Positions 1-64,000 of a stretch of 64,000 nt of DNA are shown here, piece after piece. The DNA is taken from positions 19,096,001 to 19,160,000 of the forward strand of contig NC_086380.1 in the NCBI RefSeq assembly GCF_036588685.1. Direction: 5' to 3'. The position numbers and the translations under genes were made by a program. The notes under the pieces were generated by a model. That model did no database searches. It was not told the origin of the DNA and saw only the letters and a list, made by a program, of their open reading frames with translations. The DNA comes from Mytilus trossulus. Taxonomy: Eukaryota. Positions within the stretch are counted from its first letter, which is position 1. Every line of letters starts with the position of its first letter.

Positions 1-260
1 TAACAGATGGGTGTGTTTCTAAGCATTCATTTAGACTTGGATTATCTCTTCCATCTTTGCAGCTACAATCATAAACAATGCGTATTGGCGTAGTAGATTA
101 TTCCTTGGCAACAGAATGATGCGGGATATAGTGCACTGGTCGATCGGTAGGAAGTTTTGTTTCCTCAACCTTTTCAATAAAATGTCTTCTCTCCTGCTCC
201 CTTATGATATCTCCATACATTTTCAATAAATCGGGTTTGTTTGCTAAACACCTAATAACG

Positions 261-1385
261 CTACTTGTCCTCCATGTTATGTGGTAGCGGAAGGAAATCT
301 AGTTTCCATGGTAACTTAGCTGTGTACTTTCCATCTTCTAGTATTATAGACTTTTCTCCGTATTCTCGTACAACTTCCGACTGACTTTTAATGGTATCGC
401 TTCCTGAAACCCCCAACGCTTCTAAGTTCCAAAACTTTTCCAAGTCGCAAACAACGGCTCTGTGATCAGTCAAAATATTCAACATTGCTGATTGTTTTGA
501 ACTACTTCCGTTTTTAGTTAGTACGGGTCCCGACAAGAGATAACCTATTTTCGACTTTACTGCGGTCGGTCCATTTCCTCTTATTATTTCGTCTTCAACT
601 ATTGACCAGTAATAGTCTGCACCAATCAATAAAGATATGTTAAACTTGTCTTCTGCGCATATCGGATGTGCGAGTCGTAAACCACGTAAGTATGGCAGTG
701 CTTTGATTTCCTTTTGTGATTTTGTCTGAATAGGAGCGGCAATTTTCGGTACAATTATTACTTCTATTTCTATTCTTTGATTATCAACTGTTTCAATAGC
801 TATGTTTGCTTTATCAAGATGATGAACTTGTCCTTCGTTTCCTCCAAATCCCGATATTTTCAGTGCAATCTTTTCGGTGGATTCAATTTCTAGTTTTCTA
901 GCTAAATCTTCAGTTATGAATGAGTTTTGTGCTCCCTCGTCAAGTAGAATATTTGTCATGATAGATCGATTTTCGGACCAAACTGGAGTTACGGCAGTTT
1001 TCAGTAAAACATCTGTATGTGCAGTAACAGTAGAATGTAAGGATGTGGTTAGCTCCAGTGGCGTTTCCTCTACGGCGGTATGTGCTACGGTCATTTGTGT
1101 ACTATACTGGTTTTCGGTCAAGCTCTTTGGTTCTGTGTTATGTACTTGTACATGTATACTCGTGTGATGTCTCTTTCCGAACTGGCGGCATTTAAATTCA
1201 GACTTATATTCAGCTACTCTATGATTTCCGAAACAGTTAAAACATACCTTTTTTCGCTTCACAATTTCTATTTGTTTCTCAACATCTTTCACGTTTTTGC
1301 ATGTATTTGGATGATGGGATTCTTCACAAAAATAAACATTTTTTACGTGACTGTTTTCCGTTCTTTCCTTTAAATGTTTCGGCAA
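261..1385 (-). pseudogene. BEL/Pao Zn-knuckles plus aspartic protease (DUF1758-like)
   Basis: CFNCFGNH, HHTSIH, LLDEGAQ, LLIGADYYW, GYLLSGP motifs. Confidence 0.85.
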
Positions 1386-2415
1386 TAAACGAAGCGGTCG
1401 GTAAAATTTCTAAATCTTCATTACTTGAACCTGTAGATTGTCCTGCGACCTGTACGCATACTTCCCTCTTTATTGCTGTTCTCAATGATTCGATGTCCCA
1501 GTCGTCGTTTCCGCGGTCTCGGGTTATGTTTTTTCGTACATAGGACGGCAACTTATTGTATATTATAGGCGTAAGAATAACTCCAAATGTACTCTCGTTT
1601 GTTCCTAACGATTCTAATCCGCGTATGCTACACTCAATTCTATCGGAAAAGTTTCTCAAACTGTCTGCGTTTGACCTCGGTGCGGGTAAATCAATTAAAT
1701 TCTGAATATATGCGTTCGTGATTTTGTGGTTCTGACCAAACCTCTCTCTCAGTATTGATACGGCTTGATAGTAATTTGCATTTGTGAGTGGTAAACCGGC
1801 GATACATTGCGCGGCTATTCCCTGAATTTGATTTTGCAAATACGTAAATTTCTGCACGTCTGTTAATGTTTGGTTATCGTGTATTGTTGATTGATACGCA
1901 TCCCAGAAAGGTTGCCAGTTTAACAAATTGCCTTTAAAATATGGTAGATTCAATTTTGGTAGCTTGTGGTAGATGCTAGAATTTGTTGCGCTCATTGACG
2001 ATCTGTATTGCATATCATTATTCTGCATGGGATGTGGAGTTTTACATGTAGATGTGGAGTTGATAAACACAAAATCTGCTGCATTTGGATTTAAGTTCTG
2101 ATTAGAGCTAGTTTCATTTGATTTGTTTTTCTGTTTTGAACTTGATGAATTGCGTACTTTTGTCAAAATTCGTTCTATATCTAAAACATACCGATCTGAT
2201 TCTTCTATCTCTGCTTCCATGTTTTCCTCTGCAATCTCCTCTAAAATTTCATTATCAAGTTCTGAAAGAATATCCCTCTTCTTCTTCAATGTTTCACATA
2301 GGCTTTCTATTTCGTCACGTTGTGTTGTTTCTTTCTCTAATTCCTCTTCAATCTTTGAAATTAATCTCCTTGTTGCTCCTCGATGGCCCACTCGAATGGC
2401 TTTCTTTTTCGTCAT
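1324..2415 (-). pseudogene. BEL/Pao gag (DUF1759) ORF, frameshifted into the downstream ORF
   Basis: 363-aa ORF with coiled coil and DUF1759-like motifs; the first Zn-knuckle is split by a frameshift near 1330. Confidence 0.85.
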
Positions 2416-2418
2416 TAT

Positions 2419-2436
2419 CCTCTGGTCACAGCACCA
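2419..2436 (-). promoter_or_regulatory. Primer binding site (tRNA-His-like)
   Basis: TGGTGCTGTGACCAGAGG directly after the LTR and just before the gag ATG at 2415. Confidence 0.75.
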
Positions 2437-2437
2437 A

Positions 2438-2641
2438 TGTGACGGATGGGTTAACTAAAGTCTAGACAGGCAGTAAAACAACGTCTGGTTCGTTTGATCG
2501 TATAATCTCAACTCAATATAGCAACATGATACATAACAATAGCACAACGTTAACAGAAGATATGATGACGTTAACAATGTTAATGGAAACGGCGTTAAAA
2601 GTAGTTAACGTTAAAGTTAAACTGTCTCTAAATCACCGACA
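2438..2641 (-). repeat. 5' LTR of the BEL/Pao element (204 bp, TG...CA)
   Basis: Minus strand TGTCGGTG...CGTCACA, followed 1 nt later by the PBS; host repeat resumes at 2642. Confidence 0.8.
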
Positions 2642-2990
2642 CCAACAACGGGTTGTCCGATGTTTCTAAAAAATTCAGGACAGTTGGTTTCTGACCTAAC
2701 AAACAATTTTACCCTTCGTCAGTTTTGCTCTAAATACTTTGGTTTTAGAGGTATAAGCCAAAATCTACATTTTACCCCTATGTTCTATTTTTAGCCATGC
2801 CGACCATCTTGGTTGGTTGGCAGGGTCAGGCCACACATTTTTTAAACTAGATATCTAAATGATGATTGTTGCCAAGTTTCATTAAATTTGGTCCAGTAGT
2901 TTCAGAGAAGATTTTTCTAAAAGTTTACGGACGACGGACGCCAAGTGATGAAAAAAGCTCACTTGACCTTTCAAGTCAGGTGAGCTAAAA
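2642..2990 (+). mobile_element. Helentron/HINE (pearl-like) non-autonomous repeat, 3' part, interrupted by the BEL LTR
   Basis: Same core as 4629-6356, GACG microsatellite, terminal hairpin AGCTCACTTGAC...GTCAGGTGAGCT. Confidence 0.6.
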
Positions 2991-3117
2991 ACGGCAAAAT
3001 TTTCTTAACATTACCAATTCTGGAGCAGCAACCCAGCAACCAGTTGTCCGATTCATCTGAAAATTTCAGGGCATATAGATCTGGTCTTGCTCTAGATGCT
3101 TTTGTTTCAGAGTTATA

Positions 3118-3725
3118 AGGGTGCTATAAACAGTTTCGTATAGAAAAAAATTTGGGTTATTCCCCCGACTAAAAATAGACATGGAGGGAAGTCCCTTTTT
3201 ATCATATAATTGGTGAAAAATGATCATGTTTTTTGTTTTTGTTTGTAAAAATATGTTAATTAATTTCAATTAAAGCAGGTTTAATGATTAAAATAATTTA
3301 AAAAAAATAGATTAAATATACATGTTTTGAAGGGAGACAACACTGTAAACAGTCTGTTTTTTTGGCAGTGAAAAGTGAAAACTTATTTGCAGCCACTGTA
3401 GTTTTCAGGTAAAAATCTATGAAATTCATTCAATTTTGATTATGAAAAATGTGCAGGAATCATGTCTTCACTGGTGTGCACATGACCTGATTTCAGTTTT
3501 TTTAAGCTTAAATTAAGCAATTTTTTCCCAGTTTCTCTGGATAAAACTTTTTTATACTATTAAAAGTACACTTTATTTTTATTTCATTATAAACTAGAGA
3601 ACATTCTGATTCCAGTGATGTCTAGTTTTATACAAGAATCTTTATCAATCAGTCCACCACTAATGGTCACTTATGCATGGTTCCTCAAAATATGACGTCA
3701 TAGAAAAAACTGTTGATTGCACCCT
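3118..3725. mobile_element. MITE with ~19-bp terminal inverted repeats
   Basis: AGGGTGCTATAAACAGTTT at the left, AAACTGTTGATTGCACCCT at the right. Confidence 0.55.
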
Positions 3726-4628
3726 AGGCCAAAATCTACAATGAGGCTTGTGGCCAAGTTTGGTTTTATTTGGCCCAGTAGTTTCAGAGAAGATTTTTGT
3801 AAAATTCAACGACGACGGACAATGACAGACGACAACGGACACCAAGTGATGAGAAAAGCTCACTTGGCCCTATGGGCCCGGTGAGCTAAAACTGATTATT
3901 ATTTTGGTGAATTTGGTAAGTCGAAAGACCATTACTCTGCACTACATCATCAGACTGGAACAAAATATGAACTTGATATGCAAATTTTCATGTTAAATAG
4001 TTATCAAAGGTACCAGGATTATAATTTAGTACGCCAAACAATACATCAAATATCATATAAGTATCTTCAAACATGAATAAAGAGTTGAAAAACTGATTTG
4101 ACGGACTGATGAATGGACAGAAAGACAGACGAATGGAGTTCACACCTAAAGTTCCCTTCGACTTCTTCGGTATGGGACTAAAAACAAATATGATTTACAG
4201 CAGCAAACTACAACCACTGAATGACAGGCTCCTGACTTTAAACAGGCACATAGAGATCTTGTCTGAAGGCGCAACCCTCCCCTAACCTTTGACAATGGTG
4301 TAGCAGTACCATACAGGTGAAACTGCGAGCAACTGCTCACTGATACACCAGCCTACCAAGAAATTTGTTGAGTGATGAATTTGAAACACATCACACAGTA
4401 CAGCTGATTGATATTAGTACTTAAACCAAATTTCAGAAATCCTTGTATTGTAGTTCCTGAGAAAAATGAGACGAAAATGTTCAACTTGGCTATCATTTGT
4501 AAAATGATACAATTATTTGGTAAATAGGAAATTTTGAGTAATAATTCTGAAAACAAATCACAAGGTATAGCTGACTTACATATACTTTGAACTCAAGTTT
4601 CAGAAATCCTTGTATTGCATTTCCTAAC

Positions 4629-6356
4629 AACTAGAGGCTCTAAAGAGCATGTGTCGCTCACCTTGGTCTATGTGAATATTAAACAAAGGAAGCAGATGGA
4701 TTCATGACAAAATTATGTTTTGGTGATGGTGTTTGTACATCTTACTTTACTGAACATTCTTGCTGCTTGCAATTATCTCTATCTATAATGAACTTGGCCC
4801 AATAGTTTCAGTGGAAAAAGTTAGTCACAATTTACAAATTTTATGAAAATTGTTAACAATTGACTATAATAAAGGACAATAACTCCTTAGGGGTGAATGG
4901 ACCATTTTCATCATGTTGACTTATTTGTAAATCTTACTTTGCTGAACATTATTGATGTTTACAGTTTATCTCTATCTATAATAGTAATCAAGATAATAAC
5001 TAAAAACAGCAAAATTTCCTTAAAATTACCAATATAGGGGCAAAAACCCAACAACGGGTTGTCAGATTCATCTGAAAATTTCAGAGCAGATAGATCTTGA
5101 CCTGATAAACAATTTTACCCTGTCAAATTTGCTCTAAATGCTTTGGTTTTTGAGTGATAAGCCAAAAACTGCATTTTACCCCTATACTCTATTTTTAGCC
5201 ATGGTGGCCATCTTGGTTGGTTGGCCGGGTCACTGGACACAATTTTTAAACTAGATACCCCAATTTCGGAGAAGATTTTTATACAAAATAACAAAAATTT
5301 ACTAAAAATTGACAAAAAATGACTATAAAGGGCAATAACTCCTTAAGGGGTCAACTGACCTTTTTGGTCATGTTGACTTTTTTTTAGACCTTACTTTGCT
5401 GAACATTATTGCTATCTCTATCTATAATAATATTCAAGATAATAACCAAAATCGGCAAAATTTTCTCAAATTGACCAATTCTGGGGCAGCAACCCAACAA
5501 CAGGTTGTCCAATTCATCTGTAAATTTCAGGGCAGATAGATCTTGACCTGATAAACAATTTTACCCCCATGTCGCTTTGCTTTAAATGCTTTGTTTTTTT
5601 CAGATATGAGCCAAAATCTACATTTAACCCCTATGTTCTATTTTACGCCATGGCGTCCATCTTGGTTGGTTGACCGGGTCACCCGACACAATTTTTAAAC
5701 TAGATACCCTTATGATGATTGTGACCAAGTTTGGTTTAATTTGGCCCAGTAGTTTCAGAGAAGAAGATTTTTGTAAAAGTTAACTAAGATTTACGAAAAA
5801 TTGTTAAAAATTGACCATAAAGGACAATAACTCCTAAAGGGGTAAACTGACCATTTCGGTCATGTTGACTTATTTGTAAATCTCATTTTGCTGAACATTA
5901 TTGCAGTTTACAGTTTATCTCTATCTAGATAATAACCATAAACAACAAAATTTCCTTAAAAATTACCAATTAAGGGGCAGCAACCAAACAACGGGTTGTT
6001 CGATTCATCTGAAATTTGCAGGGCAGATAGATATTGACCTGATAAACATTTATAAACCTTGTCAGATTTGCTCTAAATGCTTTGGTTTTTGAGTAATAAG
6101 CCAATTAGTGCATTTGACCCCTATGATCTATTTTTAGCCATGGCGGCCATCTTGGTTGCTTGATCGGGTCATCAGACACAATTTTTAAATTATATACCCT
6201 AATAATGATTGTGGCCAAGTTTAGTTTAATTTGGCCCAGTAGTTTCAGACAAGAAGATTTTTGTAAAAGTAAATGAAGCCGGACAACGCCGGATGCTGAC
6301 GGAGGCAAAGTGATGAGAAAAGCTCACTTGGCCCTTTGGGCCAGGTGAGCTAAAAA
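4629..6356 (+). mobile_element. Helentron/HINE (pearl-like) element with a tandemly repeated core
   Basis: 5' GTCGCTCACCT subterminal IR; about 3-4 imperfect tandem core copies (CAACGGGTTGTCCGATTCATCTG...GGCCATCTTGGTTGGTTG); degenerate GACG tract; 3' hairpin AGCTCACTTGGCCC-TTT-GGGCCAGGTGAGCT. Confidence 0.7.
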
Positions 6357-8443
6357 TGTGACATAAATTTTCAAAATGGCTGTTAAGTTTAAAACAATAC
6401 AAAAGTTCGTAAACAGGCAGTTGTTGGGTGATGAATCTGAAAAGGCATCACTCTGTAAAGCTTACTTATATTCACCCTGAAACAAAATTTCAGATATCAT
6501 TTTATTGCAGTTCCTGAGATAAATGTGACGAAAATATCATTGAACAGATTGAGTGATGGATGGATGCACAGAAGGAGGCACTAGATGGACAAACAAACAG
6601 AGGTGTAAAAATAAATTATTACCCCACTTTCTTAAAGCAGGGGTATAATAAGAACCAACTATAAAATGTAGTAACTTTGAATAATACCATATACTAATAA
6701 ACTTTTGTCCTTGAAATTTCCTGATGTACATTTTTTTGTATTTCACATTTATCAAAACATCATTATATTGTTTTTGTATTTTATTTACACTATGTACATA
6801 CATGACATTCAAAAACAAAAAGAATTATATAAATACTACCTCTTTATAACAGTAACAACTATAAACAGTCAGAGTTCAATATAACCAGAACATAAATAAC
6901 TATCACAGTTTTTCATCTCTATCTTTACATTCATAACAATGACAAATATATGATGAATATGTATTAAACTATATGATTGGCTTTAGTGTAATTTTGACAA
7001 ATCCAAACTTACAGCATAAACTTCTTTTATAAAACAAATTTTAGAGGCTGTTATAAAAGTGACAAAATCAAGTTAAAGAAGGCCATTTCGTTGAACCTTT
7101 TTGGTGTTTTGCTCCAAAATTAGAAAATACAAATAATCCACATTAAAGGGCAACACATATTTGGGCCTGAACTTTACAGTTAAAAGACAACTTGGTATGA
7201 GTAAAATAGCACTATGGTTTCCTGAAAAAGCATAAAGAGGAATGTTCCATTGTAGATTCAAAAATCAAATCAAAACATTTCAACTGTTTCAATTGATCTA
7301 GTTCCTATTATTCTCAGATTTGATAAAATAATCCTTTAGGTTAAAATTGAACATGGCTTTCATAAATTTTTATTGAACATAAAGAAATCCCATATTCATT
7401 TTGTAATAGAACAATGTCAATGTTTATTATTGAATATATTGTGTTGTGCTTAATTTTCTTGTCATTTTTATTTCACCATATATGAAGATTAATGTCTATC
7501 ATTACACAAATGCATATATACAAAACAAGATTCCAATTTGAATATTTAAAGACCAAAAAAAATGACAATAATCGATCTCAACCATTACATCTGGCTGAAA
7601 ATTCAAAAATCAAACCCATACTAACAAATGATAACAATATATTCTTAAATTCTAGATGAACTGTGAATTTTGATCATGTGAAAATAAAAACAGAATAACA
7701 ACATTTCAGAATGGAATGTTCAGAGAATAAAAAGTTTCAACACTACTCCAACTAGATTAAAAAACATACACTACACTCAAACTTTACTCTCTTTAACACA
7801 GAATATACATCCTAAATTAGAACAAAATTTAATTATGATATTGCTTCAGTAACTGGTGAATTGTGTATGAGGTCATCTTAGTATTTTTCATCATATCAAA
7901 CCTTCTTTCATTCAGCCAGTATCCTGTGTTAAAAGAATTAATTTCAAATTTTAAATTCAATTTCTATTAGACATCAGGCATCATGAATCAGGCATCATGT
8001 TTTTTTGCTTTGCTCACTGAACTGTACAAGAAAATTTGACTAAGCAAAACACACCTAGGTTTCCTGTAACACTATTTTGAAATCCTATATTTATTATACT
8101 CATCAATAAGCTAATTATCTATATTATCACATAGTTCCATTCTTGTTAACTCAGATTTAAAATGTATCAGTTAATACACTTCTTAGCTATATTATGCCAT
8201 TTATAAAAAAAATTATCCACAACTAACATTCAACTCCAAGCAATCACCATGTTCGCATGTATTCATTTACACCAATACACTAGATCACCATAATTATTAG
8301 TACTGTAATAAGTTTTAAATCAAAGCACTTTTAATACTAATAAAACTCAGTAATGAATAAATATCATCTAGATACATTTGTACATCTACATTATAAATAC
8401 TGGTACATACAATCTAGATTCATTTGTACAACTACATTATAAA

Positions 8444-8695
8444 TAGGGCCATAATAAATAATAGGTTTGTTTGCCCAAACGCTACCTACCCAGAAAAAAG
8501 CTGCCTACTCAAATTCTTTTATTGTCCTGATTTGAAGAAGTTTTTTTTAATCAAATAGGCATGAAGACTAATAAACATATGATACTTTAATTTCATTTTT
8601 TGAAGAAAAAAAAAAGAAAATGCCTTCCTACCTACCCACTGTCTCAACCTTTGGGTAGGGTTTGGGCAAACCAAAATATTTTTAAGTATGGCCTA
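8444..8695. mobile_element. Small inverted-repeat element (Crypton/MITE-like)
   Basis: TAGGGCCATA...TATGGCCTA ends with internal IR TTTGCCCAAAC/GTTTGGGCAAA. Confidence 0.45.
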
Positions 8696-9509
8696 GAGGT
8701 ACATACGCTCTATTTTATATTGAGAAAAATCCTTGATACATAATAGCAAGTGTGAGAATGTCCACAAGATATGTATGAGGTATGTCTAGAAAACTATGTG
8801 TGTCATCAAATTGAGTCATTCAGGACACACAATTCAATCATGACAGAAACTATCAATATAATGTAATATATAATTTCGTTAAACAGGGATTTACTTAAAG
8901 GTTTAATATAAACCTTTAGATTCAAATTCAATGGTTAAATCCAACACTTATATGTTCACAATCTCAACCTTTATTTCATGGTAAACACATTTTTTTCAAC
9001 AAGAAAAACACTTTTGAGCCATTCACGAATTCACACCCTCAACAGCCTCAATCTGGATTCAATATACAAACTTCACCCCTCCATGGCAATGACCATTTTT
9101 GTTATGAAAAATCATAGGAATTAAAAAATGGGATATGAGCAACGATTATAGATGTAAATGACATTCTGAAATGATCACTGAATTCAAACCAGTTATTCAT
9201 TGGATAGAACTAGAGGAAACAAAGAGCCAAAGAATGAAGATGACAAACAATATCTACTGTTCAATAAGTTGGAATATAATAAAGTCAATACACATATTAA
9301 ATTTTCTTAAAATAATTCCAGCTAAATTATTTCTTTCATTTGTCATTTAGCCTGATATAATTCAAACAATATATTGGTCACACACATAAATCAAACATGA
9401 AGAATTCTTTACTTTTCAGCACATCTGACAGTGAAAGAAATATGAAAGTTTTATGTTAAAAATAACCACCATTTATAAATATAATAAACATATTATCAAC
9501 AGGTTTGTA

Positions 9510-9634
9510 CTAATGGAAAGCATACAACAGTAAGATTATAACACAAGTAGCTATCACACTCGCTAAAATTATTGTGTCTCTTCTTTTCCGTAAGTTTATT
9601 TTTTGCATTAATGTGTTAATGAGAGGAAACCGAT
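9510..9634 (-). CDS. GOSR1: Golgi SNAP receptor complex member 1 (GS28), exon 8 (C-terminal TM anchor)
   Basis: (N)RFPLINTLMQKINLRKRRDTIILASVIATCVIILLLYAFH*; AG acceptor at 9635-9636. Confidence 0.95.
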
Positions 9635-10399
9635 CTGAAATCTAGTTAAGGAACAAAACAGATAACCATAAATATAACTTATAAATAACGTATCAGATTT
9701 ATAAAATTGTAAGATAGTATTTAGTTGCATGCTACAGTTTTCAAATCAAACAAATTCTTCACATTGGTATCTAGTGGATGTTTGGCTTACAGGAAATCTC
9801 CTACTTCTTATTTTCATACTTATCTGTACATTTCTTTAAAATATACTTTTCATACAAACAATCCCGTTTAAATGTAAATTTATCTATTTGAAGTGGAACT
9901 CTGTCATATTTGTTGAAAGCTATACTCAATATTTCAATAAAGGCTTTCTTATTTATCTCCCTATTCCCATTGATTATTACTTCTGGAAATTGAGGTTTGT
10001 ACTCAAATTTTGATCATGGAAAACTGATAACAATATTTATTTAAACTATATGCAAGCCCCATATATATTAATGATTATTAAAAATTTTGCATACAAATCT
10101 GCAGGCCAGACATATGAAAGCCTTGATTTGGTTAACAGCTTCACGAAAATATCTAATGTGAAGACTAAGTTATTTTTAATTGTATACCCTGTAAGCAGCC
10201 TTGGTGATAAACTCAGCATACACATACCTTTGTTCTCCTAAACTAAAGTACTCTTGCAACCACAAGGTCAAGGCTATTTTTGTCTAAATTTTGGGAACCT
10301 TATATTGGATTATAGAAATTTTACAGGCCTGAGTAGGTAGGCCTGCTGTCAAGCAAATATAATTATGTATTCATCTTGTTAATGTTTTAAAAAGGATAC
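9635..10399 (-). other. GOSR1: U12-type (minor spliceosome) GT-AG intron of GOSR1
   Basis: Donor GTATCCTTTT; branch point TTCCTTAAC (9645-9653) about 10 nt before the AG; no long polypyrimidine tract. Confidence 0.9.
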
Positions 10400-10482
10400 T
10401 CGCTAATGAATTCATTTTCTGTGTGATTGTTCCAAGAACTTTTCTCTGTGATTGTAAATTTTCTTTTGTTGCAATTGCTATA
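10400..10482 (-). CDS. GOSR1: GOSR1 exon 7
   Basis: IAIATKENLQSQRKVLGTITQKMNSLA; phases match the flanking exons. Confidence 0.93.
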
Positions 10483-11121
10483 CTGTGAAATAGAAATGAA
10501 AATATATAAAACATTGACAAACAGAACATAGAATTAAATAAGAAACACAAAGAGGACTCTTTTTACTAAAATGAATGTGGGAGGCAAGGAAAGATTTCCT
10601 TATTTCTAAACATTGGTTATGCAAACTTTATTTATACATATTTGACGTATGCAAAATTACTTAAAAAAAGGTATGTTGGTTTGGGGGTATTCAAGGAATC
10701 TTTGTACCCACTCTCATATCTGTTAATGGAATAGTCCAGATAATTTTTTATAACAATATGATCAAATGCAACAATCTTTTAAAGTTGAAATTTATTTTTT
10801 TTGGTGTTCCAACTGACATGTCTAATGAAGTTGTTTTTTGTTTTCCTTTTCTTCCTATTTGTCATTTTGACTGCAGGTCCCTTCACTGCTGATCATTTAT
10901 ATATGGACAGGTTTATCTTTTTGGTGTAGAGCACAAGTGAGTTTGTTTATTTAAATTCATTTTCAACTTTTAGACTAGAGATGATCTAGAGCTTAAATGT
11001 GTATGTTGGTAACACGTGTATTTGTGTAGTTGTTTCACCGACAGATATATGTATAGATTTTATCATACTTTTTTTTATAAAATTTCAATCTGTTTCATCA
11101 AGCTTTTTTATATATGCTTAC

Positions 11122-11151
11122 CTTATTTGGTCATCTATCATTTTTTCTGAA
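11122..11151 (-). CDS. GOSR1: GOSR1 exon 6 (30-nt microexon)
   Basis: SEKMIDDQI; AG/GTAAGC boundaries; keeps the reading frame. Confidence 0.88.
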
Positions 11152-11262
11152 CTGAAATAGAAAAAAAACAGTTGTATCATTTCCAATATAAGAGGAGTGA
11201 AGATATATATAATAAGGGCAAAATAAAAACTTAAAATCAATCTAAAAGTAAACATTAATATG

Positions 11263-11672
11263 ACAAACAAGAATGTTTCCATAGTACATGGATGCCCCAC
11301 TTGTACTATCATTTATATGTTCATTGGACCATGAAATTGGGGCCAAAACTCTAGTTTTGCATTAAAATTTGAAAGATTATATCATGTGTACTAAAAAGTA
11401 AAATCACAAAAATACTGAAAACAGAGGAAAAGTCCATAATCACATGGCAAAATCAAATGACAAAACACATCAAAAACGAATGGTCAAGAATTTTAATATT
11501 CCTGACTTGGTACAGGCATTTTCAATTGTAGAAAAGTTTCAAGTTGATTTAACTTCAACTTCATCAAAAACTACTTTGACCAAAAATTGGACGGACAGAC
11601 AATAAACAGATGAATGAATGGACGCACAGACCAGTTAACGTAATGTCCCTCTTCTGTTGTAGGTGGAGCGTA
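11263..11672 (+). mobile_element. Degenerate HINE-like repeat with a nested fragment
   Basis: ACAAGAATGT...GGATGCCCCACT start, GACG/GACA microsatellite, hairpin-like end; reverse complement of 51652-52080. Confidence 0.5.
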
Positions 11673-12079
11673 AAAATACAGCAACCACAAAACTCTACAC
11701 AGAAATAAAACATGAACCATACCAAAAGCTTTAGGTAATCTCAGGTATTTATGATAAAATGACAAAATCTAAAAACGTGAAATAATGAAATAATGAAAAG
11801 TCAATATGCAGAAAGTTTGGAGTTTTGATAGTGGTAATCAATATGTCACATTTGATCATTAAAATACTAGAATCTGAGAATTTACAAAATGCATCCAAAA
11901 ATAGAATTTTTCTATTGTTTGCAAGAACATTTTAAATTTTAATTTGGAATTACCAATGTATTGAGTAAGAGGTAGCATCACCTAAGTTGGGTCTTTGTAA
12001 AATAAGAGCTTCAGTGAGCTAACACCAAATAGTTCTTATTTTCTTTATGTATCAGAAATTACCAGATAAGTTCATTTAC

Positions 12080-12151
12080 CTCCGTATGTGATCATGTTCT
12101 TTTAAATACATATCTGTTCTTCTATTCAAACCAGAGGAATTTTTATAAGCA
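12080..12151 (-). CDS. GOSR1: GOSR1 exon 5
   Basis: AYKNSSGLNRRTDMYLKEHDHIR; AG/GTAAAT. Confidence 0.93.
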
Positions 12152-12790
12152 CTGAAAATAAAGCAAATATGAAGTATAGTCTAAACATGTTAAAATAGAT
12201 CTCTTATCATTTCTTTACACGTCTATAATGTTAAAATAATCATTCGAAATAAATTTCTTCACAGAAACAGTACAATCAATCCTCACATATAACTACTTGA
12301 TTTCCCTTTTTTTGTAACATTCATTGACCAGATGCTTCATGATACTATAGCTAAAATAGGAACAACCCAGTTCAAAATTTAGCATCAATGGCTTGAAAAT
12401 TACTAATTTGCTTTGCCTATAACTCTTACAGTGTTCATTTTTGCCTAGTGTTTAACATTAAAAAGACATTAATTTTCTGATCCAGGGCCTTTAATAGCTG
12501 ACTATAGGACATTGGCTTTGCTCAATGTTGAAGGCCATACAGTGACCTTTAGATGTTAGTTCTGTATCATTTTGTCTCACTTGGAGAGTTGTCTCATTAG
12601 CAATCATACAACATTTTCTTTTTTATATAAGAAAATATATTTCCAGCCAAATATTAAAATTCCCAAGCAAACAAGACAATCAAGCTAGTTTTAATTCTTT
12701 GGATATTAATATATATCATGTTTCAATTATCCCCAAAGATCTGATATATAAATTTAAAACAAACCCTCTATATACATTGTCCATGTATTA

Positions 12791-15535
12791 TATAACAAAC
12801 CTAATATCTCGTCTGACAGAGCCTAACAAATCTTCTCTTTCCCTTATTGCTGATATATTAGCCTTAGTTTTATGGAACTCATGTGATTTAAAACAAACCT
12901 AATATCTCATCTGACAGAGCCTAACAAATCTTCTCTTTCCCTTATTGCTGATATATTAGCCTTAGTTTTATGAAACTCATGCGATTTAAAACAAACCTAA
13001 TATCTCGTCTGACAGAGCCTAACAAATCTTCTCTTTCCCTTATTGCTGATATATTAGCCTTAGTTTTATGAAACTCATGCGATTTAAAACAAACCTAATA
13101 TCTCGTCTGACAGAGCCTAACAAATCTTCTCTTTCCCTTATTGCTGATATATTAGCCTTAGTTTTATGGAACTCATGTGATTTAAAACAAACCTAATATC
13201 TCATCTGACAGAGCCTAACAAATCTTCTCTTTCCCTTATTGCTGATATATTAGCCTTAGTTTTATGAAACTCATGCGATTTAAAACAAACCTAATATCTC
13301 GTCTGACAGAGCCTAACAAATCTTCTCTTTCCCTTATTGCTGATATGTTAGCCTTAGTTTTATGAAACTCATGCTATTTAAAACAAACCTAATATCTCGT
13401 CTGACAGAGCCTAACAAATCTTCTCTTTCCCTTATTGCTGATATGTTAGCCTTAGTTTTATGAAACTCATGCGATTTAAAACAAACCTAATATCTCGTCT
13501 GACAGAGCCTAACAAATCTTCTCTTTCCCTTATTGCTGATATGTTAGCCTTAGTTTTATGAAACTCATGCGATTTAAAACAAACCTAATATCTCGTCTGA
13601 CAGAGCCTAACAAATCTTCTCTTTCCCTTATTGCTGATATGTTAGCCTTAGTTTTATGAAACTCATGCGATTTAAAACAAACCTAATATCTCGTCTGACA
13701 GAGCCTAACAAATCTTCTCTTTCCCTTATTGCTGATATGTTAGCCTTAGTTTTATGGAACTCATGTGAGTTATAACAAACCTAATATCTCGTCTGACAGA
13801 GCCTAACAAATCTTCTCTTTCCCTTATTGCTGATATATTAGCCTTAGTTTTATGGAACTCATGTGAGTTATAACAAACCTAATATCTCGTCTGACAGAGC
13901 CTAACAAATCTTCTCTTTCCCTTATTGCTGATATATTAGCCTTAGTTTTATGGAACTCATGTGAGTTATAACAAACCTAATATCTCGTCTGACAGAGCCT
14001 AACAAATCTTCTCTTTCCCTTATTGCTGATATATTAGCCTTAGTTTTATGGAACTCATGTGAGTTATAACAAACCTAATATCTCGTCTGACAGAGCCTAA
14101 CAAATCTTCTCTTTCCCTTATTGCTGATATATTAGCCTTAGTTTTATGGAACTCATGTGAGTTATAACAAACCTAATATCTCGTCTGACAGAGCCTAACA
14201 AATCTTCTCTTTCCCTTATTGCTGATATATTAGCCTTAGTTTTATGGAACTCATGTGAGTTATAACAAACCTAATATCTCGTCTGACAGAGCCTAACAAA
14301 TCTTCTCTTTCCCTTATTGCTGATATATTAGCCTTAGTTTTATGAAACTCATGCGATTTAAAACAAACCTAATATCTCGTCTGACAGAGCCTAACAAATC
14401 TTCTCTTTCCCTTATTGCTGATATATTAGCCTTAGTTTTATGAAACTCATGCGATTTAAAACAAACCTAATATCTCGTCTGACAGAGCCTAACAAATCTT
14501 CTCTTTCCCTTATTGCTGATATGTTAGCCTTAGTTTTATGAAACTCATGCGATTTAAAACAAACCTAATATCTCGTCTGACAGAGCCTAACAAATCTTCT
14601 CTTTCCCTTATTGCTGATATATTAGCCTTAGTTTTATGAAACTCATGCGATTTAAAACAAACCTAATATCTCGTCTGACAGAGCCTAACAAATCTTCTCT
14701 TTCCCTTATTGCTGATATGTTAGCCTTAGTTTTATGAAACTCGTGCGATTTAAAACAAACCTAATATCTCGTCTGACAGAGCCTAACAAATCTTCTCTTT
14801 CCCTTATTGCTGATATATTAGCCTTAGTTTTATGAAACTCATGCGATTTAAAACAAACCTAATATCTCGTCTGACAGAGCCTAACAAATCTTCTCTTTCC
14901 CTTATTGCTGATATATTAGCCTTAGTTTTATGAAACTCATGCGATTTAAAACAAACCTAATATCTCGTCTGACAGAGCCTAACAAATCTTCTCTTTCCCT
15001 TATTGCTGATATATTAGCCTTAGTTTTATGAAACTCATGCAATTTAAAACAAACCTAATATCTCGTCTGACAGAGCCTAACAAATCTTCTCTTTCCCTTA
15101 TTGCTGATATATTAGCCTTAGTTTTATGGAACTCATGAGAGTTATAACAAACCTAATATCTCGTCTGACAGAGCCTAACAAATCTTCTCTTTCCCTTATT
15201 GCTGATATATTAGCCTTAGTTTTATGGAACTCATGAGAGTTATAACAAACCTAATATCTCGTCTGACAGAGCCTAACAAATCTTCTCTTTCCCTTATTGC
15301 TGATATATTAGCCTTAGTTTTATGGAACTCATGAGAGTTATAACAAACCTAATATCTCGTCTGACAGAGCCTAACAAATCTTCTCTTTCCCTTATTGCTG
15401 ATATATTAGCCTTAGTTTTATGGAACTCATGAGAGTTATATCAAACCTAATATCTCGTCTGACAGAGCCTAACAAATCTTCTCTTTCCCTTATTGCTGAT
15501 ATGTTAGCCTTAGTTTTATGGAACTCATGAGAGTA
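12791..15535. repeat. 98-bp tandem array, 28 copies, derived from the 3' end of GOSR1 exon 4 plus its donor site
   Basis: Exact period of 98 (12801 + 27x98 = 15447); each unit encodes HEFHKTKANISAIREREDLLGSVRRDI followed by GTTTG. Confidence 0.97.
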
Positions 15536-15646
15536 ATCCTGTAGGATATCTCTGTGTCTCTGTAAAGTATGGAGTAGAGCAGCACTAGGGGAACTCATAC
15601 TGATATTCTGTGTGTAGTCAGACATTCTATCATTCACATCTTGTAA
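15447..15646 (-). CDS. GOSR1: GOSR1 exon 4
   Basis: LQDVNDRMSDY...LHTLQRHRDILQDYSHEFHKTKANI...RRDI; 200 nt; AG/GTTTGA. Confidence 0.93.
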
Positions 15647-15929
15647 CTGAAAAACAAAATTACTATTATAAATTTAAGAAGATGCCATATGATTGCCAAT
15701 GAGACAACTCTCCACCAGAGAACAAATGACAATTGTGACAATTATGTGCTACCCTATGGATTCAACAATGAGCAAAACAGCTATAAAAGATCTTCAATGA
15801 TGTTATTGTTTTTCTATTGTTTGGAATGTGCTTAAATAATGTGAAGCAGGATTCCTTCCAAATCCAGAGCACCTTAGATCTACTACAGATTTTGGTGGTT
15901 GCACATTCTTTAGCTTTCTATGTGTTAAT

Positions 15930-16375
15930 TAGTATACTGTTTGTCTCTATTTGATTGTTTTACATTTTTGATTGTAAGTATACTGTTTGTCTTATTTGAT
16001 TGTTTTACATTTTTGATTGTAAGTATACTGTTTGTCTTATTTGATTGTTTTACATTTTTGATTGTTAGTATACTGTTTGTCTTATTTGATTGTTTTACAT
16101 TTTTGATTGTCAGTTTACTGTTTGTCTTATTTGATAGTTTTACATTTTTTATTGTCAGTTTACTGTTTGTCTTATTTGATTGTTTTACATTTTTTATTGT
16201 CAGTTTACTGTTTGTCTTATTTGATTGTTTTACATTTTTTATTGTTAGTTTACTGTTTGTCTTATTTGATTGTTTTACATTTTTTATTGTCAGTTTACTG
16301 TTTGTCTTATTTGATTGTTTTACATTTTTGATTGTTAGTATACTGTTTGTCTTTATTTGATTGTTTTACATTTTT
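15930..16375. repeat. 45-bp minisatellite, about 10 copies, in GOSR1 intron 3
   Basis: Unit AGT(A/T)TACTGTTTGTCTTATTTGATTGTTTTACATTTTT(G/T)ATTGT(A/T/C). Confidence 0.92.
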
Positions 16376-16905
16376 TGTCATTGATGTTTGAATATTCCTT
16401 TGTTATTTTTTGTCTCTCTTGTCTTGCTTTGATATGAAATGGTTGGAAAAATGTACATTAAGAATTGGAAATATTTTTAACTGTGCTAATTCCCTCAAAA
16501 GTTTCCTCTAAACTCGCTTGCTTGAATTGGATTTTGGAACCAGTCAAATTTCTCCAAATGTCAGGGTTGATCTAGGGTTTATGGGAAGGTGGGCATATTT
16601 TCTATAATGATATAGATTGTGCAAGGAATAAGGATTTCTAAATATTTATTACAGTTTAATGCAAAACTTTGGTATTTTCCCCCCTCTTCATCCACCCTCA
16701 CTGAATTTTCCCACTGATCATGCTGAATTTTGAACTTTGTCTTTGGATAACATGATAAAGCTAACTCAATAAGATATTCAATAGTCCATTTAATGTTCAA
16801 TTTACAGAATTTTGCCTCAATCGCAAGTCTATCGAATTATTTTTAGATAAACAGACTTCTTACTATAGTTCCCACCTAGATCAACCACAAGTACTTGTAG
16901 GGGGC

Positions 16906-17256
16906 ACTTACCTTTGATAACAGCTGTTCAATCTCCATGGCCATTGTATCAAACATGTGCTCACTACTAAGATTTATTAATAAGGGGAGATAACTACTCA
17001 CCTTTGATAACAGCTGTTCAATCTCCATAGCCATTGTATCAAACATGTGCTCACTACTAGATTTATTAATAAGGGGAGATAACTACTCACCTTTGATAAC
17101 AGCTGTTCAATCTCCATGGCCATTGTATCAAACATGTGCTCACTACTAGATTTATTAATAAGGGGAGATAACTACTCACCTTTGATAACAGCTGTTCAAT
17201 CTCCATGGCCATTGTATCAAACATGTGCTCACTACTAGATTTATTAATAAGGGGAG
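16906..17256. repeat. 89-bp tandem array, 4 copies, derived from GOSR1 exon 3 plus its donor site
   Basis: Exon-end copies at 17180, 17091, 17002 and 16912; donors GTGAGT x3 and GTAAGT. Confidence 0.95.
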
Positions 17257-17264
17257 CTGACTCA
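17180..17264 (-). CDS. GOSR1: GOSR1 exon 3
   Basis: ESAPLINKSSSEHMFDTMAMEIEQLLSK; only this copy has a TTTTCAG acceptor. Confidence 0.92.
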
Positions 17265-18589
17265 CTGAAAATATATCAGTAAAAAAAATTTATATAAATC
17301 ATATTAATATTTACATTTATATATATATCTGAAAATTTCATATTGTAACAATTTTTCATAATGTTGAAATTAAAAATTAACTTTGAATACGATTGAAACT
17401 AAATAATCAACAAAATTTTAGTTTTAATTGTAAAGATATTAACATTCATAACATTCATCATGTTTAGCAATTAATACTTTTTGCAGAGAAAAAAAAAGAA
17501 ACACTAATGTACAATGTATTATATTGAATAAAAATTCCAGAAGTTGGAATGTGTCTTTTCATTTTGTAGTATAAAGATCACCATATTCTAGGACAAATTC
17601 ACATGAATTTCAGACAATGCTCACATAATCATGGAATTTCTATACCTATATAAGTGTACATACAATGTATATGTATATATATGTATATGATTACACAATG
17701 AAAGCAAGAAAAATCTTGTATACTTCCATCATACAGGCATTCATGACTCAAATTTGCTATACTGAAATGCAAGGTCTTACAACAAGCATGACAAGCAAAT
17801 ACATGTACCAAGGTATAATAACTTTAGTTTGGTATTATCATTCCATAAATGATTTTCCATAAATGATTTAGCCTGACATGAAGCTCTTAAAATGCACTTC
17901 ATTAGATTCATAAGCTATGATTGTATAATGTGTAACATATAATCATATAATAAATCCATAAAGACAGCAAATAAATATAAGACACAGATGAAGGGAGGAG
18001 TTAAAATTTTCTTTACCAGGAAAGTCAAAGGTCAAGTACATGTACGTGTATAATCATGACAATGCATCAGTGTAATCAAAATTGAAAGTCAATTCCCACA
18101 CCTTAGGCCAACACTACAGTGAACCCACACTTTTCTCTCAATTCTGTTAAGCAATCTTAATCATTAAAACTGTATTTTAATTTTTAAAAATCTATCATAT
18201 GCGTATAACATGTATAACAGAGTCAGCATTGTTCTCTTTTGAAGTCTGAATTTTAAAAATATGACCATCACCACTGTCAGAGAAATACTGAAGCTTTTAA
18301 TTCCAAGCTGAGGAAAGTAAATGAATGGACTACATCATATATGAATGAGTAAGCAGTTTCTCTAATTTTTAGCAATTGTGGTTCACTTGATCATGTTGAT
18401 CTCAATTCTTCATTGATCAAAAAGATTCATGATTTTTTTAAAAGTAATTGAAAATGAAATTGAGGACAACTAACAAACATGTATCATCTAAAAGCCATTA
18501 CTACGGCATTAGGAGAAACAGATGCAAAAGTGACCTGACTTCTGCATTCTATCTTATAATTGAAACATAAACTGTCTCTTGAGGATTAA

Positions 18590-19470
18590 CCCTTTCAACG
18601 CTACACAAAAAAATAGAAAAATGGCTGCTGCTGCTGCATTTTTTTTTAGTTCATTCATTAGAACAGTATTTTCCTTTTCAGACTGCTGTATCTTTTTTAT
18701 TATATGAGATACAGAGAAAGTTATTGCATGAAAAATGCTCAGGAGAGCATGAACTGTAATGATAGGCAATTATTTTACTAAAATTTTTATCAGGTTACCT
18801 GCGTTTTCAGGTAATTAACAGGTAAAAGGTGTAATTTATTACATTTGTGTTGAATTTTGAATAAAAACTACTTTTAGTCTTCATTTATTTTGTTGTTTTA
18901 TCTGCCATATTGTAAAGAAGACACCAATTGCCCGATTCAGTAGCGTATTGTACCATACATAACGTTTTATTTAATCGTGGCACAAATAAATAGCTCCGTG
19001 CTAAAAAATTTCAGTCAACCTGCGTTTTCCCCCCTTTTTCTACGTCTCGTATTGATCGATCAAATCATATTTCCCATACGAATTTAATGTAATAAACACA
19101 TTGAGATAACAAAAAAACTTTTAACTAATCCTTGTTGTTAGTTTCGCCAAGGAAATGCTGAAATTTTTCCATATTTACAGCTTCGTTTCCGATTTCCACC
19201 ATTTGCATTTGTCAAAATATTTGTTTTTATTTTCCTTCTATTTTCCTTCTACTGCATGATTTTACTATAAAAATTGTCGGGATTTCAAGCGCAAATGAGA
19301 CCTTGCATATCCTAGATTCAAACGATGAAAAATTAGAGAGAACCCGAATGAAAACCGAATGGTTTAAGAGTCCTTATGAAAAATCCTTTTTCATCGCAGC
19401 ATATGCCGCGAAAAGCAGTGGCGAACGGTGTACGTCATCGCGGCATATGTCGTGTATAGCGTTGAAAGGG
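18590..19470. mobile_element. piggyBac-like non-autonomous element (MITE)
   Basis: TTAA|CCCTTTCAACGCTA ... TAGCGTTGAAAGGG|TTAA. Confidence 0.85.
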
Positions 19471-20003
19471 TTAATATTGTATCATGTTTGCTCAGACTGT
19501 AGTAGAATCTATATCATGAATGTATATATATCATAGGTATGAATGTCATGAAAGTTGAATGAGTTGCCCATTATGTAAAATAGTATGAAGTTACCTTTTA
19601 GTTAAAGTGTGTTCCTCATTTGGTTTGCTAAATGATCATTACAAAATAAACCAATTAATCGTATGTACATTGCAATTATCATTTGTTAAAGTGAGGAGGG
19701 AAATATTAGAATGTCAGATTATGAAAATTTTACTTTGTATATTTAACCAGATTAATAGATTGAAGAAAAACAAGATAGAAATACCCTATTTGTATAATAA
19801 AAAAAAGAGTTGTTGTTTGTGCACTTTTATAGCACATGTTAGTTTATTCACCAAATCTAACAAAACAAACATTTGTAAGCATTTTGGTTAATATTGCCAG
19901 GATACATATGACTATAACATGTGTAGATATATATATATACATTTGTACATGTAAAACAAAATTATATATCTACATGTATAATCAAATATTACTTGATACA
20001 TAC

Positions 20004-20106
20004 TTTCCATAATCAATATGTGATGAATAATTTGTTCCTAGTTTACTGAAGGATACCAGCTTCAAATCAATCTCATTCTCTAACTGTCTGGCTTGTTTAC
20101 GTAAAT
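20004..20106 (-). CDS. GOSR1: GOSR1 exon 2
   Basis: (D)LRKQARQLENEIDLKLVSFSKLGTNYSSHIDYG; AG/GTATGT. Confidence 0.95.
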
Positions 20107-20687
20107 CTGAAATAAATATCTTTTCAGTTAAAAATCAATATTACAGTAAGTCATGAACTTTATAATATATTGTACCATGGAAAAATATCATAGGAAGACA
20201 TGTGAATTCAGCTTAAACTAAACAAGTTTTATAGTATGTACAGTAAAGTAGTCAATACAATTTTGTTTATCAAATCACCAATGCCATGTATACATTGTAC
20301 ATTTCTTTATTTTAACTCACATCAAAATCAGCTGATCAAAATGTTTTGCAAACTTAAGATCTTTAGACATGTTAGATATCAAAAAAGTTGTCTGATTTGT
20401 TATTTTACCAGTTTTATTCTATCCCTGATTAAGAAACTTTGACTTTAAATTTAAAGTTGGCAGTCACTTATATGCCAGGATACTAAAATAAATTTTTAAA
20501 GTTCTTTATATGGTTTCAGTTCTTATACATCATTGTGCATTCTTAACTTTCAAAGATTTAAATTTTTAGCATGTTTAGAGTTGCTGATGAAAGTCAGTCA
20601 AGAAAAAATCCCTGAAGGTATGTAGTGTTATATCTATTTTTTTAAGAGAATAATGATCATACATGTAGTGTGGATTCCTATAATCAT

Positions 20688-21890
20688 CAGTGTTCTAGCT
20701 AGGCCGTTTTCAGAGGGCGCGGCGCCCGCCCTTTTCCGAGTGGCGCCCTGTGCCCTTTTTACAGTTTCCAGGGCGCCCTGCCTTTTTTGAAGATCGATTG
20801 TATATTAATTTGTTCGTATTGATATGATACGCTAATTTCTAAATTTTACCTGGGGAAAATTTTATGACTTTGTTTATGACCCCAAGCTAATCAATAGTGT
20901 CATAATCTGTTGTTAAAGGTAATCCGCTTATTGGATGGGTCATTAATGATCATCAACATTAATTCGTTCAAATAGAATCGGTCAGTCTTTGAAGAAATGT
21001 GCATACAACAACTTGGGCACAATTTGCGATGTTTACCGTAGTTTCATGGAGGAAACGTAATGAAAGAAAGTTAGAAAACCATAATAAACTCGTTGAAGAC
21101 ATTGTTTTACTTGTTTTCTGTAAAATAAACAGAAAATGCAGACGTATTAGTCATTGACTGCCTTCATTTTTGTTACGAAAATAACAAAATCGACCGCCAT
21201 ATTGTGATCATATTTACGTACTGTTTATAATCCTCCAAAGAAGGAGCACACCTGAATAAAGAAAGATAACTCAATCTGATTTTTTTCCTAGCATTGAGTA
21301 ACCCATTTACATATTCTAAAATATGTCTCCATACTTCTTGCTTAAGAATATATATGTTTAGGTATTTATTTTGAGTTATGGGAAAAGTTAAAGAGGGTCT
21401 TAGTAGCAGTGTTGGTAGGGTGCCTTGGTCATCTTTTTCTGTATTCTTTATTTTTGATACTATTTTTCACTGTTGCTTTATATCCTAAAATTGTGAATTT
21501 ACTGAGCACAGCTGTTTTGTGCTGTATTGCCATTAAGCACATCAGGGGTAGAAAGGTGAAACTAGTAAAATGTGGTAGACCATAGAAACAGTATGAAACA
21601 GGTCTCCTTTCAAAACATACTGCATATAAAGTTCAACTGTGCCAAGCAATAATCAAAAAACTTGTGTGACAAGCTGCTTGACAAGTTTTTCAGCCTTAAA
21701 AGTAGAAAGATAGAGTTTTATATGGGCTAATGATGTTGTTCTTGTATAACCTGTGATTCAACGAATAAACACAAATGTTTGATTAACATCTTTTATTAAA
21801 ATATGCCCTTTTCATATTATCATATCGCGCGTTAAACGCCCTTTTTCAGGATTGGCACCCTGTCCTTTTGAAAACCTAGCTGGAACACTG
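20688..21890. mobile_element. Non-autonomous TIR element (hAT-like CAG termini), 5-bp flanking repeat ATCAT
   Basis: CAGTGTTCTAGCTAGG ... CCTAGCTGGAACACTG with subterminal GCGCCC motifs. Confidence 0.8.
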
Positions 21891-21983
21891 ATCATGATCA
21901 TAATAATGTGTAATGCATACATATACATGTACATGTGCTTTCCCTGTCAATACAAGATGTTTTACAGGTCGTGCATGTACTAT

Positions 21984-22464
21984 CAGAGTTCGCGAAAACC
22001 GTCGGTCCTGTCGGTCCTGACCGCCAAAATGAGGCTCGGACCAGTATGTTGTCCACTTGTGACGGTCCCGATGACCGATGCAAAAACGGCCGTTGCAGTG
22101 CCTATGTCGGCACGTTTTTTACATCGGTTATCAGATGGACCGTTTTTTCATTGGTCATTAGATGTACCTGCCGGTAATTTCCGGTACTGGTTTCCGATTT
22201 TTATTATAAACAAACCAACTGACCAAGGCGGCGAGCCACATGTGGCCTATCAAATTTGTTCAAGGAGCTGTTCCTGGCAAATGATCGGCGGTGGAACCTT
22301 ATATAATAAATACAGTTAATTTCCGTTGAAATAAGTTATTGATTTTATTTCAGGATAAAATTGACAGATTTTGTAGGACCAGCAAAAAATTTGTAGGACC
22401 GGCATATAATCTTGCTTTGTCAGTCCTATGACTGACGGATCAAAAAAAGTTTTCGCGAACTCTG
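21984..22464. mobile_element. MITE, 16-bp TIR, 6-bp TSD TACTAT
   Basis: TACTAT|CAGAGTTCGCGAAAAC ... GTTTTCGCGAACTCTG|TACTAT. Confidence 0.85.
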
Positions 22465-23814
22465 TACTATCATGACTATTCAGTAGGCAAATGTTTTTTG
22501 GGTTTTTTTTTAAGACCTTCCCAGCAATGTAATTTTGTTCTGCTCAGTTCTTACATGTACATGCATCTAATCAACAGAGAATCTATGCTTATAAATATAC
22601 AATGTACATGATATATGCATGTTAAATTTTATGTCAAAAGCAGCAGATGTGCATGATGACAAACGTTAGAATAATACTTAACATTTAATTAGAGTTTTTT
22701 TCATCCGTCAAGTCATGGGACTGACAAAGTGAGATTATATGTTAGTCCTACAAAATCATTCAATTTTATCATTTGAACTGGTGACAGAACATGCTGAAAA
22801 GTTCTGTGTGCATAATTAACATGTCATGAGTTTTGTTTAAGTCATCCCTATTGTTTTGCCAACTTGCAGGTCAGGTTTTCGTTCTCACTCGTATTGCTTC
22901 ATATATATTTGGCTTCATCTGAAGGTTCCACCACAAAAGTTTGCCAGGGACAGCTTCATGAACAATTTAGAAAGGCCACATGTACAAATGTAAGCTGGCC
23001 TAACAAAAGTTTGTCAGGAATGTCTTCAAGACCAATTTTGATAGAGTACATGTACATTTAGGAACTGCAAATTGTGGCTGATTTTCCATTAGTCATTGGG
23101 ATAGTCAGAGATTGCCCTGATGTTCAACGGCAGAAACTTGCATACATGAAGAGATATTTAAGAAAAATTAACAGATTGATGACCAATTTATATAATTCCA
23201 AGCCAAAAGACAGTCGGCCACCCCTAGAAGCAACGAAGTAGCGCATCTACATTGGATGGGCAAATATCCACTTTTTGATATGGGACAAGCTCTGCGGTCC
23301 CAGGGCCCAGCTTGTCTGGCAAAACAGCCATTGGACGTCAGAGTAATCTGGGACTATCATTGACACAGCCCAAAGCGATCAGAACTCTGGCCCTGTTTAC
23401 TGGAAAAAGTTCTCTATGCATTTTCAAAATTTGAATATTCTTTCAACTCTGTTCAGACAGCAGTCCTAAAGTAAACAAATTACTTAATTAGAGTGACCCC
23501 TACTTATAATCAGAACAACACTATATTTATGTAATGAATTCGTGCGATATGCCAATGTGTCAATTAGATTGTAAGTTCATACTGTTTTCTTAATAATAAG
23601 GTTCCATATGGTTTGGTTTAAATTATTAGGATTTATTTTTTAGCAGTCATGATAGGATGTAAACAACCAAACAAAGGGCACCGTGGAAAGGCCATTTGAA
23701 ATATTTCAGAAAAAATCATGACATCCTTATGTTCATTGAATGAATAATGTAAATTATGTATAGTGCTCGTCACAAATTATGCCATGGCACGATGAACTAC
23801 GCAAAATAATGCAC

Positions 23815-23842
23815 CTTCCCATAGGTTTCCCATATCTGCCAT
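23815..23842 (-). CDS. GOSR1: GOSR1 exon 1 (coding part)
   Basis: MADMGNLWE(D) joins exon 2 to give the conserved WEDLRKQAR; total CDS 726 nt = 241 aa. Confidence 0.85.
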
Positions 23843-23861
23843 TACTTCCACGGTGTCGTAA

Positions 23862-23871
23862 TCTCGCGAGA
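23862..23871. promoter_or_regulatory. TCTCGCGAGA palindrome (BANP/CGCG housekeeping promoter motif) upstream of GOSR1
   Basis: Perfect 10-bp palindrome about 20 nt upstream of the ATG; ETS-like CCGGAA near 23912. Confidence 0.65.
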
Positions 23872-24459
23872 ATTATGTTCGAATCAAAGACGGATTGACG
23901 ATGAGAAGAGTCCGGAAAGCAATACAAACCGTTAAAATTCAGAGTTAATTATAAAGACGTTGTTAATTGTACCAAGTCAGAAATATGACAGTTGTTATCC
24001 ATTCGTTTCATGTGTTTGGACTTTTGATTTTGCCTTTTGCTTTTTGATTTTCCTTTTTGAATTTTCCTCGGAGTTCAGTATTTTTGTGTTTTTACTTTTT
24101 AATTGATTAATTAGTTATTTATTCCCTTGTTTTAATATTTGAAAATCTTGTATTATCAGTTAATATTCTAAAAAAAAACCATTAAAAACATCCTGCAGAC
24201 AAAGCTTCAAACGCTATTCTGAAATCTTATGCATCATGTTGAATGTGGGCAGTATTTGGAAAAAAGATATATTTTTTTGAAATCCTATTATTGCAAGTGC
24301 CTTATCAAAGAATTGCCAATTTGGATAATCCCATGCACATGAACGCAACTTTTGATGAGTCTGAAATAAAGCATTCTACACCGAGGAACATGTGATTAGT
24401 AAACTAGACTTACTAAGGCTTTAACAACATTTATATAATTCGGAGATGGATTTTTCAAG

Positions 24460-24890
24460 CAGGTTGAAAACTTTCCTATGGAAACAAATTGTGCATCTCT
24501 CCTGAACAACATTGTCTTATGTGTCGGGAGTTCATTCAAACACTTGTAAAACACAAGCTGATCAATCAGTTATAATTTCACCTTCCGCAGGTATTCTGAT
24601 GGTGTTCTTTCCATTAACAATCCAAACTTTTCTGATTTTTATCCAATCACTATATCGTTCTGAACTAGAGAAATAACTGAACCACAGAGATACAGCTGCC
24701 TCCGTCTCTTGTCTATACAAGATACAGTTAACTCGAACAGGAACACTATATATATATAGATATACTGTTCCCAGACTCGAATTTGGTAACAGCGTTCATT
24801 TCAATACCAGCATATTTGACAATCGAGACGATTTCAATTTTTAAATAATAAATTGTACTCACCGTAACACTGTTACAGCTATATACCAAC
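24460..24890 (+). mobile_element. Highly degenerate Penelope-like RT fragment
   Basis: Remnants resembling PMGTNCA, FRYIDDVLSINNPNF and YDKRDDFNF across frames. Confidence 0.5.
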
Positions 24891-25184
24891 TTCACCCGGG
24901 TTGGCACTGACTTTTTTGGGGGAATCGGCACGTTTTTATGATGGTAATAATTGATGATTGATAAGTCCTAAATTACAAGGTAATTCCAAAAAGTTCCAGA
25001 CTATCTCTGGTGATGAAATCACGAACATATTATAGCTTGAGATCATACAAAAATGTAGACCTTTATTTATCAGTTGTAACTTTAACTTGCCTTACGCATT
25101 GTGTATAGGTTATTTCCATGACTGTATATATAGGTAGAAAACTGACCTCATGAATATACAAAGTCTGGTACAAGGCAAACATGC

Positions 25185-25496
25185 GACATATCTTGCACTC
25201 AATGGCCGGCAATGTTGTCTAAATTTTTTTGTCAGTGACAAAAAAAAAAAAAAGAGTCACTGAGGCCAGGGCTGGACTACGTGCATATGTTATCCCGTAA
25301 AAAATGTTGTGCAAAAACTTAAGGATTTTGCATAAATATAGTTATTACATATTGTTGATATAAAGATAGAGTGCTTGTTTTCTCAAACACTTCGAATTCA
25401 ACACGGTCGTCCGCGTAAAGCATTCTCGATCATACAAAAATACCCCCCAAAATCGGGACCATTTGCCAAAATTATAAATTAATATTTAAGAGGCTG
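25185..25496 (+). repeat. Left copy of the 312-bp direct repeat flanking the LINE (putative long TSD)
   Basis: Identical to 30588-30904 apart from A-run length (14 vs 19). Confidence 0.95.
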
Positions 25497-25858
25497 GTTT
25501 TATATCACGTGATTAGAAAGAAAATGAAGTGTTGTTACTCTCTCAACAAAAATATGGATTTCGGTTAGTTATACAGGAGATTTTGGAGTAAGATTTCAAC
25601 AACTGTAAATATTATACTTTTTGAACTTATTGTCTAAATTTCGGAGATCTTGAACCCATATTAGAAGTTTTTGATAACAACGAAACTATTATTTTCACTG
25701 AGACCTGTCCTGTATACCCTGGGGGATAAACAGTGTATATATTGAAAACTGTTCATTAAACATTGAATGAAAGTGGACTTTGGACTATAGTAAAATCAGC
25801 TGTTTTATAGTAAATTTGACCTATTCACCTATAAGGACAACCAATCATATCAAAAAGA

Positions 25859-26875
25859 ATGTCGATGAGCGATACGTCGAGGTTGATTAAAGAGAGCCGA
25901 AGAATAGTTGACGCTTCCAATGATGTAAATCTGAACTCCGGCACATTGCTTAACATGATTTTGGAAATAGTTACGGGTATCGACTCTACAATGAGACGAA
26001 TGGAAACAAGTATGGAGAAGCGCCTTGATGATTTGAAACAAGATTTCTTAACGGTGTCAGCTAGGGTTAGAACATTAGAAAACCAGGCGAGCGATTTCAA
26101 CAAAAAGCTGTCAGACTGCGAGACTAGCTGCCAAGGTGTTAGCAATCTTTTCGATCAGGTATCTGGACAAGTAAAAACTAACAGACGTAATATAAACAAT
26201 CATGATACGAGAATTAAGAAACTTGAAGACAACACCATCGTCCGACCGGGTGTTCCATCAGTCATCAATTCAAAGGAAATTGAGTCCTTAAAGTCAGCCA
26301 TTCTTGACTTGCAATGCAGGTCAATGAAAAACAATCTGATCTTTACGGGATTGCATAGAGTTCCGGGTGAAGATACGGAAGAGCTTTTGCGATCATTTCT
26401 ATACGATGAGCTGAGGATCGACTACAGGATCGAATTCGGCAATGTCCATCGATTCCGAACAAAGGGGGACAACAGAAGAGCACCGATAGTTGCAAGATTC
26501 CTATATCACCGTGATCTTGAATATGTTTTAGCAAATGCTACCAGACTAAAAGGTAGACCATACGGAATACGGGAGCAATTTCCTCATGAAATTGAACAAA
26601 AGCGGAAGGAACTGTATCCGGTATTAAAACAGGCCAAACAGCAAAATAGACAAGCCTCTCTTGTGCGTGATAGGCTATACATAGACAACCAGCTCTACAT
26701 TCCTAACACGGTACTAGAGGACACTAGAACGGAGCATACTGGCTCTTCATCAACAAACCATGACACGAGCCCAAAAGGTTCTTATTCTAGTGATACCCCT
26801 CCTAGCAAAAGACAGCGACAGGGACCGTCTCCTGGCCCACCGCACACAGATGATTCACCAAATTCTGGCAGATAG
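25859..26875 (+). CDS. LINE ORF1 (coiled coil plus L1-like RRM/CTD)
   Basis: 338 aa; DLQCRSMKNNLIFTG, VHRF, PIVARF, IREQFP motifs. Confidence 0.9.
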   Translation: MSMSDTSRLIKESRRIVDASNDVNLNSGTLLNMILEIVTGIDSTMRRMETSMEKRLDDLKQDFLTVSARVRTLENQASDFNKKLSDCETSCQGVSNLFDQVSGQVKTNRRNINNHDTRIKKLEDNTIVRPGVPSVINSKEIESLKSAILDLQCRSMKNNLIFTGLHRVPGEDTEELLRSFLYDELRIDYRIEFGNVHRFRTKGDNRRAPIVARFLYHRDLEYVLANATRLKGRPYGIREQFPHEIEQKRKELYPVLKQAKQQNRQASLVRDRLYIDNQLYIPNTVLEDTRTEHTGSSSTNHDTSPKGSYSSDTPPSKRQRQGPSPGPPHTDDSPNSGR

Positions 26876-26879
26876 GGGA

Positions 26880-29800
26880 ATGGTGCAAGAGGACAACCTC
26901 AAAAGAAATCGAAAAATTATAAATATTTGTTTCTTAAATGTTTGTGGACTTAAGAAAAGACTATTGTCTCCCGATTTCATTGACATTTTGCTTGAACATG
27001 ATATCTGTATTTTTGTTGAAACGATGTTAACTGATTTAGATAATTTAAACTTACCAGACGATTATATTTATGTCACAAAAAATAGAAAAAAATTTAAAAA
27101 AGCATCAGGTGGAATAGTTGTTATTTATAGAAAGAGTTTAGAAAAAGAGTTGAATTTCTATAATACTGAGAGTCAATTTGTTTTATGGTTTAAACTTTCG
27201 AAATCAATTTTGTCACTTAATTCAGATGTAATTTTTGGTTGTGTTTATGTACCACCTGAAAACTCTAAGTATTCTACTATAGAAGCTTTTGAAGAATTGG
27301 AAAATGAATTGAATATCCTTACAAACACTGAAAATTTTTATATTGCCCTAGTTGGCGATTTTAACTCAAAAACTGGGTCTTTACCCGATTATATTATACC
27401 TGATGAGTCAGTTGTTAGTATGTTTGATTTAGATTGTGATGCTGATATATTAGATTATTTGTATGATTATGAGAATCTGACTCGAAACAAAATCACCTTA
27501 CAAAGAGTGTCTCAGTGTACATGTCGACCTAATAGGTATGGTCATAGACTGTTAGAGTTGTGCAGAAAAAATAATTTATATATTGCAAATTCAAGAGTTG
27601 GATCAGATAAAGATATTGGGGAGAAAACATGTAACGATTCAAGTGTTGTTGATTATTTAATTATTTCATCAATGCTCTTCCCTTTGATTGTTTATTTTGA
27701 AATTGCTGACTTCATACCGTTATATTCTGATTGTCATTCTTTTATAAATTTTAGACTTCAGGCCACATTTAGTAAATCAGATTCAATTGTTATCAACAAT
27801 AGAAATGATAAAACTTTTGTCAGGTGGAAAAGTGAACAGAAATCTGAATACGTTGATCGAATTCACAATGATCCCAAAGGTATTTTGACCACTGTTATGA
27901 ATAAACTGGACAAATTGTCCGTAAATAATGATGCAACTCAAAATGATATAAACAATATAGTTTTAGATATCAGCAAAAATTTTAAAGATGCGGCAGCAGA
28001 AACGTTTGGGAAAGTAAATAAACATAAACATTTTTACAAACATGAAAATTCAAAACCTTGGTTTAATAGAAAATGCTCGATGAGTAGAAACAAATTTCAT
28101 AAAGCTCGAAAGAGATATAGTTTTTTGAAAAATGCTGAAAACAGAAGTAAAATGAGACAAGCTAGTAAAGAACATAAAGTAACATTAAATAAATCTTTTG
28201 CAAACTATCAACAGAGAGCTGCTGATGAGTTGCGTAACATCTCTAAAAAGGATACAAAAGCTCTATGGAAAATCCTTAATAATCTAAATGATAGTAAAAA
28301 AAAAGATAACAATGACGATATATCTCTAAAAGCATTGTATGATCATTTTAAAATATTAAATGAAACTGTTGAGACAGAAAATGATTTCGAACAAGATTTG
28401 GAATTTGATACTCTACCAGACGATGTTGAGTTATTTTTAAACTGTCCAGTAACAGAAGATGAAATTAAAAAAGTTGTTTCAAACTTAAAAAATGGCAAAG
28501 CTTCAGGTAGTGATGAAATTTTAAATGAGTATATAAAGAATACAATTGACGATTTAATGCCAATTTATGTTAAGCTATTCAATTTGATTTTAGATACTGG
28601 AATTGTTCCAGACAGTTGGTCTAATGGAATCATGATTACTATATTTAAAAATAAAGGATCAAGATCTGATCCCGAAATGTACAGAGGAATCACTTTGAAT
28701 TCATGCTTTAGTAAAACTTTTTCTGCCATGTTGAATTACAGGTTAAATAATTATGCAGATCACGTAGACCTGATTTCAAAGGCACAAGCAGGTTTTCGTA
28801 GAGGATTCTCTACTGTTGACAATATATTTGTATTGTATTCTTTAATTACTATATATTTTTCATTTGGTAAGAAGCTATTTTGCACTTTTATAGACTTTAA
28901 AAGCGCTTTTGACACTGTATGGAGGTCAGGATTGTGGCAAAAAATGCAAAAATCAAACATTAAAGGTAAATTATTTAATGTGATCTATAATATGTATCAA
29001 AATATAAAAACATGTGTCAAGAAAGGAAATGAATTTTCCGAATTTTTTATATCTCATACAGGAGTAAAACAAGGTGAAAATCTATCACCTTTTTTATTTT
29101 CTTTGTTTCTAAATGATTTAGAAAGTTATTTTGTGGAAAATAATATAGAAAGTCTAACTAATATTTCAAAGCTGTGCTTGGAATCATTAGAAATGTATGT
29201 TAAATTGTTTATTATACTGTACGCAGATGATACTGCGCTATTGTCTGAAAGTGCAGAAGGATTACAAAAAACCCTTGTATGTTTTGAAGAATATTGTAAA
29301 AAATGGAAGCTTAAGATTAACACAAGCAAAACCAAAGCAGTGATTTTTAGTAAAAGGAAAGTAAAAAGAAATCAGAATTTTATGATATATGGTGAAAAAA
29401 TTGAAATAGTTGATTCCTACTGCTACCTTGGTGTACTTTTCAATTACAACGGTAGCTTTTGTACAGCACGAAAAAGACTTCTTGTTCAAGCACAGAAGTC
29501 TTTGTATGCTCTATACCGAAAAATAAAAAATATATGTATTCCCGTCGATTTGCAGCTAAAACTTTTTGACTCATTGGTTAGTCCTGTTTTATTATATGCT
29601 TCAGAGGTATGGGGATTTGAAAATAAAGAAAGCATTGAGAAAATACACCTTCAATTTTGCAAAAACATTTTGAAATTAAGAAGCAGTACACCAAATTATA
29701 TGGTGTATGGGGAACTCGGAAGATTCCCTTTGGAAACCATTATTAAACGTAAAATGGTGTTGTTTTGGAATAACTTGGTATCGGAAAATAACAAGTTATC

Positions 29801-30395
29801 TTCCATTATGTATAAATTAATGCTCAAATTACATTTTCAAAACCCCACAAAATTTAAATGGATTACGTACGTTAAATCCATATTTGATGAAAATGGAATT
29901 AGTTTTATTTGGCAAAATCAACTTCCATTGGATAAACTGGGATTAAAGAACATTATTTCACAAAAACTGAATGATCAATTCATCCAACATTGGTTTTCAC
30001 AAATGAATAACTCTTCAAGAGGTGCATTTTATTCATTTTATAAAGAGGAATTTCGTTTGGAAACCTATTTGATAAAGTTGAAGCTGTGTGACAGGATTTA
30101 TATGGCAAAACTCAGATGTTCAAATTTAAAAATTCCTGTAGAAACGGGAAGATGGTCCGGAATTCCAAAAAATGCACGAATTTGTCATCTTTGTGGAAAT
30201 GGAATAGGGGATGAATTTCATTATCTTTTTAAATGTCAAAAACAGGAAATAAAACTGCTTAGAAATAAATATATTCCACAATATTATACTGCAAATCCAA
30301 CGGAGTACAAATTGAAACAGCTTTTAACATTTTGTCATGTAGAACTTTACAAAAACTTAGCAATATTTTTAAAAATTCTTACACGATACTTGTGA
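26880..30395 (+). CDS. LINE ORF2: AP endonuclease, reverse transcriptase and C-terminal Zn-knuckle (ORF is open from 26760)
   Basis: NVCGL, VET, GDFN, VDY, SDCH; QAGFR, DFKSAFD, QGENLSP, YADD; ETGRW...CHLC...DEFHYLFKC. Confidence 0.95.
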   Translation: MVQEDNLKRNRKIINICFLNVCGLKKRLLSPDFIDILLEHDICIFVETMLTDLDNLNLPDDYIYVTKNRKKFKKASGGIVVIYRKSLEKELNFYNTESQFVLWFKLSKSILSLNSDVIFGCVYVPPENSKYSTIEAFEELENELNILTNTENFYIALVGDFNSKTGSLPDYIIPDESVVSMFDLDCDADILDYLYDYENLTRNKITLQRVSQCTCRPNRYGHRLLELCRKNNLYIANSRVGSDKDIGEKTCNDSSVVDYLIISSMLFPLIVYFEIADFIPLYSDCHSFINFRLQATFSKSDSIVINNRNDKTFVRWKSEQKSEYVDRIHNDPKGILTTVMNKLDKLSVNNDATQNDINNIVLDISKNFKDAAAETFGKVNKHKHFYKHENSKPWFNRKCSMSRNKFHKARKRYSFLKNAENRSKMRQASKEHKVTLNKSFANYQQRAADELRNISKKDTKALWKILNNLNDSKKKDNNDDISLKALYDHFKILNETVETENDFEQDLEFDTLPDDVELFLNCPVTEDEIKKVVSNLKNGKASGSDEILNEYIKNTIDDLMPIYVKLFNLILDTGIVPDSWSNGIMITIFKNKGSRSDPEMYRGITLNSCFSKTFSAMLNYRLNNYADHVDLISKAQAGFRRGFSTVDNIFVLYSLITIYFSFGKKLFCTFIDFKSAFDTVWRSGLWQKMQKSNIKGKLFNVIYNMYQNIKTCVKKGNEFSEFFISHTGVKQGENLSPFLFSLFLNDLESYFVENNIESLTNISKLCLESLEMYVKLFIILYADDTALLSESAEGLQKTLVCFEEYCKKWKLKINTSKTKAVIFSKRKVKRNQNFMIYGEKIEIVDSYCYLGVLFNYNGSFCTARKRLLVQAQKSLYALYRKIKNICIPVDLQLKLFDSLVSPVLLYASEVWGFENKESIEKIHLQFCKNILKLRSSTPNYMVYGELGRFPLETIIKRKMVLFWNNLVSENNKLSSIMYKLMLKLHFQNPTKFKWITYVKSIFDENGISFIWQNQLPLDKLGLKNIISQKLNDQFIQHWFSQMNNSSRGAFYSFYKEEFRLETYLIKLKLCDRIYMAKLRCSNLKIPVETGRWSGIPKNARICHLCGNGIGDEFHYLFKCQKQEIKLLRNKYIPQYYTANPTEYKLKQLLTFCHVELYKNLAIFLKILTRYL

Positions 30396-30587
30396 TTTAT
30401 GTTGGTTTTTAGTTGAAAGTTATGGTAGTTTGTAAATTGACATTTGCTATATTCTCTCATGTATGTAGCATTATTATGTTTAGTGTGAATGTATTGAGTA
30501 TAAACATGTGTATACGTGTATATATGATGTCCTCTTGTACACCTATGTGTCTGAGGTTTATTAATAAAGTATTGTCTATTGTCTATT

Positions 30588-30904
30588 GACATATCTTGCA
30601 CTCAATGGCCGGCAATGTTGTCTAAATTTTTTTGTCAGTGACAAAAAAAAAAAAAAAAAAAGAGTCACTGAGGCCAGGGCTGGACTACGTGCATATGTTA
30701 TCCCGTAAAAAATGTTGTGCAAAAACTTAAGGATTTTGCATAAATATAGTTATTACATATTGTTGATATAAAGATAGAGTGCTTGTTTTCTCAAACACTT
30801 CGAATTCAACACGGTCGTCCGCGTAAAGCATTCTCGATCATACAAAAATACCCCCCAAAATCGGGACCATTTGCCAAAATTATAAATTAATATTTAAGAG
30901 GCTG
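30588..30904 (+). repeat. Right copy of the direct repeat flanking the LINE
   Basis: Starts immediately after the microsatellite tail. Confidence 0.95.
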
Positions 30905-32912
30905 TGATATGAATCATTGAGCTAAGGTTGGAAAGTGATTTTTTTTTATTTTCATAAAAATGATGATTAATGCTCAGATGAAACAAGAATAACACATAAA
31001 TAAAGTTTTTTTTCAATTTTTATCAAATTTGATGGTTTCCATAGCAACTAAATACAATACACTTTATACGGACTAAAAATGCAATAATTTTAACAAACTA
31101 TACAACTTTTTCAGCTTTGAAAAGAACAAAAAGCTGAAGCATATGTTATCTTATAAGTTATCATTGCTTAATCATTTATTTTATAAATAAAATACCCCAA
31201 AAAATTAAGTGAACAATTATTTTTTCTGTTGCTATGGTTACATAAATCTTACAACTTTTTGATAATAATAATAAATGCGAAAAACACCATTTTTCCTATG
31301 CCAATTAAAAAAATCGCAACAGTTAATTTGAAGTTCTTTCTTATTCCCTGTTCATTTATAGTATAATAATTTATTTTAATAAAAAAAAATGGGTGGCAAA
31401 TGATTCAATTTTTTTTAGCATTGGTGAAAATTTAGAAAAAAAAAAAAAAATCTTATTTTCCAGAAAAGACTTAAAAATGCCGGTGTTTTATTATACCACG
31501 AGAATTAACATATATATAAACAACACTTAATATGTTTCACACATAATCAGATTCAAAATATCAATATTTTGAAGAAAAATGCTGCATAGCAACCAAATAA
31601 AGGCCATAGCAACCTATTTTATTATTCCTTTTTATTCAAGTTTTGAGAACAGAATATCTTTTTTATGATTAAAGATGGGTATATGATTGTTTACCAATGT
31701 CAATTATTGCTGGCTGTACCTTATTTATTAGACATTTTTTTAAAAGTGCTAAAAAGGTTAAAAAAAATCTTTGAGCGATAAAATTTAATACAAAGTAAGA
31801 AGAATTTTGAATTTTGCAACACAAAGCTAAGCCAGATCATTTATATTTCTATCATTCTAACCAAGACAACTTTGATATAGGTTAATAAATCAAATTGTAT
31901 TGACAACCTTATATGACAAATTAGAAAAGTGAAGATTTTTCAGCTAACAACAGTTGTAATAATTTACTGAAAGACAAACACATTCTCAGAATCCCATTTC
32001 TCCATTCCAGAACATAACCATTGTGAGAAACATATGTATGTTTCATGCAAGATGCAAGCCATGCTTACCCTTCCTGAGCACCATAGATGCCTAACTTTAA
32101 CTTTGAACTTAAAAAGTCAATGAACCATGTCTGAAGGTGTCTGGTCATATAGTTTTATGGATACTACAGTATATATGTAGAATCACTGGATAGTTTAGGG
32201 ATTATATATAATCACTAAAATTTTCAGGGATTATGTATAATCACTAGAAAAAACGTCAGGGATTCTACATAATAACTGAAATGAAGAAATAGCTTTATTT
32301 ATAAAGAAAATGAATAAAATTGAAATTATTTATTCTATAAAATCACATAAAAACATCATTTTAAAGTAACAAATTGTAAAATGTTAAGCACAATATATCA
32401 AAATGATAACCCATTTTTTTTTCAAAATGTGAGGCACACCTCATGTAAACTTGAAACACAATATATCAAAATAATATGCTTTACATCTGTTTTTACCACA
32501 ATATCCTCCTTTTAGAAAACCTTTTCCTGCACATATCGAATCAAATTTTAACGACATGCCTAAGTGAAATAAAGTGTTCAGTATAACATCTGAAGGTACC
32601 TCCCCCCAACAAAAGATGAGAATTTGCAACCTTGAACTGGTTAGAGCAAGAAAGATACCATGTTTTGTAGTCAGGCGAACTTCTTTTTCAGACTTTTAAA
32701 AACAATCGTCATTATGTTTTTAGGGTTTCCCTTTTCTGTTTTACCATGTGGAATCAGTGATATTGTTTGCCTTAAATTAGAGGAGAATAAAGGCTTTTTC
32801 CCCTGGAGAAGAATCCCAATTTGAAAAAAAATGGCTAAAAATTATTCTCACAAAGACAACTTTTTTTCCCAAACAGTGCAGTTTCAATAGTTACTGAGTT
32901 TTCTTGGCTTCA

Positions 32913-33471
32913 GGTGGTATGGGTGTCTTTCTCCATCTTGGATTGTAAAAAACAGAGAAACAAAGGTCCAGATTTTTCATTAAGTTAGCAAAATTTGATG
33001 CAGGAATGCAGATATATTATTTGAATTTTCATTGAGAAGAACCAATTTATCAGAATATAACTTTTTTATATTTTTTTAGCAAATGTTAATTATTTTTGGT
33101 TGTTTTTATTTTTTTTTAAATTGGCATTTTTGGTGCATTTTCTGAAGGACTCTACATGGAATTTTCCTATTTTGTATGTTAGCCAGAAAAACGTACGGTG
33201 ACCCTATCTTTTCTTTCGATATTCTCAAAAAAGTATCTGAAAGCTATCTTTTCCTGAAGTATTTTACAATTCTATCATTTTGTTTAGTTTCTAGTGTTTT
33301 TTCCCCTGTATAATCCATACAAAAGGTGTAATTTTGTCCCGTCCTGTAGCTTGAGAAAATGCGTGGTGACCTATAATTTTTATTATTTTTTTCAGCATGT
33401 ATAAATAGATACTACGTTTTGGGAAAGTATGAACAAATTCTATCATTTTTATTTTAGACTCCCATACCACC
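32913..33471. mobile_element. Kolobok-like MITE
   Basis: GGTGGTATGGGTGTCT ... AGACTCCCATACCACC|TTAA. Confidence 0.65.
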
Positions 33472-35084
33472 TTAAATGACTATATGTGCACATTTGAGGG
33501 TCTATTTATGTATCATCACTGACAAAATGAGGTCTTATTTTAAAGCAGGGACTCGTGAAAATGGGTCTGTAAATTGAAGTTTCAGTCAAATTCATGGTTT
33601 ATTTTAAATTTCCCAATTTGATGAACATGACGCATATTTTCCCAATAAAAAAGGGAAGAGGTAGTTTTGAAAAAAGCCTACAATTTCACTGGGAATTGCT
33701 ATGAGAATGTTACACCAAATGCAAGCTTCCTTTGAAATTTGTTTCTATGTATCAATCCTAAGTTCTGCCTGTATTTCCTACATTTAGATGCCTAAGTTCT
33801 CACAGTTTGCATGTCTTGTTCATTTTAACAACAACAAAAAAAACACAAATGTTCCATATTCTTCTTCACCATTTGCTTTACATGTATCACAGATAACATG
33901 CTTTGTGGATTTAAAAATAGAGCATAAATAAGCCTGTTATTTTTCTTGTTTGAATTGGTGTTGTTCATTGTTGAAGGCCATACAGTGACTTAAAAATGTT
34001 AAATTATGTGTCTTGTTGGTCTCTTGTTGACAGTTGTCTCATTGGCAATAACACCACATATTCTTTTTACCTGAATATTCATTTGACACTGGCTTTTAAT
34101 AAACAAACAATACATGTAAAGCTATTGCTATAAAGGGAATGTTGATATTACATTGTATTAATTTTGAAGTCTTAAACTTTATCTCGAAACTCTGTGTTGG
34201 TGATATCACTGTGTTTAAAATCAAAATTAGTTCATCTGGCAAGGAATTAATGAAAGAAAAAAATATAATTTGTCTATATTAATTTTTTTATCAAACAAAG
34301 GATCATTAAATTATTCATAATCCCTGAAATCATATTAGGGAATTTGTAGAATAATTATTAAAATGTTCAGTGATTATGTAAAATCACTGGTCATTTTCAG
34401 GGATTATATATAATTACTAATGATTTTAGTGATTCTACATATTCCCTGAAAAATCAGGGATTCTACATAATCCCTGATTATACAAATTCACTGTAACATA
34501 TATACATGTCAATGGTCATTCAACTACATACCAAACATGATTGACTTGACAAAATAGGTTTTCTTACAATATAATCTTATCATAAACTTAAACCATGGAA
34601 ATAATTCAGTCAGTAAGCCATTACTGAGAGTTTTTTAACATAAAATTAACATAGAATATTTATGATGTACCTTATCAAAAGACATGAATTCATAACAATG
34701 AATACATTTACACTATAAGCAAGATTTGAATTGCAGCAGATCAAGTTTACGAGCTTATTCCATCTACGCCAGTGACTTACAACCTTACGACTTTTCACAG
34801 TGCGCCAGAGGGTTGCATCCTGTTCTGCAAATCATGTTTTGCTTATTGAATGAATAATCCCCCAAAAGTTAAAGACACCAAAATAATAATGATGGAAAGA
34901 CAGAGAGGGATCTAACAATAAATGTCATCTTTTTTATCTTATAATAATACAGAAATATTTAAAAACAGGCTATTTTCTATATACCAATTGGAACTCAAAA
35001 GAGTTTAAGAAAGACAATTAAACAGAAATACCATAATTGAGCATAGACTACAAATTGAATAATATAACAAAGTTAGTGGTAAAG

Positions 35085-36010
35085 TTAGTTCCTGGCCAAC
35101 ACTTGTAACTCTTCCAATGTCTCTGCAGCTATTCCAGCTTCCATATCTTCTTCATCATAAGAATTGCATGCTGTTTTTCTCTTCTCTAAAACAAGTCTAC
35201 TAAAATATGAAGCAATCTGAGTAGCTGATAAAAATTCATCTTTGGAAAAAAAATCTTTTTCCAAGGCTGCTTTTAGCACTTCTCATTTCTAGGGAAACTT
35301 CTTCTGGGTCACACTTGTGTCCAGTTCTTTCTCCCTTTGAAAATTTTTCCTTCAAGAAAGGAATTTGTGTTGTCATGAATTTTTTTACAGTTCGTCTTTG
35401 TTTTAGACCCCATCCTTCACACAATTTGCAGGAATTTTCACGTTCTGTAGTTTCGTGGCAACAGCTAGGTAAAACAACCAATTTCTGTTCAATTTTACTA
35501 GCATATTGTATCTTAGCCTTATCAATTAAAGATGAAACCATTGGTTTTATTCTATGAGAACCAACATCCAAATGTCTGGCCAAATTACCATACTAGCTAA
35601 ACGTTGATAGACAATTTGGTTCTGAACAGGTAAACAGGTTGCTCCCAATATCATCAACCTCTTCCTCAATATCAACATCTGATTGATCTACTGCAATATT
35701 TGATGCTTCATTTCTGCATTCTTGAACTATAACACCTTGCCTGGCTGTTCTGGATGGAATTGAAGTAAGGTGGCCAACAAAAGCTTCTACGACTGTAATA
35801 TTACTGCAACTCAACAACTGCAGCTTTAGTGATGCATTGGTAAGAAACTTTCCTTCTCCTATGCCATACTGTCTGAACACCCTTATACCTGTTTGTTGGT
35901 AGGCAAAGTTGTTCAGGGTTGTAATGTTATTAATTTGAGATTTGATCTCTTTCTTGTTACAGCTCCCTGGAGGTAGTGCAACAACCACAGCTACATTTTT
36001 TAAACTGCAT
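35085..36010 (-). pseudogene. Sola3-type transposase C-terminal fragment
   Basis: LNNFAY..G.RVFRQYGIGEGK; C2H2 finger CSEPNC...HLDVGSH; GWGLK...GERTGHKCDP...QIASYFSRL; stop at 35593 and frameshift near 35240. Confidence 0.7.
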
Positions 36011-36189
36011 ACTTGAAGTACTTTCTTAAAATTAACTGTGCATTTGTATTCAGATATCGCAGATCAAATTTATTCGTTCATTGTGTAATCATACGTTTTT
36101 TGATTGAGTTAAGTCTGCCAATTGATATTTTATCTTATGTTTTTCTATGTTGTGATGTTATGCTATTGTTTCAGAAAAAGGGAGAAGGT

Positions 36190-36515
36190 TTGGATCCATT
36201 AAAACGTTTAATCCCGCTGCAAATGTTTGCACCTGTCCTAAGTCAGGAATCTGATGTACAGTAGTTGTCGTTTGTTTATGTAATATATACGTGTTTCTCG
36301 TTTCTCGTTTTGTTTATATAGATTAGACCGTTGGTTTTCCCGTTTGAATGGTTTTACACTAGTAATTTCGGGGCCCTTTATAGCTTGTTGTTCGGTGTGA
36401 GCCAAGGCTCCGTGTTGAAGGCCGTACTTTAACCTATAATGGTTTACTTTTTAAATTGTTATTTGGATGGAGAGTTGTCTCATTGGCACTCACACCACAT
36501 CTTCCTATATCTATG
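36190..36515 (+). repeat. Abundant interspersed repeat (related fragments near 12480, 15680, 33930, 37740, 38000, 38530)
   Basis: Shared ...GTTGAAGGCC...GAGAGTTGTCTCATTGGCA...ACCACATCTT end. Confidence 0.6.
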
Positions 36516-36681
36516 TAACATTTTTGATGCAACATAAAGCATTAGGACTAATTCGACTTATGGCCTAACGTCAAGCTACATTAGGCCTTTGAATACATAT
36601 ATTTTGGAATTATATAATTCATGGTTTTCTCAGATTGTTTATGAAGTCCTTATATTAATTAAATCAATTAGTTTAAACATA

Positions 36682-37019
36682 TTTATTTATAGTGGATTGG
36701 GAAACAAGTTTTGCAACTTATATTAATCCCTCTCCACTTTACGGATGCGAGTGCTGCCTTGTAGCGGCATATTAGCCTACTCTTTTTCGAAATCTACAAG
36801 GGTGTCTTTAACGTGCAAGAGATGTGGCTCTCTCTTAACACGGGTCAGCCATTTATCGTCCCCGTCCGACGGACTATCATCGTTTCCTCAAGACCATAAT
36901 CGCAAATGGTGTCAAGGGAGAGCCGAAAATTGAGTTCCTGAAATTTTCATCCCAAACGGGAATCGAACCAGGAACCTTTGTGTTAGTAGTCCGATGCACT
37001 AACCACTACACCACGGCTC
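36682..37019 (-). mobile_element. tRNA-derived SINE
   Basis: Head GAGCCGTGGTGTAGTGGTTAG (A box) ... GGTTCGATTCCC (B box), body, (TAAA)n tail. Confidence 0.8.
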
Positions 37020-37281
37020 TCAATTGGAAGTGTACTGATCTATATAGTACATGCACATGATTTATTTACGAGTCAAGTTTAAACTAGTAGCTTTCAGTAA
37101 CTGCAGGTTCTCTTGGATCGGTACTTTATGTCCCTATTTTTTTTTTTGTGTTATGTGTCGATCTTATCTATAAATTAAGCCTTTTCAACTGTTTTTTTAA
37201 TTTGTTCTTATGTAGTGTTGTTTCACTATTGTTCCGGGGAAACAGACCAAGTAGTGTTGAGTATGTTCGAAAACATATTTA

Positions 37282-37554
37282 CAGCCGATTTCATTGAGTG
37301 TGTAGCTAAAGGTAATATATTTGGCTACCATGCTTGTTAGCTAAACTATGAAGTCATTATTATGTTAGGTATACTACCCTCCTTCCGAAGTAGCCTATTC
37401 CAACAGACAGATAGATTAGTTATCTGCTGGACTAGTCTACTCTTAAAGAAGTGTAGTTTACCTGACACAACAATTACTTCACGGTTCAGCTAACAAGCAA
37501 GCTAACCAACGATATTACATGTACCATTGGCTTCACACTCAATGAAATCGGCTG
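37282..37554. mobile_element. MITE, TA-flanked (Tc1/mariner-like)
   Basis: TA|CAGCCGATTTCATTGAGTGTG ... CACACTCAATGAAATCGGCTG|TA. Confidence 0.8.
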
Positions 37555-40344
37555 TAATGCCGACACATATTTTATGTGCCGGTCACAAGTCATGAGACAT
37601 TAATTCAGTGGTTCTTGCTGGTTGCTGTCTATCGTATTTATTTTCTCGTTTAATGTGTTAAACATTTGGTTATGGTTGGCACTCTTTATTAGGTGTTTGG
37701 TTTTGCTAATTATCAATAGTAGATAATTTAATTTGATCTTCTACAGTTGCTTACATCTATACGTCATTTGGTCTCAAGTGGATAGTTGTCTCATTGTCAT
37801 TCATACCGCATCCTAGTTTAAAATTCACTCTTAATGAAGGACGAAATGTTGCCTGTACCATATTTTTAAATTAAAAACTTCTTTCGATTTATGTATGAAC
37901 ATGGGTGTTTTAGTTCTCAAAAATTGTGGTTTTTACAACTTTTGAATGTAAATATAATTGTACACCTCACATTTTTTAGATAGATATATATATAATATAT
38001 AGGAAGATGTTGTATGAGAGCCAATGAGAAAACTCTCCATCCATATCAGAATTTATAAAGTAAACCATTCTAGGTCGACGTCAATGTACGGTCTACATTT
38101 AACGAACTATCTTCTAAATAAAACTCAGATGATGATGCAAAACAAGAAATTATCACATGGACAAACATGCGTAGTTACTACATGTAGTATACATCGAATC
38201 CTTAGCTTGAAATTGAATGTCTTTATTGTTTTGAGTATTATCAAAGACGTGCACTCCTTAAATGAACGAGTACATGGTTGTAACACAAGTTCAATACTCT
38301 TCAAATTTTGTCTGTAAATAAAACACTGAAAGTAAATCCTTGTGTTTGTAATCAACACTGAACTTTCATTTGAAATCTTGCGTTCTTCGTTTATTTATTG
38401 AAAATTATGTTAAACCTCACATGTGCATTCATCGTACATTTGCATTTATTTTTTTATTTATAAGATAGACAGATTTTTCTCTATTCAACTTACCTTTCTA
38501 CTTAATTTGTAAACAGCTTTTGCGGAATGTGCTTTGCTCAATGTTGAAGGCCGAACGATGACCTATGATTGTTAATTTCTGTGCCATTTGGTCTCTTGTG
38601 CAACAAGAGAGAACACTCTTTAAGCATGAGATTAATTGTCTCAGCTGTTCTTTTCCCTATTCTCTCGTGTCTATGTACAATTTAGTAAAATCTCAATGAC
38701 GAATGTAGGGAAACCAACAGAGTCAGCATAAAAAACTTTCAAGAAAATATAAAATATCAAAATATGCATTTATTACAATATCGAATACAATTTGAGAAAC
38801 AACTAGTGCAGACACATACATTCTAAGGGCACAATCATTTAACCCCGAGTAGGGGGTCTATGTTTTATTCCCAGTAATAAATTATTTTGCTCGAAGCGCT
38901 ATTTTTTTGAAGCTATCAACCAAATAATTGTTTTCTTCAAAATTTAACACTATAATGTATTGGGGATTGGGGAAATAAGGATTACGAATATGTTTTTCAT
39001 CTACTTGCCCACAATATTTTTTTCGTCAAATATGAGATCAGAATATTGTTTAGGAACGAAACATAATCCCCTCTTGAAGTTAAATGGTCTTTCCCTAATT
39101 CACTGACTCACAATTGGCTTTCAATTTGCTTACAATATAAAAAATATACTGTTAATATACATACTAAAGTGTTACTTTACTTATAACATTTTTTGTACAA
39201 GAGATTGACATCAAATTTCGATTGTCACAATTATGCTAATTACCTGAATGTACTGAATGATTAATAAGGTCCTCTATAATTGATTCATAGTTCTTCGAAT
39301 TTGCTCCCATTTACCGTGCCATTAACAGATATTTTCGGGATTATCGACCCATTTTCAGTGAGAGAGATCATCAATTTCATATATCGTATTCCGCAATATC
39401 ACGTCTCCGCTAGCTAAGCGTTACGATCCTACGATCCACTCCCGTTCACGGGATTGGGTCGTAACCCTTGGCTAGCGAAGATGTGACATCAAGGAATACG
39501 AACAAAGACTAAGAATAAGAAGTGTGTGTTCGATTAGTGTGACATATCGTTCTGTAAAAAGACGACCAACACGAGTAAATATCGTAATCACGTGTTATTT
39601 GCGTAATCCATATGTTATATTTGTCACTGGACCTGCTGTAGTCATTTTACAACCTATTATAGTCTATTCTGTCCGCTGTTTGGCTGTGTGGAATGTAACA
39701 ATAAGCTGCCACACCCGATTGGAATGTCCTGGCAAGAATAACGACTTTTTAATATAAAACTCTGGATTAAATGGAATTGGTTGAATACATTGAGTTTATT
39801 TATTACCTTATATTCTTGTATACTATTAATATTTATTTTCACAAGTTAAAAGACTAAGTACTGACGTTAAATCTACACTTTTATTGTTCATTTAAATTTG
39901 AAATTACATAGGACGGAACAAATTCTTAAAGTGCTATTTTCTTATAAAAACCCGTATTTTAATCCAAAAAGAAAATAACATAAAGTTTTAATAAACATTA
40001 TGTTAGATCCTGTTAGGACTACATGAAAAAAAACCTTTTGATTAGATGAGAAAAATATATGGCACTATATTAAAAACAACGATGCTACGTTAACTTAATA
40101 GTAAACCACTTGTTAACATTATCATTTGTTAAGCCAAGAGATATAAAATGATATAGAGTGACATATATATGCTTTTGTATTTTAGTTAGTATACTAAGCT
40201 AAGCCTTCCATATTCGTTTCTACAAATAAGTTCAAAATAACCAGACTTTTTGTATGATAATCTCAAACTGTAAGACACTTTGGCATTTGAAGCAATGAGA
40301 CAATGAGGCGAGACACCTTGAATCGAGTATTTTGTCCTTTTCTA

Positions 40345-40571
40345 TCACTTTTGCTTTTTACTTTTGGCAATATTGACAATATTTACAATCTTATAATATC
40401 TTTGATAACAGCAGTATAAAATTACAGCGTTGACTATATAAGTAGAAACACACACCACACACACATCATCTAGTATATATACTATTATATACGCCAGGTA
40501 GGCGGAGCCAAAGTTCGCCACAATACTTGTTCCTAAAGCTAAGCTTGCTAGACTGCCGGATACCGTCATTG
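40345..40571 (-). CDS. VKORC1: Vitamin K epoxide reductase, exon 3 (CXXC active site)
   Basis: GSAYLAYIIVYILDDVCVVCVSTY; basic C-terminus KSKKQK*. Confidence 0.93.
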
Positions 40572-40829
40572 CTGAAATAAACAAAATAAAAGTATTTTAT
40601 GGGCAACATACCCTGAGGCAAAACATGTTCTTAAATCGTACATTTTAATATTAGTATTGTGTTCAACTAATTCGTATCGTACGTTATGAACTAGTTTTGC
40701 ACATGGTAAGTTATACGTCTATTGTGTTATAACATAAACGCTAATCATTTGTATGCAACAGATGCGCATTTCAACAATAAATGTCTCTTCAGTGTTAATC
40801 GAGGCCAACATATCTGAAAATATTAAGCT

Positions 40830-41340
40830 TATCTTGATACGATATTCCCGGGACTGTGTTTCTAGCTATCATGATTTCCTTGATAGAGGGTTGCTGCTCA
40901 CAAGGAAGCTATATAACCAAGAGTTCAAAATGGTAAAGACGAAATCATCCCTTTGTAAATTTTACGGACGCCATCATGAGTCGTTTGGCCGTTATGGAAA
41001 TCCTGTTTCGCAGATGATTTCGGATATGTTCCTTATGTCGTGACTAAAATCCCTTTTTCACGATACGACTATCAGAACTAATCTATTTACCGGGTTTGTA
41101 ATAATAAACATGAGCAATACGACGGTTGTCACATGTGGAGAAGGATCTGCTTACTCTACCGGAGCACATGAGATCACCCCAAGTTTTTGGTGGTGTTCGT
41201 GTTGTTTAGTCCTTAGTTTTCTATGCAGTGTCTTGTGTACTTTTATGTGTCTGTTTGTCCTTTATCTTTTTCAGTCATGGCAGTGTCGGTTTATTTTCGA
41301 TCTATGAGTATGACTGTCTCTCTGGTATCTTTCGCCCCTC
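40830..41340 (+). mobile_element. Penelope-like retroelement 3' fragment in VKORC1 intron 2
   Basis: LIRYSR.C..YHDFLDRGLLLTRKL.NQ.F....KSSL.KFYGRHH. Confidence 0.65.
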
Positions 41341-41614
41341 TTTTATCAAAAGGAGGAAGAGCGTTAAAGAAAAATAGACATAAAGTAGAGCAAAATCAGG
41401 GCAAGGAATCAGAGCTCTGCATGAGTGAAACATGTTCTTTAATTTTAAATAATTTCCAAAATTTTGTAACAGCAAACTTAAATAACACAAAATCCGTATT
41501 GTCATGCTAGTTCCGAAGTACTGGCTACTGGGCTTGTGATACCCTCGACTCCATCAAGTACTTAAAACAAAATATCTTTGCGCAAATCGAAAATCTTATT
41601 AATTAAAGACATAC

Positions 41615-41724
41615 CACATATTATTTGAAGGATGTAGAACATCATACCAAAAATACTATTTGGTTGATTTAGTACACTTGTTTTTCCGACGATGTACTCC
41701 AATAATCCAAAACCTTTTCCGTAC
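41615..41724 (-). CDS. VKORC1: VKORC1 exon 2
   Basis: [33 protein letters not shown]; 110 nt; AG/GTATGT. Confidence 0.95.
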
Positions 41725-42316
41725 CTGAAGATAATAAACAAAAATTCAATCCTCAACATTTTACCGCACATCTTGATAATATAAATAATGGTGTAAACAC
41801 TATTTTTAATTAATTTATATCTTTATATTTTATAGTTGAAAAAAATCAACTGACTATGTTCTCGTACTGCGTGGATATACATTTAAAATGTGTTCGAAGT
41901 TTATATACAGTCAGTCCATCGTCATCATCATTTTAAGATAACCAAGATGCGTAATATTTCGTGAATGTGTGACAAAGTTTCATCTGTAAAAAAAACTTAA
42001 ACCACAGACTTAGCCTAAATTTGACGATACGGTGCCATCGACTAAGTTGACAAGGCGAATTCAAAATACCGGTAAAGTTTGATCTAATTTCAGATTGGAA
42101 TGAAACAATGAGGCATGAACTCAGAAACAAAATATCGATTGTAGTATTCATATTAAACAAGTATCATGATTGCATCACACATCAGTTTTTAAATGACTCC
42201 TGATTAAACGAAATGTTAAAGCAGTGTCTGCATAAGGTTTTGTGACAATGATTTCGGAAATTATAATATAAACCTAGGTAATTGACACTTAGTTCTAGAT
42301 CAGTAGACAAATGTAA

Positions 42317-42555
42317 ATCGGTGGTCTCGTAGTCGTCAGTTCGAACACTGGCCGAGTCAAACCAAATACTGTACAGTTTGTTTTGCTGCTACTCCAGTAA
42401 GCAGAAGGCAAACTAAGGAGTAAGAGCAAAGACTGGTCGTCTCTGAGTCAGAATAATGTGTCCGGGTAGGGTGACATGTCTTCTTGTGGACTGTTTCTTT
42501 GTTAACTAGCACGTTAAAAATTCAACACAGCATGTCAATCTAATACTAAGCAGTA
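42317..42555 (+). mobile_element. Degenerate molluscan tRNA-SINE
   Basis: B-box-like GTTCGAAC followed by GGAGTAAGAGCAAAGACTGG...ATAATGTGTCCG core. Confidence 0.5.
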
Positions 42556-43567
42556 TATATATATATTCATATCGCACTAGCATAGCATTATCCTCAATCT
42601 GAATTCAGTTTGCCAGTAGACGTTAAATAGCCAACCAGCCATCTATCCATCCACAGAAGAAATTCAGTTTGCCAGTAGATGTTTAATAGCCAACCACCCA
42701 TGGCCATCTATCCATCCACAGAAGAATCCTTCTTAGAATACAACTGTCTGTTTACAAAAATATAACAGATACATCTGGTTAGGCCAAAAAAAATTAATAC
42801 ATGTGTTTCAGCTAAACCTACCCTTAGCCTAGTTTTTAGTGCCTACCCTAACACTTTTTATGTCATTTTGGAACAAGCACTGGATAAAGACAAACTGATT
42901 CCCTTGTAGTAACCAGCTAAAAAATGTGTGTTAAATAAAACGATATTGCCTACCTACCTATCCTCAACAACAAAAAATCAGCACATTAGTTGAAACACAT
43001 ATTTAAGTGACATTCTTAATAAAAAAAATATATTTTTTTATAGTAACAAACTCCATAAAAATATGATGTTCAAGTGAACATGTGGCTACTTCCTTTTTAA
43101 ACACCTAACTTCGTTCTCAAGCTTTTCATGATATTCATTTTAATGCTTCCTACCGTAAAATCAATCTTGTACATATTTGAATTTTGTGAAAAAAAATTAA
43201 TTACCATGTATATTTTCATACACTTACAGTTGTATAGATACTTATTATTATTGTAAGACATTTTTTTTCATAATTATTTTAATAAAGTTACAAATTGTCA
43301 GAGAAGACAAAACAATGAAGTCTAAAAGAAATATAAAACGTTTGTTACTAGATAAAAAATTACAACAATTATAATTGTAAATATTTGAAAAAATAAAATT
43401 AAAGGTGACTTTTGCCATTGTGTCACGACATTTACCATAACAATGGAACTTTAAAAGTACTGAACAGGCTTTTATTTCTACATTTCAATAGTACATGTAT
43501 GCGGCAACCCTCAGAACTTTGTTAAAGGAAACGATAAATGATCATATAACAAATTCGATAATTCTTT

Positions 43568-44049
43568 TGTAACCGGAGAGCACTAATTTCATTACAAAAT
43601 TGCTTGGATCCACCGGGACTCGAACCCGGGACCTCTGTATTACAAGGCAGCGCGCTAACCGACTGAGCTAAAGAAGTACTTCCTTAGCTCAAACGCTTAC
43701 GGCTGACTAAGTATCTACTAAGTTTCTAAGGGAAGCAACCCCGTCACACTTCCCCCACCTCAAGCGTCATTATACTCTATAATGATGATATTTTCATCTT
43801 TTTTATATTTATATTTTAACCTGGCTAGGTAATTCTTCTAACCGTGGGTTATTCTTGTTGGGCGCCAATGTAACCGGAGAGCACTAATTTCATTACAAAA
43901 TTGCTTGGATCCACCGGGACTCGAACCCGGGACCTCTGTATTACAAGGCAGCGCGCTAACCGACTGAGCTAAAGAAGTACTTCCTTAGCTCAAACGCTTA
44001 CGGCTGACTAAGTATCTACTAAGTTTCTAAGGGAAGCAACCCCGTCACA
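43568..44049 (-). mobile_element. TRIM (miniature non-autonomous LTR element) with tRNA-containing LTRs
   Basis: Two identical 181-bp TG...CA LTRs (43568-43748, 43869-44049); 120-bp interior with PBS TGGCGCCCAAC and PPT AGGTGGGGGAAG; 4-bp TSD CTTT. Confidence 0.93.
43605..43677 (-). other. tRNA-Thr(TGT)-like sequence inside the 3' LTR (second copy at 43906-43978)
   Basis: TAGCTCAGTCGGTTAG A box, CTTGTAA loop, perfect T-arm CCGGG-TTCGAGT-CCCGG; imperfect anticodon and acceptor stems. Confidence 0.75.
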
Positions 44050-44340
44050 CTTTTATCATTTCACTGAAGTGTATTAGACCACTGTTTCCCTGCAATAAAT
44101 AACCTTTGAAAATGATATACTCGCGATGAACGGTTTATTGGTGAATTTAGAGTTATTCCCCTTCAATATAGCCAAGAATTTAAAAAAGACGTTCTTTTAC
44201 CAGGAAACGACTTTAAAATTATACCAAACTAGGAAATACATAGTTTGAGACCAGTATTGTAAAATAGAAGGAATTTTTTTGTATATACTTTGTAATCTAT
44301 TCAATATTTGTAAAACTTATAAACGCTGACGTGTACTTAC

Positions 44341-44534
44341 TTTGATGTAAACACTTTAGAACAGCTCATTTTAGGATTTATGTCACACCATGCTTTAAAA
44401 CTTGAGTCTCCCTCTGCGTGAATTTCAACATAAAGTGCGTACACGGACAATAGCATTCCAACTGTGCAGAATATAAGCAAGACATTGCCAAATAAACGTG
44501 CAGATTTACGTAGCTGAGTTGCTTCGTTTGCCAT
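44341..44534 (-). CDS. VKORC1: VKORC1 exon 1
   Basis: GMLLSVYALYVE...AWCDINPKMSCSKVFTSK; total CDS 531 nt = 176 aa. Confidence 0.95.
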
Positions 44535-44833
44535 TGTTTATATTGACGCTTATGTCAATGAAAACATTATTTTTTATAATCAAACAACATTTACATATAA
44601 TAGCTATATTAATAAATATGAATTAATTCACTTTAATCTGAACCTTTAAAAAATCTAAAAGATAGTTTTTATGTTGAATATAAATGCTTTTTATCTGGCT
44701 TATTTGCAATGATAAAATCGATCTACACAAAGGTCAATAAATATCACGTGTGACGTCCTACATTTTGACTTTTTTTGTCGACCTTACAAATAGTCTAAAC
44801 ATTTCCTCCGTTGTGTCAGAGCTTGTGTTAATC
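44535..44833. promoter_or_regulatory. Putative bidirectional promoter, VKORC1/GST-theta
   Basis: 299 bp between divergent ATGs; adjacent TCACGTG and TGACGTC motifs at about 44744-44757. Confidence 0.6.
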
Positions 44834-44945
44834 ATGGTTATTAGATATTTCTACGATTTGATGTCCCAGCCATCGAGAGCAGTTTACATTTTTCTGAAAA
44901 TTAACAAAATTCCATTCGAACCAAAAGCAGTTGCTCTAAGAAAAG
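44834..44945 (+). CDS. GSTT1: Glutathione S-transferase theta class, exon 1
   Basis: MVIRYFYDLMSQPSRAVYIF (theta SQPSR catalytic Ser); 112 nt; GTATGT donor. Confidence 0.93.
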
Positions 44946-45525
44946 GTATGTATGACATGTATGGCATATTTGTATTATTTAAAGTTTCATGTTAGTACCG
45001 TATGTATTCTATAATTTATGTCGAACGGGTAACTTTATCAAGGACTCAAACGCCTTTTGCTGGACGGCTCAGTCACGCGAGATCAGTTGGTACCGCCAGT
45101 CATAGATGCAACGTTAACACCCATGGGTATTACATATATATGGTACCGTAAACATGTTTATAATAATTTATGTCGAACGGGTAACTTATGATCAAGGACT
45201 CCTCGATCATTTCATTTGCATTTTTTTTTAATTATCACACGCCTTTTACTGGACGGCTCAGTCACGCGAGATCAGTTGAAAGGTATGGAAAAATCATATT
45301 ATTAAAAAGAAATAAAGTGAAGGGATACCTATGGTGAACTTTGACGTGGTTGTCATTATATAGATGTGTGTCTTTTTTATACTGATGCATGAATTTTATT
45401 AAATTTTTAATATTTATTTTGCATTTTTCTATGATCTTGCCAACAGAGACGTATTGTTTTAAATGTCTTGATGTGTATACGTAGAGCTGCATGTTGCCAG
45501 TTGTACTTGTGACTTAGAAACTTAA

Positions 45526-46145
45526 GGGCATACGATACAGTTACAGGGGAGGTAATGACGTTGCTAACGTAAAATGTTATTTTCGCGACGTCAAACGGTG
45601 ACATATCGGGAAAAGATGCATTTTTCGACTGATTTTTATCATTCAAACTGATTTAATTTGAAAACGAGTTCATGGACCCCTATTTTTCAAAACAGCAATT
45701 TGTTTCATTTTGCAGGGAGATTATGTGACCCAAATTTTATAAAACTGTAAATAGAGGATTTTTTTTTATTTTGATAAACATGCAGCAAAAAATGACGTAT
45801 TTTTCTCAATTCATGAACATTTGATAAATATGAGTTATTTCTGAATGAAAAATGCATAATTTATTTAGAATACTTATAAAATACAGAAATTACCGATTAT
45901 TTAACAAAAAACAATTTGTGTTTATCTTTTATAACAAAAAAGTTATGTCTTTCTTTCGAAAAAGAAATTACGTCCACAAATCTGAATTTTGAGCAAATAT
46001 ACAAAATTTCGACCTCATTTTACTCAAAAAGTAGCACATGAAGGTATATTTTTTATTACATATTTGATTTAAACAGGTAAAAAATAGCCTACATGCAAAT
46101 TTTCACGAACTTGTAAATACAGGATCAAAACTGTATCGTATGCCC
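45526..46145. mobile_element. Kolobok-like MITE
   Basis: TTAA|GGGCATACGATACAGTT ... AACTGTATCGTATGCCC|TTAA. Confidence 0.85.
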
Positions 46146-46158
46146 TTAATACAGTAAC

Positions 46159-46308
46159 CATTGGCGGATCCAGGGGTATCCGGGGGGTTGGAACCCCCTT
46201 TTTTGGACGATCAATGCATTTGAATGGGAGCATGTACATATAGTTGGAATCCCCCCTTTTACTCTGGGTTGGGAACCCCCCTTTTTAAAATGGCTGGATC
46301 CGCCCCTG
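46159..46308. mobile_element. 150-bp MITE with 5-bp flanking repeat GTAAC
   Basis: CATTGGCGGATCCAG ... CTGGATCCGCCCCTG. Confidence 0.7.
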
Positions 46309-46879
46309 GTAACAGTACTAGTAGTATAATGTTGGTCACAAATTGTATACAAGCGTTTTAAAGGAAAGACTATGTATATATGTGAATATTATAATGATTA
46401 AATTAGGTATACATTTGTAAGTGGTTTAGATGATGAAATAGACAGATTTTTTCTTATAGTTTTTGGATTCATGCAATGCGCCTTTTTATTGGGTAGCAAC
46501 ATAGAAAAAGTATCAGCAATTCATTATCATACCAAAGTCAAACATGATAACGTAGCCTATTCTATAGTGATGTTTCATTATTTGAACTAACTGATAAAGA
46601 ATTTCAATATATAGGTTTTACAAGGAAAGAAACTTTATATATAATATTTGAATAGCACTAAAGATTAAGTCCGACGCTGTTTGATTGAATTAATCGATGC
46701 ACTTTTTTCTATAAGTACAATGACTTGTAATTGTTTACATCAACACCCTTTGATTTTTTTGATAGCACAATTCTATGTGTTGATACTAGTGAGTATCTTA
46801 AATGATAGATTCATAATGTACATTTTAATTTACTCTGGATTTTAACGCCAACATAAATCCGCCAATTTTTTTTTTATAG

Positions 46880-46967
46880 GAGAGCATTATTCGGACGAAT
46901 ACAAGAAAGTTAACCCTTTCAGCTTAGTGCCTGTTCTCGATGATAATGGATTTATTTTAACAGAAAG
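46880..46967 (+). CDS. GSTT1: GST theta exon 2
   Basis: EHYSDEYKKVNPFSLVPVLDDNGFILTE(S); 88 nt. Confidence 0.95.
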
Positions 46968-47064
46968 GTAAACATTGTGATCAATAGACCAAATCAAGGG
47001 TCAGATACTATCTAGAGGTTCTCATACGGTTTTCAAAAATCTTCTGGTTAGTTTTTTTTGTGTT

Positions 47065-47390
47065 TTTTTTATGCCCCACCTACGATAGTTTTTTTTTATG
47101 CCCCACCTACGATAGTAGAGGGGCATTATGTTTTCTGGTCTGTGGGTCCGTTCGCTCGTTCGTCCGTCCGTTCGTTCGTCATTTCGTTCGTCCTTTCGTT
47201 CGTCTCTCCGTTCGTCCGTCTGTTCGTCCGTCCGTTTGTCCCGCTTCAGGTTAAAGTTTTTGGTCAAGGTAGTTTTTGATGAAGTTGAATTCCAATCACA
47301 TGTTCCTTATTGTATGAGCTTTCTTATTTTAATGCCAAATCAGTGATTTTCCCATTTTCACGGTCCATGGATCATAGAAAATGATAGTAA
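47065..47390 (-). mobile_element. HINE/Helentron-like repeat with (CGTT/CGTC)n microsatellite
   Basis: ATGCCCCACCTACGATAGTAGAGGGGCAT hairpin plus microsatellite; same family as 51652-52080. Confidence 0.65.
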
Positions 47391-48284
47391 TTAAATGCCC
47401 TCAATATTAATAGTTTTATAGTAGGGCGAACAGACTCTATGGGCGAACGAACTCGACCGAACGGACCTAAGGCGAACGGTCCCGATACCTCCGTGTACTA
47501 TGAACACATTCTTTCGATCTATATATATATTTTTCCCAATATTTAGTAGATTTTTCTTTCTGGAAATGGTTGACATACACTGATACGAACCACACAAAGT
47601 AAATGTTTTACTAATTATAGTTTTATTTTACCGTATTTGTTAGACTATAAATATCTATTTCAATCACTAACATCAGAAGCTATCAAGAAAACAAGAAAAT
47701 ACCGGAAATTTGAACCATCTTTAACAGAAAGTACTGAAACATACATAGTAGACTTGCGTGCATTGACAAACTTTCTTATCCTTTGATGAGGAATAAAAAA
47801 TGACCAATCAATCTATTATTTCAGAAATTGACCATTTTAGTAGAACTAATGTATGAAAAGTTGGCCCTACCTCTTTGACTGATATTAAACATATCTGTCC
47901 AAGTATATACAAAATTGATTCATATTAACATTTATTCGTTTCAATTGACATTAAGTTGCGTCCAGGATTTGATTGACCACTTTCAGCTCTATTGGCATCT
48001 GCATGGCGGCCAGTTTGTATTGGGAGCGTGAGTGTCCTTCGTTATAAAAACTGACAACCCTTGTTACTTTAGATTGAAGTTCTAACTAATATTAATTTTA
48101 TAAAAAAAAAACAGGACGGGCATAATGGTTTTATTAGGTTAAGATTCTTGAAACTTTTTAATATATATTTGATATATGGTTTCGGAGAAGTTGCTGATAC
48201 AAAAATGAAACTTAAACAAACATTTGGGGAGGTTATTATTCTACCTTTTCATACTGAGGAATAATGAAAACTTGAATTTTTCAG

Positions 48285-48438
48285 TGTTGCCATTTTGAAA
48301 TATTTGGTAGCAAAGTATAACTTACCAGAGCACTGGTATCCTAGAACGAACTTACAAGCCCAAGCAAGAGTAGACGAATATATGAACTGGCAACATTGGA
48401 ATACCAGGCTGAAGTCAGCATATCTCTTCAGGAATCTG
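48285..48438 (+). CDS. GSTT1: GST theta exon 3
   Basis: VAILKYLVAKYNLPEHWYP...ARVDEYMNWQHWNTR; 154 nt. Confidence 0.95.
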
Positions 48439-49516
48439 GTAATTTTCTTAATTTTTGGATACATATTTATCTAATTTGATGAGTTCGAAAACTTTAAAAT
48501 ATCCTTCACCAGAAAACAGACAGAAGGATGCGAAATCAAAAGATTAGTAATTTTTTTTATATTGAGGTCACTATATGGTTTTCAATAATCCATCTGTGTC
48601 TATACCATATGTCATCTCCCGAGTAAGTACATGTTTTATTAAAGACACTACTACTATTGCAGTCGTCTTCTTCATCTGCCCTACGATGACTGTATGAATT
48701 ATTAATCTCGTTAGTAGTGGTCGATTACGGGAAGTATGCGGTTGAGACACTATGATCAGAGAATTTCCACCAATTTCCGTAACAAGACTACCAAGTGTAG
48801 CCACTGACGAGGTTTCATACTTGGAAAAAAAGTAGAAAATTAAACTTCAAGACAAATTCAGAAATAAATATTTCAAGCTACATGTAGTAGTATAATTATC
48901 TGTATTTTGGACAATAAAAACAACAAAAAACATTCCTAAAACACTCAAGAATGCTGACAATTACCGATAGCAAGCGCCAAACACCTAGATTGGTTTATAT
49001 GTAGAAATCTTGCTCGCCTACACTCTAAAATCGACCTCTCTATTGTCGTGTAGATTTTATACAATCCACAGATATTAAAGGAAAACCTCAAAATTACAAA
49101 AATGCAATGCGTTTGCAAGAAGAGTATACTTTTATGTTATAGGGGGAGGGTTGATATCTCACAAAACATGTTTAACGCCTCAGCATTTTTGCACCTGTCT
49201 CAAGTCAGGAGCCTCTTGCCTTGGTTGGTCTTGGTTTTTTTTAAATTTTAAATCATTTATATGTTTGGTGTGATGTCCTATTTCATTTAACTAGTACATA
49301 TTTTGTTAAGAGTCTAGCTGAAGGCTGTGTTGCTGACCCATTGGTGGTCTGCTCGTTGGTCGGGTTGTTGTTAATTTAATTCATTCCCCATTTCCATTCT
49401 CAATATGATGTAACACATATGTGTTACTTCCAGTAGTGCTGATATGATCAAATCGCCGTTTCAGAATATAAGTAAACAAAAGAACATATAAATGATGACT
49501 GAACTTATCTTTCCAG

Positions 49517-49861
49517 TTGATTGAACCAAAAGCTTTGAGTAGACCAGTTGATTGGGATAAAGTAGAACAATTTAGAACAGAAGTAAGGAAAACTGTAAAA
49601 TTCTTAGAAAATGTTTGGCTGAAAGATCAACCTTTCCTTTGCGGACAAGAAATTTCTGTAGCTGATATCCTTGGAATCTGTGAATTAATACAGCTGTATG
49701 CTGTCAATGAAGAGTATTTGTATGAAGAGAATTCTGTAGTCAAAGCATGGATGGATCGAGTTAAAGAGAGGCTACAGCCTCACTTTGACGAAGCTCACAA
49801 ACTGACATACAGGACACGTGAAATGTACCCAATGATCAAAGAGCAACTAGCCAAACTGTAA
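49517..49861 (+). CDS. GSTT1: GST theta exon 4 (last)
   Basis: FLCGQEISVADILGICEL...WMDRVK; total CDS 699 nt = 232 aa. Confidence 0.95.
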   Translation: MIEPKALSRPVDWDKVEQFRTEVRKTVKFLENVWLKDQPFLCGQEISVADILGICELIQLYAVNEEYLYEENSVVKAWMDRVKERLQPHFDEAHKLTYRTREMYPMIKEQLAKL

Positions 49862-61631: not shown

Positions 61632-63423
61632 CTTTTGTACTGAGCATGGTACGGTCTTCCATTCGTTCTTTTGTATAATAGTATATTTGGTGCATGAAGA
61701 TTTTATTAAATAAAAAGACTTGTTTTATTGAATTGTTCTTTACAGTTTTTATGAGCATGTATTTTGTAAGAATAGTATCTATATATTTTGATAACTTAAG
61801 CTGTATTTTATGCAAAGAAATACTGTGACAGCCTCCTTCAATGATTACTTGTGACAAACGGCGAACAACAAAGTCCTAGAAAACTATCATCTTCTGTCTA
61901 ATTCAATAATACTATAGAACTCAGATGCAATAAAATCTAAAGCAATAATTTGAAAATATATTGTGTCACTCATTTTCCATGGTTTTGTTTTCTGATAATA
62001 GACTATGTTTCATGCAGCTATATTTACAATTATTAATATTGTTTACACTCAATAACTTTTTCATCTTTCTTAAACATTAAAAGGTGTCTGTCTAAGTTTC
62101 ATATCATTCAATTAAGGTTTGGAAGATTAAAAAGGTTAGAGGTTCCTGACTTGAGACATGCACAAACATGCGGTTATGTTATACATGTTTTGTGTGGTCT
62201 CAATCGTTGTTCCCCTATAAATCTAGCCAATGTGGAATAAACAGACGTACAACAATGCGCACAGTAAACCTCAGTTTGAAAGTAAGAAAAGGTACTAAGA
62301 GAAACTAATAAAAACGACAATGATCAACATAGATTAAAAAAGAACTACTAACAGTTATTGTGCTATGGTAAATTTTTATATCTTTGTCTTTCATGTTTGC
62401 TAATAAGTTTTGTCTAGAAGCATTTTGGATTTTCACTTTAATTTCTAACATTTGTACCTATATTGTTTGTTTTGTCCACACATCAGTATCAATATAATGG
62501 AATTTTATTCGACTGTCATAAAAGTGAGAGGTTAGGCTAAATATAAAGCCAGGTTTAATCCACCATTTTCTACTTAAGTCAGAAATATGACAGTTAATAT
62601 CTATTCTTTTAATGTGTTTGAGCTTTTAATTTTGCTATTTGAACAGGGACTTTTGATTTTGGATTGTCCACGGAGTCTGGTATTTTTGTTATTTTACTTT
62701 TTGCTTATTATCAGATATACCAGCTTTAGACCCCATGTGTGTCTTAAGTGTCTTGTGTGACGTATTAAATTTTCTGACGTCAGACACTCTAATCAATGAA
62801 TGTGTTTGTAGATAGATGTTTTTGTGTTCTGTTAAATTGTTCCTTTTAAAATTGTTACACGAGGATGACTGCTGTACCCATATTTTGACTATTTTATTTA
62901 TTGTGTCTATTTAGATAACGCATCATCGTAAATATAACGGAATTTGATGAGACTGTTATCAAAGTGAGAGGGTTAGCGCTATACAACCAGGTTTAACCCA
63001 CCATTTTCTACATTTAAAAATGCCTGTACCAAGTCAGGAATATGTCATTATTTGTCCATTCGTTTTTGATGCGTTTTGTTATTTGATTTTGCCATGTGAT
63101 TATGGACTTTTCGAATTGATTTTTCTGTAAGTTCAGTATTTTTGTGATTTTACTTTTCATTCATTGAACATCTACACCGTTTACATTCTGTTTTTTTCTA
63201 ATGACGAAAGACGATATGGTTATTCTGTTGTTGTCCCTTTGGTCATATATCTCCTATTTTAAATATCAAGTAGCGCTTCGGACGCACTCAATGTATTAAG
63301 GGTGACGAAAGCATTTCATTTATTCATTAAGTAACACATTTTATCGTTCCTATCTTATATATTGAAAACTATGACAAACTCATAACTATAAAAGTATACA
63401 TCAGACTCGGACTTCTCTTGAAT

Positions 63424-63795
63424 TGAATTTTAAATATACGTATTGTTATGCGTTTACTTTTCTACATTGGCTAGAGGTATAGGGGGAGGGTTGAGATCTC
63501 ATAAACATGTTTAACACCGCCGCATTTTTGCGCCTGTCCCAAGTGAGGAGCCTCTGGTCTTTGTTAGTCTTGTATTATTTAAATTTTAGTTTCTTGTGTA
63601 CTATTTGGAAATTAGTATGGCGTTCATTATCACTGAACTAGTATATATTTGTTTAGGGGCCATCTGAAGGACGCCTCCGGGTGCGGGAATTTCTCGTTAC
63701 ATTGAAGACCTGTTGGTGACCTTCTGCTGTTGTTTTTTCTATGGTCGGGTTGTTGTCTGTTTGATACATTCCCCATTTCCATTCTCAATTTTATT
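63424..63795 (+). repeat. Abundant interspersed repeat (copies at about 49130, 51300, 58885, 59590)
   Basis: AAACATGTTTAAC...CAGGAGCCTCTGG...CTGAAGGACGCCTCCGGGTGCGGG...CCCATTTCCATTCTCAATTT. Confidence 0.75.
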
Positions 63796-64000
63796 TGTAA
63801 AATAATATCATGAATAAGGGTGCATCTATTTTCCATATAGTCGGCAATATTTCTCATGCTCTTATGATGTTTTTTTTTGTCGTTTCATTTTTGATGTAAG
63901 TCAGTATTTATGCATCCCACTATCGGGTTTTGACATTGGACCTGTCTGGTAGAGGTGGTTTCCAGAGTGCAAACACGAAGGAAAAAAGTGTCTATAGTGT

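Follow-up and report, generated by a model that had tools for sequence, protein, structure and literature searches.

The end of an exon of GOSR1, a Golgi-trafficking gene, is tandemly repeated together with its 5' splice site in the analysed window (the whole 64-kb stretch of DNA, position 1 being its first letter). Tandem Repeats Finder (TRF) places this repeat, array A, at 16906-17256 with a period of 89, 3.9 copies, and 98% matches. Read on the minus strand, the acceptor TTTTCAG is followed by an 85-nt exon (17264-17180) and then by segments of 89, 89, and 90 nt, every one of which ends in AAG|GT with the same exon end; an acceptor is present at copy 1 only, and the donors start at 17179, 17090, and 17001 (all GTGAGT) and at 16911 (GTAAGT). 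The extra unit consists of GTGAGTAGTTAT (12 non-exon bases) and the last 77 of the 85 exon bases, with one synonymous C>T in copy 3 and one inserted T in copy 4. The coordinates, the four copies, the periods (89/89/90), the single acceptor, and the donor sequences given in the first-pass annotation are exact by TRF and by the minus-strand reading, while its division of the regular unit into 8 bases plus 81 exon bases gives way to the one above. Array A is confirmed as a genuine repeat of the GOSR1 exon end and its donor. Our favoured explanation, which we hold to be probable, is that it is a neutral or nearly neutral minisatellite of the "mirage" type, tolerated in a locally unstable stretch in which the first donor wins.

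Table 1 Features of the GOSR1 locus in the window
Feature	Positions	Strand	Remark
Copy 1 of array A, authentic GOSR1 exon, 85 nt	17180..17264	-	Product via first donors identical to P0127
Copy 2 of array A, 89 nt	17091..17179	-	Authentic donor GTGAGT (17179), 6-nt filler, and the exon's last 77 nt
Copy 3 of array A, 89 nt	17002..17090	-	Pseudo-donor 17090; sole unit able to form an 81-nt in-frame pseudo-exon (AG 17083)
Copy 4 of array A, 90 nt	16912..17001	-	Pseudo-donor 17001; frame broken by 1-nt insertion
Distal donor GTAAGT, then unique intron	16906..16911	-	
GOSR1 coding exons 23842-23815, 20106-20004, (19627-19595), 17264-17180, 15646-15447, 12151-12080, 11151-11122, 10482-10400, 9634-9510	9510..23842	-	PF12352 V-SNARE_C
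Next GOSR1 exon, 200 nt	15447..15646	-	Its last 88 nt plus 10 intron bases are the founder of array B
Alternative GOSR1 micro-exon, 33 nt	19595..19627	-	252-aa long isoform
Array B, 98 bp x 27.9	12794..15529	-	Exon end plus donor
Array C, 45 bp x 9.8, 96% matches	15931..16375	.	Mid-intron, without a splice site

Joining eight GOSR1 exons through the first donor at each array yields a clean 241-aa product with exactly the sequence of the annotated record P0127, which is labelled by source as GOSR1-like from Mytilus galloprovincialis and M. trossulus and suggests that the window comes from a Mytilus mussel. Because the micro-exon belongs to the long isoform, the repeated exon, previously called exon 3, takes third place in the 241-aa isoform and fourth place in the 252-aa one. 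Among the matches listed, only the 241- and 252-aa clusters show 100% identity to the next GOSR1 exon. The 333-aa record P0128 was considered as a product of the duplicated exon and rejected; it is instead a fusion with an upstream gene model of the VKOR family. The same boundaries of the repeated exon are found in three of the homologous loci, two of which (L022 and L018) end in AAG|GTAA and the third (L023) in AAA|GTAT. The distal intron of array A begins GTAAGTGCCCCC, and its GTAAGT, to judge from the sequence, is probably the intron start that preceded the duplication; the homologous exons at L022 and L018 likewise end in AAG|GTAA. As a separate observation, a scallop isoform (P0008) has an insert similar to the micro-exon, which appears to be conserved among bivalves.

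Within array A, splicing from the first donor (17179) alone restores the annotated 241-aa protein. With donor 17090 the frame shifts and ends, after 105 codons, at a TGA near the start of the next exon, and use of donor 17001 or 16911 leads to TGA inside the array after 102 codons, which bears out the earlier statement that read-through to a distal donor hits TGA. Over the 11 positions of the U1 consensus, each of the four donors makes eight Watson-Crick pairs and one wobble with U1, and the distal GTAAGT, described as perfect in the first-pass annotation, thus matches no better than the proximal donors. A donor-masking RNA structure was not found in array A (fold z = -0.99; 14 of 100 shuffles as stable). 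In contigs of RNA run X21, the bin over copy 1 has a depth of 20.3 and the two bins with most of copies 2-4 have no cover; this run carries another organism label than the best DNA sample and is not counted as evidence.

The internal AG had also been thought able, in principle, to yield an in-frame duplication of 27 codons. One formal route does exist: donor 17179 would be joined to the AG at 17083 with removal of an intron of 97 nt, and 81 nt would then lead to donor 17001, giving 268 aa; in the last unit the internal-AG route gives 82 nt and then a stop. The acceptor on which this route depends is very weak, however: on a small, home-made matrix derived from 17 of the window's acceptors it scores -6.3, compared with -2.9 to 11.7 (median 9.0, each left out in turn) for these real acceptors, and 87 of the 107 background AGs of the upstream intron outscore it. 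The exon motif, moreover, occurs twice in none of the 128 proteins compared and once in 91 of them; the protein search listed the best 120 of 660 matches. Tandem duplication of the whole exon, which would provide every copy with an acceptor and an intron of its own and could give cassette or mutually exclusive exons, was rejected because copies 2-4 have no acceptor and the internal AG falls below all 17 real ones.

Depth among sequencing samples was taken from assembled contigs of four of the 24 runs listed, and summed contig depth is no copy number. Relative to flanking depth, array A amounts to about 4.9 (X1), 2.5 (X6), and 7.3 (X8) unit-equivalents, and the array B bin to about 21.6 (X1), 2.0 (X6), and 0.7 (X8), none of which are true copy numbers; X1 is possibly the source of the window itself. 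The depth pattern hints at genuine arrays, with a wider spread of array A than of array B, and does not prove copy numbers. The contigs of X8 have no cover at 16467-16788, which is not counted as evidence. The X6 contig over 16345-16935 starts exactly 30 letters from intron position +7, with 24 letters on the exon side (below bridging), and its start would fit a branch after GTAAGT, at either a repeat junction or a second haplotype.

Among the contigs displayed (four runs) there is no exon-exon RNA joint. None of these contigs spans array A, and the listed joints do not involve the array, which speaks for an assembly artefact with the repeat absent from the animal; of note, matches to high-copy transposons crowded the tables of contig joints, loose ends, and pieces, and 32 joints lie beyond those listed. 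We nevertheless find an artefact hardly credible, given that the copies differ by a substitution and an insertion, that their junction is found nowhere else in GOSR1, and that X1 has several unit-equivalents of flanking depth over the array (not a copy number as such, and the window may itself derive from X1). It is also very unlikely, in our estimate, that the array is functional, be it that copy number tunes GOSR1 output by unproductive splicing or that a 268-aa isoform with a duplicated helix is made. The four donors are strong and intact, their distal use leads to early stops, one route stays in frame, and depth hints at a multi-copy unit under the second organism label (X8) too; yet young copies are expected to keep intact donors, the very weak internal acceptor overlaps a U1 site, the insertion in copy 4 shifts the frame, and no such isoform occurs among the 128 proteins compared.

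In array B two types of unit are interleaved. The second type has the junction GGTTTGTTTTAAAT (16 nt), a stretch also present some 35 nt into the intron downstream, which suggests that it may have been templated from there by local template switching; the first donor of this array, GTTTGA, matches U1 at 5 of 11 positions, compared with 6 of 11 for the other copies checked. Array C sits between arrays A and B and is an internal control for local repeat instability. Arrays A and B look independent, as had been proposed: their units differ, they belong to separate repeat families, and because, by the depth hint, array A is spread more broadly over the runs than array B, separate origins would be expected.

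With head-to-tail units at the period, copy number, and identity given above, array A is a minisatellite, and its unit spans a real exon-intron boundary, with four AAG|GT donors and the exon confirmed by the identity to P0127. By layout and sequence it is to be classed with the known boundary minisatellites of the mirage or F7-intron-7 type. Lancelet mirages (in the globins BflGb6 and BflGb9 and in Adh3) are boundary duplications at either exon end, with 3-6 copies and units of up to 160 bp; they vary between haplotypes and leave splicing undisturbed, and the mechanism that generates them was termed unclear (PMC3087553). Like array A, they are few-copy tandem duplications of an exon-intron boundary, which in BflGb9 is the 3' exon boundary (PMC3087553). 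They differ from it in that they are found in a cephalochordate rather than a mollusc and that haplotype variation and RT-PCR were shown for them, whereas array A is known from DNA sequence and its unit combines 77 of 85 exon bases with only about 6-12 others (PMC3087553). In lancelet PGBD5, repeats of 60 and 108 bp abut the 5' splice sites of exons 3 and 4, and a pseudo-exon annotated there was later rejected (PMC3902484). As in GOSR1, two neighbouring exons each have their own tandem repeat, so the two-neighbour pattern is already in print; the PGBD5 copies are imperfect, whereas array A is 98% identical and the neighbouring array B has 28 copies (PMC3902484).

The human F7 intron 7 contains a 37-bp VNTR whose first unit lies across the boundary and of whose donors only the most upstream is used; the same holds for LMNB2 (100 bp) and PDGF (81 bp), whereas in CBS and 6-16 there is some use of the closest pseudo-sites (PMC1557585). 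In F7 minigenes, downstream sites of up to consensus value 91 did not compete, but perfect ones took 70-90% of splicing (PMC1557585). F7 and array A share a first unit across the exon/intron boundary and reiterated donors; the F7 unit, however, is mostly intron (4 + 33) and that of array A mostly exon, and the F7 pseudo-sites equal the true site whereas the last donor of array A differs at +3 (PMC1557585). Boundary-spanning tandem repeats have also been treated as raw material for new introns and exon change (PMC2812944, PMC4974935). The 97-nt intron route in array A would be an intron gain by an internal repeat, although the acceptor needed is very weak. In the open-licence literature, a scope outside which most subscription journals fall, including the original Adh3 mirage paper, we found neither a report of a mirage in a bivalve nor, PMC10078293 included, a test of whether repeat ends are enriched at donors across a genome.

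We propose that array A began as a short tandem duplication of the exon's last 77 nt plus the first intron bases, at a junction that has the look of microhomology-guided repair or slippage, the exon start being donor-like and the 6-nt filler resembling the exon end. Specifically, at the acceptor and exon start, AG|TGAGTCAGCTCCCC, the final base of the acceptor and the first bases of the exon (AG|TGAGT) together read GTGAGT, a donor-like start found in 1 of 17 exon starts of the window, and slippage or end joining between donor look-alikes would yield an AAG GTGAGT junction. In the observed junction AGTTAT takes the place of the CAG of the exon, and a second GTTATC lies at the exon end, ten bases further upstream; the match of the filler to the exon end has a P of about 0.054 in shuffled exons. 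Alternatively, GTAAGT plus filler may have come first and the change at +3 later. Tandem duplications joined by polymerase theta in C. elegans are described as having microhomology and flank-templated insertions (PMC8654963). On these sequence features the junction mechanism is weakly supported. Two other origins were considered and rejected: a back-spliced (circular) RNA, as the exact donor-to-acceptor junction is absent, with an extra G, AGTTAT for CAG, and the first 8 exon bases not cleanly repeated; and a template switch to a dispersed repeat, as the junction word AGTTATCTCCC has a single further occurrence in the window (58242), which is too little.

Unequal exchange or slippage would then have brought the array to four copies, as the near-identical copies and the known behaviour of minisatellites would suggest. 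By sequence logic, with a lone acceptor and a full U1 site after copy 1, the normal exon is still defined and copies 2-4 are intronic. Judging by the F7 and lancelet experiments, the first donor would be used, and transcripts leaking to distal donors would meet early stops and be degraded. Boundary arrays would persist at donors because they are the exon-containing duplications that spare the protein; at GOSR1 a single patch of 4.5 kb has produced three separate arrays.

The first-pass annotation took the two neighbouring exons as a sign of a recurrent mechanism that amplifies exon/donor junctions. Such arrays do recur, as lancelet mirages and the two neighbouring PGBD5 exons attest, but targeting of the junction is not borne out, the splice-free array C lying between arrays A and B. 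Under random placement, the probability that two of three collapsed arrays cover a donor is 0.0012 in the window (16 donors) and 0.0087 in the GOSR1 span, and the probability that three collapsed arrays fall within 1163 bp is 0.0011; this placement test is post hoc, in that the window was picked for array A, the three arrays were selected by eye out of 29 TRF rows, and not all donors are on the list. Because array C has no splice site and the arrays are clustered at P = 0.0011, local instability is needed in any case, and a local duplication hotspot with a survival filter explains the picture as well as junction targeting does. Such a filter is to be expected on general grounds: a duplication within a conserved exon would alter the protein, whereas one of the exon end plus at least 6 intron bases would spare it if the first donor is used.

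Against our favoured explanation of a tolerated, nearly neutral minisatellite stand the overlap with donors (P = 0.0012/0.0087) and the unit ends 6-12 nt past the donor, a placement that survival filtering on its own would not require; by analogy, the perfect downstream sites of F7 suggest that strong distal donors may not always be silent. The donor overlap and the unit ends would instead suit a mutational process that targets exon/donor junctions, for example if donor recognition during germline transcription were coupled to breaks or to stalling of the polymerase, with duplications ending past the 5' splice site. We regard such a process as doubtful. Two neighbouring exons are hit by units of 89 and 98 bp, with the founding units of both arrays ending 6-12 nt past GT, the donor overlap has P = 0.001-0.009 under random placement, in PGBD5 the repeats of exons 3 and 4 lie directly against 5' splice sites (PMC3902484), and the generating mechanism was termed unclear in the 2010 lancelet paper (PMC3087553). 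However, these probabilities are post hoc, with eye-picked arrays and some donors missing from the list; array C contains no splice site; the geometry of F7 is the opposite, with 4 exon and 33 intron bases (PMC1557585); mirages arise at acceptors too (PMC3087553); and the other 14 located donors of the window have no array. Likewise, in 65 spliced-looking loci among 80 GOSR1-family loci of other eukaryotes, none of 145 exon ends overlaps a tandem repeat with a period of at least 20, a weak result as these loci are short, partly redundant metagenome contigs that break at repeats; an alignment scan found no Mytilus orthologue by identity among the 80 loci, and a degenerate exon pattern gave no matches in metagenome contigs.

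As it stands, array A alone is one more mirage and of little significance. The GOSR1 locus is of interest as a test case, with two young, near-identical arrays at consecutive donors, a splice-free control array, and apparent differences among Mytilus samples. With it one can ask whether a mollusc obeys the first-donor rule when a distal donor is just as strong, and the share of 70-90% taken by perfect downstream sites in F7 is the main reason why donor use in GOSR1 deserves a direct test. The locus also lends itself to asking whether mirages owe their existence to targeted mutation or to selective survival, a question left open by the work on lancelets. We give little credence to the broader idea that tandem duplications in mussels, and in other mirage-rich animals, end past 5' splice sites above the intronic background, with the lesions arising at transcription-coupled donor recognition. 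If it were true, GOSR1, with two consecutive exons hit on separate occasions, would directly record mutagenesis coupled to splicing, and such duplications would be a steady source of new introns and exons.

Several other features of the window were recorded. In a GOSR1 intron, an element of ~890 bp at 18585-19475 with 23-nt terminal inverted repeats (96%) and very high depth in three DNA runs is a high-copy MITE-like insertion. Upstream of GOSR1, the VKOR-family gene (44534-40400, minus strand, 3 exons, PF07884) has its first two exons joined to GOSR1 in the public gene model P0128, a fusion that is probably an annotation artefact or read-through. Its first intron has a tRNA-like, SINE-looking sequence twice in tandem at 43570-44050; ARAGORN made no tRNA call there and found no tRNA genes in the 64-kb window. 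A nearly identical pair of glutathione S-transferase (GST) genes (PF00043) lies at 44830-49861 and 58568-61632, both on the plus strand, the last two exons of the second having been located, and at 45002-45278 two segments (34 and 44 nt) are duplicated just 3' of the first GST donor with the exon excluded. Between the GST copies, a gene at 55144-56850 (plus strand) encodes a small cysteine-rich peptide with a signal-like start and 8 cysteines in its middle exon; the peptide has no Pfam match at E 0.01, is secreted-looking, and is possibly an antimicrobial peptide. An open frame at 1-2450 (minus strand), at the window start, and an element at 25500-30600 (plus strand), upstream of GOSR1, are by eye what we take to be LTR-retrotransposon-like and LINE-like, respectively.

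Follow-up and report, generated by a model that had tools for sequence, protein, structure and literature searches.

TRIMs that carry a tRNA-derived sequence in their LTRs have been described under the name Helenus (TRIMp3), the animal members of which have 4-bp target-site duplications (TSDs) (Kojima, 2024; PMC10886601). Box A of Helenus reads TRGCY..YGG and box B reads GGTTC. The Pol III function of Helenus has not been validated, with Pol III transcription reported for Cassandra only, and the partnership with Gypsy elements is Kojima's inference from primer sites and duplication length (PMC10886601). In that study, only Gypsy elements match the primer sites of bivalve Helenus. Its Fig. S2A also has a BEL entry whose primer-binding site (PBS) is of the tRNA-Lys type, and the PBS alone therefore does not single out Gypsy. 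How a gene-less element with LTRs unlike those of its helper is recognized and packaged is treated in the same study as an open question.

Here we describe an element of this kind from a 64-kb stretch of mussel DNA, hereafter the window. We consider it highly probable that the element is an intact and fairly young copy of Helenus-1/1B_MyGa in intron 1 of VKORC1, a non-autonomous TRIM that would be driven by Pol III and mobilized by a Gypsy-type partner, two steps that Kojima and we both infer. As a copy of a published family the element has little significance, beyond being a clean example that might serve as an insertion marker in a mussel VKORC1 intron. It also carries a hairpin over its A box, which we compare with other members of the group.

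Results

A complete TRIM in intron 1 of a VKORC1-like gene

The element occupies 482 bp on the minus strand, with two 181-nt LTRs that show zero differences from each other and an interior of 120 nt (Table 1), reproducing the coordinates and identity given in a preliminary description made from the sequence. Read on the minus strand, the LTR termini are TG...CA. The polypurine tract and 4-bp TSD that had been reported there were both located, with the purine tract abutting the 3′ LTR and a fifth flanking base differing between the two sides. The PBS, TGGCGCCCAAC, begins one base past the 5′ LTR and is unique within the window at up to one mismatch. It had been called a tRNA-Lys-type site, in agreement with Fig. 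S2C of PMC10886601, which puts Helenus-1_MyGa under tRNA-Lys-CTT. The A boxes (43971-43960 and 43670-43659) and B boxes (43927-43918 and 43626-43617) are on the same strand as the PBS. In the window's ORF list no reading frame of at least 100 aa overlaps the element, and no additional copy of it occurs inside the window.

Table 1. Positions of the element, its parts and the neighboring VKORC1-like exons within the window.
Feature	Position	Strand	Evidence
Whole TRIM, copy of Helenus-1/1B_MyGa	43568..44049	-	Repeat analysis and by-eye comparison with Data S1 of PMC10886601
5′ LTR, 181 nt, TG...CA	43869..44049	-	Repeat comparison
3′ LTR, 181 nt, identical to 5′ LTR	43568..43748	-	Repeat comparison
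Non-coding interior, 120 nt	43749..43868	-	117/120 as Helenus-1B_MyGa-I, by eye
PBS, 11 nt, tRNA-Lys-CTT type	43857..43867	-	Motif search; Fig. S2C of PMC10886601
Polypurine tract adjoining 3′ LTR	43749..43761	-	Sequence
TSD, left copy, 4 bp	43564..43567	.	Sequence
TSD, right copy, 4 bp	44050..44053	.	Sequence
tRNA-like stretch, 5′ LTR, no acceptor stem	43914..43971	-	Rfam, box search, fold
tRNA-like stretch, 3′ LTR	43613..43670	-	Rfam, box search
Hairpin core over A box, 5′ LTR, self-complementary centre	43965..43992 (extended 43957-44000)	-	Inverted-repeat search and folding
Hairpin core, 3′ LTR	43664..43691 (extended 43656-43699)	-	Inverted-repeat search and folding
TTTT run past B box, 5′ LTR: putative leaky terminator for Pol III	43897..43900	-	Sequence
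TTTT run past B box, 3′ LTR: putative genomic-RNA end	43596..43599	-	Sequence
VKORC1-like exon 1, start codon 44534	44341..44553	-	Pfam VKOR E 3.8e-10 (44534-44341); RNA contig X19 record 9
VKORC1-like intron 1, GT...AG	41725..44340	-	RNA contig and splice borders
VKORC1-like exon 2	41615..41724	-	RNA contig; weak Pfam VKOR match, E 0.017

Sequencing runs were compared with the window as contigs, using three DNA runs (X1, X2 and X6) and one RNA run (X19), four of the 24 listed. Six of the X1 contigs listed carry the flanks of the element with zero differences from the window, and X1 may be the sample from which the window derives. A single X19 contig (record 9) joins exons 1 and 2 of the VKORC1-like gene with 3 differences overall, which confirms the borders of intron 1 and the placement of the element given in the preliminary description; the joined frame of the two exons is stop-free. 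The element sits ~290 bases into the intron from the donor site and has the same orientation as VKORC1. Because the allele behind this contig may be one without the insertion, the contig does not imply splicing across an occupied site.

Several other features surround the insertion. A theta-like GST gene (44553-44780 onward, plus strand), based on X19 RNA contigs and GST_N and GST_C matches, starts head to head with VKORC1, ~220 bases from the VKORC1 5′ end, and the TRIM is ~500 bases from the shared VKORC1/GST promoter region. The window contains the 3′ portion of GST twice on the plus strand (47979-51607 and 57955-63802), and the last GST coding exon has the same translation at 49499 and 61260. 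Depth peaks and loose ends in X1, X2 and X6 mark three high-copy repeats in or beside VKORC1 intron 1 (41500-41613, 42412-42525 and 42754-42981), the first of which is extremely abundant. At 42899-43442, X1 also carries a second version of the intron sequence with 43 differences and 15 gap letters in 543 bases (record 5), which is probably a highly diverged second haplotype.

Elsewhere in the window, a LINE at 25835-30395 (plus strand) has two long open frames of 346 and 1225 aa, with an RVT_1 match at E 4e-34. It is flanked by direct repeats (25185-25496 and 30588-30904) that are ~315 bp long, 98% identical and not TG-initial, and that could be either a target duplication of unusual length or a duplication that arose when the LINE inserted. 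A BEL/Pao gag-protease region at 261-2454 (minus strand), with DUF1759 and DUF1758 in two overlapping frames, heads towards the window start. Tandem arrays are found at 12794-15529 (period 98, 28 copies, 98% matches), 15931-16375 (period 45), 16906-17256 (period 89) and 5270-6270 (period ~490).

The element belongs to a published Helenus family

A short-motif text search of the supplement of PMC10886601 led to Helenus-1_MyGa and Helenus-1B_MyGa from Mytilus galloprovincialis, which were compared with the element by eye using Data S1. Table S1 of that study gives their lengths as 491 and 484 bp, compared with 482 bp here, and lists 4-bp duplications for both. The LTR of the element agrees with Helenus-1_MyGa at 174 of 181 positions, with 7 substitutions and one 2-nt gap, and is further from Helenus-1B_MyGa (12 substitutions and a 1-nt gap). 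The interior agrees with Helenus-1B_MyGa at 117 of 120 positions (3 substitutions) and is further from Helenus-1_MyGa (6 substitutions and a 5-nt gap). In the published sequences the termini, PBS, polypurine tract, A and B boxes, hairpin, and 4-bp duplication are all as in the element. Helenus-1_MyCo from Mytilus coruscus and other Mytilida Helenus also have a closely similar LTR and share the tRNA-Lys PBS and hairpin, but the 102-nt interior of Helenus-1_MyCo is clearly more distant from the 120-nt interior found here, which suggests a host closer to M. galloprovincialis.

The DNA runs provide an additional comparison with the published sequences. The majority letters in X1, X2 and X6 are those of the published consensus at 43607-43608, 43639, 43693, 43739, 43765, 43854 and 43885. 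This majority corresponds to the published letter at 6 of the 7 LTR differences and, among the rows listed, at 2 or more of the 3 interior differences; at the seventh LTR difference it sides with the window and Helenus-1B_MyGa. Judged from the element by itself, the host is most likely a Mytilus species close to M. galloprovincialis. The published rule for a full-length copy is more than 90% identity to the consensus across more than 90% of its length (PMC10886601), and the by-eye alignment to Helenus-1/1B_MyGa, supported by the run majority letters, exceeds both values. The element is shorter than 1000 bp, non-coding, interspersed and multi-copy, with two LTRs, boxes A and B, a PBS, a polypurine tract and a 4-bp TSD, as expected of Helenus. 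The 5S rRNA-derived sequence that distinguishes Cassandra and Ajax was not found in the LTR, where an Rfam scan to E 1 gives the tRNA model alone. The name Helenus, which the preliminary description had given for tRNA-bearing analogues of Cassandra, is correct, and the element belongs to an already known family.

Copy number and a distant relative

A single-copy sequence, with no insertions elsewhere, had been named in the preliminary description as the finding that would speak against a mobile element. Instead, the family is highly repeated. Summed contig depth, which is not equivalent to copy number, is 5,075-16,046 in the four element bins of X1 and 41-65 in the flanking bins (42982-43551 and 44122-44691), with corresponding values of 553-2,582 and 3-8 in X2, and 1,522-6,308 and 5-25 in X6. 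The ratio of element to flank depth is thus ~100 or more in all three runs, and contigs exit the LTR ends into other flanks (X2 record 19, as well as three loose ends of X2 located at 43748), so the single-copy reading falls.

A metagenome scan with the hairpin motif gave 0 matches, and a scan with a degenerate motif for the junction of LTR and primer site gave 1 match, in L001. Across its interior and junctions the L001 copy is ~72% alike to the window copy. Its LTRs have decayed and are ~73% alike to each other in the main aligned block, and it has a 4-bp duplication of its own. This aged Helenus copy (1370-1815) resembles Helenus-1_BaPl by eye, and its 5′ LTR has suffered two deletions, one of which took out the upstream arm of the hairpin, with the 4-bp duplication retained.

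Age of the insertion

The insertion had been described as very recent from its identical LTRs. The identity stands, but with assumed rates of 2, 1 and 0.5 × 10^-8 per site per year, an LTR divergence of 0/181 is compatible at the 95% level with ages of up to 0.4, 0.8 and 1.7 million years, respectively, which weakens the qualifier "very". The copy in the window also bears letters that are rare in the family, alike in both LTRs, as well as in the interior. The X1 depth remaining for the window letter is 15/6,589 at 43908, 13/6,219 at 43765 and 38/2,913 at 43854. The shared rare letters are most simply explained if the donor of this copy had itself diverged. Among the 15 of 52 joints listed, none skips the element, and none of the listed contigs bridges the insertion site.

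The tRNA-like sequence and a proposed route of replication

The Rfam tRNA model scores 25.1 bits in each LTR, under its gathering score of 29, and covers model positions 8-63 of 71. The anticodon loop is TGT, the D stem has one mismatch, the anticodon stem is one base short and the acceptor stem is missing. Folded alone, the tRNA-like stretch does no better than shuffles (z 0.90), and ARAGORN calls zero tRNAs in the 64-kb window. A working tRNA-Thr(TGT) gene is rejected by these results, with model positions 1-7 and 64-71 absent from the Rfam match. The preliminary description had reported a tRNA-Thr(TGT)-like sequence with intact A and B boxes in the sense orientation; the boxes, their strand and the TGT loop are as described, but the threonine label holds for the anticodon loop alone and is thin because there is no acceptor stem. 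In L001 the anticodon loop differs from that of the window copy, and the MyGa families are missing from the list of possible tRNA genes in Fig. S1 of PMC10886601. Self-priming by the tRNA-like part was rejected as well, since the best match of the LTR to its own PBS covers 6 of 11 bases; the tRNA-like part of Helenus is likewise reported not to prime its own PBS (PMC10886601).

In the route of replication that we propose, the tRNA-like part would act as a promoter rather than as a working tRNA. The A and B boxes of the 5′ LTR would direct Pol III to initiate a short distance ahead of the A box, within or close to the hairpin. TTTT occurs on the sense strand only once per LTR, past the B box. 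To yield a full-length RNA, transcription would have to read through the run in the 5′ LTR, which it would do part of the time, and terminate at the run in the 3′ LTR. The resulting RNA would be ~390 nt long with ~85 nt repeated at both ends. A Gypsy-type helper could then package and copy this RNA, with host tRNA-Lys on the PBS priming the first strand, the purine tract providing the second primer and the helper integrase making the 4-bp duplication.

Other observations touch on this route. The TTTT run between the B box and the PBS could halt Pol III early. Scarcity of T runs on the sense strand was considered as a sign of Pol III use and rejected for lack of significance, with T runs equally scarce in 71% of 2,000 shuffles and in 102 of 284 windows of matched GC content. 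Pieces of the family occur in RNA run X19 together with other intron repeats, in contigs that are uninformative on transcript start, strand and level. The BEL/Pao remnant in the window was considered as a helper and set aside, with no second matching PBS found in the window, including in this remnant.

A hairpin overlaps the A box

The inverted repeat over the A box that had been noted in the preliminary description is real. Its core of 28 nt forms 12 pairs around a self-complementary centre, with calculated energies of -14.7 kcal/mol for a single strand and -45.4 kcal/mol for two strands. Extended to 44 nt, the hairpin dominates the predicted fold of the LTR and has a z of -5.48, with 0 of 200 shuffles folding as well. 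The L001 counterpart folds likewise with a different sequence (z -3.84, 0 of 200 shuffles).

By eye, 33 of the 51 published bivalve Helenus LTRs (PMC10886601) have an upstream arm that pairs with the region of the A box; the LTRs are consensus sequences from families that are kin, so the 33 families are not 33 independent cases. The 18 LTRs that lack the hairpin are those of CGi-2, 2B, 2C and 3; CVi-3 and 4; SaGl-1, 2, 4, 4B and 5; PiIm-2, 4 and 5; ArIr-1; PeMa-2; and TeGr-1 and 2, and include all 7 bivalve families listed as possible tRNA genes in Fig. S1 of that study. Within the Mytilida, the hairpin is present by eye in 11 of 11 families, with four different self-complementary centres found in 5, 3, 2 and 1 families. 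Most scallop families have a hairpin centre with an odd number of bases, which suits a hairpin better than a two-strand duplex, and in two families the centre is of the wobble type. By the same by-eye comparison, the hairpin is also present in 2 of 2 coelacanth and 3 of 3 nemertean Helenus LTRs and is missing in the three brachiopod LTRs. The LTRs of Ajax-1_LiLo and Ajax-1_NGe (Data S1 of PMC10886601), viewed by eye, apparently have a comparable hairpin together with a word resembling a tRNA-type A box, upstream of their 5S part, a resemblance that hints at derivation of Ajax from a hairpin-type Helenus.

The hairpin appears to be undescribed. The main text of PMC10886601, considered apart from its figures, makes no mention of a hairpin, palindrome, inverted repeat or dimer. 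A literature search, which covered publications rather than Repbase or Dfam entries, gave no later primary study on the Helenus hairpin, with citing papers mentioning the name only.

If Pol III starts within the hairpin, the 5′ end of the RNA would expose a free self-complementary stretch. This stretch could find a partner in another RNA molecule or in the upstream hairpin arm of the 3′ LTR, and the 3′ LTR would fold the whole hairpin. In a predicted fold of an RNA that begins 10 bases before the A box, the hairpin of the 3′ LTR forms (pair probabilities 0.72-0.97), and when the RNA begins 15 bases before the A box its 5′ end is predicted to pair with the upstream arm of the 3′ LTR. Both of these folds follow from the repeat itself and are therefore no proof of function.

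Discussion

Different accounts can be given of what the element is, how old it is and how its RNA is made. The presence of a tRNA-like stretch in each repeat could bring to mind a duplicated tRNA gene or a SINE dimer instead of an LTR element, but the TG...CA ends, the canonically placed PBS and polypurine tract and the 4-bp TSD, together with the lack of a poly(A) or simple-repeat tail, the lack of a tRNA gene call and the direct match to a published TRIM, refute this account, to which we assign practically no weight. That the copy is older than its LTRs suggest, with the two LTRs, 120 bases apart, homogenized by gene conversion or assembly polishing after divergence in place, seems unlikely to us. 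Such a history would fit the several sites, in both LTRs and in the interior, where the copy departs from the family majority, as well as the depth of the window letters in X1 (13, 15 and 38), which is near single-copy with no sister copies evident. However, a diverged donor and ordinary reverse transcription yield the same pattern, with a donor that may be absent from that individual, and this copy still has its termini, its two primer sites and its target duplication undamaged, whereas the two LTRs of the aged L001 copy are ~73% alike in the main aligned block. A slightly less probable alternative accepts the family assignment and has the copied RNA made by Pol II, from the LTR or by host read-through, for example of the VKORC1 intron, with the A and B boxes as passengers of an old SINE or tRNA insertion. 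The sense orientation of the element in a transcribed intron, the TTTT run after the B box in the 5′ LTR, and the lack of validation of Pol III use for any Helenus (PMC10886601) all suit this explanation. In contrast, the LTR has neither a TATA box nor AATAAA, with two TATA-like words confined to the interior, and comparison with the L001 LTRs shows the A-box and B-box blocks to be some of the best-conserved columns, unlike the stretch between them. The same conservation of the boxes across families is reported in PMC10886601. We prefer a fairly young Helenus-1/1B_MyGa copy that would be transcribed by Pol III.

Selection has probably acted on the hairpin as an RNA feature. The symmetry of the hairpin may reflect an RNA pairing signal, or merely an inverted repeat that corrects itself. 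Templated mutual correction of inverted repeats is established, and it is quite conceivable that the hairpin has no function, having arisen by a single inverted duplication of the A-box region with its symmetry kept by template-switch correction. The 18 of 51 bivalve families that lack the hairpin (by eye) and are still classed as Helenus, and the possible kinship of the families that have it, are consistent with this explanation. Against it, the arms hold mismatches and G-U type pairs in fixed places as the centre changes on both sides simultaneously, four self-complementary centres occur among the 11 Mytilida families (by eye), and the pairing extends to two coelacanth LTRs, three nemertean LTRs and L001 (z -3.84). 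A role as an RNA pairing signal is possible on this evidence, if doubtful. Our fuller proposal is offered tentatively: the hairpin would be a hitherto unreported cis-element under selection that distinguishes a single branch of animal Helenus, stands in for the acceptor stem of the tRNA, and acts as a dimer or end-to-end signal. If this proposal were true, the element would possess a signal akin to PAL1/PAL2 of Ty1, and the bivalve, nemertean and coelacanth elements would be linked by one origin or by horizontal transfer. With the hairpin at the likely start site and natural variants available across many families, it also offers a cheap way to test the question of packaging.

Among known systems, Cassandra TRIMs of plants resemble the element in being TRIMs with the Pol III promoter of a small-RNA gene in each LTR (PMC7215508; PMC10886601). 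Cassandra differs in its 5S rRNA promoter, PBS and plant hosts, with the promoter-like sequence here being tRNA-derived. The self-complementary LTRs of Cassandra are predicted to form a "super-hairpin" that involves the whole element (PMC7215508), in contrast to the short arm that pairs with the A box here. The bivalve element biv-TRIM occurs in M. galloprovincialis and also has inverted repeats, but it is a different element with repeats of 202-218 bp, no canonical PBS and its inverted repeats in the interior (PMC6934838). A functional analogy to the hairpin is provided by PAL1 and PAL2 of Ty1, self-complementary stretches near the 5′ end of the RNA that are needed for RNA dimers (PMC6844567). 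Ty1 is an autonomous, Pol II-transcribed element of yeast, and the analogy is one of function only, with no sequence relation to Helenus claimed.
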